A stretch of 64,000 nucleotides of DNA from Fidelibacterota bacterium (GTDB lineage: Bacteria > Fidelibacterota > Fidelibacteria > Fidelibacterales > DSDE01). A model generated the notes under the pieces. The model searched no databases and was not told where the DNA came from. It saw only the letters and a list, made by a program, of their open reading frames with translations. Positions 1-64,000 of this stretch are shown one piece after another; the stretch's first letter is position 1, and the number at the start of each line of letters is the position of its first letter. The stretch covers positions 86,406-150,405 of the forward strand of contig JBJKQR010000062.1 in the NCBI GenBank assembly GCA_046735395.1. Direction: 5' to 3'. The position numbers were made by a program, and so were the translations under genes.

Positions 1-1
1 G

Positions 2-445
2 AAGGTCTTCTTCACGGCGGCCGTCACCGGCATGCTCGGACTGCTCTATCTGAGCCTCTTCGGCTGGATAGATCTCAATCTGGTCTATGTCAATCCGCTC
101 TACATCTGGCCGACCATCGCCGGCGGCGTCATCATGGGGCTGGGCTTCATCATCGGCGGCTTCTGTCCCGGCACATCTGTCTGCGCTGCAGCCATCGGAA
201 AAATCGATGCCATGGTCTTCGTGGGAGGCATTTTTCTCGGCGTATTCAGCTTTGCCGAACTCTTTCCTCTCCTGAAACATTTTTACATGAGTGGAGAGAT
301 GGGCGCGGTAAAGGTTTTTGACAGCCTGGGCCTGCCAATGGGACTCTTCGTCCTGCTGATCACTGTCGTTGCGGCGCTGGCCTTCCTCGGCGCTGAAAAG
401 CTGGAAACCCTCCTCAGGAAAGGAGACTCTCATGAAGACGCGTAA
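2..445 (+). CDS. YeeE/YedE-family sulfur-compound (thiosulfate) transporter, C-terminal part. The 5' end runs off the window.
   Basis: The frame is open from nt 2. The sequence is a polytopic hydrophobic protein with the GGFCPGTS Cys-loop typical of YeeE/YedE. It overlaps the next gene by 14 nt. Confidence 0.6.
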   Translation, partial: KVFFTAAVTGMLGLLYLSLFGWIDLNLVYVNPLYIWPTIAGGVIMGLGFIIGGFCPGTSVCAAAIGKIDAMVFVGGIFLGVFSFAELFPLLKHFYMSGEMGAVKVFDSLGLPMGLFVLLITVVAALAFLGAEKLETLLRKGDSHEDA

Positions 446-1049
446 TGCCATTCTGTCTGCCCTGGTTTTCATGGCCCTGCTCATGGCCTTCATTCCCGCC
501 AATACGGTTCTGAAATTCCGGCTGACACCGGAAACCATGCTGAATGAAGTCGGTGAGTCCGTTTCCATGATTCATCCCGATCAGGTAGCGGCCATGATCA
601 TAGACAAGGATCCCTCCCTGCAGCTCATCGACCTGCGATCACCGGATGAATATGCGAAATTTCATCTGGACGGCGCCTACAATATCCCGCTGGCCCGCAT
701 CCTCGACAAGGACAACCTGCCCGTATTTGACCAGAATCTGAAAATCAATGTCCTCTACGGAAACGGGTCCACCATGCCCCAGAGTGCATGGATGCTGCTC
801 CGGCAGATGGGTTTCCGGAGTAATTACGTTCTGATGGGCGGACTGAATTACTGGACGGAAACCATCCTGAATCCGAAAAAACCGGGCAACCTGCAGGCAG
901 ATGATGAAATCGCCAAATATGATTTCCGCAAGGGTGCTTCCCAGCACTTCGGGGGCGCTCCGGCAGCTACCGCTCCCACGGAGACGGCCGCACCGAAAAT
1001 GCCCGTAATCAGAAAGAAAAAGAAATCAGCTCCCCAGGGAGGCTGTTGA
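432..1049 (+). CDS. Rhodanese-homology-domain protein with an N-terminal signal/anchor. The catalytic Cys is replaced, and the tail is Ala/Pro/Lys-rich and ends ...QGGC.
   Basis: An AGGAG RBS precedes the ATG at 432. LIDLRSPDEYAKFHLDGAYNIPL and the LMGGLNYW pattern match the rhodanese fold. The active-site loop reads VLYGNGSTM, with Leu where Cys is expected. Confidence 0.7.
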   Translation: MKTRNAILSALVFMALLMAFIPANTVLKFRLTPETMLNEVGESVSMIHPDQVAAMIIDKDPSLQLIDLRSPDEYAKFHLDGAYNIPLARILDKDNLPVFDQNLKINVLYGNGSTMPQSAWMLLRQMGFRSNYVLMGGLNYWTETILNPKKPGNLQADDEIAKYDFRKGASQHFGGAPAATAPTETAAPKMPVIRKKKKSAPQGGC

Positions 1050-1102
1050 CCTCACGGCCTCATCTCCGGATGACAGGCCATTTCTCCTGCCCTGGTTTGA
1101 AG

Positions 1103-1126
1103 AGCCCCCGAATCCGGGGGCTTTTT
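1103..1126 (+). terminator. Rho-independent terminator
   Basis: AGCCCCCG-aatc-CGGGGGCT hairpin followed by TTTTT. Confidence 0.6.
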
Positions 1127-1270
1127 CATTATCCGGTGTTTTTTATTTTGAAATCTTGCAACGCTTTCCTCGCCGGACTAATTGCGATGGATCTTCAGTC
1201 GCCGCGGGTGAAACACTATTCTATGGATTATTTCAGAACAATTATCGGATCTTGATTCCCTGGAATCTCA

Positions 1271-2428
1271 TCACAAATTCAGCTGTTTTTTAATTATGTC
1301 CCGGAGTTTATTCGGGTACAGTCCCGTGCTCGCATAAACGATCCGGCCCTGCGGACTGATCAGAAAATAGGTCGGGCTGGCCCACACATTGTACAATCCT
1401 GCCAGCTCCCTATTACCCAGCAGACAGGGATAGGTGATCTGATATTCCCGAATGTATTTTTTCATTCCCTCGGGATATATCCCATTCGTTTCGATTCCAA
1501 TGATTTTAAGCTGCATCTCAGAGTAGTGATGCCTGATCTCATTTATCACAGGAATGGAACTGATATGTCCACCGCAGCCGGCTGCAAAAAACTCCAGCAG
1601 GACAAATCGCCCCGAATAGTCGGATAAGGAAAATGGGTGTTCATCCGAATCCTGCAGCACCCAATTGACCGCATCGCTGTTTTCCATTTCAGATAACAGA
1701 ACCCGTTTTCTATCCCTAAATTCGTCATTGGAAAATATTGTGATCGAGGACGGAAAACGGTATTCACTCCAGATATCATCCGGCCTTTTTTCATTGATTA
1801 CCATATCAGAATACGACGTTTTCTCAGTATAGGTTTTCGTTACGCGTCCTAACTGCAGGGGCAGATAATTTGCCCTGTCTATGATTATTTCGATATAATC
1901 GGTTAATTTCTGCCGGGGCATCACCTGAATATCATCTGTCTGTGCAAACTTCAGACTCCGGCAGGGCCGGGAATGAATCAGGGTATCGGATAGGCGGACA
2001 TCATTAAATAAATGCTGATCCAGAGTTTCCAATAGCTGTTTTATTCTGAGCATGGACCCGCTTACATGATAAATACTCCACAGATCCCGGGGGCTTTTTA
2101 CAGGGTCTGTCACCAGATATTCCTGATCGGGGTAATAGGACATAAGGTTTTTTCCGTTATAGACTAAGATTGCCGGATCTGTCTCCCGCGAGCTGCTATC
2201 AAACTCAAATTTTGCACCGATTATCGTGTCTTCGCGAGTCATCTCAAAATACATTTTAACGACATCGGTGGAAGCGTCCTGATAACGGCCTTTAATAAAG
2301 TGATGGGATGTGTAGGCAAGGGTCTGAATCTCTGACAATTTATCCCGAGTCCGGCGGATCACTTCATCCGCCGTCTGACTGAAGAGAGAAAAATGCAGGA
2401 TGAGCAGAAGCGAAACGAAACGAATCAT
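1271..2428 (-). CDS. TlpA/redoxin-like thioredoxin-fold protein with a long N-terminal (LolA-like?) domain. The CXXC motif is degenerate (CGGH).
   Basis: It has a signal peptide. The C-terminal 130 aa match the TlpA/ResA pattern (FVLLEFFAAGCGGH ... ASPTYFLISPQGRIVY). By eye the gene has lower GC than its neighbours. Confidence 0.55.
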   Translation of the reverse strand: MIRFVSLLLILHFSLFSQTADEVIRRTRDKLSEIQTLAYTSHHFIKGRYQDASTDVVKMYFEMTREDTIIGAKFEFDSSSRETDPAILVYNGKNLMSYYPDQEYLVTDPVKSPRDLWSIYHVSGSMLRIKQLLETLDQHLFNDVRLSDTLIHSRPCRSLKFAQTDDIQVMPRQKLTDYIEIIIDRANYLPLQLGRVTKTYTEKTSYSDMVINEKRPDDIWSEYRFPSSITIFSNDEFRDRKRVLLSEMENSDAVNWVLQDSDEHPFSLSDYSGRFVLLEFFAAGCGGHISSIPVINEIRHHYSEMQLKIIGIETNGIYPEGMKKYIREYQITYPCLLGNRELAGLYNVWASPTYFLISPQGRIVYASTGLYPNKLRDIIKKQLNL

Positions 2429-2919
2429 GATAGCCCCTTATTGATCAGTGTTATGCGATTTCCCTTTATCCGATTTCATTCAGCCGTATTTACCATATAT
2501 TCATTATTATTTCAGAGAGTGATCATAGCCCTGATTTCGGAAACATGATATCAGGATTACGGCGAAGCGGAATACCGGCATATAAGGTGAAAACACTCTT
2601 CGGGTCATAGACGCTTCCTTATCTGTCTATGCACACAATTCCGTGCAGAATTCTGAATAACGTGTGAATATATTTTTTCCGGAATTTGTATCCAAGTAAA
2701 AAATGAACGGGCGGGTTTGCCATGGACGAGCGGAATTTATTTTTCTGACATTCTTTGTAGGGCCAATTATGATACCACGTACAGTTTTTTCCCCGCAACC
2801 TCTGAACTTCTCAACTTCTCAACCTCTAATATTTTTGTTTTACCCGGTCCCTGATTTCCGTATATTTTGGTCCCGGAAAATAGATTTATACCTTGCCCGA
2901 CCCCTTAGGCAAAAGTTGG

Positions 2920-2948
2920 TTGACAATCTGAATTGAAAGAGATATATT
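2920..2948 (+). promoter_or_regulatory. Sigma-70-type promoter for the rplM operon
   Basis: TTGACA, 17 nt spacer, TATATT, about 50 nt upstream of the rplM start. Confidence 0.5.
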
Positions 2949-2999
2949 TATCGGCTCTTCGAGTGAAGGGCAAAACATTGCAAAACGGAGGTTAAGGAT

Positions 3000-3431
3000 T
3001 TGAAGACATATTCCGCCAAACCATCAGACATCAACCCGGAGTGGCTGCTTGTCGATGCTGAAGGTGTTCCCCTTGGGCGGCTGGCAAGCAAGATCGCCCA
3101 GCTCCTGCGAGGAAAGCACAAGCCAATTTTCACTCCTCACATGGATACGGGAGACTTTGTTATTGTCATCAACGCGGACAAAGTCCGCTTGAGCGGCAAC
3201 AAAGCTGAGAGCAAAACATATTTTCGCCATACGGGATATCCCGGCGGTGCACGGTTCACGTCCTACAAGGAAATGATGGAAAAGGCACCCACACGGATTA
3301 TCGAACACGCTGTGAAAGGGATGCTTCCCCACAACCGTCTGGGTCGTCAGGTCATCAAGAAACTGAAAATCTATGCCGGCGCCGAACATCCTCATGAGGC
3401 ACAGCAACCCAAAACCCTGGAAACCCTTTAG
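3000..3431 (+). CDS. rplM: 50S ribosomal protein L13
   Basis: TTG start after a GGAGG RBS. The sequence is a full-length L13 ([16 protein letters not shown]..., [10 protein letters not shown]). Confidence 0.95.
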
Positions 3432-3443
3432 GAGTATGGTGAT

Positions 3444-3833
3444 ATGGTAAAAGAATATACAAGTATCGGACGCCGTAAATCTGCCACCGCCCGCGTCAGA
3501 ATGAAAAGCGGCAACGGACAGATCATTGTCAACAAGCGTCCATTGGAAGTTTATTTCGGACGGCAGACATCACAGATGATTATTCGGCAGCCTCTGGAAC
3601 TCACCGGAATGATGAACAAATTTGACATTCACGTCAATGTCAAAGGCGGCGGACTGACCGGCCAGGCCGGAGCAGTCAAACACGGTATCAGCCGGGCCCT
3701 TCTGCAGGTGGATCCTGAACTGCGGGCTATCCTGAAGAGCAACGGGTTCCTGACACGCGATGCCAGAAAAGTCGAACGCAAGAAGTACGGTTTACGTGGT
3801 GCCCGCCGCGCATTCCAGTTCTCGAAACGTTAA
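3444..3833 (+). CDS. rpsI: 30S ribosomal protein S9
   Basis: [10 protein letters not shown] ... the C-terminus RRAFQFSKR is canonical S9. Confidence 0.95.
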
Positions 3834-3857
3834 TCCGAACTGCAATTGGAGAATTGA

Positions 3858-4670
3858 ATGGAAAAAATTACTGTAGACAGTTTACTGGCAACGGGAGCCC
3901 ATTTCGGCCATCTGACCAGCAAGTGGAATCCGGCCATGAAGGACTATATATTCACGAAGAAAAACGGCATTCATATCATCGACCTGAAACAGACGGTTCA
4001 GGCTGTTGAACGGGCTGCCGGATTTCTGCACGACATCGTTCGCAACGGCGGCGAAGTTCTGTATCTGGGAACGAAGAAACAGGCCAAGAGCATCATCGAA
4101 GACGAAGCTCTGCGCGGCAATATCTTCTTTATCACAGAACGCTGGCTGGGTGGTACGCTGACCAACTTCGTCACCATCAAGCGCAGCATCCGACGTCTGG
4201 AACAGCTGCAGAAGGAAAGTGAAGCGGAAGATGCATGGAAGAGCCTGACCAAGAAGGAAATTCTCGGCATGCTCCGTGAGAAGGCAAAACTGGAACTGCT
4301 GCATCGCGGCATCAAGAACATGAAACGCCTTCCTGACGTCATCTTCATCGTGGACAGCGTCTATGAAAGCACGGCGATTCATGAAGCACGGCGTCTGGAC
4401 ATTCCGATCATCGCCATCACCGACACCAATGCAAATCCCAAGGATGTGGATTTTGCCATTCCCGCCAACGATGATTCCTACCGGACCATTCAGCTGATCA
4501 CAAAGATGCTGACCGACACGATCATGGCTGCCCGCAATTTCTCACGCAAGGGAAATACGGAAGCCGAGGAAGCTGAAGTGGAGGCCGTGGCCGCAGCACC
4601 CGTCGCAGCACCGGCCGAAGCAGCTGCAGACAAAGCAGCCGCCCCCGAATCAGACGAAAAGAACTCATAA
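3858..4670 (+). CDS. rpsB: 30S ribosomal protein S2, with an Ala/Glu/Pro-rich C-terminal tail
   Basis: LLATGAHFGH and RWLGGTLTNF are S2 signatures. Confidence 0.95.
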   Translation: MEKITVDSLLATGAHFGHLTSKWNPAMKDYIFTKKNGIHIIDLKQTVQAVERAAGFLHDIVRNGGEVLYLGTKKQAKSIIEDEALRGNIFFITERWLGGTLTNFVTIKRSIRRLEQLQKESEAEDAWKSLTKKEILGMLREKAKLELLHRGIKNMKRLPDVIFIVDSVYESTAIHEARRLDIPIIAITDTNANPKDVDFAIPANDDSYRTIQLITKMLTDTIMAARNFSRKGNTEAEEAEVEAVAAAPVAAPAEAAADKAAAPESDEKNS

Positions 4671-4696
4671 TATTTTAATAGACTACAGGAGAACTC

Positions 4697-5296
4697 ATGC
4701 AAATTTCCGCAACCATGGTCAAGGAATTGCGCGACCGAACCGGTGCAGGCATGATGGACTGCAAAAAGGCATTAACAGAAACCCAGGGAGACATTGACAA
4801 GGCGATCGAATTTCTTCGGAAATCCGGAATTGCCAAGGCGGAAAAGAAAGCTGACCGTCAGGCAAAAGAAGGCGCCATCTTCTCCTACATTCACCCCGGA
4901 AACAAACTGGGCGCCCTGGTGGAAATCAATTGCGAAACCGACTTCGTGGCCAATACGGACAAGTTCCTCGGATTTGTGAAGGATATCGCCATGCAGGTTG
5001 CTGCCAGCTCACCCGTTACCGTCTCCCGCGACCAGGTCCCGGAAGACCTCATTGAACGGGAAAAGGCCATTTACAAGGAACAGGCGATGAAGGAAGGAAA
5101 ACCGGAAAACATCGCTGAAAAAATGGTTTCAGGCCGCCTGGAAAAATACTACAAGGAAGCCGTGCTTCTGGAACAGCCCTTTTTCAAGGATCCTGACAAG
5201 AACATCGAGACCTACCTGAAGGAAACCATCGGTGCCCTCGGTGAAAATATCACCATCACCCGTTTCTCACGCTTTGCCCTCGGTGAAAGTTTCTGA
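4697..5296 (+). CDS. tsf: Elongation factor Ts (short ~200 aa form)
   Basis: [19 protein letters not shown] and the [10 protein letters not shown] motifs. Confidence 0.95.
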
Positions 5297-5321
5297 TCAC
5301 TTTCGGACATAAATCTCAAAA

Positions 5322-5350
5322 CTCCGGCCTGATCGCCGGAGTTTTTTTTT
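5322..5350 (+). terminator. Rho-independent terminator after tsf
   Basis: CTCCGGC-ctgatc-GCCGGAG hairpin followed by a T9 run. Confidence 0.7.
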
Positions 5351-5426
5351 ACCGATACTTTTAATTTTCATAAAAATTCCTTAAGATTGGCCAAATTCAA
5401 ATAAGCACAGCAAGGAGAGGCTTCTT

Positions 5427-5984
5427 ATGTTGGACGAATTATATCTGGAAAGTGAAGAGATGATGCAGAAGGCCGTGGATCATCTGAAACATGAATTTTC
5501 TGCCCTGCGCACCGGCAGAGCATCCACCGGACTGCTTGAGCACATCAAAGTCAGTTATTACGGAAGCCTTACCCCCCTGAACCAGGTTGCAAACGTCAAT
5601 ATACCGGAAGCCCGCCTCATCGTCATCCAGCCCTGGGAAAAAAATATGCTCAGCGTGATTGAAAAAGCCATCCAGGCCAGTGATCTGGGCCTGAATCCCA
5701 TCAATGACGGCCAGACGGTTCGCGTCCCCATTCCGGCCATGACCGATGAACGCCGCCACGAACTGGTGAAAATTGTCCACAAGATGACTGAAGATGGCCG
5801 GATATCTGTTCGGAACACGCGCCGTGACGCCAATGAAAATATCAAGAAGGCGGAGAAATCCGGGGATGTTTCGAAGGATTCAGCTGCCGATGGCCTCGAT
5901 GAAATTCAGAAAATGACAGATTCCTACATTGAAAAACTGGAAACCCTGATGAAGCACAAGGAAAAGGAGATTCTCGAAGACTGA
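5427..5984 (+). CDS. frr: Ribosome recycling factor
   Basis: Full-length RRF pattern (LRTGRAS, VxYYG, PIPxxTxERR). Confidence 0.95.
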   Translation: MLDELYLESEEMMQKAVDHLKHEFSALRTGRASTGLLEHIKVSYYGSLTPLNQVANVNIPEARLIVIQPWEKNMLSVIEKAIQASDLGLNPINDGQTVRVPIPAMTDERRHELVKIVHKMTEDGRISVRNTRRDANENIKKAEKSGDVSKDSAADGLDEIQKMTDSYIEKLETLMKHKEKEILED

Positions 5985-6326
5985 TATGTCCTCTCCGGTC
6001 CCTTTCTCTTTTTTTTAATATTTTTCTGCCGATACATTGCGGAAGTCCTATGCATGAAATCAACGCCGGTCTGAGTCAAGACACGTGATACTGTATTCGT
6101 ACCCATCATTATTTTAATCGGAAACGCTCCGCTGTGCGTAAAACGGATTATCACTGATTTTCTCCCGTTGCTTTACTTTTCTGCGCCTCAGCGTTGATAT
6201 TTTTTTATCACTTTGGTACGGAATTATAATTTCGTACTCATTTTGTGTAGTAAATTCTTTATCAGAACGACTTTGTCCACGGATTTCCTTCAATTAGGGC
6301 AGAAACAAAAACGAGGAGAAACAGTC

Positions 6327-7391
6327 ATGAAATCATTAAAGTTCGGAATCAGTATTCTCATGCTGCTTGCCCTGTGCAGCCTGACAGCTACAGCCGAAAC
6401 CCTTCACAAGGAATTTGACGGAACGAAAACCGTATCGATGGACGGAGCGTCGGGAGACTGGACCATCAAATCCCACAGAGGAAAGAATATCATTATTGAT
6501 GTCGTCTACGATGACAATCTCAAAGATATTGTGGATTTCAAATTCCGTGAAAGTTCCGGAAAGCTGACGATTGAGGAAGATATGCGCAGAAGCCATAACT
6601 GGAGCGGTTCAATCAAGTGGACGGTGCTTCTGCCCGCTGAAACGGATGTGGAACTGCACACAGCCTCCGGTGACGTCGATTTTCAGGAGGTGAACGGAGA
6701 TCTGGAAATTTCCGTTGCATCCGGGGACATTCAGATCCGCAATCATGCCGGCGACATGGATCTGAAATCTGCTTCCGGTGATATCAGCGTCCGGGAAAGC
6801 CAGGGCAACGGAAGTATTTCGACGGCCAGCGGTGATGTCACCCTGATCAACCTGCCCGGTGATCTGAATATTTCCACCGCCAGTGGTGATGTGGACGCAG
6901 AAGGATTGAAGGGAAGCGTCAAATGTTCCACCGCCAGCGGAGACATCCAGCTGAAGAAATCCACGGTTGAGCTGAAAGGTTCGACGGCCTCCGGAAATAT
7001 CAACGGACGGGAAGTGAGCGGCAGCGTTTCCGCCAGCACGGCCAGCGGCGATGTGGAGATGGAACGCCTGTCGCTGACGGGATCTGCAAAATTCAGCACG
7101 GCCAGCGGAGATATTTCCCTCAGCATGGGCAGTGATATGAAAAACGATTTGACAGCAAAAACAGCCAGCGGAGATATTACACTGGACCTGAACCGGAACA
7201 GCTTCAAAGGCAGCATCGAAGCTACTGTTCGAACCGGCGCGTCCTATTTCCGTTCCGACCTGAAGTTTACGGAAACGGACAGCTTCACACGGGATGGCAG
7301 GGATTATCACGTGCTCAGCTGTAAGATGGGCAATGACGCTTCCAGCATCACCATGAATACCTACAGCGGCCAGGTCAAGCTCAGCAAATAA
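6327..7391 (+). CDS. Secreted DUF4097-type 'putative adhesin' beta-helix repeat protein
   Basis: A GAGGAG RBS precedes the ATG at 6327. It has a signal peptide. About 12 copies of the (S/T)ASGD(I/V) unit recur roughly every 19-20 aa. Confidence 0.7.
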   Translation: MKSLKFGISILMLLALCSLTATAETLHKEFDGTKTVSMDGASGDWTIKSHRGKNIIIDVVYDDNLKDIVDFKFRESSGKLTIEEDMRRSHNWSGSIKWTVLLPAETDVELHTASGDVDFQEVNGDLEISVASGDIQIRNHAGDMDLKSASGDISVRESQGNGSISTASGDVTLINLPGDLNISTASGDVDAEGLKGSVKCSTASGDIQLKKSTVELKGSTASGNINGREVSGSVSASTASGDVEMERLSLTGSAKFSTASGDISLSMGSDMKNDLTAKTASGDITLDLNRNSFKGSIEATVRTGASYFRSDLKFTETDSFTRDGRDYHVLSCKMGNDASSITMNTYSGQVKLSK

Positions 7392-7422
7392 TCGAAATCC
7401 CCGCTTATCCCTTTTAATAAAA

Positions 7423-7447
7423 AGCCTGCTTCGATGCAGGCTTTTTT
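7423..7447 (+). terminator. Rho-independent terminator
   Basis: AGCCTGC-ttcgat-GCAGGCT hairpin followed by T6. Confidence 0.7.
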
Positions 7448-7490
7448 GATTTCAGCAGATCGGATTTGCGGATGAAAGAGCTGTTTAATA

Positions 7491-9311
7491 ATGCTATATT
7501 ACGGGGAAAAACCGGAGTCGACATTGGTCCAGAAAATACAGCTACTTCCTGACGACCTCTGCAATAAGATCGCAGCCGGTGAAGTCATACAGCGCCCATC
7601 CTCGGTCATCAAGGAACTGGTGGAAAACAGTATTGATGCCGGAGCCGACGACATTCAGGTCATCATCAGAGGCGGCGGGCGAGACGAGATCCGCATCAGT
7701 GACAATGGTGAGGGCATGAGCGGCGATGACCTGCTTCTGGCCTTTGAACGGCACGCCACCAGCAAGATCCGGGAATTCGCTGATCTGGATACACTTCGGA
7801 GCATGGGTTTCCGCGGTGAAGCGCTGGCCAGTATCGCCGGCATCGCTCAGGTGGAAACCCGCAGCAGCCGCGAAGACGGAAACGGAAACCGCCTGCGGAT
7901 TGAGGGTGGTAAAATCACCGACTTTTCTCCCTTTTCCTGCGCAAAAGGAACGGACTTCACGATTCGACATCTTTTCTATAATGTTCCGGCCCGTAAAAAA
8001 TTCCTCAAGGATGAAGCGACCGAGTACCGCAGCTGTCTCGACACAGTCCGGCGCTTTGCCCTGGCCTGGCCGTCCATCCGCTTTACCTTCATTCACAATG
8101 ACCGGGAAGTATTCCGGTTTACTGAGGACGAAGCACAGCGGCGCATCGCAGCCCTGTTCGGACACCGCCACGCGGAGCGTCTGCAGAGACTGGATTATGA
8201 CCACGGTGATCTGAGTATCCACGGATACCTGGGTGATCCGGAACTGTCCCGCAGCCGGACTTCGGACCAGTTTATTTTCATTAATCACCGGATCATCATG
8301 GACCGCCGGCTGAACGGGGTCATCTATTCCGGATACAGTGATGTCCTTGAGCGGGGCCAATATCCCTTTTTTCTTCTGGACATTTCCCTGCCCCCCGGTG
8401 AAATTGACGTCAATGTACACCCCACTAAATCTGAAATAAAATTCAGGCATGAACATGCCTTGTTCGAAACTCTGAAAAACGTTGTGAAAAGCGGACTGAG
8501 AACCTTTCTGAAAGCGGACGCAGCCGAAGCGGAGACGCATTCGGAGCACAGCACCCAGGACTCATTTCCCCGGGATGGCGGTCATCCCCAATTTCAGCCC
8601 CGGGCCGCATCCCGGCAGATGTCGCTGGATTCATTTCCGAAGAATCAGCATTCCTCCGATTTTCAGAAGGACATGAATATCGAAAAGCGGCTGGCCCTGT
8701 TTGACAGCAGCCTGAACACTGCGCCATCCTCGGAAAGCAGCCTCCCTGACGCTCATCTGTGGCAGGCGCACAACCAATTTATCTTTGCGCAGGTCAGCAG
8801 CGGTGTGGTGGTCGTGGATCAGCATCTCGCCCATACGCGCGTTCTCTATGACAAGGCGCTGAAGACTCTGGAAAATTCCCGCCCGAAGGGGAATGCGCAG
8901 CAATTGCTGTTTCCCCTGACTCTGGATATGAATCCCATGGATTTTTCCGTTCTTCTGGAAATTATTCCTTCCCTGGAAAAACTGGGATTCGGACTGCGCG
9001 CCTTCGGAAAGAATTCGGTCATCATTGATGCCGTACCGGTGGATGCCCGTTTTGTGGATGAAGGCAGGCTGCTTCTGAATATCCTCGACGACTATAAGGA
9101 ATGGACAGGAAAAAAGAACCCCCTCATGCACAGCCTGGCCCTGGCCTTTTCAGAAAAAACCGCCATACGCCGGGGTGACAAACTGAGCCTCGCGGAAATG
9201 CAGAGCCTCATCGACACCCTGTTTTCCTCGGAAAACCCCTATTATTCTCCGCGCGGCAAAACCATTATCATCAATTTCAGCCTGCGCGAACTCGGATCGC
9301 GCTTCAACTGA
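7491..9311 (+). CDS. mutL: DNA mismatch repair protein MutL (endonuclease motifs degenerate, see findings)
   Basis: The N-terminal GHKL ATPase motifs are present (IAAGEV, ELVENSIDAG, DNGEGM, GFRGEAL). A C-terminal dimerisation domain is present. The exact start is uncertain. Confidence 0.9.
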   Translation: MLYYGEKPESTLVQKIQLLPDDLCNKIAAGEVIQRPSSVIKELVENSIDAGADDIQVIIRGGGRDEIRISDNGEGMSGDDLLLAFERHATSKIREFADLDTLRSMGFRGEALASIAGIAQVETRSSREDGNGNRLRIEGGKITDFSPFSCAKGTDFTIRHLFYNVPARKKFLKDEATEYRSCLDTVRRFALAWPSIRFTFIHNDREVFRFTEDEAQRRIAALFGHRHAERLQRLDYDHGDLSIHGYLGDPELSRSRTSDQFIFINHRIIMDRRLNGVIYSGYSDVLERGQYPFFLLDISLPPGEIDVNVHPTKSEIKFRHEHALFETLKNVVKSGLRTFLKADAAEAETHSEHSTQDSFPRDGGHPQFQPRAASRQMSLDSFPKNQHSSDFQKDMNIEKRLALFDSSLNTAPSSESSLPDAHLWQAHNQFIFAQVSSGVVVVDQHLAHTRVLYDKALKTLENSRPKGNAQQLLFPLTLDMNPMDFSVLLEIIPSLEKLGFGLRAFGKNSVIIDAVPVDARFVDEGRLLLNILDDYKEWTGKKNPLMHSLALAFSEKTAIRRGDKLSLAEMQSLIDTLFSSENPYYSPRGKTIIINFSLRELGSRFN

Positions 9312-10231
9312 TGAATACGCTTCCCATCCTTGTCATCACAGGCCCCACCGCTTCCGGCAAGACGGATCTCGCCATCCGCCTGGCCCAGCGGCTCAACGCG
9401 GAAATCATCTCCGCCGATTCGAGGCAGATTTATCGTGGCATGGAAATCGGAACGGCAGCTCCGTCCCGGGATGATCTGGACAGGGCTGTTCACCACTTCA
9501 TTTCCATCTTTGACCCGGACCGGCCCTATTCCGCCGGTGAATTCGGAGAAGATGCCAGGAAGAAAATCACCGACATACGCAGCCGGGGCAGAAATATCAT
9601 CGTCTGCGGCGGGAGCGGCATGTACATCCAGGCCATATTCGGAATGATCTATTCCGGCGGTGAAAGCAACAGCGCCATCCGGGAAGAGATTTTCCGTAAA
9701 GGCGAAGAGCTGGGGTGGGATATGCTGTACCGGGAGCTGCAGAGCAAGGATCCCGCCTGTGCTGACAAAATCTCCGTCAACGACACGAAACGCATTGCCC
9801 GGGCCTTCGAGATCATGGAGATTCATGGTGATATTCCCAGCCGTGTCTGGCGGGACAACGAAACACGCGTCGACCTGCCGCAGCTCCGCCTTCTCATCGC
9901 ACCGGAGAGAAAGGTGCTGCTGGAGCAGATAGAACACCGCACGGCAGCCATGATTGAGCAGGGCCTTGTGGCCGAAACCGAAACGCTTCTGCAAACCTAT
10001 CCGGCGGATATCAACGCGCTGAAAAGTGTGGGTTTCCAGGAAATCATTGACCATCTCCAGGGGCGATCCACCCTTGACCAGGCCGCCGCATTGATCAATA
10101 TTCATACCCGACAATTCGCAAAACGCCAGATGACCTGGTTTCGGCGTACCCCGCCCGATCTGGAAATTGATCAGGCCGCAGGGGCGGATGATATGATCCT
10201 CAACCTGCTTCATGATGCTGCCGGACAATAA
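9311..10231 (+). CDS. miaA: tRNA dimethylallyltransferase
   Basis: P-loop GPTASGKT, SADSRQIYRGMEIGTA, and a TGATG start/stop overlap with mutL. Confidence 0.9.
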   Translation: MNTLPILVITGPTASGKTDLAIRLAQRLNAEIISADSRQIYRGMEIGTAAPSRDDLDRAVHHFISIFDPDRPYSAGEFGEDARKKITDIRSRGRNIIVCGGSGMYIQAIFGMIYSGGESNSAIREEIFRKGEELGWDMLYRELQSKDPACADKISVNDTKRIARAFEIMEIHGDIPSRVWRDNETRVDLPQLRLLIAPERKVLLEQIEHRTAAMIEQGLVAETETLLQTYPADINALKSVGFQEIIDHLQGRSTLDQAAALINIHTRQFAKRQMTWFRRTPPDLEIDQAAGADDMILNLLHDAAGQ

Positions 10232-10308
10232 TTTCGCCATTACTTTATCTTTGCAAACCCGTAATAATCATGTAATTTTGCCTACAACCGCAATTCAGGG
10301 AGGGTCTG

Positions 10309-11544
10309 GTGTTATTTGACAGAAAACCGTTCACCTTCGACTCAGTCATCAGCAGCATCCTGAAAATTCTCGCCGTAGCCGGATTTATTCTGGCCCTTCA
10401 TTTTCTCCGGGATGTTCTGGTTCCCTTTGCGGTGGCGCTGCTTCTGGCCTACCTGACCGATCCTCTGGTCAGAGTCATTCAATATCGGGTTCGCTCCCGT
10501 TCCCTCGCCGTGCTGATCACGCTGGTAGGCGTTGTTCTGTTTATTGCAGCCCTGTTTTCGGTCATCATTCCGGCCATCGTGTCCGAAGTGAGCCATGCGG
10601 CCATGATGACCAGTGATTTCTTCAATAATTCGCAGATCGCTGAGCGGATGGCCCAGTATCTGCCGCAGGGAATCTGGCAGGCCGTAAAGGATTGGGTACT
10701 CAGCCCGGAAATTCAGAATCTCATCCGGGCCGAAAATATCATCCGTACGCTGGAAGCCCTGTCGCAGAACGTCCTGCCCGGCGCCTGGGGCTTGATCACC
10801 GGCACCGCCAATGTGCTGGTCTGGGTTCTGGGTATCGCATTTGTCCTGCTCTACCTCGTCTTCATTCTGCTGGACTTTGAGAAACTCCGCAGAATCTGGA
10901 AGGAGCTGATTCCCGTACCCTATCGTGAGGATATTGCCGGTTTTCTCGAAGAATTCAACGGCGCCCTGCATAAATATTTCCGTGCGCAGGCGGCCATTGC
11001 CGGAATTGTGGGCATTCTCTTTGCCATCGGGTTTGAAGTCATCAGCCTGCCTATGGGAGTTCTGCTCGGCCTCTTCGTGGGCCTCCTCAACCTCATTCCC
11101 TACCTCCAGATCCTGGGTTTTGTACCGGCCATCCTTCTGGCCATCATCCATGCCATTCAGAATGACAGCTCCATCTGGGGCATGATCGGTCTGACACTTC
11201 TGGTTTTCATCATCGTGCAGACGATTCAGGAAACTATCCTGGTTCCGCGTATCATGAACAAGAGCACCGGCCTCTCTCCGGCCATCGTCCTGCTGTCCCT
11301 CACGATCTGGGCAAAACTTCTCGGTTTTCTCGGCCTTATCATCGCCCTGCCCATGACCTATCTGATCTATACCTATTATATGAGATACCTGGCAAAAAGC
11401 TCGGATATCAGCTATGAACCGCTGGTTCGTGAAATAGGCCCCCAGCCGGAACGCCCGCCCCGGGAAAAAACGCTGACCGCGGCCCTGATAGATAAATTGC
11501 GGCCCGGTGATGACGAAAATGAAGACAAGGATCCGGAAGACTGA
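10309..11544 (+). CDS. AI-2E family transporter (PerM/UPF0118 permease)
   Basis: GTG start. The topology of about 8 TM segments and the sequence pattern match AI-2E. The C-terminal tail is acidic. Confidence 0.8.
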   Translation: MLFDRKPFTFDSVISSILKILAVAGFILALHFLRDVLVPFAVALLLAYLTDPLVRVIQYRVRSRSLAVLITLVGVVLFIAALFSVIIPAIVSEVSHAAMMTSDFFNNSQIAERMAQYLPQGIWQAVKDWVLSPEIQNLIRAENIIRTLEALSQNVLPGAWGLITGTANVLVWVLGIAFVLLYLVFILLDFEKLRRIWKELIPVPYREDIAGFLEEFNGALHKYFRAQAAIAGIVGILFAIGFEVISLPMGVLLGLFVGLLNLIPYLQILGFVPAILLAIIHAIQNDSSIWGMIGLTLLVFIIVQTIQETILVPRIMNKSTGLSPAIVLLSLTIWAKLLGFLGLIIALPMTYLIYTYYMRYLAKSSDISYEPLVREIGPQPERPPREKTLTAALIDKLRPGDDENEDKDPED

Positions 11545-11624
11545 ACCGATACGGTTTCCCGGCAGAGAACCCGATCCATCCCTTATATATCAATAATTCA
11601 AGATAAGCTTCAAAAACACCTGAA

Positions 11625-12956
11625 TCAGAGCAGCGTAGCCGCCAGTTCGGCAAGCTGTGACCGTTCGCCCTTTTCCAGATTGATGTGGGCATAGAGATTC
11701 TGGCTGCGCATCTTTTCGATCAGATAGGTGAGGCCGTTGGACTGCGTATCCAGATAGGGCTGATCAATCTGAAACACATCACCGGTGAACACGAGTTTCG
11801 TACCTTCTCCGGCCCGGGTAATGATGGTTTTCACTTCGTGGGGCGTCAGATTCTGCGCTTCATCCACGATAAAGTATATTTTCTGGAGACTGCGGCCGCG
11901 GATATAGGCCAGCGGTGAGATTACCAGCTTTTCCTCGGTGATCATGGATGAAATCTTCTTGTACTTTTCATCGTTTTCATTATACAGATGCTGGATGACC
12001 TTCAGATTATCCCACAGCGGCTGCATATAGGGATCAAGCTTGCTCTTCACATCACCGGGGAGAAATCCCAGATCCTTGTTGCTGAGGGGCACAACCGGCC
12101 GGGCGAGGTAGATCTGCCGGTAATGACGGGATTGCTCAATGGCGGAGGCCAGAGCCAGAAGCGTCTTGCCGGTGCCGGCTGTCCCGCTGATGGTTATGAG
12201 CGCCAGATCCCGGTTCAGCAGGGCATTCATGGCAAAGGTCTGCTCCGCATTCCGCGGTACGATCCCGAAACAGTTATCCTTGTCCACCTTCTCCAATATT
12301 TCCGCAACCGCATTATAGCGGACCAGAGCGCTCTGATTCATATTCCGCAGAATGAAATATTTATTGGGAATCAGTTCCGCCTGACCGTCCAGTACAGACG
12401 CAGGAATGGAAAAGGGCGCTTTGTACAGGGCTGAAATCTGTTCCGGATCCACATTTTCCAGAATATCCTTTCCGGCATAGAGATTATCGATGCTCTTGAT
12501 CTGGTCGCTGGTATAATCGTCAGCCCGGATTTCAAGGGCCTTGGCCTTGACCCGAAGATTCACATCCTTTGTAACGAGGACAACGTCACGGCCCGGATTA
12601 TCTGCCTGTACACTTAGAACAGTGGACAGAATCCGGTGATCCATCAGATCTTCCTTGAAAATTTTGCGGATATCGGGATGGACTTCACGTGTGATGGCGA
12701 TTCGGATCGTCCCCTTCTTTTCACCCAGAGGATAACCCGTCGAAAATATCTTTTTCCCCAGCATGGCATCCAGCGTTCTCACAAATTCACGGGCATTATG
12801 ATTGATGACCTGATTTCCGCGTTTGAAATGATCCAGTTCTTCCAGTACGGGCATGGGAATGACAATGTCATTATCCTGAAAATTGTGTATACAGGTCGCA
12901 TCATGCAGAATGACATTCGTGTCCAGAATGAAAATCTTCGTCTTGCGCTTTGCCAT
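11625..12956 (-). CDS. PhoH-family ATPase with an N-terminal PIN domain (PhoH2/YlaK type)
   Basis: The PIN start is FILDTNVILHD. Walker A is GTAGTGKT. It also carries IVDEAQN and a PhoH C-terminal region. Confidence 0.85.
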   Translation of the reverse strand: MAKRKTKIFILDTNVILHDATCIHNFQDNDIVIPMPVLEELDHFKRGNQVINHNAREFVRTLDAMLGKKIFSTGYPLGEKKGTIRIAITREVHPDIRKIFKEDLMDHRILSTVLSVQADNPGRDVVLVTKDVNLRVKAKALEIRADDYTSDQIKSIDNLYAGKDILENVDPEQISALYKAPFSIPASVLDGQAELIPNKYFILRNMNQSALVRYNAVAEILEKVDKDNCFGIVPRNAEQTFAMNALLNRDLALITISGTAGTGKTLLALASAIEQSRHYRQIYLARPVVPLSNKDLGFLPGDVKSKLDPYMQPLWDNLKVIQHLYNENDEKYKKISSMITEEKLVISPLAYIRGRSLQKIYFIVDEAQNLTPHEVKTIITRAGEGTKLVFTGDVFQIDQPYLDTQSNGLTYLIEKMRSQNLYAHINLEKGERSQLAELAATLL

Positions 12957-13170
12957 GACAGATCCTCCGTTTTAATTTAAGTTAAAGCGATCACAGACGT
13001 TTCTCCACAGAATTCTCTGCAGGCCTTTCCCCTGCAAGTCCCTTTCCTGCAATGATTATTGTAGAAATCAGGTGCGAACCTTCGGCAGACATTCGGGAAA
13101 TGAAGACAGGGCCTGATTGGTATTTGGATTCCCGGGCAGAAATTTTTATGTTCCTTCTGATGATAGGGAT

Positions 13171-14547
13171 ATGGGCACTGTGAAACGAATTCGTATTGAG
13201 ATCTGCGGTTCCGGAGGACCGGAACTGGCTGGACGTCTGACGGCCCTGCTTCCGGACAGAGCCCTTTATGATACGGCCATCACCGATACGGCCGAAGAAT
13301 TGCCGAAACGCTCCGCGCCCAAACTCCCGGACATGCTCATTGTACCTGAAACGGAACTAAAGCGTATCGCTCCCCTTTTTCCCGATATTATCGCCGACTG
13401 CATGGAACGCAGGCCGGATATGATCATTATTGTCTTTACAATGAAACAGACACTTCCGGCGGCGATGCGTGCCATAGAAGCCGGCGCTTACCAGTACGTG
13501 AGAATGCCGGCGGAAAATGATGAGATCCGACTGCTTCTCGAATCCTCGCTGCAGAAGCTCGGCTCAGGCGGAGGCCGGGAAAATGCCGACCAGGAGACGC
13601 CCGATAAATTCGGCGGCATCATCGGACAGACCGATGTCATGCAAGCCGTTTTTGAACAGGTTCGCCAGGCTGCAGAAACCGACATCCCGGTTCTGATCGT
13701 AGGCGAAACCGGAACCGGTAAGGATCTGCTTGCCTTTACGCTGCACAAGCTGAGCCTGCGCAGAGATGAGCCCTATCTGGCTGTAAACCTGGGTGCCCTG
13801 CCTCCGGAACTGGTGGCCAGTGAACTATTCGGTCATGAAAAAGGCGCCTTCACCGGGGCCGTTCATCAGCATAAGGGTGTGTTTGAGCAGGGCAACAAGG
13901 GAACGGTCTTTCTCGATGAAATTGATTCCATGAGCGAGAAAATACAGGTTTCCCTGCTGCGCCTTCTGGAACAGAAAAAATTCAAGCGACTGGGCGGCTC
14001 CAGGTCCATCAACAGCGCGGCCCGTATTATCGCTGCCTCCAATGAAGATCTGGACAGCCTGACCCGTCAGGGCAGTTTTCGCAGTGACCTTTTTTACCGC
14101 CTGGATGTATTCCGTATATCCCTTCCCGCCCTTCGGGACCGAAAAGAGGATATTCCCCTTATTGCCGAAGAATTACGATTGAAATATGCACAGAAATACA
14201 ATCGGAATATTCAGAGTATTTCGAGGTCCGCCATGACTGCTCTTGTGGATTTCGAATGGCCCGGAAATGTACGGGAACTGAAAAATGTCATACAGCGGGC
14301 CATCCTGGTCTGTGACGAAGCGGAAATACAGCTGGAACACCTGCCCCAGCGCTTTCATCATTTTACCACCGAATCCCCCACCATTACGGTTCAGATCGGA
14401 ACTCCGCTGGCTGCCATAGAAGAGGATATCCTGATCGCCACCCTTGAAGCAAATCAGAACAATCGTGCAAAAAGCGCCAAAGATCTGAAAATCAGTCGGC
14501 GAACACTGTATAATAAACTTGAAAAATACGGCCGTAAAGATAAATAG
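13171..14547 (+). CDS. Sigma-54-dependent transcriptional activator (NtrC family) with an atypical receiver-like N-domain and a Fis-type HTH
   Basis: The ATG at 13171 follows AGGGA. The AAA+ core carries GETGTGKD, the GAFTGA loop (EKGAFTGA) and ESELFGHE-like motifs. The C-terminal HTH reads ISRRTLYNKLEKYG. Confidence 0.85.
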   Translation: MGTVKRIRIEICGSGGPELAGRLTALLPDRALYDTAITDTAEELPKRSAPKLPDMLIVPETELKRIAPLFPDIIADCMERRPDMIIIVFTMKQTLPAAMRAIEAGAYQYVRMPAENDEIRLLLESSLQKLGSGGGRENADQETPDKFGGIIGQTDVMQAVFEQVRQAAETDIPVLIVGETGTGKDLLAFTLHKLSLRRDEPYLAVNLGALPPELVASELFGHEKGAFTGAVHQHKGVFEQGNKGTVFLDEIDSMSEKIQVSLLRLLEQKKFKRLGGSRSINSAARIIAASNEDLDSLTRQGSFRSDLFYRLDVFRISLPALRDRKEDIPLIAEELRLKYAQKYNRNIQSISRSAMTALVDFEWPGNVRELKNVIQRAILVCDEAEIQLEHLPQRFHHFTTESPTITVQIGTPLAAIEEDILIATLEANQNNRAKSAKDLKISRRTLYNKLEKYGRKDK

Positions 14548-14597
14548 TATAATTATTATACATTCTCGGTTTGACATTTTAACTATTCACAATTATA

Positions 14598-14613
14598 TGT
14601 AAATATATTTACA
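14598..14613. promoter_or_regulatory. Perfect 16-bp palindrome TGTAAATATATTTACA (candidate activator/repressor site)
   Basis: Read directly from the sequence. It lies in the AT-rich region between the sigma-54 activator and kamA, flanked by ACAT(A)TTCT repeats. Confidence 0.3.
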
Positions 14614-14752
14614 CATTCTTGTCAATTGTTCAAGATATGGCTAAATATTATACATATTCTGCATTTACATCGCAGCGGCAGCATTTTCACCAGCAGCCAT
14701 GACGCGGATTATCTAATTAATATTTAATAAGATATATAATAATTTCCAATCA

Positions 14753-14768
14753 CGGCATCATTCTTGTC
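14753..14768 (+). promoter_or_regulatory. Weak candidate sigma-54 (-24/-12) promoter
   Basis: CGGCAT-cattc-TTGT compared with the consensus TGGCAC-N5-TTGC. The spacing is correct but three positions mismatch, including the C of the -12 GC. An alternative candidate is TGGCGC-tccta-TTTC at 14809-14823. Confidence 0.2.
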
Positions 14769-14906
14769 TGTGTAGCGGAGATGGTGATTTTCAGGACAAA
14801 TTTCAACATGGCGCTCCTATTTCACTCATATTAAATGAGGGAGCATGCGGCTCCCGGCACGAAAGTTCTGCCTGAAGGCAGAGGAAAATAAAGGACAGGA
14901 TATTTT

Positions 14907-16235
14907 ATGACCATTTACAATGCACACCAGCAAAGCATAGCCGAGCGGATTGAGAAAAAAGTTCCCATCGGCCAGTGGAAGGACTGGACCTGGCAGATGC
15001 GGCACCGGGTACAGGATATTGAAACGTTTGAAAAGCTGCTGGGAATAAAATTCAGCGTGGCGGAGCGCCGGAGCCTGCAGGAAACGATACGGAAATTTCC
15101 CCTTTCCGTACCGCCCTATTATATTTCTCTCATTAATACAAAGGACTTCAAGAACGACCCGGTCTTCAAGCAGGCATTTCCCAACTCTGCCGAACTGATC
15201 ATTGCGGATCAGGACATGTCGGATCCGCTGGCCGAGGATAAGGACAGTCCGGCCCCCGGCATCACTCACCGCTACCCGGACAGGGTTCTGTTCACTATCA
15301 GTAATATGTGCGCCATGTACTGCCGTCACTGCACCCGGAAACGCAAGGTGGGCGATGTGGATTTCATCCCCAACAAAGGCATGATCAAGGCCGGAATCGC
15401 CTATATAAAGAAAACCCCGCAGATCCGGGACGTTCTCCTGTCCGGCGGCGATCCCTTTCTGCTCTCCGATGATTTTCTGGACTGGATTCTGACGGAGATC
15501 CGCAGCATCCCCCATGTGGAAATTATCCGCATCGGCACCCGGGTTCCCGTTGTGCTCCCTTACCGGGTCACAGATGATCTGGTCGCAGTCCTGAAAAAGC
15601 ATCACCCGCTTTGGATCAATACCCATTTCAATCATCCCCGGGAAATCACCGAATCAGCCCGGGAAGCTCTGAGCAAACTGGCGGATGCCGGGATTCCCCT
15701 CGGCAATCAATCCGTACTTCTCGCCGGTGTCAACGACTGTCCCCGCATAATGAGATCTCTGGTGCATAAGCTGGTACAGAATCGTGTAAGGCCCTACTAT
15801 CTGTATCAGTGCGATCTGTCGGAAGGCCTGTCCCATTTCCGCACACCCATCGGCAAGGGAATTGAAATCATTGAAAGCCTCATCGGCCACACCAGCGGAT
15901 TTGCCGTTCCCACCTATGTCATCGATGCTCCCGGCGGCGGCGGCAAAATCCCCATCATGCCTAATTATATCGTATCCTGGTCCACCAACAAAGTCGTTCT
16001 CAGAAACTATGAAGGAGTGATTACCACCTACAAGGAACCGGACAGTTACGAACCGGTGTTCTGTGACCGGAATTGTGAAAAATGCGATCTTCAGCTGGAA
16101 CTGGAAGGGTCGGAGGACTACAATTTCACCGGAATCGCCGAACTGCTGTCGGATGCCGATGAGAAGATATCCCTCATCCCCGAAAACAATGAACGTCTCG
16201 AGAGACGGAATGATGACGAACAGGAGACGATTTAA
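14907..16235 (+). CDS. kamA: Lysine 2,3-aminomutase (radical SAM)
   Basis: Carries the [11 protein letters not shown] CxxxCxxC cluster motif. LLSGGDP and the [11 protein letters not shown] and [10 protein letters not shown] signatures are KamA/AblA-type. Confidence 0.9.
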
Positions 16236-17653
16236 TGCACAGTGTCGATTACCTCATTTTTGGTTTGTACTTCCTGATTGTTCTGGGAATTGGTGTCTAT
16301 TTTTTCAGGAAAAACGAGGATCGTGAAGACTATTTCGTGGGGGGCCGCAGCATCTCCGCGTCTCACGTCGGCATGAGTATTGTGGCGACGGATGTGGGCG
16401 GCGGTTTCAGCATCGGCCTGGGAGGCCTGGGCTACCTGATGGGACTGTCCGGTAGCTGGCTGCTCTTCACGGGCCTGGTCGGTGCCTGGCTGTCTGCGGT
16501 TCTGGTTGTCCCCCGCATCAAGGCAGTGGATGAAAAATTCGACATGCTCACCTATCCGGATTTTCTGAAACTCAGATACGGGACTAAAGTCGCTCTGGCT
16601 GCTTCGCTCATCTCAGGTATCGGCTATCTGGGTTTCACAGGCGCACAGATCCTCGCCGGCGCGAAACTTGCTGCTGTGACGGTTTTTTCCTCGGTCACGA
16701 TCATGGATCCGCTGCACCTGGCCCTGTATGTCATGGCCGGCATCGTCCTGATCTACACTGTCCTGGGCGGGCTCAAGGCTGTAATTTATACCGATACGGT
16801 CCAATGGGTGGTCCTTCTGGCGGGGCTGCTTTTTTTCGGAGTTCCCTGGGCAATCAAGGAAGTGGGCGGCTGGCATGCCCTGAAAGCCGGTCTGCCGCCA
16901 GAATACTTTTCACTGACCAATGTGAGCGGGATTCAGATATTGAACTGGTTTTTCACCATCATTCCCATCTGGTTCATCGCCATGACCCTGTATCAGCGGA
17001 TTTATGCCGTACGGAACGAGAAGGAAGCGAAAAAAGCCTTTTATATCGCCGGGTTTCTGGAATATCCCATCATGGCCTTCATCGGCGTCTTTCTCGGTAT
17101 GTGCGCCCGGATTTTCTTTCCGGATGTAGAGAGCGAACTGGCCATGCCCCTCATGCTGCGCGACATCCTCCCCATCGGCATCACCGGGATCGTCACCGCA
17201 TCCTTTTTCTCCGCTATCATGTCCACGGCCGACAGTTGTCTCATCGCCTCCTCAGGCAATTTTGTAAACGACATCATCGAACCACTCTGGCTGAAGGGGA
17301 AGAGCAACAAGACGCTGATCCGCGTATCGCAGATCGCCACCCTGGTCATCGGCGCGGCCACTCTGATCATCGCATCCTCCTTCACAACTGTCCTCGAGCT
17401 GATTCTCAATGCCTACAGCTTCATGGTCGCCGGGCTATTCATCCCGACTCTCGGCGCGCTTTTTCTGAAAAAGCATGATGAACCATCTGCCGTTACCGCC
17501 ATGATTCTCGGCGGCGGTTTCACGCTCATCCTGATTTTTTCCGATCTCTCCATGCCCTATGGACTGGATTCATCCATCGGCGGCATTCTCGTTTCGGGTC
17601 TCGTATTTTTCGGCATGAACGGACTTCGAAGCAGACGGATCCATCATGACTGA
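16235..17653 (+). CDS. Sodium:solute symporter (SSS family) permease
   Basis: About 13 TM segments with an SSS N-terminal pattern (DYFVGGRS, TDVGGG). TAATG overlap with kamA and an 8-nt overlap with the next gene. Confidence 0.85.
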   Translation: MHSVDYLIFGLYFLIVLGIGVYFFRKNEDREDYFVGGRSISASHVGMSIVATDVGGGFSIGLGGLGYLMGLSGSWLLFTGLVGAWLSAVLVVPRIKAVDEKFDMLTYPDFLKLRYGTKVALAASLISGIGYLGFTGAQILAGAKLAAVTVFSSVTIMDPLHLALYVMAGIVLIYTVLGGLKAVIYTDTVQWVVLLAGLLFFGVPWAIKEVGGWHALKAGLPPEYFSLTNVSGIQILNWFFTIIPIWFIAMTLYQRIYAVRNEKEAKKAFYIAGFLEYPIMAFIGVFLGMCARIFFPDVESELAMPLMLRDILPIGITGIVTASFFSAIMSTADSCLIASSGNFVNDIIEPLWLKGKSNKTLIRVSQIATLVIGAATLIIASSFTTVLELILNAYSFMVAGLFIPTLGALFLKKHDEPSAVTAMILGGGFTLILIFSDLSMPYGLDSSIGGILVSGLVFFGMNGLRSRRIHHD

Positions 17654-18488
17654 CCGTATTGAGAAACTCGGCGACTCCCTTATCCATCACGGGCCGGCCA
17701 ATAACCGCATCTATCTGATGAAACTCGGGAAGGATGACCCGACTAAATTGATCATGCATCTGAAATCCCTCGCGCAGAAAAATGGCTACGGAAAAATTGT
17801 GGTAAAAATTCCTGAGAGCGTATCCCCTGTCTTTATCAGGAATGGATTTGCCGCGGAGGCGTCCATACCCGGTTTTTTCCAGGGAAAGGAATCCGCCATC
17901 TTCCTGTCCCTTTTCAGGGATGAAAAACGCAGAATCCTGAGCGATCAGGAAGAAAGCGAAACACAGGCCAACCTTGAACTGGCTCAGGGCCGCAAACAGG
18001 ATGAGATGCTGCCGGAGCTTTCACAGAAATTCCGGCTGAGACTCCTGGATGAATCGGATATCAACCAGCTTCAGAACCTGTATAAAATCGTTTTTCCCAG
18101 CTACCCCTTTCCCATTCACGATCCGGATTACCTCTGCGAAACCATGCAATCACATGTGAAATACTTCGGCGCCTTCTGTCAGGGAACACTGCTTGCCTGC
18201 GCGTCATCGGAGACGGATCCGGTCAATCTGAATGCTGAGATGACGGATTTTGCCACCCATCCCGATGCAGGAGGGCAGCGCCTGGCCCTTCACCTGCTGC
18301 GGCTCATGGAGGAGACAATGGTTTCCAGCGGCTACCGTTGCCTCTACACCATTGCGCGATCTTATTCGGCTCCCATGAATATCACTTTTTCTCGGAACGG
18401 CTATTTCTATACCGGAACACTGGTGAATAATACGGATATTTTCGGAAAGATCGAAAATATGAATGTCTGGACTAAAGCACTGACCTGA
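17646..18488 (+). CDS. ablB: Putative beta-lysine N6-acetyltransferase (GNAT, AblB/YodP type)
   Basis: The N-terminal HHGPANNRIYLMKL and the C-terminal GNAT core ending NNTDIFGKIENMNVWTKAL resemble the AblB family. It lies in the same operon as kamA. Confidence 0.7.
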   Translation: MTDRIEKLGDSLIHHGPANNRIYLMKLGKDDPTKLIMHLKSLAQKNGYGKIVVKIPESVSPVFIRNGFAAEASIPGFFQGKESAIFLSLFRDEKRRILSDQEESETQANLELAQGRKQDEMLPELSQKFRLRLLDESDINQLQNLYKIVFPSYPFPIHDPDYLCETMQSHVKYFGAFCQGTLLACASSETDPVNLNAEMTDFATHPDAGGQRLALHLLRLMEETMVSSGYRCLYTIARSYSAPMNITFSRNGYFYTGTLVNNTDIFGKIENMNVWTKALT

Positions 18489-18521
18489 CGATATCAGGTA
18501 TTTAATTTTTCGCGGATAAAT

Positions 18522-18553
18522 AAAAAAGGCTGCCCGAGCGGACAGCCTTTTTT
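18522..18553. terminator. Bidirectional rho-independent terminator between convergent operons
   Basis: An A6 run, then GGCTGCCC-gagc-GGACAGCC (one mismatch), then a T6 run. Confidence 0.6.
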
Positions 18554-18572
18554 ATGAAGGTCTGAAATTCGG

Positions 18573-20240
18573 TTATTTCAGATAATTCATGGTGCGTGCC
18601 AGCTTCTGGGTCGGAGTTTCCATCCTGTAGATGTAGACACCGGAAGCAACGCGTTCGCCGGCAGCATTGGTTCCATTCCAGACAATGCTGTGTTCACCCG
18701 CGTCGGTGAGTGTGTTCATCAGCGTGGAGATCAGCTTGCCGTTCAGGTCAAATACGCGCAGTGTGACGTTTTCACGCGTGGGAATGGCAAAGCTGATGGT
18801 CGTAGTGGGGTTGAAGGGATTGGGGAAATTCTGTGAGAGTCTGTAGCCGGCCGCAACCGTATTATCCACGGAGCGGATAGCAGTCATGGGGTCCGTATTG
18901 GGTGAATCAAGGAAGATAATGGGGGCGGACATATTTCCGGCATTCCCATCAATCGTAACGGACACATTCCACATGGATGTATACGCCACTTCCTGACCCA
19001 TATCGTCATCGATATTGGCGATCTGGATCCGGTTCCAGCATCCACCATCGGTGGGGTAATCGTAGACTTTATAAGCCGAATCGATCACGGTCAGTTCCCA
19101 ACTGTTCGGATCAGTAATGGCTCCGCCCTGATATTCAAAGCGGAAGATCATGCCGTTCGGAGGGCCGCTGAGATAGGATCCGAATACGAAGTCGATCTTC
19201 CCATCCGCATCAATATCACCCTGGGCACCACCGAGCATACGGCCGCCGTTCAGCAGGTCAGGCGTATTGAGATTCACCAGCGGAGTACGTTTCAGCGTGT
19301 CACCGTCTTCCTGAAAAATATAGATCTGACGGGTAGCATCGCCATAGCGATATTCACCGGTAAACATTTCCTCAGTTCCATCTCCGTCCACGTCAGCAAC
19401 CTGGACGGCATCCCAGCTGATTCCGCCGGGCATGGGGGACAGGCTTGTTCTGGTATAGGCAGATCCGTCCCAGGAAATTTTGGCAATCTCTGTTTCATCA
19501 AAGAAGTAGGCATTTCCGCCCATGACAGCCACATCCCATTTGTTTTCACCGAGAACATCAGAATATTCCGTAGTCCAGGTTTCGCTTTCATCGCCGTTAT
19601 CCGGGATATTATCAACCGAGGCAACCAGAATTCTCGGGCCATCGGTTCTGCCGGCCATCAGAATTTCCTTTGTACCGTCATTATCGATATCCGCGAATTT
19701 CCAGGAAACAGGACGGATATTCGCATTGTCTGCATCGGTGATCGTCCAGTAGGCATTCGGCCAGGATTCACCGGAGATCTCAACACCCATGTCATCTCCT
19801 GTACCCTGTTCGTAAACAAGAATTCTTGCAGGATTTGCGTTGGTCTGGATGTTATTCGGGATTCCCCACCAGATTTCCATTTTACCATCACCGTCAACAT
19901 CCTCTACACTCAGCGGATTATAGGAATTCTGGGCTTCCACAATATCAGCAGGAGCAGTTTTTTCCCAGACCTTTACCCATCCATCCGCTGTTTTTTCGAA
20001 TTTGTACAGGCGCGGTACAATTTCACCTGGCGTATCATTCCAGTTGTGATTGACCATGTACAGATCCATCAGACCATCTCCGTCGCAGTCCACATTGGTG
20101 ACAAAATTACCGATACCCCCATTGTTCGGGCCCGAGGAAGCCCAACCAGGGATAAATAGGGTATCCATCACCGAAAACGTCCCCGCATTCAGGACAGAAA
20201 CCGCCATAATCGCTGCAAGCACAAATAACACTTTTTTCAT
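18573..20240 (-). CDS. Secreted FG-GAP/VCBS-type beta-propeller protein with a T9SS-type C-terminal sorting domain
   Basis: It has a signal peptide. At least six DxDxDG Ca-loop repeats are present (DCDGDG, DVDGDG, DIDNDG, DVDGDG, DIDADG, ...). The C-terminus reads NFPNPFNPTTTISF...VFDLNGK...SGVYIYRM. Confidence 0.75.
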   Translation of the reverse strand: MKKVLFVLAAIMAVSVLNAGTFSVMDTLFIPGWASSGPNNGGIGNFVTNVDCDGDGLMDLYMVNHNWNDTPGEIVPRLYKFEKTADGWVKVWEKTAPADIVEAQNSYNPLSVEDVDGDGKMEIWWGIPNNIQTNANPARILVYEQGTGDDMGVEISGESWPNAYWTITDADNANIRPVSWKFADIDNDGTKEILMAGRTDGPRILVASVDNIPDNGDESETWTTEYSDVLGENKWDVAVMGGNAYFFDETEIAKISWDGSAYTRTSLSPMPGGISWDAVQVADVDGDGTEEMFTGEYRYGDATRQIYIFQEDGDTLKRTPLVNLNTPDLLNGGRMLGGAQGDIDADGKIDFVFGSYLSGPPNGMIFRFEYQGGAITDPNSWELTVIDSAYKVYDYPTDGGCWNRIQIANIDDDMGQEVAYTSMWNVSVTIDGNAGNMSAPIIFLDSPNTDPMTAIRSVDNTVAAGYRLSQNFPNPFNPTTTISFAIPTRENVTLRVFDLNGKLISTLMNTLTDAGEHSIVWNGTNAAGERVASGVYIYRMETPTQKLARTMNYLK

Positions 20241-20279
20241 GCTCTTTCCTTTCCTTTTATGATTTCCTTACCCTGTATC

Positions 20280-21242
20280 TTAGAAATTAAAACACAGGCT
20301 GAATCTATGTCGTCCACCGAAGTAGTCCATAGTATTAAAGGCATAATCGATGGAAAATTTCGATAATGAAACACCACCCCCGAAGGTCAGCCCGTAAATA
20401 TCCGTTCCGAACTGGAATCCGCTTCGAAGGAAGAAATTTTTCATATAATTCAGTTCAACACCGGCTCCATACAGTTCATTGGCATTATTGGAATGAATCA
20501 TATCCAGGGCGGCAGTAACTGTCATATCCTTTGTATCATAGACGTCCATACTGATTCCTGTTCTGAAAGTCATGGGCAGAGGCCAGCTTTCGAAAGCGGA
20601 GGAATCGTTCGTGGCATATTTCACCGCATCGGAATAATTCAGAAACTTCCCGCTGAATGTCGCTTCCTTTGAAAAGTGAAGAATGCTCATGGCAATCCGG
20701 ATATTTTTATACCCGGTCCGATACATGGTTCCCATATCGTAGGCGATCTGTGAATAGCCGCTCCCGTCGAAGCTTTCGCTCACATTTTTTATGGTGGCGC
20801 CGATGGAGAATTTGTTCGTCAGATAGCGGGAATAGCTCAGGCCGATGCTGTAGGATGACATGGAGAAGTAATCATCGCCAAAGGGCAGATCCGGTGTGGT
20901 CCGCAGTTCGTCTCCATAATTCACATATACGGCGCTGATGGATACGGCAGACGCCGCATTCAATTTATAGGCAGCCCCGAGTGAACCGAGAGAGATGTCG
21001 GCAGGCCATTTCAGATAACTGACATAAGTATCGAATCTGCTGTTATCCTTAAAATCCACGAGCCCTGCCGGATTGATCAGCACGGCACCGGCACCGCCGA
21101 CCAGAGATGTGGCCGCATTGCCCATTGCCATATTCCGGGTCTGCATATTAATATCCAGGAACTGTCCCGTTGCGGTTCCGACCGGAGAAGAAGCGGACAG
21201 AACTGCAAATGACAGAAATATGATTGTAAGTATTTTTTTCAT
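20280..21242 (-). CDS. PorV/PorQ-family outer-membrane beta-barrel protein
   Basis: The ATG at 21242 lies 9 nt after GAGGTG. It has a signal peptide. The N-terminal TGQFLDINMQTRNMAMGNAATS...INPAGL matches the PorV-family motif. The sequence shows a beta-strand alternation pattern and ends with a terminal ...CFNF. Confidence 0.6.
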   Translation of the reverse strand: MKKILTIIFLSFAVLSASSPVGTATGQFLDINMQTRNMAMGNAATSLVGGAGAVLINPAGLVDFKDNSRFDTYVSYLKWPADISLGSLGAAYKLNAASAVSISAVYVNYGDELRTTPDLPFGDDYFSMSSYSIGLSYSRYLTNKFSIGATIKNVSESFDGSGYSQIAYDMGTMYRTGYKNIRIAMSILHFSKEATFSGKFLNYSDAVKYATNDSSAFESWPLPMTFRTGISMDVYDTKDMTVTAALDMIHSNNANELYGAGVELNYMKNFFLRSGFQFGTDIYGLTFGGGVSLSKFSIDYAFNTMDYFGGRHRFSLCFNF

Positions 21243-21256
21243 TTTATCATCCACCT

Positions 21257-23317
21257 CTACTTTAAGATCACGAATTTACCGACTTTCTCTCCCATCTCAG
21301 ATGTAACGTGGTAGAGATAGATACCGGGTGCAACCTCCCGGTTATTTCTGCTGATCAGATCCCACTCCGCTGTGGCGGCATTCGTCTGAGCAGCATTTTC
21401 AATGGCCCGTACATCACTGGGACGGATGGTCTGAACCAGATCACCATCCAGAGTGAAGATCCGGACGATGGCATCTTCGGGCAGATTAATAAAGAAGAGC
21501 CGGTCCTTCCAGGGACTGGAGGGCGCCGGTGTCCGGTTATTCCAGCGTACGGATCCTCGGAAGGGATTGGGAACGACCCGGATTTCATCCATGGTGTTCA
21601 CGACCGCTTTTCCCGTCGCCGTGATAAAATCCGAGCTGACAACTTCCACATCGTAGTATTTGTCGGAATGGCCCTTGACGAACAGATTGAAGGTATAATC
21701 ATATCCGAATTGAATTTCCGCATCATAATATCCCAGCAGGCCATTGGTGGACGCGTCAAGCAATGCCTGAGCCTGCGTCCCGTCCAGGACCATCAGTGTA
21801 TCGTAAATCGGGAATCCTGCCGCAGTCCGTTCCTTGAATTTGGCCAGCACAAATTCCTGAAAATTCGGATGATTCAATGCGGGCGCCGGATCCCAGCTGA
21901 TATTCGCGCCCTTGAAGTTTCCTTCATCATCTTCAACCGCATCAATCGTGATCTCAGTCTTGGGAGGAATTTCATTCACGTCAATCTGGTAATCTTCATC
22001 TACAATGAATTTAGCCACATCCATATTTTCAAGCAGCTGCGTGAAGGAGTAGATACCGGCTCTCTGCGCATCGGCTGACACACCCACCGCAAACACAACT
22101 TCAATGCTGTCTCCGTAGGCCAGCGTTTCCACAGGACCGTAGGTCGTAATTGCCCTGTAATCACCTTCATTCACTTTTCCGTTTCCGAAAGGCGGGGACG
22201 GATTCTTTAATAGTTTATCAAATGCCTTATCCCCTGTCTTCCCGATGGCATTCGTCCACTGGGCGTCATCATCCGAAAAATCCATTCCGATTTTACTCGT
22301 TGTGTAGGACCGGGGTTTCATCAGGGGATTGGTTCTCAGCATCTTCATGGCCAGAATACCCGGCGTCTGGTAAATCCCGGTGGGATTGGGATTACCGAAA
22401 TCATCGTCAGGATGGGCATAGAGATAGGAACCGGAAACGGTGCCGCGGTTCAGCAAACTGGTATCCACTTCGCTGGGCACACCCGAATAATCACCATCAA
22501 ACATGATCGTCAGGGTGGAATCCCCGACCCAATTCTGAATGTAATCCCATACTGCCGGATCGCTGTTTATCTGATACTGCATGTAGGGGAACAGTTTCAA
22601 TTCGTCCCAGTCGGTCTTACCGGCAGTGGTTGTATGAGTCAGACACATGGCATGATCATCACGGTTGGAAAAATTGGATTCGGTGGGCCAGGTCAGCAAT
22701 TTGCTCACATCGCCATCCATGCGAAAGGTGAAGAATACATCCTTCAGATCGGATGTATCATCCACGATCCCGTCTCCGGTCGTGTCCACACCGACATTCT
22801 TCAGATAATAGCGATACAGGATAAAATCATCGGCAAAGGAAACACCGTAGGCATAGGTATGCTGCGTCACTTCCAGTCCGAGTGGGATGTGGGCGTCACT
22901 GACTTTAATCGCATCGGTAAATTTCGTCCAGCTATGCTCGGCCAGATCACCCAGGAAGGTTTCCTTATGCACTTCATCAAGGGGTGTGAATTCCTTATCC
23001 TCCGTCGTGCTGGTACCCCGGATTCCGTTCCGCGTGCCGGTCAGCCACAGGGAGCCACGGTACAGATAGGAGTTTCCTGATCCACCGGGCCAGTCTGCTG
23101 ACGGCGTCCGGCCTTCATAAGTATCGTCTCCGATCATGGAAAAATTTGTAATCCGCATCCACAGGGTACCGATCTTGTGCCAGTCCATATCAATGGGTAC
23201 GGCGGCAGATGCTTTTTTCAGGGTGCGGCCAGCGGATTCCATGATTACCGGATTTCCCGCGGCAATCATCAGAATCATAAACACCGGCAATATGTAAATA
23301 ATGTATTTCTTCTTCAT
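21257..23317 (-). CDS. Large secreted protein of unknown function with a T9SS/FlgD-Ig-like C-terminal domain
   Basis: The signal peptide has no lipobox Cys. I recognise no catalytic motif. The C-terminus reads VVPNPFRGSV...IFTLDGDLV...APGIYLYHVTS...FVILK. Confidence 0.55.
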   Translation of the reverse strand: MKKKYIIYILPVFMILMIAAGNPVIMESAGRTLKKASAAVPIDMDWHKIGTLWMRITNFSMIGDDTYEGRTPSADWPGGSGNSYLYRGSLWLTGTRNGIRGTSTTEDKEFTPLDEVHKETFLGDLAEHSWTKFTDAIKVSDAHIPLGLEVTQHTYAYGVSFADDFILYRYYLKNVGVDTTGDGIVDDTSDLKDVFFTFRMDGDVSKLLTWPTESNFSNRDDHAMCLTHTTTAGKTDWDELKLFPYMQYQINSDPAVWDYIQNWVGDSTLTIMFDGDYSGVPSEVDTSLLNRGTVSGSYLYAHPDDDFGNPNPTGIYQTPGILAMKMLRTNPLMKPRSYTTSKIGMDFSDDDAQWTNAIGKTGDKAFDKLLKNPSPPFGNGKVNEGDYRAITTYGPVETLAYGDSIEVVFAVGVSADAQRAGIYSFTQLLENMDVAKFIVDEDYQIDVNEIPPKTEITIDAVEDDEGNFKGANISWDPAPALNHPNFQEFVLAKFKERTAAGFPIYDTLMVLDGTQAQALLDASTNGLLGYYDAEIQFGYDYTFNLFVKGHSDKYYDVEVVSSDFITATGKAVVNTMDEIRVVPNPFRGSVRWNNRTPAPSSPWKDRLFFINLPEDAIVRIFTLDGDLVQTIRPSDVRAIENAAQTNAATAEWDLISRNNREVAPGIYLYHVTSEMGEKVGKFVILK

Positions 23318-23339
23318 TCGTATCTCCTGTATCCGCGAC

Positions 23340-26168
23340 TTAAAAGTTTATTGACAAACCCAGCTTGAACTGGCGTTTCGAAGGATACACCTGAGGTGTT
23401 CTGATCAGTTCATTTGTTTCCTCAACCTTGTAAATCACATCGGGGAATCCCGTAAGTCCATATTGTTCAACATTCTGGATATACGAGAATTTTCCATTTC
23501 CACCCAGATTAAACACGTCCAGATTCAAGGTGAGCGAAACAGATTTGAGATTGAATCTCCGGCTGATTCTCATATCGATATTATTGTAATCCGGCAGTCT
23601 CTGATCATTATACGCACCCTGTATCCCAAAGCTCGTATAGGGTTTTCCCGTGCCGTATTCACATTGAAAATTGGCGATCCAGTCTCGGGTCAGCGCTTCG
23701 AATCCGGGAATTCCCTTGTTTGAATACAGGCCGAAGTTTACATTGGCGGAGATCCGTCTGTCAAAACTCAGATAGTACATTTTCTTGTCATAGGGGAAGA
23801 GCTGATGTGATCCTGCTGACGAAGAGCGTCCTTTGGCGATGGAATAGGAAACATTCCCCTGCAGGCTCCAGAAACCGCTGCGCAGACGCTTCACTGCCAG
23901 TTCGGCCCCCTTGATATTGGCGTAATCGCCATTGACATATTTATGAACTTCCGTTCCGTCCGGGAAGACAAACAATTCATTATTCACCAGATTCGTCACA
24001 TCCTTGAAATATCCGGTAACGGACATCTTGAGATTTTTTGTAAAGAGGTGTTCAAATGAAATATCGTAAGCGACGGTTTTTTCCGGCTGCAGGGCAGGAT
24101 TACCCACCCAGTTCCCGGTCTTCGTCAGACTCTGGTACTGATAATTGGCAAACAGGTACATACCGTCCGGCCTCTGAAAATAATGGCCATAGGAAAAGAA
24201 GAGGATATCACGGTCAGAAATGGGGTGGGATATCCCGATGCGGGGTGAAAACTGCCATGAGGGCTTTGCTTCCTTCGCATCATTGAAAAGGGCAAAATCA
24301 TTGGCATCATGGCCGGCCAGAGGATTGTCCATATTTCCCGGATAAAGGACCGGCTTGCCCGTCCCATTGGGATTGAAGTAATCATAACGCAGTCCCACCA
24401 GTGCAACGAAATCATCCCGGAATTCCATCTTATCCTGGACATAGGCTCCGAAATCGTCGTCGTTCTTGTTCCAGATATCCTTCCGCAGGGAATTCAGTGC
24501 AAATCCCGCTTCATCGGACACGGAAGACCAATAGATATCCGTGACATCGGTCCCGTTCAGATTGTACTGAAATCCTGTCTTCAGCATGTGGTTCTGAGAA
24601 ACCTGTGAAGTGAGATCCCATTTCAGCAGGAAGGTGTTGACCTTCTGGTTTGTATAGGAATTATCATCACCGATCAGCCACCAGAAATCCTCATTCTCCA
24701 ATACCCGCTTTTCCGGCCGGGGCCCGGGTACTGACGGATCCCACTGCAGATATTCATCCGTGTTTCCGTCCCCGTCCCGGTCCTGATAATCTTTCATCCC
24801 GTTTTTATAGGAGGATTTAAAGAATTGAGTCCGCAATTCCATAAAAGTTCTCGCTGAGAAGGTGTAGGTCAGAATCCCGTACAGCGTGCTGCTTTCCTTG
24901 GTTCGGGTCGTAAGATGATTCAGCGGTGTATCCAGATAAATATCCCTATGATAATTCACAGCCACCGTATCCGAATCATTCAGTCCGATGGTATAGGGCT
25001 CAGCCAGGCTGTCAATCACACCACTCAGGTAATCGGAGGGATTGTCCACATAGTGATATCGCGTCAGTGTATCGTTCGTGGCGCTCAGATCCTGAACGAA
25101 TTCGTACAGATCTGTCTGAAAATCCGGCCCCGGGCCGAATTTGGCCGCCGGAAAATAAAAATTGTCCCAGTCCCGCTTTGAATAATTGGATCCCACTGCC
25201 AGTTTCATCTTATCCGAAATCTTCCAGGCAACTTTTCCCTGATAGTTCTGGGACGCTTCCTGCTGATGCAGATAATTTCCCTGTTTACGGTTGAAGATAT
25301 CACCTGAAACGGCAAAGGTCATGGAAGGCAGAATGGGCCCGCTCAGACTGAAACGATAATTATTATCCAGCCGCTGCTGGTATTTGGCGTCCAGCCACCA
25401 GTCATTCTTGGGCATGAGTGTTTCGGTCAGAGGACCAAAATCCGTTGTCGTCGCGTAGAGCGAACCGGAGAATTTCTGCGATCCTTCCTTCATGGCCAGA
25501 TTCAGCACACCGGACTGCACATTGCCGTATTCGGCGCTGAATCCGCCCAGAGAGACTTCCATCTCCTTAACGGCATCTTTCGGGACTCCCAGAGAAAAGC
25601 CTCCCAGATCCCCGACATAGGCAGCAGAAGGATCACGAACCGGAATACCGTCAATGACAACCAGCACTTCATCACTGCGGCCGCCACGAAAATTATTCCC
25701 CACCACACCGGCCTGATTCTGGGCGATGCCGATCACATTTTCAATCGGCTGTATTTCCATCTCCTCGGACGACACAATATGCTTGGACGAAAATTCATCC
25801 TGATTCAGAAGCGGCCGTTCGGCCACAACCACAATATCCTCTCCGGTCGACAGCACTTCCGGCTGCAGGATCAGATCCTGATAGGTCGTCAGGTCTATGG
25901 ACACAAAAATATTCTCCACCGTCACCGTCGTGAATCCGATATAGGTCACTTTCATGGTATAAAGTCCGGGCGGAATATTCAGAATGGCGTAATATCCGTC
26001 GGCGTTCGTGGATGCTCCGATCTCACTTCCTTCCAGATAAACGTTCACGCCGGCAAGCGGTGCTCCGTTATTATCGAGAATAGTCCCCACAATCTTCCCG
26101 CTTGTGCCGCCGAAAACGACTCCCGACGTCACCATAAGCAGCAGGCATAATGTGATCAATTTCTTCAT
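23340..26168 (-). CDS. TonB-dependent receptor with an N-terminal carboxypeptidase-regulatory-like domain
   Basis: It has a signal peptide. The CarboxypepD_reg pattern is present (GKIVGTILD..PLAGVNVYL..TNADGYY...PGLYTMKV). The plug domain carries RGGRSDEVLVVIDGIPV. A long barrel ends ...LSINF. Confidence 0.85.
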   Translation of the reverse strand: MKKLITLCLLLMVTSGVVFGGTSGKIVGTILDNNGAPLAGVNVYLEGSEIGASTNADGYYAILNIPPGLYTMKVTYIGFTTVTVENIFVSIDLTTYQDLILQPEVLSTGEDIVVVAERPLLNQDEFSSKHIVSSEEMEIQPIENVIGIAQNQAGVVGNNFRGGRSDEVLVVIDGIPVRDPSAAYVGDLGGFSLGVPKDAVKEMEVSLGGFSAEYGNVQSGVLNLAMKEGSQKFSGSLYATTTDFGPLTETLMPKNDWWLDAKYQQRLDNNYRFSLSGPILPSMTFAVSGDIFNRKQGNYLHQQEASQNYQGKVAWKISDKMKLAVGSNYSKRDWDNFYFPAAKFGPGPDFQTDLYEFVQDLSATNDTLTRYHYVDNPSDYLSGVIDSLAEPYTIGLNDSDTVAVNYHRDIYLDTPLNHLTTRTKESSTLYGILTYTFSARTFMELRTQFFKSSYKNGMKDYQDRDGDGNTDEYLQWDPSVPGPRPEKRVLENEDFWWLIGDDNSYTNQKVNTFLLKWDLTSQVSQNHMLKTGFQYNLNGTDVTDIYWSSVSDEAGFALNSLRKDIWNKNDDDFGAYVQDKMEFRDDFVALVGLRYDYFNPNGTGKPVLYPGNMDNPLAGHDANDFALFNDAKEAKPSWQFSPRIGISHPISDRDILFFSYGHYFQRPDGMYLFANYQYQSLTKTGNWVGNPALQPEKTVAYDISFEHLFTKNLKMSVTGYFKDVTNLVNNELFVFPDGTEVHKYVNGDYANIKGAELAVKRLRSGFWSLQGNVSYSIAKGRSSSAGSHQLFPYDKKMYYLSFDRRISANVNFGLYSNKGIPGFEALTRDWIANFQCEYGTGKPYTSFGIQGAYNDQRLPDYNNIDMRISRRFNLKSVSLTLNLDVFNLGGNGKFSYIQNVEQYGLTGFPDVIYKVEETNELIRTPQVYPSKRQFKLGLSINF

Positions 26169-26533
26169 AAATTTCTCTCCTGACCTGTCTTCTATGATTA
26201 TTTTACTATAACAATTCCGTATGCCGCAGCATGAAGTCAGTATAGTTAGTTCTCATATCTTACTAATACTAAATCTATTTATATGAAAATGCAAGTCTAA
26301 ATTCCTGTTTTTTTACTAAGAATCGTGGTTGGGGCAGAGAATGACGAGTTCTGGTTTTTTTCTTTATGGAAAAGGCTTCACAGGTCCCGGATGAAAGGTA
26401 GACACGGCCGTTATGAGCCGAAAAAACGGGGTCTGTCGCAACCCATTTTTTCCATGGCGGAAAGCGGGTGAAATTTCTACATTGTCTCACAGATGAATTC
26501 AGATTTAACCGTTCATCGAGAAAGGAAACCACA

Positions 26534-29113
26534 ATGCAGACACTGCTTTTAATCGTACCCCTGGCATCGCTGGCCGCATTGATCACCGCGTATGGCCTGA
26601 GCCGATGGATCTCGACTCAGGAAACGGGCACCAAACAGATGGTGCGCATCGCCTCCTATATCCGTGAGGGAGCGGTGGCATATCTGAAACAGCAATACAA
26701 GACCTCCGGCATCTTTTTTCTGCTGCTCTTTGTCCTGCTGCTCTTTTTTGCCTTCGGTCTCAATACCCTCTCCGTCTACGTCCCCTTTGCCTTTCTGACC
26801 GGAGTTTTCTTTTCCGGCCTCTCCGGCTTCATCGGCATGCTCACCTCAACGAAAACATCAAACCGGACAACCCACGCAGCCCGCAAATCTCTGAACCAGG
26901 CCCTGCGTCTCTCCTTCCGCGGCGGCTCCGTCATGGGGCTGGTCGTCGTCGGGCTCGGTCTCCTCGACATTGTCATCTGGTTCTATTATCTCAACAGCGT
27001 CATCGACATCGCAGATATCAACGAAAAACTGCATCTGATCACGGCCACCATGCTCAGTTTCGGATTCGGCGCCTCGTCTCAGGCACTGTTTGCCCGCGTC
27101 GGCGGCGGCATCTTCACCAAGGCGGCCGACATGGGTGCCGATCTGGTGGGCAAGGTGGAAGCGGGAATTCCCGAAGATGATCCGAGAAACCCTGCCGTCA
27201 TCGCCGATAACGTGGGTGACAACGTCGGGGACGTGGCCGGAATGGGCGCGGATCTGTACGAATCCTTCGTCGGCTCCATCCTCGGCGCGGCAGCGCTTGC
27301 CGTCTCGGCCGGTTACGGACTGAACGGGGTGCTCCTGCCCATGCTGGTGGCCGCTCTCGGCACCGCGGCCTCCGTTCTGGGTATCTTCACCGTTTCCACC
27401 GGCGAAGATGCAAATCAGAAACATCTGCTCAACGCCATCAACCGAGGCACCAATATTACGTCTGTCGTAACACTCATCCTGGTCTTTATCCTGCTCCGGG
27501 TCATGATGCCGGGACAGGTTTTTCAGCTCTATGTTCCCATTGTCATCGGTATTCTGGTGGGAATCGCCGTCGGATATTCCACCGACTATTACACCAATGC
27601 CGCCTTCAGCCCCGTTCACCGCATCGTCGGCCAGGCCCGCACCGGACATGCGACCGTGGTTACGGCCGGATTTTCGGTAGGTATGATGTCCGTCGTGCCC
27701 TCCATCCTCTTCATTATTATCGGAACCGTCATTGCCTTTATCAGCGGCGGAGGCCATGTCAATCTGAGCGAGGGCCTCTATGCCATCGGCCTGGCTGCGG
27801 TAGGCATGCTGTCCACCCTGGGCATCAATCTGGCAACGGATGCCTTCGGTCCCATCGCGGATAATGCGGGCGGTATCGCGGAGATGGCCGAGCTCCCGTC
27901 GGAAACCCGGAAACGGACTGACGCGCTGGATGAACTGGGCAATTCCACAGCCGCGCGGGGTAAAGGTTTATCCATCGGCGCGGCGGCACTGACAGCCGTC
28001 ACCCTTATTGCCGCGTTTATTGAGGAGATCCGGGCTGCCATGGTTCACAGCGGAATTTCCAGCATGAAAATTTACACAGGTGATATTCTCATCAAAACCG
28101 TAGATACAGCCGCCGCCTCCGTGACGGATCTGCTGCTGTACATGCAGAGTTCGCTTCTGGATATCCGCTTCATCAGCGGACTGTTCATCGGCTCTGTCAT
28201 CATTGCCGGCTTCGGTTCCAAAACCATTGAGGCGGTATCGGAGGCAGCCGGGGAAATGATCGACGAGGTCCGGCGGCAGTTCCGGACCATTCCGGGCATC
28301 ATGACCGGGGACGCAACTCCGGACTATGCCAGCTGCGTCCGCATTTCCACCTTCGCGGCTCAGAAAAAAATGGTCATTCCCGCCCTTATCGTAATCCTGA
28401 CGCCCATTCTCACCGGACTCCTTTTCGGTCCCGTGGCCGTCATCGGCCTGCTCAGCGGCAATCTCATCGTCGGTTTCCTTTTTGCCGTTTTCATGGCCAA
28501 CAGCGGCGGCGCCTGGGATAACGCAAAAAAATATATTGAACGCAGCAAATCGGACCTGCGTAACGAGATACAGCTGGGAATCCGGGACATCAGCAAGCGG
28601 GGACTCTGGCCTTTTTATCTCACCCGTGATACCCGCAGATTTCTCTTTGAACTGGTCAATCTGAATCCCAAGGCGTTCAGCATTGATGAAGAAGTATCCG
28701 AATATCTGGGCGAAATCATTCGTCTCACGGAAAACCGCTACATCAATGAAAATCTCAATCTGGCCACGCTGCTGGCGGCGCTCGAAAAAAACGCCCTGAA
28801 ATCCCTGAATGATGCGGATTTGTCCCTGCTTTACGGGAAGCTGAATGGCGAAGACCAGCTCATGTACCGTCAATATCTGCAGCTCAGCCGTCAGGATCAG
28901 GAATTTCTCATGAAACTGAACGGAATCCGAAGTGATTTCGAGTCCATCATGAGTTCCTATTCGGCTGCAGTCACCGGGGATACAGTCGGCGACCCGCTCA
29001 AGGACACCAGCGGCCCCTCCCTGAATATTGCCATCAAGCTCTCCACCATGGTTTCCATCATCAGCATCGGAATTGTCCTGAAATTCAATCTCTGGTCAGC
29101 GCTCTTTCACTGA
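26534..29113 (+). CDS. hppA: Membrane-bound proton/sodium-translocating pyrophosphatase with a large loop insertion
   Basis: Carries DNVGDNVGDVAGMGADLYES, GNSTAARGKG, GGAWDNAKKYIE and GDTVGDPLKDTSGPSLNI motifs. The ATG at 26534 lies after AAAGGA. Confidence 0.9.
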   Translation: MQTLLLIVPLASLAALITAYGLSRWISTQETGTKQMVRIASYIREGAVAYLKQQYKTSGIFFLLLFVLLLFFAFGLNTLSVYVPFAFLTGVFFSGLSGFIGMLTSTKTSNRTTHAARKSLNQALRLSFRGGSVMGLVVVGLGLLDIVIWFYYLNSVIDIADINEKLHLITATMLSFGFGASSQALFARVGGGIFTKAADMGADLVGKVEAGIPEDDPRNPAVIADNVGDNVGDVAGMGADLYESFVGSILGAAALAVSAGYGLNGVLLPMLVAALGTAASVLGIFTVSTGEDANQKHLLNAINRGTNITSVVTLILVFILLRVMMPGQVFQLYVPIVIGILVGIAVGYSTDYYTNAAFSPVHRIVGQARTGHATVVTAGFSVGMMSVVPSILFIIIGTVIAFISGGGHVNLSEGLYAIGLAAVGMLSTLGINLATDAFGPIADNAGGIAEMAELPSETRKRTDALDELGNSTAARGKGLSIGAAALTAVTLIAAFIEEIRAAMVHSGISSMKIYTGDILIKTVDTAAASVTDLLLYMQSSLLDIRFISGLFIGSVIIAGFGSKTIEAVSEAAGEMIDEVRRQFRTIPGIMTGDATPDYASCVRISTFAAQKKMVIPALIVILTPILTGLLFGPVAVIGLLSGNLIVGFLFAVFMANSGGAWDNAKKYIERSKSDLRNEIQLGIRDISKRGLWPFYLTRDTRRFLFELVNLNPKAFSIDEEVSEYLGEIIRLTENRYINENLNLATLLAALEKNALKSLNDADLSLLYGKLNGEDQLMYRQYLQLSRQDQEFLMKLNGIRSDFESIMSSYSAAVTGDTVGDPLKDTSGPSLNIAIKLSTMVSIISIGIVLKFNLWSALFH

Positions 29114-29147
29114 GCCGGCCGGGAATATTTCTACAGAAAGGAAATAA

Positions 29148-31136
29148 ATGAAAACGGCACGGAATTCGGAACAATTCATCAGCGAAGCTGATCTTTACGA
29201 GATTACCATCCCCCTCACACCCCGGCTAAATGCGGAGGGCGACAAGGCCGTATATATTCTCAGGAAGGCTGATAAGGAAAGCGGACGCTTTCATACGCGG
29301 CTGCACCTGCTGGACATCCGCCGAAAGCATGACACGGAATATACGCGCGGCAATGCCGATTCACATCCCTGCTGGCATCCCGGCGGAAAAAAGATTCTCT
29401 ATCTGAATAATGATAATAAGGACAATACACTGCGAAGTATTTCCATCCATGGCGGAGAGTCCACCGATGTGATGAAACTGGGTAAAGGTGATGTTCAGAG
29501 TATAGCCTGGTCTCCGGACGGAAAATGGATCGCCATCCTTATGAAAAAACCGGAAACAGACGGAGCAGACAGCGATACGGAACCGAAAGAACCGGTGCTG
29601 CGGGTGATAGACAGGCTCTATACGCGGCATGACGGAAAAGGCTGGGACATGGATGCCCGCGCATCTCTCTACCTCCTGAAAACGGGCTCGGCCACGGTTC
29701 AGAAGATCGCCGACAGCCCGCTGAGCCATATTTCGGACTTCGCCTGGTCCTCCGACAGCCAACGGATTGCCTACGTCATGAACGCCCATCCGGATCCGGA
29801 CAGGAATGCAGGACATGACTCGATCTTCATCTATTCCCTGACTGATAAAAGCACCGTGGAACTGCCCAAACAGCCCGGGCCGGTGAGCCGGCTGCGCTTC
29901 GGAAATGCAGACCGTTCCATTTTCTTCACCGGTCATTTTCATCCTGAAAATCTCTGGGGAACCTTTAACAGTGAATTCTTCGAACTGGACATCGAGGACG
30001 GCAACTGCCGAAGCCTCAGTGAAGACCTGGACCGGACTCTCAGCGCGGCAAGCCTGGGAGACATTTCACCCATGGATACGGATCAGACACCCGTCTGTGA
30101 TCCGGACGGAACCTGGTATTTCACGATCACGTCCGAAGGCGGCAGCCCTCTGATCCGACGCAGCCCGTCCGGAGATACCGAAGCCATTCTGGAAGGGCCG
30201 GAAGTTATTGCGGAATATGACAAGGCCCAGAATGCCCCGGTCTTCATCCTGCGCCTGGCTCAGATGGAACGGCCCGATGAACTGTGGCTCCTCAGGCTTG
30301 ACGAGGAAAAAACTCTGACAAAAATTACCGATCTGAATGACCGCTATCTGTCAAACCGTCAGTATACCTTTCCTGAGGTCCATACCATTCCGGTGGATGG
30401 CGCCGAGATACAGACCTGGATCGTAAAGCCGCCGCAGTTCCGGGAAAAATCCAAGTGGCCCATGATCCTGGAAATTCACGGCGGGCCCCATTCACAATAC
30501 GCCTACACCTTTTTCCACGAAATGCAGGTGCTCGCCGCAGCCGGTTTTGTCGTGGTCTATGCCAATCCCCGCGGCAGCCAGGGCTATGGCCGGGATTTTG
30601 CCAAGGCCATTCACGGAAGCTGGGCCGAACCGGCCTTCAGTGATCTCATGACCGTCACCGATTACATGGCGGAAACCGGATATATTGATGAGGAACGGCT
30701 TTTTGTCACCGGTGGCTCCTATGGCGGATACATGACCAACTGGATTGTGACGCAGACGGACCGTTTCCGGGCTGCCGCAACCCAGCGGTCCGTCACCAAT
30801 CTGGAAACTTTTTTCGGCTGTTCCGACATGGGCTGGGAATTGAGCAGCGAATTCAATGGCGCGCCCTGGGAAAATCCGGAGATATACAGAAAATGGAGTC
30901 CCATCACCCATGCTGCACAGATCCGGACCCCATTGCTGATCATCCACTCGGAAAATGACCTGAGATGCCCGATCGAACAGGCGGAACAGCTCTTTGTCCG
31001 TCTGAAATACGAGGGCAGGCCTGTGAAATTCCTTCGCTTTCCGGAAGAAAGCCACGGACTGAGCCGAAACGGCCGCATTGACCGGCGCATCGCCCGGCTC
31101 CAGGCTCTCCGCGACTGGTTTCACTCCTGCCTTTGA
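29148..31136 (+). CDS. S9-family serine peptidase (acylaminoacyl/prolyl oligopeptidase type) with an N-terminal beta-propeller
   Basis: The GGSYGGYM nucleophile elbow and a C-terminal alpha/beta hydrolase pattern with ENDLRCP...H are present. Confidence 0.85.
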   Translation: MKTARNSEQFISEADLYEITIPLTPRLNAEGDKAVYILRKADKESGRFHTRLHLLDIRRKHDTEYTRGNADSHPCWHPGGKKILYLNNDNKDNTLRSISIHGGESTDVMKLGKGDVQSIAWSPDGKWIAILMKKPETDGADSDTEPKEPVLRVIDRLYTRHDGKGWDMDARASLYLLKTGSATVQKIADSPLSHISDFAWSSDSQRIAYVMNAHPDPDRNAGHDSIFIYSLTDKSTVELPKQPGPVSRLRFGNADRSIFFTGHFHPENLWGTFNSEFFELDIEDGNCRSLSEDLDRTLSAASLGDISPMDTDQTPVCDPDGTWYFTITSEGGSPLIRRSPSGDTEAILEGPEVIAEYDKAQNAPVFILRLAQMERPDELWLLRLDEEKTLTKITDLNDRYLSNRQYTFPEVHTIPVDGAEIQTWIVKPPQFREKSKWPMILEIHGGPHSQYAYTFFHEMQVLAAAGFVVVYANPRGSQGYGRDFAKAIHGSWAEPAFSDLMTVTDYMAETGYIDEERLFVTGGSYGGYMTNWIVTQTDRFRAAATQRSVTNLETFFGCSDMGWELSSEFNGAPWENPEIYRKWSPITHAAQIRTPLLIIHSENDLRCPIEQAEQLFVRLKYEGRPVKFLRFPEESHGLSRNGRIDRRIARLQALRDWFHSCL

Positions 31137-31232
31137 GCTCAATACCCCTAAATTCCCGAGCTTTATCCGAATTTTCTGTAACGATTCGTCCTTAATTGTA
31201 TCTTTATTCTAAACAGAAAGGAAAACAATTCG

Positions 31233-31670
31233 ATGAGTGAACAGACCATGAAAATTGACTTATACAGCATCGGTGACTCTCTCACCTTCGTCGCCAAGGG
31301 AAAGACCGGCCACTGGATCAGCATGGATGCGCCCACAGAAATAAATGGCCATGGTGCAGCCAGCCGCCCCATGGAAGTTGTCCTTCAGGCCCTCGCCGGC
31401 TGTACCGGCATGGATGTCATGTCCATCCTGGGAAAAAAACGCATCAAGATCGATCTCTTCGGAATGGAAGTCACAGCCGAAAGAGCGGACGTGCATCCGA
31501 AAGTCTTCACAAAAATTCACCTGACCTATAAATTCTGGGGCAGCGATATTCCCGAAAACGCGGTCGAACGGGCCATCGAACTCAGCGAAACCAAATACTG
31601 CTCCGTATCCGCCATGCTGCGCAGCACTGCCGAGATCACCAGTTCCTGGGAAATAAATCCGGAAAAATAG
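31233..31670 (+). CDS. OsmC/Ohr-family peroxiredoxin-like protein
   Basis: The two conserved Cys contexts LAGCTGMD and KYCSVSAML are present. Confidence 0.8.
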   Translation: MSEQTMKIDLYSIGDSLTFVAKGKTGHWISMDAPTEINGHGAASRPMEVVLQALAGCTGMDVMSILGKKRIKIDLFGMEVTAERADVHPKVFTKIHLTYKFWGSDIPENAVERAIELSETKYCSVSAMLRSTAEITSSWEINPEK

Positions 31671-31824
31671 GCGCTGCCGGCTCTGAATTTTTGCAGCCTG
31701 GAGGAGAACTCTTCAGGGCTGTCGGAATTTATACGATTTTCTATCTGAATTCATTTGCCGGAAGCGTACTTTAAGGGAATATTACCCTTTATTTTTTTTC
31801 TGATTTGACATAAATTCTGACATT

Positions 31825-33825
31825 ATGACAGAATTTCAGCTCGTATCCAAATACAGTCCCACCGGTGATCAGCCTCAGGCTATTGAGGAACTGGTCCGGG
31901 GTGTTGAGGAAGGGCATCCTTTTCAGACTCTGCTGGGAATAACGGGCAGCGGAAAAACCTATACGATGGCCAAGGTCATCGAGGCGGTCCGCAAACCGAC
32001 GCTCATCATTTCCCACAACAAAACCCTGGCGGCTCAGCTCTACGGTGAATTCAAGGCTTTTTTCCCCGATAATGCCGTCGAATATTTCATCAGTTATTAC
32101 GATTATTATCAGCCGGAAGCCTATCTTCCCGTCACCGACACCTATATTGAAAAGGATTCGGACATCAATGACGAGATTGAGAAGCTGCGGCTCAAGGCCA
32201 CATCCAGCCTCATGGCGCGCAATGATGTGATCGTGGTGGCTTCCGTTTCCTGCATTTACGGTCTGGGAAGCCCGGAGGATTACAAGAGCCAGATCGTCGT
32301 CCTGCACAAAGGCGAGGCGATTGACAGGAAGGATCTTCTGAAGCGGCTGGTCAATATTTACTATTCGCGAAATGACATGGCCTTTGCCCGCGGAACCTTC
32401 CGGGTCCGGGGCGACATCATCGAAATCTTTCCGGCCTATGAGGATCAGCCTCTGCGAATTGAATTCTGGGGCGATGTGGTTGAGGATATTCATATCACCG
32501 ATCCGGTCACCGGTGAAATCCTCCGGAGCCTGGAATTTACGGTCATCTACCCGGCCCGTCATTTTGTCACGAATGAAGATACGCTGAACCAGAGTTTTCA
32601 GCAGATTCAGGACGAACTGAGGGACCGCCTCAATACGTTTCGCAGTGAAGGCAAACTGCTGGAGGCCCAGCGGCTGGAGCAGCGGACGGAATTTGATCTG
32701 GAAATGATCCGCGAGCTGGGTTACTGCAGCGGCATCGAAAATTACAGCCGCCACCTGACCCTGCGCGCCGCCGGCCAGCGCCCCTTTACACTTTTCGATT
32801 TTTTCCCGAAGGATTATCTGCTGATCATTGATGAGAGCCACGCCACCATACCGCAGATCCGGGCCATGTATAACGGTGATTTCAGCCGGAAGCGGGTTTT
32901 AGTGGAATATGGTTTCAGGCTGCCGTCAGCCCATGACAACCGCCCCATGAAATTTGAGGAATTCGAAACGCTCATCCGTCAGTGCATTTTCGTATCCGCC
33001 ACACCGGCGGATTATGAACTGGAAAAATGCGAGGGCGTGGTCACCGAGCAGATCATCCGGCCCACGGGACTTCTGGATCCGGAGATTGAGCTCCGCCCCA
33101 CCGAAAATCAGATTGACCATCTCATCCATGAGATACAGGTCCGGGTCGGCCGAAAGGAACGCGTCCTCATCACGACCCTCACCAAGAAGATGGCGGAAAA
33201 TCTTGCCGAATTCCTGAAAAACCGGAATATCCGTGTCCGCTACATGCATTCGGAGATCAATTCCCTGGAACGCATCGGTATTCTCCGCGACCTGAGGCTG
33301 GGAGAATTTGATGTTCTGGTGGGCATCAATCTGCTCCGGGAGGGACTGGATCTTCCCGAAGTCAGCCTGGTTGCCATTCTCGACGCCGACAAGGAAGGTT
33401 TTCTCCGCTCCGACCGCAGCCTTTTCCAGATCAGCGGCCGCGCTGCACGGAATGAAAAGGGCAAAGTTATTTTTTATGCTGATAAGATCACGGCCGCCAT
33501 GAAAAAAGTTATGGACGAAACCAACCGCCGCCGGGACATCCAGATGGCCTACAATACGGAACACGGCATCACACCGAAGACGGTCTATAAGAGCGAGGAT
33601 GAAATTCGCAGGATTACGGCCATTGCCGACATGAATCCCGAATATCACCGGGATGGCGATGTGAAGGAAAAAGTGAAAATGGATCCCCGGTCGAGGGTGG
33701 AAGCTCTGAATCTGGTGGACCAGCTGACAGTGGAAATGGAAAAGGCGGCAGAACAGCTGGATTTTGAACGGGCAGCTCAGCTGCGCGACCGAATCATAGA
33801 ACTGAAAGAGAGGAACAGAGTCTGA
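31825..33825 (+). CDS. uvrB: Excinuclease ABC subunit B
   Basis: Carries [15 protein letters not shown], helicase motifs and a C-terminal UVR domain ([11 protein letters not shown]). Confidence 0.95.
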
Positions 33826-33826
33826 T

Positions 33827-35110
33827 ATGAGCGATAAACAGAATATTCTGGTACTGGGTTCGGGGGGGCGCGAACACGCCCTGGTCTGGAAACTGAAACA
33901 AAGTCCGAAAGTCGCTGAAATACACTGCATTCCGGGCAACGGCGGTATTGAAAATATTGCCACGACCGCATCGGTTCCGCTCACAAATTTTTCTGCTCTG
34001 GCCACCTACGTCCGTGACCACGATATTGATCTGACCGTTGTCGGCCCCGAACAGCCTCTCGTCAATGGTATTGTAGACAGTTTCCGCAAGAAAGGGCTGA
34101 AAATCTGGGGGCCGGATCAGCTCTCGGCCCGGCTGGAAGGTTCCAAGGCCTATTCCAAGGATTTCATGAAAAAATACGGTATCCCGACGGCCGGATATAA
34201 ATCCGTTAACAACCTGAACGATGCCATACATTTCCTGAAGGAATGCAGGTATCCTATTGTGATCAAAGCCAGCGGACTGGCGGCAGGAAAAGGTGTGGTC
34301 ATTGCCGAAAGCCGGAAAGAGGCGCTCACGGCGCTTGAATCCATGCTCGTCAACCGACAGTTCGGAGATGCCGGAGATACGGTCGTCATCGAGGAGTTTC
34401 TGAAAGGCGATGAAATATCCATTTTAGTTATCACGGACGGAAACCATTATCATATTCTGCCGACGGCCCGGGACCACAAACGGGCCTTTGACGGAGATCT
34501 GGGCCCGAATACGGGCGGAATGGGCGCCTTTGCCCCGGCCCCTCTGCTGACTGCCGCGCAGGAACAGCAGGTCATCGGTGACATTATTGAACCGACCATC
34601 GCGGGTATCCGGAGTGAAGGCGGTGATTACAAGGGAATCATTTACTTCGGACTGATGATTGACGGGGAAGACATCCGGGTTCTGGAGTACAACTGCCGCT
34701 TTGGTGATCCTGAGGCTCAGGTCATTCTGCCTCTCCTGAAAAACGATCTGCTCGACCTTATTGACGCCTCGCTGAAGGAAAACCTTGACCAGCAGAAAAT
34801 TGAATGTCACAGCGGCGTCTGCGCTACCGTGATTCTGGCCAGCGGCGGCTACCCGGGAAACTATGAAAAGAACCTTCCCATACAGGATAAGACCGTAAAC
34901 GGTGAAGACAATCTGATTCTTTTTCATGCCGGCACACGTCGCGAAAATGAGGTCCTCCTTTCCTCGGGAGGACGGGTTCTGGCCGTGACCGCTCTGGGCG
35001 AAAACCTGAAGACGGCTTTGAATATTGCCTATAAAAATATTTCAAAAATAAAATTAAAGGGTTCATTTTACCGAAAGGACATAGGCAAAGGCTTCATCGA
35101 CACTAAATAA
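33827..35110 (+). CDS. purD: Phosphoribosylamine-glycine ligase
   Basis: Carries VLVLGSGGREHAL, an ATP-grasp core and EYNCRFGDPE. Confidence 0.95.
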   Translation: MSDKQNILVLGSGGREHALVWKLKQSPKVAEIHCIPGNGGIENIATTASVPLTNFSALATYVRDHDIDLTVVGPEQPLVNGIVDSFRKKGLKIWGPDQLSARLEGSKAYSKDFMKKYGIPTAGYKSVNNLNDAIHFLKECRYPIVIKASGLAAGKGVVIAESRKEALTALESMLVNRQFGDAGDTVVIEEFLKGDEISILVITDGNHYHILPTARDHKRAFDGDLGPNTGGMGAFAPAPLLTAAQEQQVIGDIIEPTIAGIRSEGGDYKGIIYFGLMIDGEDIRVLEYNCRFGDPEAQVILPLLKNDLLDLIDASLKENLDQQKIECHSGVCATVILASGGYPGNYEKNLPIQDKTVNGEDNLILFHAGTRRENEVLLSSGGRVLAVTALGENLKTALNIAYKNISKIKLKGSFYRKDIGKGFIDTK

Positions 35111-35197
35111 GCTAATGATTTGTATAATTATTAAAACAATGAACAGAATAATAGAAATTGGTATTGCACGCCAGGATCCTGAACACTACGGGGAAGG

Positions 35198-36379
35198 ATG
35201 GAGAGCATGAACAATTACGGAATAACGGGCGACAGTGAAGCCATCCGCCAGGTAATTGCCATGATTGATCAGGTGAGCCGGTCCGATATTTCCGTGCTGA
35301 TCACCGGTGACAGCGGAACGGGCAAGGAGCTGGTAGCCCGCGCCATTCACAACAATTCGCTGCGGCGCAGCAAGCCCTATATCATTGTAAATTGCGGCGC
35401 CATCCCGGCTGGAACCATCGAAAGTGAGCTCTTCGGCCACAAGAAAGGTTCCTTCACAGGCGCGCTGGAAAGCCGGAAGGGATATTTCGAAGCTGCCGAC
35501 GGCGGAAGCATTTTTCTCGACGAAATCGGTGAGACGCCTCTGGAAACCCAGGTCAAGCTTCTGAGAACGCTGGAACAGGGTGAAATCATTCCAGTGGGTG
35601 AAAACTCGGCCCGACACGTGGATGTACGCGTTATTGCCGCCACAAACCGCAATCTGGCTGAGGAAGTACGACAGGAGCGTTTTCGCAAGGATCTTTATTA
35701 CCGGCTGAAAACCGTCAACATTCATCTGCCGGCGCTGGCCGACCGCAGAGAAGACATTCCCCTTCTCGTCAATCAATTCATGACCCGCTACTGCGATCAG
35801 AACGGTATCCCTTACAAACCCTTCAGCCCCAAAGCCATGAAAGTCCTGCAGGACCGGGAATACAGCGGCAACATCCGCGAACTCAAGAATCTGGTCGAAT
35901 CCGTCATCGTCATGGAAAAGGACCGGATTATCCGGCCGGAAACCATTATCCAGCAATCCCATGGCAGCGAAAATTCCTTTGATGAATTCTCACCCTCCTT
36001 CGACACCCGCTATCCCGTGAAAATTCAGAGCCGCGACCGGGATGAGATGGAACGGGAGCTCATGCTCCGGCAGCTCTTCCTGCTCCGCCAGGATGTGGAG
36101 GAAATCAAGTCCCTGCTCAAACGCGATCTGCTGCCGCGCATGAACAGCGACCAGATGAACGATATCAGCAATATTATTCACGAAATGCGTCAGGGAACGG
36201 TGGAGGACCATGTGGAGGATGCCTCGGATACAAAGGAAAAAAGCCTGAGCGAAATCGAACGGGACGTGATCGTGCGGACTCTGGAAAAATATTACGGCAG
36301 CAAACGGAAAACGGCCAAGGCTCTGGGAATCTCCGAGCGGACCCTGTACCGGAAGATCAATGAATATGAAATACAGTAA
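35198..36379 (+). CDS. Sigma-54-dependent activator lacking any N-terminal sensory/receiver domain (AAA+ plus Fis HTH)
   Basis: The protein starts directly in the AAA+ domain ([10 protein letters not shown]). The loop is GSFTGA. The C-terminal HTH reads [13 protein letters not shown]. Confidence 0.85.
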
Positions 36380-36386
36380 GGTGGCC

Positions 36387-36899
36387 ATGAGAAAAATCCT
36401 GTTCATTTCAGCGCTCATCATTCTCAGCAGCTGCGGGATTTACAGTACCCGTCCCGGCAGTATTCCTCAGCAGATCACCAATATTCATATTCCCCCTGTG
36501 GAAAACGAAACGGCTGAATTCGGCCTGAATGACGACATCAATGAACAGGTGCTGCGAACCATTCTCGACGAAAATATCCTTCCCCTCGCGGAGGAAGCCC
36601 AGGCCAGCAGTATTCTCTACCTGAGCTGCACAAAGATTGATGACAAACCCTATACCTTTGATGAAACCGAACGGGTCAAGGAATACAAACTGTCCCTGAC
36701 CATGAGTTACCGCTGGGTGGACACGGCCGGCAGGAAGGACCTGATGGCAGGGAACCTGAGCCAGTGGGCCGTTTACAACAGCGACAGCTATAATAATGAA
36801 TTATCCCCGGGCGATCAGATCACCAGAGATCAGGCTAAAACTGAGCTGGCGAAGAAAATCTCGGAAGACGTAGTTTTTCAACTGGTCTCGGACTGGTAA
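36387..36899 (+). CDS. Lipoprotein, LptE-like (LPS-assembly lipoprotein family) - tentative
   Basis: Carries the lipobox LSSCG. Size and position directly downstream of the receiver-less sigma-54 activator match the arrangement I recall from Bacteroidetes genomes. Confidence 0.45.
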   Translation: MRKILFISALIILSSCGIYSTRPGSIPQQITNIHIPPVENETAEFGLNDDINEQVLRTILDENILPLAEEAQASSILYLSCTKIDDKPYTFDETERVKEYKLSLTMSYRWVDTAGRKDLMAGNLSQWAVYNSDSYNNELSPGDQITRDQAKTELAKKISEDVVFQLVSDW

Positions 36900-36917
36900 A
36901 ACGATTAGAAAAAGGAG

Positions 36918-38216
36918 TTGGAATTGGAACACATTCTGGTCAAGAACATCAGTAAACATGCGGGCACGGACGTCACCCTGAAGGGGTGGGTGTATAATAT
37001 CCGCAAAAGCGGAAAAATCTGGTTTCTCATCTTCCGCGACGGAACCGGATTCATACAGTGCGTCGTCCTGAAAAACGACGTCAGTGAAGAAATATTCAAT
37101 CTGAAGAATGATCTCAGCATCGAATCCAGCCTTGTGATCCGCGGCCTGGTTCAGGAAGCTCCGCGGCAGGAACTGGGATACGAGATCGTGGTCAGGGATA
37201 TACAGGTCATTCAGATCGCTCAGGAATATCCCATTGCACTCAAGGATCATGGCGTGGAATTTCTTCTGGACCATCGTCATCTCTGGCTGCGCAGCAAACG
37301 CCCCAATGCCATTCTGCGCATCCGTTCGGAAGTTGAGAAGGCCTGTCGGGACTTTTTTGAGGAGAATGACTTCACTCTCGTTGATTCGCCCATGTTCACA
37401 CCCAATGCGGCCGAAGGCACCACGACCCTGTTTGAGAGCGACTATTTCGGGCGGAAGGCCTATCTGACCCAGAGCGGCCAGCTCTACAGCGAGGCCGCCA
37501 TCATGGCCTTCAACAAGACCTACTGTTTCGGGCCCGTCTTCCGGGCGGAAAAATCCAAAACCCGCCGGCATCTCACCGAATTCTGGATGGTGGAACCGGA
37601 AATGGCATTCTATGACATTTACGATGATATGGATCTGGCCGAACAGTTCGTGGAATACATTGTTCAGCGCGTACTCCGGACCTGCCGGACGGAACTGGCC
37701 ACTCTGGAACGGGATATCAGCAAGCTGGAAAATATCAAGGCACCCTTTCCCCGCATCACCTATGACGAGGCCGTTCAGATCCTGCATGACAAGGGCATTG
37801 AATTTACCTGGGGAAATGATTTCGGCGCTCCCGATGAAACCGCCATCGGCGAAAATTTTGACAAACCGGTCATGATCTACCGCTGGCCCGCCGAAACTAA
37901 GGCGTTCTATATGAAACGTGACGAAGCGGACGAACACTATGTCATGGGTGTGGATATGATCGCGCCTGAAGGCCACGGAGAGATCATCGGAGGCAGCCAG
38001 CGCGAAGACAATCTGGACAAGCTGCTGGAACGGATTCAGAACGAAAATCTGCCCCAGGATGTCTTCGAATGGTTCCTGGATCTGCGTCGCTATGGTTCTG
38101 TTCCCCACAGTGGCTTCGGACTGGGACTGGAACGGACCGTCGGCTGGATCTGCGGTGTTCATCACGTGAGAGAAACCATTCCCTGGCCCCGGACCATGGT
38201 CCGGCTGGAACCCTGA
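36918..38216 (+). CDS. asnS: Asparagine-tRNA ligase
   Basis: The N-terminal OB fold reads GWVYNIRKSGKIWFLIFRDGTGFIQ. Class II motifs are present and the C-terminus is GFGLGLER...IPWPR. The TTG start could be at 36918 or 36924. Confidence 0.9.
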   Translation: MELEHILVKNISKHAGTDVTLKGWVYNIRKSGKIWFLIFRDGTGFIQCVVLKNDVSEEIFNLKNDLSIESSLVIRGLVQEAPRQELGYEIVVRDIQVIQIAQEYPIALKDHGVEFLLDHRHLWLRSKRPNAILRIRSEVEKACRDFFEENDFTLVDSPMFTPNAAEGTTTLFESDYFGRKAYLTQSGQLYSEAAIMAFNKTYCFGPVFRAEKSKTRRHLTEFWMVEPEMAFYDIYDDMDLAEQFVEYIVQRVLRTCRTELATLERDISKLENIKAPFPRITYDEAVQILHDKGIEFTWGNDFGAPDETAIGENFDKPVMIYRWPAETKAFYMKRDEADEHYVMGVDMIAPEGHGEIIGGSQREDNLDKLLERIQNENLPQDVFEWFLDLRRYGSVPHSGFGLGLERTVGWICGVHHVRETIPWPRTMVRLEP

Positions 38217-38495
38217 GTTTCGATATTTTATCCGAATCTTTCGGACGCCGTTCCTTTTATTTTGCATACCCTGAGGACATCTCCTATATTCCAGATGTCC
38301 GGCATTCATTTTACAATTCAGAATTGACCGTCTCCATTATTCCGGAGAGACGGCCGGAATCCGGATGGAAATACCTGAATGCGATGAAAATAAATGAGCA
38401 CGGAAAAGGATAAATGATTAACTTTGCTTCACCGGGAAACAGGGTCTGAAGCCCGTTTCAGAATTGATTGCAGACGATGGGGAAGGAAAAATATC

Positions 38496-38987
38496 ATGAC
38501 AGCACCCACACAGGAAAATTTACTGCCGGATCTGAGAAAGTGGACCCGCGTATCCGTGTTTGGCGGACGGGAAGCGGACCCGGAAATTCTTGATCAGGCC
38601 CGCCGGTTCGGACAGCTGGCTGCCCGGGAAAACTGGGTGATCCTGAATGGCGGTAAAAACGGGGTCATGGAAGCGGTGAGCCATGGTGTCTTTGAAAATG
38701 GCGGCCTCTGCATCGGCATTCTTCCCGGAGAGGATATGAGCGAGGCCAATCCCTATCTTCAGATAGCCCTGCCCAGCGGCGTGGGCCTGGCGCGGAATGA
38801 GATTCTGGCCCGGGCGGCTGATATCTGTATCGCCATCGGCGGACATTACGGCACCCTGAGTGAAATCGGCCATGCCCTGAGTATGGATAAAAAAGTTATC
38901 TCTCTTCATTCCTGGGACATTCCCGGTGTAATTTCAGCGGAAACCGCAGAAGTAGCTGTCAGGATCATGAGGGAAATACTTCAATGA
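38496..38987 (+). CDS. TIGR00725/LOG-like Rossmann-fold protein
   Basis: Carries VSVFGG...NGGxxGVMEA...GILP...G.GTLSE, a pattern of the LOG/TIGR00725 family. ATGA overlap with acyP. Confidence 0.6.
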   Translation: MTAPTQENLLPDLRKWTRVSVFGGREADPEILDQARRFGQLAARENWVILNGGKNGVMEAVSHGVFENGGLCIGILPGEDMSEANPYLQIALPSGVGLARNEILARAADICIAIGGHYGTLSEIGHALSMDKKVISLHSWDIPGVISAETAEVAVRIMREILQ

Positions 38988-39253
38988 AAACTGTTCGCTA
39001 TACCATAAAGGGCCGGGTGCAGGGCGTGGGCTTTCGCTGGTATACGCTTGAGTGTGCCCGGCAGCTCGGAATCACCGGCTATGTCCGCAATCTCCCCGAT
39101 GGATCCGTGGAAGCCATTGCCGTGGCTGAGGAATCACGTCTGGACCTCTTTGAATCCATGCTGAATCAGGGCCCGCCCTTAAGTCGTACTGACAGGATCC
39201 TTCGAACGGATGAATCGGACACCCTTCATTTTAAAGAATTTACCATCAGATAA
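38984..39253 (+). CDS. acyP: Acylphosphatase
   Basis: Carries the VKGRVQGVGFRWYT and GYVRNLPDGSVE signatures. Confidence 0.85.
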   Translation: MKTVRYTIKGRVQGVGFRWYTLECARQLGITGYVRNLPDGSVEAIAVAEESRLDLFESMLNQGPPLSRTDRILRTDESDTLHFKEFTIR

Positions 39254-39262
39254 AGGCATACC

Positions 39263-40921
39263 ATGAACAAGGGGAACAAACCCGTACATATAGCAGTGGT
39301 TCAATTCAATCCCACCGTGGGAGACATGGACGGAAACGCGAAACGGATTATCGAGCTCAGCCGCCAGGCGGCCGAAGCCGGAGCACAGATAGCCATCTTC
39401 CCCGAGCTGGCTATCTCCGGATATCTGCCGCAGGATCTGCTTTTTGATAAACCCTTTCTCGAGGCGAATGACCGCGCTCTCCGGAAAATTATTGAAGCAA
39501 CCCGGCAGATTACCGTCATCACAGGCCATGTGCATCGCGATCCGGCAAAAGGGATTTACAATACTGCCGCTGTCTGTCAGAATGGTGAGCTGCTTGCCCT
39601 CATACAGAAAACGCTGCTTCCCACCTATGATGTGTTTGATGAGCTTCGATATTTCCGCAAGGGACATAACTCCGGACCCGTTTCCGTGACGCTCGGTGAC
39701 CAGAATCTGAAACTGGGGATTGAGATCTGCGAGGATCTGTGGGACGCCGATTACGGGATCAAGGTTACCGATAATCTTGCCGGGGCTGGAGCCGACCTCA
39801 TCATCAATATCAGCGCCTCCCCTTTCTGCGTGGGAAAAGCCGCCTCCCGCAAGGCTCTGGTTCGCGAAAAAATCAATTCGATACATCTGCCCTTTGTTTA
39901 CAATAATCTCGTGGGTGCTCAGGATGAACTCATTTTCGACGGCAGCAGTTTCATCCTGGACCGGAACGGCCATACTCTGGCCCAGTTGCCGTCATTCCGG
40001 GAAGATTTTCAGTTATATGAAGTGGATCTGTCTGCAGAAAAACTGCACTCCGAACCGATCCCTGATCAGGAAATGGCCCCCATGGAGCAGCTGTATCAGG
40101 CGCTCAGCCTGGGTATACAGGATTATTTCCGCAAGTCCGGATTCACACAGTGCCTGCTGGGCCTTTCGGGAGGAATCGATTCGGCTGTTGTGGCCGTGCT
40201 GGCAGCGGAAGCGCTGGGCCCGGAAAATGTCTTCGCCTATTCCCTGCCCTCCCGCTACTCTTCCGATCACAGTCTCAGCGACGCCGAAGATCTGGCCGGA
40301 CGGCTGAGAATCCGCTATGACACCATTCCCATCGAATCTGTTTTTTCCTCGTTCATGGGTGAACTTCAGCCCCGTTTCGCCGGCCTGCCCTTCGGACTGG
40401 CGGAGGAAAATCTGCAGGCCCGGATCCGGGGAACCTTTCTCATGTCCCTGGCCAATAAATTCAATCGGCTGCTTCTCAGCACCGCCAATAAGACCGAGAC
40501 CGCTCTCGGTTACAGCACGCTTTATGGGGACATGGCCGGTGCCCTCGCTCCCATCTCCGATCTGAACAAGCAGGAAGTCTATGACCTGTCGGAATGGATC
40601 AATCAACGGAGTGAGACAGAATTCATTCCCCGTAATATTATTGAAAAAATGCCCAGCGCTGAATTGTCCGAAGGACAGTTTGACCCCTTTGACTACAGCA
40701 TTGTCAGCCCGCTGGTCGAGGAAATTCTGGAAAACCGGCGCAGCGCGGCAGATCTGGTGAATATGGGTTATGACAAGGATCTGGTCAACCGGATCATGAC
40801 ACTGATCGTACGGTCCGAGTACAAACGAAAGCAGGCGGCTCCCGGCCTGCGCGTCTCGGAAAAGGCCTTCGGAACAGGGAGACGCATGCCCATCATCAAT
40901 CATTACATCGACCGACTCTGA
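39263..40921 (+). CDS. nadE: Glutamine-dependent NAD+ synthetase (CN-hydrolase plus NAD synthase domains)
   Basis: The N-terminal nitrilase-like domain carries FPELAISGY and EICEDLW. The C-terminal domain carries GLSGGIDS in the PP-loop. Confidence 0.9.
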   Translation: MNKGNKPVHIAVVQFNPTVGDMDGNAKRIIELSRQAAEAGAQIAIFPELAISGYLPQDLLFDKPFLEANDRALRKIIEATRQITVITGHVHRDPAKGIYNTAAVCQNGELLALIQKTLLPTYDVFDELRYFRKGHNSGPVSVTLGDQNLKLGIEICEDLWDADYGIKVTDNLAGAGADLIINISASPFCVGKAASRKALVREKINSIHLPFVYNNLVGAQDELIFDGSSFILDRNGHTLAQLPSFREDFQLYEVDLSAEKLHSEPIPDQEMAPMEQLYQALSLGIQDYFRKSGFTQCLLGLSGGIDSAVVAVLAAEALGPENVFAYSLPSRYSSDHSLSDAEDLAGRLRIRYDTIPIESVFSSFMGELQPRFAGLPFGLAEENLQARIRGTFLMSLANKFNRLLLSTANKTETALGYSTLYGDMAGALAPISDLNKQEVYDLSEWINQRSETEFIPRNIIEKMPSAELSEGQFDPFDYSIVSPLVEEILENRRSAADLVNMGYDKDLVNRIMTLIVRSEYKRKQAAPGLRVSEKAFGTGRRMPIINHYIDRL

Positions 40922-40948
40922 TTTATTTTCATAGATCCGGAGGCTGTC

Positions 40949-42430
40949 ATGCAGACCTATCCCCTCTTCGGGATATTCTCTCGCAGCCCGGTCCTGAAAT
41001 ACCTCCTGCCCTTCATGGGCGGAATCATCCTTCGCCAGTTCCTTCCCGGGCACGATCTGTTCTGTATCCTGATTCTACTCGCTTCGGCATTCCTGCTGAG
41101 ACAATTTTCAGCGGGTTGGCTGCTTCTGATCATTCTCAGCGGATTTCTCAGACTGGCCCTGTTTCAGGGTGACGAAGCTCAGGCGCCGGTCACGGTTTTC
41201 AATCCGGATTCCCTGCGGCTGAACATTGTCGGCAGAGAGCGCGATGCCGTGCAGGACAAAGCCTATACAGGCTGTCTGGCAAATGATCCGAATGTAAGGA
41301 TATATCTGTCACGCAGCGGCGGAGCGGTCCTTCTGTCCACGGGACAATCCGTACTGCTCAGCGGCATCAAAGCGAAATCATTGTACAGTAACGCCAATTC
41401 TCCCTATGAATCATATCTGCGGCGGCAGGGCTTCACCCACAGCGCCCGCCTCGGCAGCAGAAGCCGTGTACTGGACACGAACCCCGCAAACCAGACCGGG
41501 TATACAAAGATCAGCGTCAGCATGGGAAAGCTTCGCCTGCAGCTTGCCGATCGACTGAAACACCGGCTCGGAATCCGTAATGGTTCCCTTATCAGCGGGC
41601 TGCTTCTGGGCCTGAAAAAAGAAATTCCGCCCGCTTTGTCTGACCTGTTTAAAAATACAGGGCTCAGTCATCTGCTGGCCGTATCCGGCCTTCATGCAGG
41701 ATTTCTCATTCTGATCCTCTACCAGATCATCCGACTCCTGCCACTGTCTCAGACGGGCAGAACCACTTTACTGCTTGGCTGCCTCGCCTTCTATGCTCTG
41801 CTCACGGGACTCAGCGCCTCCATCGTGAGAACCAGCCTCATGGCGGGAACCCTTTTTCTCGCGCCTCTGTTCAAACGCCGGTATTCGGCATTGAATATTC
41901 TGGCGGTCTCAGCCCTGATCCAGCTCATGGCGGCTCCGGACATGCTCTTCGAACCCGGCTTTCAGATGAGTTACTCTGCAGTGGCCGGGATCCTGCTGTT
42001 TTACAGACCCCTTCGAAATGCACTCACGGTTCCGGCCCGAAAAATTCATGTCCCACAGGCTATTGCGGATGTTCTCGCCGTGTCCCTGGCAGCCAGCCTG
42101 GCAACCGCTCCCATTACGCTGTGGACCTTTTCTGTTCTTCCCGGCCCGGGCCTCATCCTGAATATTGTCGTTATCCCTCTCACCTTTGTGCTGATGGCCG
42201 CCGGCATCCTGGCGCTCATCCCTCTTCCGGGCATTCCGGGACAGGCCGCCACAGCTTTCTGCGATCTGAGCTCGAGCCTCTATCTGATAATTATGGAAAA
42301 TCTGAATCTGTTCAGTTCGTGGACCTTCCGCATTCCCGAATCGGCTCAGGTGCTGAAAACAATTCTCTTCACGGTCCTGATCCTGATCTCCGTGGCCTGG
42401 AGCTGGCAGCTGCTACTGAAACATGATTAA
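40949..42430 (+). CDS. comEC: ComEC/Rec2-family DNA internalisation channel protein (short form without a metallo-beta-lactamase domain)
   Basis: A polytopic membrane protein with the LSHLLAVSGLHAGF competence-domain motif. Confidence 0.75.
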   Translation: MQTYPLFGIFSRSPVLKYLLPFMGGIILRQFLPGHDLFCILILLASAFLLRQFSAGWLLLIILSGFLRLALFQGDEAQAPVTVFNPDSLRLNIVGRERDAVQDKAYTGCLANDPNVRIYLSRSGGAVLLSTGQSVLLSGIKAKSLYSNANSPYESYLRRQGFTHSARLGSRSRVLDTNPANQTGYTKISVSMGKLRLQLADRLKHRLGIRNGSLISGLLLGLKKEIPPALSDLFKNTGLSHLLAVSGLHAGFLILILYQIIRLLPLSQTGRTTLLLGCLAFYALLTGLSASIVRTSLMAGTLFLAPLFKRRYSALNILAVSALIQLMAAPDMLFEPGFQMSYSAVAGILLFYRPLRNALTVPARKIHVPQAIADVLAVSLAASLATAPITLWTFSVLPGPGLILNIVVIPLTFVLMAAGILALIPLPGIPGQAATAFCDLSSSLYLIIMENLNLFSSWTFRIPESAQVLKTILFTVLILISVAWSWQLLLKHD

Positions 42431-42492
42431 TTCGCAATGAATCATTTGAGATACCTGAACACCCGGCGATGATCCAAATAATTCAAATAAAT

Positions 42493-42523
42493 AAAAAAAG
42501 CCGCCTCCCCGGGGAAGCGGCTT
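42493..42523 (-). terminator. Rho-independent terminator of gap
   Basis: On the minus strand: AAGCCGCTTCCCC-GGGGAGGCGGCTT hairpin followed by T7. Confidence 0.6.
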
Positions 42524-42551
42524 GATATGTGAGATCGAGGTCAGTCTGAGA

Positions 42552-43568
<1,017 letters not shown>

Positions 43569-43797
43569 TTACCTCATCGTAACCGTCGGAAATTTAGGGA
43601 ATACTGTCATTTTATTCCAGCAGTTTTCCATGCAACAGCTGAATTACACTCGTCTGAAGGCTATTTTTTTTCGGAGAGAAAGGCTTTTTTACCGTTTGTT
43701 ACAAAGCTGCCTGTAAACCCGGAATTTCAGACAGAAAAAATATCTCTGTTTAAAGCCGTTTCATCTCAAATTTTTGCTTATAAAAAGTGCCTGGTAT

Positions 43798-44448
43798 TCA
43801 GGAAAGCTCTCCGCCTTCACCGCTTCCCAGGCCGTTACTGCGAAATATTTCGGAAATACTGTCCCAGGCAAAACCCTTCTGCGTCAGAAACCGGTACATC
43901 TTATCCCGTCGTTCGGCCGCCGAGGAGGATTTGGACAACTTCCGGATTTTCTGATCATATTGAATCTGGCAGTGACGAAGGATATCATCGGCAGAGATCT
44001 TTGCCAGCAGATCCTCCACCAATGCAGCAGCAATGCCGCGCTGAATCAGTTTGCTGCGAATCTGAATCGGCCCTATGTGTCGGGTATTCAATAATTCCTG
44101 ACAGAACCGGCTGGCAAACTGGGCATCATCAATATAACCCCGTTCCTCCAGATAATCACAGACCTTTGCCGCAAGATCGTCAGAATAGCCTTTCTGAACA
44201 AGCTTTCCCGACATTTCCCGGCGGCTGTGGTCTCGATAGCTGAGCAACTCAATACTCTTATCCAGAGCAGATTGCCAGTCATCCTCCGTCTGAACGGTAA
44301 GGACCCGGTCTTCCTCTATCTCGCTGCCGCCTCTCAGACCGTATTTTTTCACCGTATCCCCGGTCAGGGACAGGCTGCGTCCATCCTCAAGATGTACGAG
44401 CCAGCGGTTCCGTTTTCCCTTTTCCCGTCGCAGGCCTAGAATTTTCAA
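43798..44448 (-). CDS. recX: Recombination regulator RecX
   Basis: A three-repeat helical RecX pattern, located immediately downstream of recA. Confidence 0.8.
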   Translation of the reverse strand: MKILGLRREKGKRNRWLVHLEDGRSLSLTGDTVKKYGLRGGSEIEEDRVLTVQTEDDWQSALDKSIELLSYRDHSRREMSGKLVQKGYSDDLAAKVCDYLEERGYIDDAQFASRFCQELLNTRHIGPIQIRSKLIQRGIAAALVEDLLAKISADDILRHCQIQYDQKIRKLSKSSSAAERRDKMYRFLTQKGFAWDSISEIFRSNGLGSGEGGELS

Positions 44449-44484
44449 TCTGCACCCGCTTTTATAGTAAATTTTTCATTTGAA

Positions 44485-45510
44485 TCAGGCTTCGGCTTCA
44501 GCTGTTATTTCAGCATCTGTAATACCCAGCCCGGCCTTCACTTCCTTTACGATGGGCTGGAGCAGATCATCATTTTCCGTAAGAAAGGTCTTGGCATTTT
44601 CCCGTCCCTGGCCGATCCGCGTATCACCATAGGAAAACCAGGATCCGGATTTATTGATTATATCCATGCTGACGGCCAGATCCAGAACATCTCCCACATA
44701 GGAAATACCCTGGCCGTACATAATGTCGAATTCCACGGATTTGAAGGGCGGGGCAACCTTGTTCTTCACGACCTTGACGACGGTCCGGTTTCCCAGAATA
44801 TCCTGGCCGTCCTTGATGGCGCCGATGCGCCGGACTTCCAGACGCTGAGATGTATAGAATTTCAGAGCCCGGCCACCCGTCGTCGTTTCAGGATTTCCGA
44901 ACATGACACCGATCTTCTCTCTGATCTGGTTAATGAAAATCACAGCGCAGTTTGATTTATTCACCGCACCTGTCAGTTTTCTCAGAGCCTGGCTCATGAG
45001 ACGGGCCTGAAGACCCATATGGCTGTCACCCATTTCACCTTCCAGCTCCGCCTTGGGAACAAGAGCGGCCACCGAGTCCACCACAACCACGTCAATGGCA
45101 TTGGAGCGAACCAGTGTTTCGGTAATCTCCAGCGCCTCTTCTCCGCTGCTGGGCTGGGAAACCAGCATGTTATTTATATTTACGCCCAGATTCCGGGCAT
45201 AATTGATATCCAGGGCATGTTCGGCATCGACGAAGGCGGCATACCCGCCTTTTTTCTGCGCTTCAGCAACGATATGAAGGGCAAGGGTTGTCTTACCGGA
45301 TGATTCGGGCCCGTAGATTTCCGTAATACGGCCAACGGCAATTCCGCCGATTCCCAGTGCCGCATCCAGGCTCAGCGATCCGGTTGAGATCGCCTTGATC
45401 GGCAGGGGTTTGACATCCTCTCCCAGCCGCATGACCGATCCTTTCCCAAACTGCCGGTCAATCTGGGCAATCGCCATTTCTATCGCTTTTTCCTTATCCG
45501 TTCCTGCCAT
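44485..45510 (-). CDS. recA: Recombinase A
   Basis: Canonical RecA throughout ([32 protein letters not shown]-like). Confidence 0.97.
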
Positions 45511-45523
45511 TCTGCACCTCGCT

Positions 45524-46081
45524 TTATCCTTTTAGTGTTATGTCTTCCAGTGGTTCATAGACCAGTTGCCCGCTCATTCGTTTGCTTTCGTACCAGATAA
45601 TACGGTCAAGAGCACAGTCCACGGGAGCAAAGTCGTAATGAATATATTGATCACGATGAGATTTATCAAGTCCGGATTTCGGTCGTCCCAGAGTAAGATG
45701 CGGAATCAGGCTTTGGGCAGGGGGAAGTCCGGAGACGCGGCCGATCAGAGTGTCGATTTTCGCCAGCCGGTCTTTCAGTTCTGACGGAATATGGGAAGGA
45801 CCGGCCCAGAGAACGCGCGCGGGCCCGCGGTCGGGGAAGATTCCTGTTCGGTCAATTCGCAGTGTCATGGGCGAAAGCGTTTCCAGTTCAGGCCGAAGCG
45901 CCGCTGTCCAATCGGAAACGCATGCTTCATCTGTATCACCGATAAATTTCACGGTCAGATGCATGAGATCCGGATTCACCCACCGGCAGTCGTGAAAAAT
46001 CCTGCTGAACCGGTGCTGAATGCCGGTCATCGCAGCTCTCAGCGACTCATTGATGGGAAAGGCGAAAAACGTTCTGAGCAT
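45524..46081 (-). CDS. thpR: RNA 2',3'-cyclic phosphodiesterase (2H family, ThpR/LigT)
   Basis: Two HxT motifs are present (HLTVKF and HLTLGR). Confidence 0.8.
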
Positions 46082-46104
46082 CAGGATTCTCCGTCAGGCT
46101 CTGA

Positions 46105-47364
46105 TTATTTCCAGTAGGAATTATGCTCATCCAGCTGCCGGGAATCGGCGAGCAGGAGTCTCACGAGATCCAGAAGGGCCTGGGCCGACAAATGGATATT
46201 CCGGGTCCGGTCCTGGCTGAAATGTTTCTGCACACAAAGTTCTTTCTGTCCGTCACTGACGCCCAGCCAGACTGTGCCGACAGGTTTTTCCGGACTGCCG
46301 CCCTCAGGCCCGGCGATACCGCTCACAGCCGCGCAGATCTGTGCGCCGCTGCTGCGGTGAAGCCCGCGAAGCATTTCCAGGACTGTTTCGCGGCTTACCG
46401 CGCCGTATTTATCCAGCGTTTCCGGATTCACACCGAGACGTTTTATTTTTGCATCATTGCTGTAAACCACCAATCCTTCACGCAGGTAGGCCGAGGCTCC
46501 GGCACAGGACGTGATCCGGTGGGCGACATATCCGCCCGTACAGCTTTCGGCGAGGGCCAGACTCAGATTATCTGATGTCATCATCCGGGAAACGACTTCA
46601 ACCATATCCGTCGTCCCTTCCGCATAAATAAAGTCACCGAGCACAGCTGTCAGGGCATTGACCAATTCGTCGAGATGGGGCCCGTCGCCTTCCTCTCCCA
46701 GGCGAAGGTCCACGCCGCTATAGGAGGGATAATATCCGATATTCACGGAATCATAATCCTGAAAAACCGTTTCGATCCGGGCGGCCAGTTCGGACTCGGG
46801 AATACCGGTCGTCCGGAGTGTCACTTCACTGTACCCGTCATGGCTGCTGTCACAGATCATCGGGAAAATGCGAACCTGACACATGCCCTTTAATTCTGCC
46901 GGAACGCCCGGCATGACAAAATATTGCTTCCCGTCCCGGGTATAGGAAATGCCCGAGGCGGATCCCAGATCATTGAAAATACGTGTCGCGTTTTTGGGAA
47001 AAATGGCCTGATTGCGGTTTTTATCGAGAAAATCCTGTCCCCGATGGCCGTAACGGGATTTCAGGTCCTGATATATATCCTCGTTGAATTCGAGAGAATC
47101 GGAAAAGTATTCCGCGATAATTTCCTTGGTGATATCATCCCGGGTCGGCCCCAGGCCGCCGCTGATAAAAATGAATTCCGTCGAATCATGAATCTGACTG
47201 AGGGCAAGCAGAACATCTTCACGGCTGTCCCGCACAACCTGTTTCCGGCGAACAAGGACGCCGCAGTCCTTCAGTTGTGAAGCCAGCCAGCTGCTGTTCG
47301 TATCAATCGTATGTCCGCCGAGAATTTCATTTCCGATGGCAATGATTTCAGCCTGACGCGTCAT
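46105..47364 (-). CDS. cinA: CinA-family competence/damage-inducible protein (MoCF-binding plus PncC nicotinamide-nucleotide amidase domains)
   Basis: AEIIAIGNEILGGHTIDTNS plus a C-terminal ESCTGG motif. Confidence 0.85.
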   Translation of the reverse strand: MTRQAEIIAIGNEILGGHTIDTNSSWLASQLKDCGVLVRRKQVVRDSREDVLLALSQIHDSTEFIFISGGLGPTRDDITKEIIAEYFSDSLEFNEDIYQDLKSRYGHRGQDFLDKNRNQAIFPKNATRIFNDLGSASGISYTRDGKQYFVMPGVPAELKGMCQVRIFPMICDSSHDGYSEVTLRTTGIPESELAARIETVFQDYDSVNIGYYPSYSGVDLRLGEEGDGPHLDELVNALTAVLGDFIYAEGTTDMVEVVSRMMTSDNLSLALAESCTGGYVAHRITSCAGASAYLREGLVVYSNDAKIKRLGVNPETLDKYGAVSRETVLEMLRGLHRSSGAQICAAVSGIAGPEGGSPEKPVGTVWLGVSDGQKELCVQKHFSQDRTRNIHLSAQALLDLVRLLLADSRQLDEHNSYWK

Positions 47365-47816
47365 GAGAAAAATCCGGATTCCCAGAGAAGAAGATTGAAA
47401 ATAAGTGCTGCCAGGCCGGCGAGCACATCATCCGCCATGACGCCCCAGCCTTTCGGCAGGGACTGAACATCGTCAATAATCCAGGGTTTCCAGATATCGA
47501 AAATCCGAAAGAACAGGAACCCGGTCAGAAAATAAATGGGTTGTGCGGGCACAGCGAGAACGGCTATCCACATTCCCACCACTTCATCGATAACGATCCA
47601 GCCCGGATCTTCCAGCCCCGAATCCTTTTCTATCCACCCGGAAGCGGCTGCTCCGGCGACGGTCAGGACGGCGAGAAGAGCCAGAGACGGATAAAGCGGA
47701 AGCGGCGCCAGCAGAAACAGTATGAGTGCTGCCACGAGACTGCCCCAGGTTCCGGGTGCTCCCGGAATAAAGCCCACACCGGCAAAACTGGCAAAGAAAC
47801 GGGTTAGAAATCTCAT
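47361..47816 (-). CDS. pgpA: Phosphatidylglycerophosphatase A
   Basis: GVGFIPGAPGTWGS motif. ATGA overlaps on both sides. Confidence 0.8.
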   Translation of the reverse strand: MRFLTRFFASFAGVGFIPGAPGTWGSLVAALILFLLAPLPLYPSLALLAVLTVAGAAASGWIEKDSGLEDPGWIVIDEVVGMWIAVLAVPAQPIYFLTGFLFFRIFDIWKPWIIDDVQSLPKGWGVMADDVLAGLAALIFNLLLWESGFFS

Positions 47817-48406
47817 GCCTGCCCCTTGAAAACATGCTTATTCTCCAGGAAGTACAGAACACCCGTATAAAGCGTCAGGAGGGCTGTAATCAGCATGAGC
47901 AGCCAGAAGCCTTCATGATCCCGGAACCAGCCGGCCACCGGATGCAGAAATTTTGTAAAGGGCAGATTATAAATCAGAAAGTAGGTCAGAACCGTGTAGA
48001 TAAAAATCATCTGAATGGTGGTTTTGACCTTGGCAATACCGCTGGTCCGCATACTTTTACCCTTTTTGCTCATATAGCTGCGGAAAATGGTGATCACCAC
48101 ATCCCGAAGGAGAACCACGGCAATCATCCACCAGGGCGCGAAGCCCATGAGTCCGAAGGCGATGAAGGTGGAGCTGATGAGGACCTTATCGGCCAGGGGA
48201 TCCATATATTTGCCGAATTCACTGGAATACCCGTATTTGCGGGCGATTTTTCCATCCGCATAATCGCTGAGACTGGCAATCAGAAAAACAAAAAAGGCCA
48301 GGATATAGGCGGCGGGCGTTGCGGTATAGAGAAGATACAGGAACAGTGGAGTCAGCACTATCCTGAGCAGGGTTAAAATATTGGGAATATGTGCTTCCCG
48401 AATCAT
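47813..48406 (-). CDS. pgsA: CDP-diacylglycerol-glycerol-3-phosphate 3-phosphatidyltransferase
   Basis: Carries the CDP-alcohol transferase motif DYADGKIARK...G...DPLADK. Confidence 0.85.
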   Translation of the reverse strand: MIREAHIPNILTLLRIVLTPLFLYLLYTATPAAYILAFFVFLIASLSDYADGKIARKYGYSSEFGKYMDPLADKVLISSTFIAFGLMGFAPWWMIAVVLLRDVVITIFRSYMSKKGKSMRTSGIAKVKTTIQMIFIYTVLTYFLIYNLPFTKFLHPVAGWFRDHEGFWLLMLITALLTLYTGVLYFLENKHVFKGQA

Positions 48407-48418
48407 ATTTGGGTCCTC

Positions 48419-49012
48419 CTAAAGCTCGGTGCGCCCTTCGAGGGCACGGGTAAGCGTTGCTTCATCAATAAATTCGAGATCACTCCCCATGGGGATTCCT
48501 CTGGCGAGAAAGCTGAACCGAATCTTTTTTTCCGCCAGCATTTTTTTCAGGTAGAATGCGGTGGTATCCCCTTCGACGGACGGATTTACAGCGAAAATCA
48601 CTTCTTCGACACCATCCAGACGGGACATGAGGCTGTCAATAGCCAGATCTTCCGGGCCGACACCATCCAGCGGCGAAATCAATCCGCCCAGCACATGGTA
48701 ACGTCCGCGGAAACTTGCGGTCTTTTCGATGCTGAATACATCCATGCTGTCCTCCACCACGCAGAGCAGGCGCTGATCACGCCGGGTATCGCTGCAGACA
48801 GGGCAGGGAATATCCTCGGTAATATGGTTGCAGACAGGACAATGCCGAATCTTATCTTTAATATCCAAAAGGCTTTTAGCCAGGGCGACAACGTCATCCC
48901 TGGACTGATCCAATAGGTAAAACGCAATTCTCCGGGCGGATTTCCGTCCGATACCCGGAAATCGGGCAAACTGTTCAGCGAGCTGTTCAATGACAGTTGG
49001 GACTGCACTCAT
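48419..49012 (-). CDS. recR: Recombination protein RecR
   Basis: Carries the LPGIGRKSARR HhH motif, a C4 zinc finger (CPVCNH...CPVC) and a Toprim domain. Confidence 0.95.
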   Translation of the reverse strand: MSAVPTVIEQLAEQFARFPGIGRKSARRIAFYLLDQSRDDVVALAKSLLDIKDKIRHCPVCNHITEDIPCPVCSDTRRDQRLLCVVEDSMDVFSIEKTASFRGRYHVLGGLISPLDGVGPEDLAIDSLMSRLDGVEEVIFAVNPSVEGDTTAFYLKKMLAEKKIRFSFLARGIPMGSDLEFIDEATLTRALEGRTEL

Positions 49013-49338
49013 CAGAAACCGAGGCCGGGAAGATTTCCGCCCAAGCCTCCCATCATGCCTCCCATTTTTTCGTTAGCCAGGTCCTCAGCCTTCTGCAAAG
49101 CCTGAGACACGGCTGCCAGGACCATATCCTCGACCATCTCCACATCTTCCCCCATGATTTCCGGTGAGATATGGATGGCGGTAATCTGTTTCTTGCCGTT
49201 TGCACTGGCGGTGACCATGCCTCCTCCGGCAGAACCTTCCACGATTTCGTTTTCCAGTTCAGCCTGAGCCCTCTCCATTTCCTTCTGCATTTTCTGGGCC
49301 TGTTTCATCAGCCCCTGCATTCCGCCTTTCGGTAGCAT
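49012..49338 (-). CDS. ybaB: YbaB/EbfC nucleoid-associated protein
   Basis: The MQKEMERAQAELE...GGGMVTASANGK pattern, in the dnaX-ybaB-recR context. Confidence 0.9.
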   Translation of the reverse strand: MLPKGGMQGLMKQAQKMQKEMERAQAELENEIVEGSAGGGMVTASANGKKQITAIHISPEIMGEDVEMVEDMVLAAVSQALQKAEDLANEKMGGMMGGLGGNLPGLGF

Positions 49339-49351
49339 CGTCTATCTCCTT

Positions 49352-51106
49352 TCAGATGATTTCGCCGTCAAAGGTCTGAATTATCATCTGTGTTTTTTCA
49401 TCCAATTTCGGTTTTCCTCTTCCTGCGGCTTTCTGCTCTTCAGTCAGACGTGTCTTACGAACCCGCAGGGAAACCGTTCCTCCCGTTTTGTCCTGAATGA
49501 CCGATTCCAGTTCCGCTCTGGCCTTTTCCAGCATCTCAAATCCGAAATCATCACTGTAGCCCATGGTCAGGATTCCGTTTTCCAAACTGTCCAGAGTCAC
49601 CTTGGGCAGAACCCCGAAGAGTACCGGCCGTTTTTCACCGGCCTCACGAATAACATCCTGCCAGATATTCTTAATGATCTCAATATCCTGAATCGCCGGG
49701 CGCCCACCATCTGCTTCACTGCCCTCATCCGTTGCGTCATCCGCATCATTCTCCAGGGGTTCGGGCCTGACCGGATCCGGTACGGAAACAGCTACCGGCC
49801 TGGGTTCATCAACTTTTTTTTTTATGGCGGAAAAAGGGCGGCGGGAATCAGAATCTGCAGAAACCGGCGGAGCTGCAGGAGCAGGAGCCGGCCGCTGTGC
49901 TTCCGGAGTCGGACCGGATGCCGGCCGGGGCGCCGGAGGAGCCGGCGTCCGCTGCCGTGCGGGCGCGGCAGCAGGCCCGTGAGCCTTCACCGTATTCAGA
50001 ATGGTCCCCACATCTTCAAGCTCATCCAGATGGGTGAGCTTGATCAGAAAAGATTCGCTGATGACACGCGGTGAGGAAGAGCGGCTCATCTGCTGTATAT
50101 GATCATTGCACAATGACAGGCTCTGTACGAGCCGGGACGTGCTCAATTTTTCAGACATGGCGTGTACGGACTGTCTCGCCCCATCGGACAGTGACAGCAC
50201 ATCATCACTGCCGCTGGCCTTGTATACATAAACATCCCGGATAAATGAAGCGAATCCATTCATGAACTCAACCAGATCATGTCCGTTCACACTGATATTT
50301 TCCACCATATCCATCATGGCGGTCACATCGCGGTCGAGAACCGCCTGCATGAGAAGTGTATAGGATTCGTCGCGGATAATTCCCAGCATGTCCACGACCT
50401 CATCATAGCCGATCTCATCATCGGAATAGCTGATAACCTGTTCCAGATAGCTCTGACTGTCACGCATGCTGCCGTCTCCGCGCCGGGCGATCAGTGCCAG
50501 CGCATCATCATGAATGGAAATGGATTCCTGTTCGCAGATAAGTTTCAGCCGGTCCGTAATCTCATTGAGAGGAATACGCCGGAATTCAAATCTCTGGCAG
50601 CGGCTCAGGATCGTGGGAAGAACTTTATTCAGCTCCGTCGTTGCAAACAGAAACAGGGCATGGGGCGGCGGTTCTTCGAGCGTTTTCAGGAGGGCATTGA
50701 GAGCGTCCCGGGTAATCTGATGAAATTCATCAATGATATATACCCGGTATTTGCCCCGGGTGGGCGGATACTTGATCATTTCCCGCAGATTCCGGATATC
50801 TTCGATACCGCGGTTGGATGCACCGTCAATTTCCAGAACATCCATATTCCGGCCTTCGGAAATTTCCCGGCAGCTCACACAGCTGTTGCAGGGATTATTA
50901 TTGACCGGCGCTTCACAATTCACACGCTTGGCCAGCAGACGGGCCGTCGTGGTCTTGCCCGTTCCTCTCGGACCGGAAAAGATATAGGCGTGCCCCAGCC
51001 GTTCCTGCTGCAGCGCGTTCTGCAGAACACGGGTAATGTGAGCCTGACCGATGACATCTTCAAAGGTTTCGGGCCGCCACTTTCTTGATATTACCTGATA
51101 GCTCAT
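49352..51106 (-). CDS. dnaX: DNA polymerase III subunits gamma/tau
   Basis: Carries MSYQVISRKWRPETF, GPRGTGKTT, Zn-module cysteines and SRCQRF. The start is set at 51106 because the longer ORF start at 51133 would overlap the SRP RNA. Confidence 0.9.
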   Translation of the reverse strand: MSYQVISRKWRPETFEDVIGQAHITRVLQNALQQERLGHAYIFSGPRGTGKTTTARLLAKRVNCEAPVNNNPCNSCVSCREISEGRNMDVLEIDGASNRGIEDIRNLREMIKYPPTRGKYRVYIIDEFHQITRDALNALLKTLEEPPPHALFLFATTELNKVLPTILSRCQRFEFRRIPLNEITDRLKLICEQESISIHDDALALIARRGDGSMRDSQSYLEQVISYSDDEIGYDEVVDMLGIIRDESYTLLMQAVLDRDVTAMMDMVENISVNGHDLVEFMNGFASFIRDVYVYKASGSDDVLSLSDGARQSVHAMSEKLSTSRLVQSLSLCNDHIQQMSRSSSPRVISESFLIKLTHLDELEDVGTILNTVKAHGPAAAPARQRTPAPPAPRPASGPTPEAQRPAPAPAAPPVSADSDSRRPFSAIKKKVDEPRPVAVSVPDPVRPEPLENDADDATDEGSEADGGRPAIQDIEIIKNIWQDVIREAGEKRPVLFGVLPKVTLDSLENGILTMGYSDDFGFEMLEKARAELESVIQDKTGGTVSLRVRKTRLTEEQKAAGRGKPKLDEKTQMIIQTFDGEII

Positions 51107-51119
51107 ATATTGAAAGGTC

Positions 51120-51219
51120 GACCCCGAATACACTATGGCACATAACGCCGTTGCCTACCGCTGCTTCCTTCCGGACCTGACGGGGTTCAGCACATTGCTA
51201 TTGCATAGGATCCGGGGTC
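51120..51219 (-). ncRNA. ffs: Signal recognition particle RNA (small, 4.5S type)
   Basis: The minus strand reads ...GUCAGGUCCGGAAGGAAGCAGC..., the universal helix-8 motif. The termini GACCCCGGAU / AUUCGGGGUC form a 10-bp closing helix. The position upstream of dnaX is classic. Confidence 0.8.
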
Positions 51220-51652
51220 ATTTTTCCTCTATTTTTCAGACGTTAAATTTAAACAAAGAATACACGAAGGCAAAGAACTTTGATGGGAGAAAGAGGTCGG
51301 GAAAGCAGCTTTATGACGTCCCGGTCACAGAGACGGTGAATTTTGGATTCATCGTAAACGTTTTTGTCATTCGTAATGATTTTGGACGGCCAATATCGGT
51401 TATTCTGCATGACTTTGTATTTTTTCTGTATTCATGTGAAAAATAACTTTCCCTGTCTGACCTCAAGGCAAAAGGATCGCCGTGTCAGCGCCCGGATTCA
51501 CAGGAAGATTTCGAACATGCCGGAAACCCGGAATTCCCCGTCTGACTCATCTGTACCGGACAGCGCACACAGCAAATTTCGACAGGAAGGTTTTTATTGC
51601 TATTCAAGGGGAAAGAATATATTTTAGCTCAAGCAATTTAAGGAGTAAAACA

Positions 51653-53914
51653 ATGAAATGCAGACATGCCATATCGGGAATTGTACTGGCGCTTTGTGTG
51701 CAGGTATTGACCGCCGCACCCATCGCCAGCATCATCAAGGCCCAGAATGATGTCGCCCTGAAAAAAGAGGCCGATTTCGACTATCAGAGTCCGATACCGG
51801 TCGGCACCGGAATTGATATATTTGATGCCCTCCGCACCGGAGATTCCAGTTATGCGGCCGTCGTCTTCATGGATGACAAGAGTATTGTAAAAATTCGCGA
51901 AAATTCGCAGCTGGAAATCAGTGAAAGCGGAAATATCCGCACGGTTTCCATGGACAAGGGGAAAGTCCTGTTTGACATCAACCCTCAGAAAGTGAAAGAA
52001 TTTACAGTCAAGACACCCGTTTCGGTTGCATCCGTCAAGGGAACGGAATTCTGGGTTCTTACTGATGACAACGGCCAGCAGTTCATCACCAAACGGGGAA
52101 CGGTGAATGTTTTCAATCCTGCCACCATGCAGAGTTTTGATGTCACAGCGGGTAACATGTGTGTGGTGGATCAGAGCGGAGCCATGTCCACAAGGCCCTA
52201 TACACCGGATGACCTGCCCGATGAAAGCATGTTCGGAACCGATATTCCGTCGCCTCAGGAAGAAAGCGCACCGGAAGAGACCGGAACGGATTCAAGCGCC
52301 ACAGCCCCCACGGGTGATCTGACACCATCTGAAACCGTTGAGCCCCAGACCGTGACGGTACCCGAACCCGCCGCTCCGGCTCCTGCGGAAGCACCGGCTG
52401 AAGCCCCAGCGGAAGAAGCGGCTCCCAAAAAAGGAAATGAAAATTTTGGCCTCGGCCTCGGTGTCGGCGCTGTCACCCTGGACGGAGTCCTCTACAATCA
52501 GATTGCCGCTCGTCCCACATTCAAGCTGGGAAAACTCGGCGTGGGACTGGACATTGTTCTCTATATTGATCAGGAAGGCAAAATCCGCAAGGATGACTGG
52601 AACAATGCTGCGGCCATCATTGATAAAATCTATTTCCTCAGCTGGGGCGCAAAGGGCGACCCGCTCTATGTACGCGTCGGCGGACTGGATAATGTGACTG
52701 TCGGCAACGGCATCCTTGTCAATGGCTACAGCAACATGCTGGAATATCCGGATGTCAAACGCATGGGCGTGGATTTTTCCATCACCCGGAAAAACATCGA
52801 AGTTGACGGTTTCCTGGCTGACTGGAAGGAATTTGCCGGTGAAAGCGCAGTTCCCGGCCTGGTTGCCGGACGCGTCGCCTACAAGGGAAAATTCGGACTT
52901 CCGTTTGTCGCAGGTCTCACCGTGGCCGGAGATCTGAATCCCTACAATGCCTTTGACAAGGATAAGGACGGCGACGGCTACTCGGATCTCATTGATATGT
53001 TCCCGGATGACAAGAACGCCTATGACGACCAGCTGGATAAGGATATGGACACGAAAGTGGACCCCATTCCCGGACTCACCGATGATATCCGCCTGGCCAT
53101 CGTCCGCTCCAATCCCCGTTATACGGGACTCGACACCAACGGCGTTACTCCCATCGGTATTCCCACTATTGCTGATATGATGCAGAATGCACCGCGCATC
53201 CTCTCCTACTCCTTCGACCTCACCATACCGCTGCTCTCGAACAAGCTTCTGTCGATGAATGTCTATACAGACGAAGCGATCATGCACTATTCCTATTATG
53301 ATGCAACCAATAAGCAGCAGAGCCTGAGTGCCTTCGGTATGGCACCCATCGGACTCTCCGCCTCCCTGTTCAAGTTCATCAACATGAAAGTTGAATACAG
53401 AATGGCTCAGGAAAGCTTCGTCTATGGCTTCTTTGACCGGAACTATGACGTAGCCCGCGTATATGTCCGTCAGGAAAACAACGCGCTGGTCGGCAAGACC
53501 CGTATGGATGCCGTGATGGAACAGGGCATACCGGCCGTGAACGGCATATACGGATCCCTCGCGGCTAAGATCGGCAACCTGGCCACCGCAGGCGTGAGCT
53601 ATATGGACATGAGCGCCGGAGCGGATCAGCTGAAGACCTTCAATGCCACTGCCGGTATTCAGAAAGGCGTCGTTCCGAAACTGAGCCAGGCCTATGCATA
53701 TTATATCCGCAACAATGACAACAATCCCTTCGACTTCTCCCATCCTTCGGCCAATACGACCATGGGTTACAAGGTCGCTGCCGAAGTCTCTCCGGGAGTT
53801 GACATTGTATGGAATTATATGGTCACCTACCGTGATGATAACGGAGACGGATCCATTGATCCTGCCACCGAAGCCGTGAAGGTAATGTCCATCGAAACAG
53901 GATTTAATTTCTAG
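51653..53914 (+). CDS. Secreted FecR-domain protein fused through a Pro/Ala/Glu linker to a large putative outer-membrane beta-barrel domain
   Basis: An AAGGAG RBS and a signal peptide are present. The FecR pattern reads (...FTVKTPVSVASVKGTEFWV). The linker reads (PAAPAPAEAPAEAPAEEAAP). A TSP3-like Asp-rich Ca motif is DKDKDGDGYSDLIDMFPDD. The protein ends in a terminal ...TGFNF. Confidence 0.6.
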   Translation: MKCRHAISGIVLALCVQVLTAAPIASIIKAQNDVALKKEADFDYQSPIPVGTGIDIFDALRTGDSSYAAVVFMDDKSIVKIRENSQLEISESGNIRTVSMDKGKVLFDINPQKVKEFTVKTPVSVASVKGTEFWVLTDDNGQQFITKRGTVNVFNPATMQSFDVTAGNMCVVDQSGAMSTRPYTPDDLPDESMFGTDIPSPQEESAPEETGTDSSATAPTGDLTPSETVEPQTVTVPEPAAPAPAEAPAEAPAEEAAPKKGNENFGLGLGVGAVTLDGVLYNQIAARPTFKLGKLGVGLDIVLYIDQEGKIRKDDWNNAAAIIDKIYFLSWGAKGDPLYVRVGGLDNVTVGNGILVNGYSNMLEYPDVKRMGVDFSITRKNIEVDGFLADWKEFAGESAVPGLVAGRVAYKGKFGLPFVAGLTVAGDLNPYNAFDKDKDGDGYSDLIDMFPDDKNAYDDQLDKDMDTKVDPIPGLTDDIRLAIVRSNPRYTGLDTNGVTPIGIPTIADMMQNAPRILSYSFDLTIPLLSNKLLSMNVYTDEAIMHYSYYDATNKQQSLSAFGMAPIGLSASLFKFINMKVEYRMAQESFVYGFFDRNYDVARVYVRQENNALVGKTRMDAVMEQGIPAVNGIYGSLAAKIGNLATAGVSYMDMSAGADQLKTFNATAGIQKGVVPKLSQAYAYYIRNNDNNPFDFSHPSANTTMGYKVAAEVSPGVDIVWNYMVTYRDDNGDGSIDPATEAVKVMSIETGFNF

Positions 53915-53919
53915 GGCCT

Positions 53920-54693
53920 TTGATCAAATACCTGAAAATCCTACTTTTCTTACTGATAATAACTGTCCCCTTATCTGCTGATATCCGGCAGGAGGGGACA
54001 GTTCTCGTTCTGTCCACGAAAGTCGGATCTGATATCGATTCACTGGAAAATGTGTATTATGGCATATTTCCGCAGGTCCGGAATTTCCATAAAGCCTGGT
54101 TTCTCTACCAGGACAGCACGAAGGTTCGCTGCGAAATCGAGTACTGGGGCAATCCGGGACATCTGGTACACCGCAGCATCATCCTGAGCGACCGCAGCTT
54201 TATGGAGAAGAAAACAGATATCGGGCTTATTCCCGCCATGCCGGCGAACTGGGGTGAGATCAGCAGTGCAGAAATAGCCCGAAAGGAAAATGCAGAGCTT
54301 CTGATGGCCATTCCCGGCGGCAGCGAACTGCTGATCCGGACCTATGACCGCGGCCGCTACAAGGGGCAGGTCCGGACCAATGAAGCCAATGAGCTCAAAG
54401 TCCGGGAAACGCTCCTGTCCCACCGGATTCCCTACGATACTATAAAAAGCTGCACCATTCTGGAAGACAGGGAACTGACGCCCGAGCTGGATCTGCGGAT
54501 ACGGCTCACACTGTCTGCAGTAGCAGGAGGCGGCATCTGGTACCTGAGCCCGTCCCTGGCCACAGACCGGCGATTATACCGAAGCTTCACATTTTCCGTG
54601 GCCACATATTTCATCTCCAAACCCCTGATCCGGTCGGTCATCGGCCGCTTTCCACGCAAAACCCGCGTAAAACTTAAAAACACAAGATCTTAG
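53920..54693 (+). CDS. Hypothetical exported/membrane protein
   Basis: TTG start 5 nt after the preceding stop. It has an N-terminal signal-like helix. I recognise no motif. Confidence 0.4.
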   Translation: MIKYLKILLFLLIITVPLSADIRQEGTVLVLSTKVGSDIDSLENVYYGIFPQVRNFHKAWFLYQDSTKVRCEIEYWGNPGHLVHRSIILSDRSFMEKKTDIGLIPAMPANWGEISSAEIARKENAELLMAIPGGSELLIRTYDRGRYKGQVRTNEANELKVRETLLSHRIPYDTIKSCTILEDRELTPELDLRIRLTLSAVAGGGIWYLSPSLATDRRLYRSFTFSVATYFISKPLIRSVIGRFPRKTRVKLKNTRS

Positions 54694-54723
54694 AGCGCCC
54701 TGTTTATGTGGTCGTCATCGGAT

Positions 54724-55881
54724 TTATTTTTTATATAATTTCATTCTTTCACTGACCTTGTCGAGATAGGTTTTTGTCTCGTCATAGGGCAGACGCTGTT
54801 TCATGGTACGATAAACCTGCGATGCGGACAGACGGTTGATATCGGAAAGGGCTTTTTTCACATTCGTGCTTCCCGTAAATGCTTTTGATACATTACCGGC
54901 TCCAGTATTGTAGGCCGCGATAATGCAGTAGGTCCGGGATGTCTCATCACGGAGATCGGCAAAATAGCGCTGAGACAGCAGGTGCAGATAGGCCGTTCCC
55001 AGCTCAATATTGCGCTCCGCATCGTAGAGATAATTGGCATGAAGAACCCGGTCCCGGTTATACACGAATTTATAGGCATCCCGTCCGGCATACTTCGGAA
55101 CCAGCTGCATCAGTCCATAGGCCGGAATGGGGCTGGTCGCTTTTGGATTGAAACAGGATTCGGTATGGATGACTGCATAAACCAGCGCCGGATCCAGCTT
55201 ATATTTCAATGCATATTTTTTTACGAGATTTTCGTACTGTTTCGCCCGAACCTGCAGATGATCGGGCACGAGAGAAAAATTCACGGATACGGTGACGCGC
55301 TGCCGGCCGTCCTTCCCCCTTACTTTTTCTTTTTTCATCGTCTTCGGGGTCACCACGGTTCGGGCAAAGGCAGCCACATTCGACGGCGTCACCGCTTTCC
55401 GGTCCGAAGTGACGATCTGTCCGGCCAGGACAGCCCCCGGTTCGAGAGGTGCCGCTTTCTCCACGCTGCTGCTGTAGTCCTTCGTCGACCCTCTGCTCAG
55501 CGCAACCGACTCCACGGCCTGTTCCAGCTTCTGCTGCACGAGACGGGGATCCTCCGCTTCTTTCGGTGAAAGCAGCACTTCAACCTTGGCCTGACCGTTT
55601 TCAAAATCCACATCCGATCGCCAGGTCTTATCGGATCCATACTCGACCCAGTCCCTGTTCGTGCTTTCCTCAAAGTCACCCCACATCCCCTCGATTTCAT
55701 CACGAAAAGACTGATAGGCAGCCCGATCCGCCTCCACATATGCATTATATTCATTCAGAAACTGCTGGGTAAAGGCATCCTGAGCAGCCTGATCCTGCCG
55801 CAGAAAATCTTCGTAACTCTGCTGTGAATACGCAAAACCCAGTGACAGCACAAGTACTATGAACCCGTTTTTTAAGCGCAT
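54724..55881 (-). CDS. mltC: Membrane-bound lytic murein transglycosylase C-like (DUF3393 plus SLT domain)
   Basis: HTESCFNPKATSPIPAYGLMQLVP, ...GTAYLHLL and ...IAAYNTGAGNV align closely with E. coli MltC motifs. Confidence 0.8.
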   Translation of the reverse strand: MRLKNGFIVLVLSLGFAYSQQSYEDFLRQDQAAQDAFTQQFLNEYNAYVEADRAAYQSFRDEIEGMWGDFEESTNRDWVEYGSDKTWRSDVDFENGQAKVEVLLSPKEAEDPRLVQQKLEQAVESVALSRGSTKDYSSSVEKAAPLEPGAVLAGQIVTSDRKAVTPSNVAAFARTVVTPKTMKKEKVRGKDGRQRVTVSVNFSLVPDHLQVRAKQYENLVKKYALKYKLDPALVYAVIHTESCFNPKATSPIPAYGLMQLVPKYAGRDAYKFVYNRDRVLHANYLYDAERNIELGTAYLHLLSQRYFADLRDETSRTYCIIAAYNTGAGNVSKAFTGSTNVKKALSDINRLSASQVYRTMKQRLPYDETKTYLDKVSERMKLYKK

Positions 55882-56004
55882 ATTAAATCTCCGTGTTTGA
55901 ACCGGGACAGCTTACGACAATTGATGACAGAATTCAAGACAGCATTTTTCCCTGAAGCGGAAAAACTGCCATCCATTATAGGGACCCCGCAACCTATTCT
56001 GCCT

Positions 56005-56033
56005 TTGACTTTCCGTATTTTTGCCCGTAAACT
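56005..56033 (+). promoter_or_regulatory. Candidate sigma-70 promoter
   Basis: TTGACT, 17 nt spacer, TAAACT, about 30 nt upstream of the ATG at 56065. Confidence 0.3.
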
Positions 56034-56064
56034 GTAGCGAACGGATCGTACAGGGAGGCGTGCC

Positions 56065-57393
56065 ATGAAACGAATAGTTCAGACCCTTGGCTTTTGCATT
56101 CTGATCATTATTAAACTCGGGAGCCCACTCAACGCAGCTGATGCGGATTCTCTCGTATCTGTCTCACCCGCGACTGTCTATGTGAACTGCCTGAGGACCG
56201 TCATGCTGGACCACCAGATCAGTGATGAGGAAAAGGCCTTTCTGAATACCCTGGCCACTTCCCTCCATCTGTCTCCTCAGGTTTGCGCAGGCTTTCAGAC
56301 CAGCCTGATCAGCACACTGCCGAAACATCTGGACCAGAGCGGACGCTGGCCTCTGATTCTGCAGAATATCGCCTGGGGTTCCGGACTCTACGGATGGGCC
56401 GTGCCCACAGTTCTGGGCGTTCAGGATGGCAAGTGGATCATAGGAAGCGAAATGATGTCCTTTGCCGGCGCCTTTTATCTGACTCACAAATATACGCAGC
56501 ATATGGACATCAATCACGCCCGTGCCCAGATGATGAGAACAGGTTCCGGTATCGGTTTTCATATGGGATGGAGCGTGAATACGATTTTCAATATCTGGGA
56601 TCACAATGAAAACAAGGCGGCACTGACCGTCCTCATGGCTGCGGTCCCGGCAGGAATTCTGGGCGGAGATTATATATACCGTACCTGGGAACCGTCCAAT
56701 GGCCAGGCCTGGGCACTCACCCTCTGGGGAGAAATCGGCTGGTTAACCGTCATGCAGCTTCACAATATCCTCGCGCCGGCTCCCGACAGCTATGAACTGT
56801 ACGGTGACAGCCGGGATGCGGAAGCTGAAGCATGGGCCAAAGGCCGGGCCCTGACGACCATTCTGTCCTACCCCCTGGGCATCTGGGCAGGACACGACTA
56901 TTTCGGTGACAGGGCCTACAGCCTTGGGGATGCGTTCATGCTGACTTCCGGCTATGGCATGGGAATGGGCAGCGCGCTTATGCTGGGGGACCTTGTGGGC
57001 ATCAATGTTGATGGTGACCGCGCCCGGGCTCTCAGCGTTCTGGGCGGACTGGGCGGTGTTATCCTCATGGATAAGTATATTGCCGGTTATGATTACAGTT
57101 TCGGTCAGGCTTTTCTCATGACCCTGGGCACCGGATCGGGCATCCTCTTCAATATGGGACTGGGAGCCATTATGGAAGTGAATTCAGCCAAGACAGTGGA
57201 ATTTCTGGTTCTCACCGGCGGGGCAGCCGGTTTTGTTCTGACCCGTAAAATCATTGATCCGGCGGCCGAAAATTCACTCACGGCGCAGCAAAGCCCGTCA
57301 GTTTCCCTCTATCCCGTCCTCTTCAGCAGCGTAGCCCGATCTTCGAAAAGCACCCGCCCTGTCCCTGGCCTGCAGTGTGAAGTTCGCTTTTAA
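56065..57393 (+). CDS. Hypothetical Gly-rich membrane/envelope protein
   Basis: A GGGAGG RBS and a signal peptide are present. A short TerB-like helix pair reads (ISDEEKAFLNTLATSLHLS). Multiple Gly-rich hydrophobic segments follow. The protein ends ...EVRF. Confidence 0.5.
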   Translation: MKRIVQTLGFCILIIIKLGSPLNAADADSLVSVSPATVYVNCLRTVMLDHQISDEEKAFLNTLATSLHLSPQVCAGFQTSLISTLPKHLDQSGRWPLILQNIAWGSGLYGWAVPTVLGVQDGKWIIGSEMMSFAGAFYLTHKYTQHMDINHARAQMMRTGSGIGFHMGWSVNTIFNIWDHNENKAALTVLMAAVPAGILGGDYIYRTWEPSNGQAWALTLWGEIGWLTVMQLHNILAPAPDSYELYGDSRDAEAEAWAKGRALTTILSYPLGIWAGHDYFGDRAYSLGDAFMLTSGYGMGMGSALMLGDLVGINVDGDRARALSVLGGLGGVILMDKYIAGYDYSFGQAFLMTLGTGSGILFNMGLGAIMEVNSAKTVEFLVLTGGAAGFVLTRKIIDPAAENSLTAQQSPSVSLYPVLFSSVARSSKSTRPVPGLQCEVRF

Positions 57394-57472
57394 AACACGG
57401 AAGATCTTATCTTTCGATCCGCGTTTTATTTTACGTCCGATACTGAATATATCCGGTTTACATATCGCTGTT

Positions 57473-57516
57473 CCGGATGAGAACAACATATACCTTAGTC
57501 ATCCGGTATATTTTTT
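57473..57516 (+). terminator. Possible terminator/operator hairpin
   Basis: CCGGATGA, 18 nt loop, TCATCCGG, then TATA-T6. The long loop lowers confidence. Confidence 0.3.
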
Positions 57517-57647
57517 CCCGGAGCAGCAAATTCTCCTGTCATCGTGGGATTTTTTTTGTAAACTACTTCAGTTTTGTGTGGAGCCTGTGAAGAAATTTTG
57601 ATTCAGAATCCACGACAGCACCGTAATCAGAAAGAGACGACGACACG

Positions 57648-60600
57648 ATGATAGCAATGACCATCAAATCCAGACCCAGCACGCTGGCAATCCTTATCTT
57701 CATCCTGGCCCTGATTCCCATTCTCAGTCTGATCAATCAGAACGAGAATGACCGGGTCATGGTAGAAATGGCGGAAGCGGAGGCAATTGCCGTAAATCAC
57801 GCAAAGATACTGCATCTCAATCTGGATCATGCTCTCTCCGCGACCCGGGCTCTGGCGTCACTGGTCAGACAGGGAAATGGACAGATCCCCAATTTTAATG
57901 ATATTGCCCGGGAGATGCTGGAACTCTACCCGGGAGTCGCTAATCTTCAGCTCGCAGAACAGGGCAAGGTCAGTAAAATATACCCTCCGACGGGTAAGAA
58001 GATCGCAGCCGGCCACAGCAAATTCAACGATTCACTCCATGCCGCCGAAAGCCGCCTTGCCATGGAAACGGGCGAGATGACGCTGACAGGCCCCTATCCT
58101 CTGGTTCAGAAGGGGACGGGAGCACTGGGCCGGATGCCCATCTATTTAAAAGGGGATCAGGATAAGTTTGTCTTCTGGGGATTTTCCGCGGTTCTCATTG
58201 ATCTGGATCGGCTTCTGGAACAGACAAATATTCGGGCGCTGGAGGCTCAGGGTTACGCTTACCGGCTCTGGAAGGAAGATCCGGAAAACGGACAGAAACA
58301 GACCATTTTTGCATCGGCACAGCGTCCCGGGAATCCGGTTGATGTATCCATACAGATTGCCAATACGGAGTGGACGCTGAGTATTGCGCCGCTGGTTGGC
58401 TGGCATCAGGATTCCATGCTGGTGCTGAGAATTATTTTCGGGGTCCTGCTGGCTGCACTCTTTGCCTTTCTCGTTAAAACACTGGCAGAGCTTCAACTGA
58501 ACAAGCAGCATCTCGAAGACGAGATTCGCCGGCGCACCGGAGACCTGAAGCTGGAAATGGAAGAGAACAGGAAAAATACAGCAGCCCTTCGTGTCAGTGA
58601 ATCCAAATTCCGTCATCTCACGGAAAGCTCTCCGGCCATTATTTACCAGTTCCGGCTTGAAGAGGACGGCAGTCCTTCATTTCAGTATTTTAATGTTGAT
58701 ATCGAACAGGCGCTGGGAATCGAATCACGGGGTGACCGCACTGATACAGAGCTGATCTTTACCGCCCTGCATCCGAATGACAGGCAGGAACTGGTTGAAC
58801 GAATCCGGGAATCGGCGCGGACCATGACACCCTATATCCAGGTTCTGCGCTTCAATGTAAGAGGAACGACGCTGTGGATGGATTCACGATCGGTTCCGGA
58901 AAGACTGGAAGACGGGACGATGATCTGGAACGGCCTGTCCGTCAATGTCACCGCCCTCTTTCTGGCACAGGAAGCACTGCAGAAAAGTGAGGAACGAAAC
59001 CGGGCCTTTCTGGATGCCATTCCGGACATGATGTTCATTATGGACGGCAGCGGCAGGTTCGTAGATTTTTCAGCGGGGATCGACGCACCGGTGGCTGCAG
59101 TTGAAAATTTTATCATGCATAATGTCGCGGAAGTGCTTCCCCCGGATGTAGCCAGCCTGACCATGGAAAAGCTCTCGGAAGTATTTGAGTATCAGGATGT
59201 CCGGATTTTCGAATACAGTCTGGAAACAGAACAGGGACTCCAATGGTTCGAAAGCCGTCTGGCCCCCTGCGGAGACAGCACAGTCATGGCCATCGTTCGC
59301 AACATTACGACAAAAAAATCCGATGAAAAGGAGCTGAATATTCTCTATTCAGCCCTGGACCAGAGTCCCACAGCATTCATTATTACGGATGCGAAAGGCT
59401 TCATCGAATATGTGAATCCCAAATTCAGCAGCATGACGGGATATTCACGCCAGGATGTAATGGGTCTGAAACCAAGCTTCCTCAAGTCCGGTGGCCCGGA
59501 AGATACCATTTATCCCGAGTTGTGGCGCAGCATCACCTCCGGAAAGATCTGGTCGGGAGATCTGCAGAACCGCCGCAAGGACGGCAGCCTGTTCTGGGAA
59601 CGCATCACCATCGGCCCGGTTTTCAGTCCGGACAGGCAGCTGTCCCATTTCGTGGCCACGGCCGAAGATATTGAAAAAACAAAGCTCCTGGAAGAACAGC
59701 TTCGTCAATCACAGAAACTGGAGGAGATCGGACATCTCGCCGGCGGAATTGCTCATGATTTCAATAATATTCTGTCGGCTCAGTACGGCTTCTCCGAAAT
59801 GGCCCTGAAGAATATTCCTCCGGACAGCCGTGCACTCAAGGCCGTACAGCAGATTCAGAAAGCGAATGAACGCGCAGCGAAACTCGTGAAACAGATTCTG
59901 GCTTTCGGCCGAAAACAGATCTATACTCCTGTTTCACTTGATATCAGCCACACGCTGGGCGACCTGTCAAAAATGATGAACCGGCTGATCGGCGAAGATA
60001 TTGAGATTCAGCTCAATTTTCCGTCCAATCCATTGTTCATCAATGCAGATCCCTCTCAAATCGAACAGATTCTCATTAATCTTGCCGTCAACGCGCGCGA
60101 CGCCATTCGCAGAAATAAAAGCACTCACCTCAAACGGGAATTTTCCGTCACCGCCGAGGCAATGACCGTTGACGACAGCGGCTTTCGCTATGAAGACTCT
60201 CCCCTGCCCGGCACCTATGTACTCATGACCTTCAGTGATACCGGGATCGGGATGGACAAAAATACCCTGAAACGGATTTTCGAGCCCTTCTTCACGACCA
60301 AGGAGGTCGGCCAGGGAACCGGCCTGGGCCTGTCCACCGTCTATGGCATCATCAAGCAGAACCGGGGCTATATAACTGTATACAGCGAACCAGGCGCGGG
60401 AACAACCTTCAGAATATACTGGCCAACGTCCGAATCCCTGCCGGCTGAGGATAGAAAACCGTCAGCATCCGTTGTCGAGATAAAGGGACGTGAACGGATT
60501 CTGCTTGCTGAGGATGATACCATGCTCAGAGAAGTGACGGAACAATATCTTACGGACATGGGCTATCGTGTCCTTGCCTGTACAAATGGCCAGGAAGCGC

Positions 60601-60863
60601 TGGAAACAGCCGAAAAACACAAGTATGAATTTGATATCCTGGTGACGGATGTGACCATGCCGAGAATGAGCGGCCGCGATCTGGCCGAACAGCTGCTCCT
60701 GAAGAAGCCGGGCCTGAATGTGCTGCTCTGTTCCGGGTATAACGAGGAAATCAATCAGGATCATACCCGCTTTCCCTTCCTGGTCAAGCCCTTCACCACC
60801 CGGGAACTGGCTGGCAGAATCCGTGAAATAATGGATAAAACGGAATCAATCCCGTCTCATTGA
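57648..60863 (+). CDS. Hybrid sensor histidine kinase/response regulator (extracytoplasmic CHASE-like domain, 3 PAS, HisKA, HATPase, REC)
   Basis: Two TM helices flank a sensor domain of about 220 aa. The PAS cores include one with LFWERITIGPVF. The H-box reads HLAGGIAHDFNNIL. The G-boxes read DTGIGM and GTGLGLS. The C-terminal REC reads LLAEDD...DILVTDVTMP...LVKPF. Confidence 0.9.
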   Translation: MIAMTIKSRPSTLAILIFILALIPILSLINQNENDRVMVEMAEAEAIAVNHAKILHLNLDHALSATRALASLVRQGNGQIPNFNDIAREMLELYPGVANLQLAEQGKVSKIYPPTGKKIAAGHSKFNDSLHAAESRLAMETGEMTLTGPYPLVQKGTGALGRMPIYLKGDQDKFVFWGFSAVLIDLDRLLEQTNIRALEAQGYAYRLWKEDPENGQKQTIFASAQRPGNPVDVSIQIANTEWTLSIAPLVGWHQDSMLVLRIIFGVLLAALFAFLVKTLAELQLNKQHLEDEIRRRTGDLKLEMEENRKNTAALRVSESKFRHLTESSPAIIYQFRLEEDGSPSFQYFNVDIEQALGIESRGDRTDTELIFTALHPNDRQELVERIRESARTMTPYIQVLRFNVRGTTLWMDSRSVPERLEDGTMIWNGLSVNVTALFLAQEALQKSEERNRAFLDAIPDMMFIMDGSGRFVDFSAGIDAPVAAVENFIMHNVAEVLPPDVASLTMEKLSEVFEYQDVRIFEYSLETEQGLQWFESRLAPCGDSTVMAIVRNITTKKSDEKELNILYSALDQSPTAFIITDAKGFIEYVNPKFSSMTGYSRQDVMGLKPSFLKSGGPEDTIYPELWRSITSGKIWSGDLQNRRKDGSLFWERITIGPVFSPDRQLSHFVATAEDIEKTKLLEEQLRQSQKLEEIGHLAGGIAHDFNNILSAQYGFSEMALKNIPPDSRALKAVQQIQKANERAAKLVKQILAFGRKQIYTPVSLDISHTLGDLSKMMNRLIGEDIEIQLNFPSNPLFINADPSQIEQILINLAVNARDAIRRNKSTHLKREFSVTAEAMTVDDSGFRYEDSPLPGTYVLMTFSDTGIGMDKNTLKRIFEPFFTTKEVGQGTGLGLSTVYGIIKQNRGYITVYSEPGAGTTFRIYWPTSESLPAEDRKPSASVVEIKGRERILLAEDDTMLREVTEQYLTDMGYRVLACTNGQEALETAEKHKYEFDILVTDVTMPRMSGRDLAEQLLLKKPGLNVLLCSGYNEEINQDHTRFPFLVKPFTTRELAGRIREIMDKTESIPSH

Positions 60864-60875
60864 CGTCCTTCGCTT

Positions 60876-60901
60876 CTGTCCCGATGGGTCAGGATTTTTT
60901 A
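60876..60901 (+). terminator. Rho-independent terminator
   Basis: CTGTCCC-gat-GGGTCAG (one mismatch) followed by T7. Confidence 0.45.
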
Positions 60902-60945
60902 TTTATAATTGAATCCAATGATAAATTGAAATGCGCATTCGCGGC

Positions 60946-61875
60946 TCAGTCAAGCTTTTTCATGAGATCCGCAACACGCGGTGAATAGACACTCAAATGC
61001 TCCGCGCCCGAATATCCGGCCGGGCCCAGCACGATCCGTGCTTCCTCGTAAACAGCCCCAACCGTCTGAGTATTCAGTTCGTCAGCCAGCTCATCCATCG
61101 TATCAATGCGGTCGGGAGCGAATACGGCCAGTCCCCATTCCTCCCGGTACCAGATAAGCTGTCCGCCCCATTTCTCGATGACATCTCCCGATGCGGCATA
61201 AAAATCCTGCAGCGCCTCAATGGTCCGGCTGTCCCCGTTTTCTTCTGCATATCGCGGGACGTTCTGCATCCGGAAGACGAGAAGGATCCGGGTGACCTCC
61301 TCCATACCGATCACGATCTCGGAGGCATTCCATTCCTTTTTCAGAAGTCCGTAGAGAATTTTGTCATGATAACCATCGGGCCGGAAAACACCGTCACGCA
61401 TCCGCCCCTCAACCCGGAAGCCTGCCGATTTCAGCAGGGAAATACTGGCCCGGTTGTAGTCATATACTTCAGCAGCGATGCGATGATAATTGAAATCGTT
61501 GAAGAGATGATGCAGAAAACTGAAGAGGGCATCCTGTCCGAAACCCTGATTCTGATACTCCGGCAGAATCTGGAAGCCCACATAGCAGTTCAGGTTGTCA
61601 CGGTCGATTTTTCCGGCATGTATCTGGCCCACGGCCAGTTCCGTCACCCGGTCCACAATCACCATGGGATAATAGGCCACCTGAGGCTTCAGAATATATC
61701 CGGTATAAATGGTCTTGAAATATTTGCGTTCAACGGGAATGAACATCCGGTCGTCACTGAAATAGGCAATCTGTTCATCCGCGACCAATCTGAAATACAG
61801 ATCGAGATCGTCGGAACGGGGTTGTCTCAGCAGCACCCTTTCACCGTAGATCCGTATTTCCCGTTCAGCCGGCAT
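60946..61875 (-). CDS. GNAT N-acetyltransferase (RimJ/RimL-like) fused to a C-terminal domain of unknown function (~120 aa)
   Basis: The acetyl-CoA motif QNQGFGQDAL and ...AGFRVEGRMRD are present. A C-terminal extension lies beyond the GNAT fold. Confidence 0.7.
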   Translation of the reverse strand: MPAEREIRIYGERVLLRQPRSDDLDLYFRLVADEQIAYFSDDRMFIPVERKYFKTIYTGYILKPQVAYYPMVIVDRVTELAVGQIHAGKIDRDNLNCYVGFQILPEYQNQGFGQDALFSFLHHLFNDFNYHRIAAEVYDYNRASISLLKSAGFRVEGRMRDGVFRPDGYHDKILYGLLKKEWNASEIVIGMEEVTRILLVFRMQNVPRYAEENGDSRTIEALQDFYAASGDVIEKWGGQLIWYREEWGLAVFAPDRIDTMDELADELNTQTVGAVYEEARIVLGPAGYSGAEHLSVYSPRVADLMKKLD

Positions 61876-61890
61876 GGAAAACCGTCCCTG

Positions 61891-62547
61891 CTAAGTAAAG
61901 AATTTTTGAAAATCCTCGATGGTCAGTGTACTGAAGTCCGCAGCGATAAAATCGGCGTCTTTCAGCCACTCAGGCCCGAGGCTGGTGGTGAGCGCCAGGA
62001 CACGGGCCCCTGCCGCCTTGCCGCTCTTCAGGCCGTTTATGCTGTCCTCCACGACCAGACAGTCCCGGATATCCAGTCCCAGGTCCGCCGCCGCCCTCAG
62101 ATAGGGTTCGGGGTGAGGTTTGGATTCGGTCACTTCATCTGACGTGATCATGATATCATAATCGGGCGTAACATGAGTATTGGCAAAGATCCATTCCATG
62201 ATATCACGCCCCGTAGCCGTCACAATGCCGATACGGTAATTTTTCCGCAGCCGGGGAAACAGATCCTGAAACCCGCTGACATAGTCAAGTTCGCGGCTGA
62301 ATACCTCAAGCAGATTTCGCTCCACTTCCCGCCGGATACGGCTTTCGTCCACATCGGGAAGATACTTTTCCCGGACCAGCTGAAAAAATTTCCGGGCAGG
62401 GAGCCCCTTCATCTGCGCCCATTCCTCTGGCGTGAGCGTAACATTATGCGCATCAAAGAGTTTCTGTTCGACTTTCTGGTACAAATGTTCGCTCAGTGCG
62501 ATCACTCCGTCGAAATCAAACAAAATCGCCCGTTTTTTTTCTGTCAT
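61891..62547 (-). CDS. HAD-superfamily hydrolase (beta-phosphoglucomutase-like subfamily IA)
   Basis: The motifs are DFDGVI (motif I), VTAT (II) and EDSINGLKSGKAAG (IV). Confidence 0.8.
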   Translation of the reverse strand: MTEKKRAILFDFDGVIALSEHLYQKVEQKLFDAHNVTLTPEEWAQMKGLPARKFFQLVREKYLPDVDESRIRREVERNLLEVFSRELDYVSGFQDLFPRLRKNYRIGIVTATGRDIMEWIFANTHVTPDYDIMITSDEVTESKPHPEPYLRAAADLGLDIRDCLVVEDSINGLKSGKAAGARVLALTTSLGPEWLKDADFIAADFSTLTIEDFQKFFT

Positions 62548-62568
62548 GGTGCTGATATGGAAACGGCG

Positions 62569-62796
62569 CTATTTGACCTGTTTGGACTTATACATGATGG
62601 ACAGGGGCAGCACGACCACATAACCCAGCGCAAGCAGGATGGGAGCCACAACCAGAGACATGAAATCATAGGTTGCGCCTACCGACAGCGCCACATAGCC
62701 CAGAAGGATCGTGATGATTCCCCCGATGAACAGGTACAGGTTTTCGCGGGTCAGGCCCATTCCCTGCAGCAAATTTGTGTTGGATGTATTTTTCAT
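62569..62796 (-). CDS. Small two-TM membrane protein (DUF3098-like)
   Basis: 75 aa with two hydrophobic helices and a basic tail. The family assignment is from memory only. Confidence 0.4.
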   Translation of the reverse strand: MKNTSNTNLLQGMGLTRENLYLFIGGIITILLGYVALSVGATYDFMSLVVAPILLALGYVVVLPLSIMYKSKQVK

Positions 62797-63064
62797 GAGC
62801 GGATTTTAGATATATTTCTGAAGGAATTCAAGAGCAAATTATGGATGATGGCAGGCACAGTGAATTTGTATTTTTCAGTGGGGGAAAGCCTTTTTACCGG
62901 GGCGAAGTGAAATGAAGCCCGGCCCCCTATACGGAGCACGGCTCCGTCACACCCCCTTCTGCGGGGGACACCCCCGCAACGCCCCCGGTCCCTCCCGTGA
63001 AAAATTAAGCAACGCCGGTTTATGCAGACCTTCTATGTCTCAACCATTTTGCTTCATCATTCTT

Positions 63065-63319
63065 TTACGGTTTCGCCGTCTCATTGTCCCGGATGGAACG
63101 CAGAAGATGCTCCAGGCCATTTGCCTTGATATCCAGCATCATGGCCATCTGCTGCCCCAGTTCACCCTTCGGAAAGCCTTTTTTCGCGAACCAGATAAAA
63201 TATTCCTCGGGAATTTCTGAAAGGTATCGTTTTGCGAAACGTCCGAAGGGCATGCGGGCATGGGCAAGTTTCAGAAGGATTTCCTGATCCGGGCTGAGTG
63301 AGTCTGTCGCGGATTCCAC
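63065..63319 (-). CDS. DUF3820-family small protein
   Basis: MPFGRFAKRYLSEIPEEYFIWFAKKGFPKGELGQQMAMMLDIKANGLEHL matches the DUF3820 pattern (MPFGKYKG..L.DLPE.YL.WF...GFP.G.LG). The proposed GTG start forms a TAGTG overlap with the upstream stop. Confidence 0.6.
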   Translation of the reverse strand: MESATDSLSPDQEILLKLAHARMPFGRFAKRYLSEIPEEYFIWFAKKGFPKGELGQQMAMMLDIKANGLEHLLRSIRDNETAKP

Positions 63320-63732
63320 TATTCGGCTGCCTGCGTTTTCTCTTCCGGAAGCAGGGCCGCCGCGAGAAGCAGGATAAACAGCAGGCTGTGAATGACCGCC
63401 GGCCCGAAGACAGGATCGGCCAGAACGACACCGGTGCATCCGAAAGCTGTGCGCAGGCTGTCAAATCCCGCCAGCAGATTATAGAGAGCTCCGGCGGCCG
63501 CCACATAGCGCAGCAGGCGGCTCTGGGCCGCATAACGAATGATGAGCAGCACCAGCAGAGCCATACTGAGATTGCTGTACACGGCCAGCCGCAGACACAG
63601 CTGAGCCAGGGCACTCCCACCGATATTGGCAAAGACCGCCTGCGGGGCAAAGCCGAAACCCAGCACCCCGCCGACAATCTGAATGATGAGTCCGATGAGT
63701 ACGGCAATATAGCGAAAGCGTTCACGTGTCAT
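63319..63732 (-). CDS. Hypothetical four-TM membrane protein
   Basis: The ATG at 63732 lies 5 nt after GGAAAGGA. There are four hydrophobic helices and no recognisable motif. Confidence 0.45.
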   Translation of the reverse strand: MTRERFRYIAVLIGLIIQIVGGVLGFGFAPQAVFANIGGSALAQLCLRLAVYSNLSMALLVLLIIRYAAQSRLLRYVAAAGALYNLLAGFDSLRTAFGCTGVVLADPVFGPAVIHSLLFILLLAAALLPEEKTQAAE

Positions 63733-63828
63733 AGTATTCCTTTCCAAATGGTTTGTTTCACGGTTCGCGGTGTTGGTTCCGAACACCGGCACGTTCAGGA
63801 TCTGAAATGTGGTGGTTGTTCTCAGACC

Positions 63829-64000
63829 TTAATGATCCGGGCTTCTTCCAGAACTGATTTTATCAATGCTTCCTTTCGGATGAGAAGTGGCTTCCCGTAG
63901 TGCCGCATTTATCAGAGTTCGATAGCCCATTCTTTTCTTCTCAGATAATTTTTTGTAAAATTCAATGAAATCCTCATCTCATCTTTATCGGTGTTAATAT
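63829..64000 (-). pseudogene. Possible frameshifted or split ribbon-helix-helix antitoxin-like gene (BrnA/DUF4415-like), truncated by the window edge
   Basis: Frame A reads ...DEMRISLNFTKNYLRRKEWAIEL* (stop at 63912-63914). Frame B, overlapping it, reads MGYRTLINAALREATSH... (63930 down to 63829). Joined across the AGAAGAAAAGAA tract, they resemble the ...L....GxGYQTxINaaLRe C-terminus. Confidence 0.2.

Follow-up and report, generated by a model that had tools for sequence, protein, structure and literature searches.

A conserved four-gene outer-membrane cassette pairing a TonB-dependent receptor and an unnamed secreted protein with a PorV-like barrel

Outer-membrane barrels that carry or anchor cargo are established for type IX secretion (the T9SS). 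PorV carries type-A cargo, type-B cargo is anchored by alternative carriers, and the C-terminal domain (CTD) of PorZ is retained by PorQ (PMC10994853, PMC10202324). BamG, a FadL-like barrel, anchors the surface protein BamH (PMC12578637). In P. gingivalis, PG0534, a 92-kDa barrel resembling TonB-dependent receptors (TBDRs), is listed as an essential T9SS component (PMC5445135). Here, a four-gene operon in a window of 64,000 nucleotides, i.e., the whole stretch of DNA that was analysed, was compared with these systems.

Four minus-strand ORFs were confirmed in 18573-26168. The intergenic gaps were 22, 2 (14 with the ATG start of the barrel gene), and 39 nt, and across as many as 69 loci with orthologs the medians were 18, 13, and 38 nt. 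A bidirectional intrinsic terminator at 18522..18553, i.e., A6 (18522-18527), an 8-bp GC-rich stem GGCTGCCC/GGACAGCC with a 4-nt loop (18528-18547), and T6 (18548-18553), is common to the operon and a convergent GNAT gene. The 68-nt fold was predicted at -23.9 kcal/mol (z = -4.1), and 0/200 shuffles were as stable. A simple terminator scan overlooked it because of one G.U/mismatch position in the stem. The ORF coordinates, the gaps, and the fold bear out the preliminary description of four co-directional, closely spaced genes closed by such a terminator. On the 5' side, an intergenic region of ~300 nt (26169..26467, minus strand), AT-rich near the start codon and presumed to hold the promoter, separates the TBDR gene from a divergent H+-pyrophosphatase gene. 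This region gave no Rfam match at E <= 1 for a riboswitch and no enrichment in a sigma-70 scan. Linked enzymes and a regulator of the operon were also looked for and not found, and no core T9SS genes were detected within the 64-kb window.

The first gene (23340..26168, minus strand) encodes a TBDR of 942 aa with a signal peptide and a C-terminal ...SINF. All three Pfam domains of the CarboxypepD_reg-plug-barrel architecture read from it earlier were matched, i.e., CarboxypepD_reg PF13620 (residues 26-101, 60.3 bits), plug PF07715 (127-217, 24.3 bits, cut-off 23.9), and barrel PF00593 (97.7 bits). The motif EDIVVVAER (residues 110-118, 25815..25841, minus strand) lies after the N-terminal domain and before the plug, and would be the TonB box by the known architecture of TBDRs. 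Its consensus, e.v.vvA.Rp, was conserved across 67 aligned orthologs. A SusC-type receptor was ruled out by TIGR04056 (47.8 bits vs cut-off 368). The label of a SusD-less polysaccharide-utilization-type locus is therefore loose, since the host most likely belongs to Marinimicrobia and not to Bacteroidota, the TBDR is not SusC-type, and no CAZyme was linked to the operon.

The second gene (21257..23317, minus strand) encodes a 686-aa secreted protein with a signal peptide, an N-terminal beta-sandwich, an FN3-like domain, and a divergent CTD. No Pfam family was matched and no catalytic family was detected. As described before, the lipobox is absent, and a lipobox-like motif was found in just 1/56 family members. 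At least 143 full-length homologs were found at 36-73% identity, and the family profile reached 5,135 cluster representatives, i.e., a large unnamed superfamily which shares an N-module and a C-module (the FN3-like domain plus the divergent CTD). The AlphaFold model (pLDDT 83.9, pTM 0.82) gave only weak Foldseek matches, to beta-supersandwich, FN3, and PorZ-CTD folds. The N-terminal region (residues ~40-440, 21998..23200, minus strand), which includes the N-module (~37-230), had weak fold matches (TM <= 0.27). In the alignment of 56 sequences, it carried an invariant loop, RTPSxDWPGGSGNSYLY, as well as numerous Asp positions without variation, and residues 71-81 were invariant yet modelled with pLDDT below 50. 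The N-module recurs in paralogues, some of which carry a canonical Por_Secre_tail, and this makes it an extracytoplasmic cargo domain.

The C-module starts with an FN3-like beta-sandwich assigned from the secondary structure of the model (residues ~456-566, 21620..21952, minus strand), which matched tandem FN3 domains in Foldseek. Profile positions ~495-664 were the stretch shared most widely by paralogues. The CTD follows (residues ~580-686, 21260..21580, minus strand), with seven predicted strands and the motifs VVPNPF, FINLP, WDL...APGIYLY, and GKFVILK-COOH, and has motifs of the PNP, GxY, and K-x-x-K types. It scored 17.9 bits against TIGR04183, below the cut-off of 23, and matched the PorZ CTD region at E = 1.2e-4. 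Across the family, the CTD matched PorZ in 30/56 members, TIGR04183 in 10/56 (E <= 0.01), and PorU in 7/56; the PorZ matches were all sub-threshold, far below the cut-off of that model. These profile matches make the CTD a divergent class whose commonest resemblance is to the retained PorZ CTD. The earlier assignment to the T9SS/FlgD-Ig type keeps the strands, the motifs, and a sub-threshold match, but not a score above the model cut-off. A family-specific loop has the invariant residues W592, N594, P597, and W603, some of them within a stretch of low confidence (587-601, pLDDT below 50), which is the pattern expected for a partner interface.

The third gene (20280..21254, minus strand) encodes a 14-strand-type outer-membrane barrel of the PorV/PorQ family, 324 aa from a GTG start or 320 aa with the ATG start at 21242. 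Its C-terminus is ...HRFSLCFNF. The barrel scored 158.6 bits against NF033709, the PorV/PorQ family model (cut-off 90). Of the subfamily models, PorQ was the best named (72.9 bits), followed by PorV (49.7) and PorV2 (37.7), each below its equivalog cut-off. The predicted model (pLDDT 87.3) was closest to PorV of F. johnsoniae (8gl6_F, TM 0.75; 6h3i_F, 0.71), with FadL/TodX at 0.57-0.65 and BamG at 0.52. Against the PDB, the family profile matched PorV at E = 3.5e-31 and FadL-type channels at 1e-5 to 1e-6. The model score, the profile, and the fold place the barrel in the PorV family, as first suggested, rather than in an unrelated family of outer-membrane proteins. Three predicted barrels in the window had been said to end in -NF. 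Three such proteins do exist, i.e., the TBDR, this barrel (...CFNF), and an 810-aa ORF at 51482-53914 (...GFNF), but the sole domain match of the last was FecR, which leaves its barrel nature unsupported.

The fourth gene (18573..20240, minus strand) encodes an FG-GAP beta-propeller protein of 555 aa with a signal peptide. It scored 55.9 bits for FG-GAP_3, 38.3 for FG-GAP, and 41.8 for FlgD_ig. Its C-terminal region (residues ~472-555, 18576-18827, minus strand) is a canonical type-A CTD by TIGR04183 (33.6 bits, cut-off 23), in agreement with the T9SS CTD read there before. In many lineages, the gene has a form of ~895 aa with an extra BNR/Sortilin-type region.

The survey of orthologs covered 79 genomes at species level, from Marinimicrobia, KSB1, and Calditrichota, and neighbors were counted where the contig allowed. 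In 72/72 loci, the gene directly upstream of the 686-aa family was the TBDR ortholog, and in 61/61 the one directly downstream encoded the PorV-like barrel. An FG-GAP homolog (>200 bits) was the next gene in 45/51. The order TBDR/686-aa protein/barrel is strict in three phyla, and the expected synteny in relatives was therefore found. Its conservation in all the related loci that were examined puts the arrangement far beyond chance. Correlations of distance matrices were uniformly high (r = 0.8-0.95) for every domain pair, and thus indicate co-inheritance only. Relatives have, 3.5 kb from the module, a PorU-like gene (Peptidase_C25, ~1,600 aa) accompanied by a divergent barrel of the PorV family (loci L001-L004). 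The cassette therefore does not supply the only PorV, and its barrel is an additional paralogue.

Eighty metagenome loci were fetched using the C-modules of paralogues. A PorV-like barrel directly followed the paralogue of the 686-aa protein in 53/72 cases, and a TBDR preceded it in 19/26. The exceptions to the pairing were mostly tandem arrays, e.g., TBDR-A-barrel-A-barrel in L159 (A, the paralogue), and in L048 and L078 second pairs adjoin the main module. Many of these cassettes added a lipoprotein of ~600 aa. The pairing was also found in Melioribacteraceae and WOR-3, in the latter as a minimal pair of a 155-aa protein with the C-module only, followed by a 370-aa barrel. This minimal pair suggests the C-module as the barrel-linked element. 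That distant paralogues carry their own PorV-like barrel and their own TBDR strongly supports the earlier proposal that the PorV paralogue is cargo-specific. The analysis thus shows the gene content, the family assignments, the strict synteny, and the repetition of the cassette among paralogues.

We put at roughly one half the probability that the barrel is a cognate T9SS carrier or anchor which keeps the 686-aa protein at the cell surface, next to its transporter. All four products carry Sec signal peptides, and the TBDR and the barrel, which end in an aromatic residue like BAM substrates, would be inserted into the outer membrane. The 686-aa protein, not a lipoprotein, would reach the surface by the type IX pathway, by means of its divergent CTD. 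Recognition of this CTD may fall to the extracellular loops of the barrel encoded in the operon and not to the general PorV. The barrel would take the protein off the translocon and retain the uncleaved CTD, so that the protein stays tethered. Its N-terminal beta-sandwich would sit next to the TBDR, capture a ligand, and hand it over for TonB-powered import; it is the gene order that suggests the surface anchoring and the contact with the TBDR. The FG-GAP propeller would use the general PorV/PorU route, as an accessory factor, at the surface or secreted, that belongs to this particular orthogroup. The operon would then be a self-contained outer-membrane uptake unit. Three of the four refutation tests set in the preliminary description were run with mostly favourable results, one of the two CTDs passing the T9SS model.

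Display without the T9SS is an unlikely alternative. The barrel itself would export or hold the 686-aa protein with no role for SprA, and the CTD-like domain would be a barrel-docking domain. The nearest analogies are Slam (type XI secretion), which serves TbpB beside TbpA, and BamG holding BamH, a static anchor of the FadL type (PMC12578637). The sub-threshold CTD would agree with this, and so would the pairing of barrel and C-module, the most constant feature down to the WOR-3 minimal pair. However, the barrel is nearer to PorV than to BamG or FadL in both fold and profile, the operon also encodes a canonical type-A cargo, and relatives encode PorU. Moreover, a barrel with 14 strands and 320 aa is not known to be able to translocate a folded 70-kDa protein.

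It is quite doubtful that the module is T9SS machinery rather than a nutrient system, i.e., an attachment or LPS-delivery complex in which the barrel is the PorQ of the lineage, the propeller a PorZ analogue, and the TBDR the counterpart of PG0534, the TBDR-like precedent (PMC5445135). PorQ as the top named subfamily and the nearby PorU-like gene of L001-L004 speak for it, and the ~895-aa forms (FG-GAP, BNR/Sortilin, and CTD) recall the two propellers and retained CTD of PorZ. The main orthogroup occurred once per locus fetched (a locus-level count) with its order fixed in three phyla, which would also fit a housekeeping machine. Against this, the PorQ, PorV, and PorZ equivalog scores were all far under their cut-offs, and the TBDR keeps its plug and TonB-box-like motif. 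The many paralogues, which differ in their middle domains and come with TBDRs and barrels of their own, are the signature of substrate-specific systems rather than of one machine, and other cassettes replace the fourth gene with other CTD proteins or a lipoprotein.

Equally doubtful is co-location without a complex, in which the barrel would work as a channel of the FadL type, passing a compound that is hydrophobic or amphipathic, the TBDR would import a second substrate, and the CTD proteins would use the general PorV as ordinary T9SS enzymes or binders: PorV is a member of the FadL superfamily, the matches of the barrel include FadL, TodX, and TbuX, JGI annotates some homologs as 'long-subunit fatty acid transport protein', and the invariant acidic residues could form a catalytic or Ca-binding site, but the PorV match far exceeds the channel matches, the 686-aa protein lacks a detected catalytic family, and the strict one-to-one adjacency of barrel and C-module protein among paralogues, including the C-module-only partner, is difficult to account for unless the two are directly linked in function.

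No published description of the cassette was found. It appears not to have been described before and recurs in several bacterial phyla that have been little studied. The cassette may be the way in which these phyla place a helper protein on the cell surface beside a nutrient importer. The holding of the 686-aa protein by its barrel would resemble that of PorZ by PorQ and of SprB by its SprF-type carrier. As a whole, the proposed unit would be functionally like SusCD or TbpAB-Slam.

The operon consists of four minus-strand ORFs, i.e., gene 1 (23340-26168), a TonB-dependent receptor (TBDR) of 942 aa; gene 2 (21257-23317), a 686-aa protein; gene 3 (20280-21254), a PorV-like barrel of 324 aa from a GTG start or 320 aa from the ATG at 21242; and gene 4 (18573-20240), a 555-aa FG-GAP protein with a type IX secretion system (T9SS) C-terminal domain (CTD). 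These positions are exactly those of the preliminary description, and 22, 2 (or 14), and 39 nt separate the genes. The bidirectional terminator suggested to close the operon is real. It is a hairpin of A6, an 8-bp GC stem, and T6 at 18522-18553, common to the operon end and the convergent GNAT gene, and its 68-nt fold reached -23.9 kcal/mol (z = -4.1). A simple consensus terminator scan overlooked this hairpin. The 300-nt region 5' of the operon is divergent from the H+-pyrophosphatase gene. Rfam models detected no riboswitch in the operon or its leader that would point to a ligand, and sigma-70 sites were not enriched over shuffled sequences in the sigma-70 scan (13 observed, 12.3 expected).

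The operon is placed among genes for lysine 2,3-aminomutase, SSF symporter, GNAT, H+-pyrophosphatase, and S9 peptidase. The remainder of the window is of housekeeping character, i.e., rpsB, mutL, miaA, uvrB, purD, recA, gap, dnaX, nadE, comEC, histidine kinase, H+-pyrophosphatase, and S9 peptidase. An aminomutase-acetyltransferase pair on the plus strand (14907-18488), with a sigma-54 activator gene just 5' of it (13117-14547), is reminiscent of the ablA/ablB pathway that makes the osmolyte N-epsilon-acetyl-beta-lysine. The membrane H+-pyrophosphatase (26468-29113, plus strand) is unusually long, i.e., 881 aa, and its Pfam match is in two stretches, of which the best covers residues 36-696. 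At about residues 700-830, approximately 130 seemingly hydrophilic, helix-rich residues form an insertion-like segment before the last conserved segment, with approximate boundaries. On the plus strand at 51482-53914, an 810-aa protein ends in ...ETGFNF, the third -NF ending; its only domain match is FecR (residues 115-208), besides a weak one to Lsa33.

Gene 1 is a TonB-dependent receptor by the Pfam criterion for this family, i.e., plug and 22-strand barrel domains above the gathering scores. The barrel PF00593 scored 97.7 bits (cut-off 27), the plug PF07715 marginally 24.3 bits (cut-off 23.9), and CarboxypepD_reg 60.3 bits. The sequence EDIVVVAER at residues 110-118 is found at the expected TonB-box site, and the pattern e.v.vvA.Rp is kept in 67 orthologs. 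The receptor is not of SusC/RagA type (TIGR04056, 47.8 bits, cut-off 368.25), and the adjoining gene 2 has neither a SusD domain nor a lipobox. The locus had been described as a SusD-less operon resembling a polysaccharide utilization locus (PUL). This description is a loose one. No glycoside hydrolase or other CAZyme was found among the window genes scanned, and no dedicated regulator is linked.

The 686-aa protein of gene 2 has a signal peptide and no Pfam domain match. A lipobox was found in only one of 56 family members. Its AlphaFold model (pLDDT 83.9, pTM 0.82) is composed of a large beta-sandwich region at about residues 40-440, an FN3-like domain at residues 456-566, and a predicted seven-strand sandwich at residues 580-686. 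The C-terminus carries PNP, GIYLY, and GKFVILK motifs, as T9SS CTDs do, and is called CTD-like because of the predicted seven-strand sandwich; it resembles a CTD in the model, yet does not qualify as type A. The T9SS CTD that had been proposed for this protein is thus recognizable in a loose sense, by motifs and predicted fold, whereas TIGR04183 gave 17.9 bits, under the cut-off of 23. Across the 56 members, a sub-threshold match was seen to the PorZ model (CTD part) in 30, to TIGR04183 in 10 (those reaching E <= 0.01), and to PorU in seven. Two invariant loops have pLDDT below 50, i.e., residues 71-81 in the N-terminal module and 587-601 in the CTD, and in the model these are candidate partner or ligand interfaces.

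In searches against the PDB, the family profile retrieved nothing meaningful by sequence (best E = 0.61), and Foldseek of the gene 2 model gave only low TM scores (<= 0.27). The low matches were N-terminal beta-supersandwiches of GH94/GH65/GH116 and a polysaccharide lyase, as well as FN3 tandems and the PorZ CTD. Because of these weak matches, no ligand or activity was assigned to the N-terminal region.

The closest homologs of gene 2 are from Marinimicrobia MAGs (57-73% identity), which makes this phylum the probable source of the window, and the family is conserved in full length at 36-73% identity with many invariant residues. With its profile, 5,135 cluster representatives were recovered at E <= 1e-3, and the stricter E <= 1e-10 left 2,284. 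Most members of this superfamily are 600-1,400 aa and share two modules, i.e., the N-module (profile positions about 37-230, hallmark loop GGSGNSYLY) and the C-module (about 495-664). The C-module consensus is VVPNPY..W...R.xFxNLP..CTIRIYTLxGDLV...WDLxSRNxQxVxSGIYxY...GKFVIIK. Superfamily members had no Pfam assignments except FN3 and, in a few, the canonical Por_Secre_tail.

Gene 3 was placed in the PorV/PorQ family, as had been proposed, by NF033709 (158.6 bits, cut-off 90; residues 29-324 on model positions 3-326) and by its predicted fold. In the AlphaFold model (pLDDT 87.3), the closest Foldseek structure was F. johnsoniae PorV in the T9SS translocon (8gl6_F, TM 0.75; 6h3i_F, 0.71), ahead of FadL/TodX/TbuX (0.57-0.65) and BamG (0.52). 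The barrel family profile gave the same order in the PDB, i.e., PorV at E = 3.5e-31, TodX at 6e-6, and FadL-type channels at about 1e-5. None of the equivalog cut-offs was reached, i.e., PorV NF033710 (49.7 bits, cut-off 250), PorQ NF033711 (72.9, cut-off 220), or PorV2 NF052325 (37.7, cut-off 325). NCBI labels the homologs 'PorV/PorQ family protein', and the barrels tested from paralogue cassettes all pass NF033709 with 199-227 bits. Gene 4 encodes an FG-GAP propeller with a canonical type-A T9SS CTD, in agreement with the first assignment. TIGR04183 scored 33.6 bits (cut-off 23) and FlgD_ig 41.8 (cut-off 27), and PF18962 was just below its cut-off (26.5, cut-off 27).

Gene order was compared with one genome per species. 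Relatives were found in 165 genomes and 79 loci were kept, labelled as Marinimicrobia/Neomarinimicrobiota/Fidelibacterota (36), Calditrichota (8), KSB1 (6), unclassified (23), and other (6); the last carry doubtful-looking labels, i.e., five 'Cytophagia' and one 'Caldisericaceae'. The expected synteny was recovered. Wherever the contig reaches, the TBDR ortholog is directly upstream of the 686-aa gene (72/72) and the PorV-like ortholog directly downstream (61/61), with median gaps of 18, 13, and 38 nt along the operon. In two loci the 686-aa gene is split. An FG-GAP homolog is next after the barrel in 45 of 51 loci, and in the other six the next gene is a different CTD protein or none was detected. 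Mirror-tree analysis, which addressed covariation of the barrel with the CTD and of the TBDR with the N-module, gave r = 0.8-0.95 for every gene and domain pair. This uniformly high correlation indicates that the cassette is inherited as a unit; it does not locate the interfaces or separate the rival explanations. In several loci of Marinimicrobia and Calditrichota, a second paralogous TBDR of 887-1,076 aa is placed on the minus strand, divergently upstream of the main module (L008:1-3536, and about 70-3700 in the relative loci L039, L048, L069, and L080). In L008 the next gene encodes a protein of 1,140 aa with no Pfam match, and because of this adjoining protein, neighbouring cassettes may cluster.

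Distant relatives that share the modules were found in similar surroundings. Eighty metagenome loci with paralogue C-modules were sampled, and their ORFs were scored by HMMs built from the orthologs. The seed was a subset of closer C-modules, as a set of 20 diverse ones differed too strongly for their alignment to serve. The PorV-like barrel was immediately 3' of the C-module protein in 53 of 72 loci, and a TBDR of 985-1,239 aa immediately 5' in 19 of 26. The exceptions are mostly tandem arrays (e.g., TBDR-A-barrel-A-barrel in the paralogue locus L159), and in L048 and L078 second protein/barrel pairs adjoin the main module. In L159, positions 3-10290 contain one TBDR and, after it, an N/C-module protein with a PorV-like barrel twice in succession; a lipoprotein gene comes next.

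The gene after the barrel in paralogue cassettes is often a conserved predicted lipoprotein (signal peptide and Cys) of about 505-645 aa without Pfam match. Examples are L108:10341-12062, L120:10337-12049, L126:10346-12223, L127:10353-12290, L139:10282-12054, L147:10305-11924, L153:10376-12106, L159:10325-12211, and L091:10294-11814. The lipoprotein HMM detected 41 ORFs, each from a paralogue locus. The ortholog loci had no hit; their fourth gene encodes the FG-GAP CTD protein. Because the fourth gene differs, the unit is TBDR, N/C-module protein, PorV-like barrel, and a variable fourth gene.

A protein search that returned mostly short fragments gave a rough taxonomic spread, i.e., Zixibacteria, WOR-3, and Melioribacteraceae. 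The C-module protein/barrel pairing is also found in Melioribacteraceae (L168) and WOR-3 (L169). In the WOR-3 MAG GCA_001771735 (L169:869-2458), a C-module-only protein of 155 aa precedes a PorV-family barrel of 370 aa, which is followed by an LVIVD-repeat protein bearing a T9SS tail. Since this pair contains the C-module only, it suggests that the link to the barrel lies in the C-module by itself. On an 840-kb contig (L170:5760-8396), a 249-aa N-module-only protein is followed, 1.4 kb on, by a C-module-only ORF of 168 aa (131 aa in the called gene). No barrel or TBDR adjoins these two, which may represent a split member, a decayed one, or a form that stands by itself.

In the known T9SS, the extracellular loops of PorV bind cargo CTDs inside SprA, and PorV then carries the cargo off. 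Alternative carriers remain attached and anchor type-B cargo, and the uncleaved PorZ CTD is retained by PorQ (PMC10994853, PMC10202324). In the simplest interpretation, the cassette barrel would be both the cognate carrier and the permanent anchor of the C-module protein, which would be displayed beside the co-encoded transporter and capture a ligand there. The general route would be left to the FG-GAP protein, whose CTD is canonical. We give this reading a probability of roughly one half. Its firm base is that the genes are always together and that the barrel is a PorV homolog; each further step we infer. The preliminary description, in which T9SS-anchored proteins and an own PorV paralogue would serve the transporter, is largely supported by the genomic evidence, and the paralogue cassettes extend it. 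Its functional core, T9SS anchoring and a complex with the TBDR, stays a proposal.

A display of the 686-aa protein by the barrel that is independent of T9SS, in the manner of Slam or BamG/BamH, would agree with the sub-threshold CTD. However, the barrel is far closer kin to PorV, and a canonical CTD cargo is encoded in the same operon, which makes such display unlikely.

Core T9SS genes (sprA/sov, porK/L/M/N, porU, and porV) were not found within the 64-kb window. The fetched loci had no ORF of SprA/Sov size, i.e., none above 1,434 aa, and are too limited to bear on the presence of the core T9SS. In four loci of relatives (L001-L004), a PorU-like Peptidase_C25 gene of ~1,600 aa was found 3.5 kb from the module, so a T9SS is present at least in part in these lineages. 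The PorU-like region is on the strand opposite to the module (L001:14403-18001, L004:14556-18004). In L001 and L004 the gene is followed by a divergent PorV-family barrel of 340 aa (NF033709 68 bits, below cut-off) and then by two genes (232 and 394 aa) without family match; the region may be the attachment-complex operon of the lineage. Because a PorV-family barrel of its own stands beside the PorU-like gene, the cassette barrel is considered an extra paralogue and not the sole PorV. That gene 3 is the ordinary PorV of the organism was rejected in view of this separate PorU-adjacent barrel in relatives and the multiplication of cassettes.

The nearby PorU also fits a T9SS attachment-type machine with analogues of PorQ, PorZ, and PG0534. 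PorQ is the best named match of the barrel, a two-propeller form of the fourth gene exists, and P. gingivalis PG0534 is TBDR-like (PMC5445135). Such a machine is nevertheless improbable, as the paralogue cassettes are many and substrate-like. Independent functions of the genes, with the barrel as a FadL-type channel, are similarly improbable in view of the one-to-one adjacency of barrel and C-module protein.

The anchored-partner reading can be widened, although more tentatively. The cassettes possibly form a widespread and unrecognised class of uptake loci, in which the surface partner of the TBDR is held by an uncleaved divergent CTD on a dedicated PorV-family barrel and not by lipidation. 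The class would comprise non-Bacteroidota phyla of FCB type, i.e., Marinimicrobia, Calditrichota, KSB1, Zixibacteria, Ignavibacteriota, and WOR-3. The components are all of known kinds, and the combination and its breadth appear to be new; no published description of the cassette was found in the full-text literature, with most subscription journals outside its coverage. Oceans, sediments, and digesters harbour large populations of Marinimicrobia, Calditrichota, KSB1, and their relatives, and to our knowledge substrate capture at the cell surface of these bacteria is mostly not understood.

If this reading is true, it would define how these phyla provide their TonB-dependent transporters with receptors at the surface. 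Beside SusCD and TbpAB-Slam, the cassette would then be a third independent solution of 'transporter plus surface receptor'. The role of the PorV family would no longer be that of general shuttles only, but would include a large family of permanent anchors, each for its own cargo, and the type IX pathway beyond Bacteroidota would use many such carrier/anchor barrels. Thousands of 'hypothetical' superfamily proteins and hundreds of 'PorV/PorQ family' barrels would obtain a function. The combination of TBDR, N/C-module protein, and PorV-like barrel could then serve as a genomic marker for uptake loci in uncultivated lineages, as SusC/SusD does for PULs.

Compared with SusC/SusD (RagA/RagB) and the utilisomes of Bacteroidota, the cassette also has a TBDR with an N-terminal CarboxypepD_reg-type domain followed directly by the gene of a presumed surface partner. 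It is likewise multiplied into many paralogous cassettes, some with an additional lipoprotein gene. However, it has no SusD (TPR), its partner is not a lipoprotein, its receptor scored only 47.8 vs 368 bits on TIGR04056, no CAZymes or hybrid regulators are linked, and the additional barrel gene is obligatory.

TbpA, TbpB, and Slam of Proteobacteria (type XI secretion) are often encoded together, and Slam serves lipoproteins whose C-terminal domain is a beta-barrel. The resemblance is one of logic, i.e., a TBDR, a putative surface-displayed partner, and a dedicated barrel that would install it. The cassette barrel, in contrast, is of another family and matches PorV-family models only, and the 686-aa protein has a signal-peptidase-I-type leader, a T9SS-like CTD, and no lipobox.

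BamG, a FadL-like 14-strand barrel, permanently holds the surface-exposed protein BamH by its extracellular loops (PMC12578637). The likeness is a FadL-like barrel that holds a surface protein, but BamG is a structurally weaker match than PorV (TM 0.52 vs 0.75), and no BamA or BamD genes are linked to the cassette. PG0534 of P. gingivalis is a TBDR-like outer-membrane barrel required for T9SS (PMC5445135). The likeness, a large TBDR-like protein functionally tied to T9SS, is drawn from function and not from sequence, whereas the present TBDR keeps its plug and TonB-box-like features and has many cassette paralogues.

PorV, PorQ-PorZ, and PorP/SprF-SprB share with the cassette an outer-membrane barrel of PorV/FadL lineage encoded beside a protein with a CTD-like beta-sandwich. 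There, a cognate barrel both ferries its cargo from the translocon and holds it on the surface with the CTD uncleaved (PMC10994853, PMC10202324). The cassette barrel differs in reaching no equivalog cut-off of PorV, PorQ, or PorV2. The CTD of its partner falls below the cut-off for canonical type A and is not of the known type B either, and the pair is placed inside a TBDR operon, multiplied, and outside Bacteroidota. We know of no such embedding in a TBDR operon and multiplication as a cassette for PorQ or SprF. PorQ-PorZ and SprF-SprB are the closest mechanistic precedents, and in its ancestry the barrel is a member of the PorV/PorQ family. By analogy, the cassette would work like SusCD or TbpAB-Slam, while being a member of neither.
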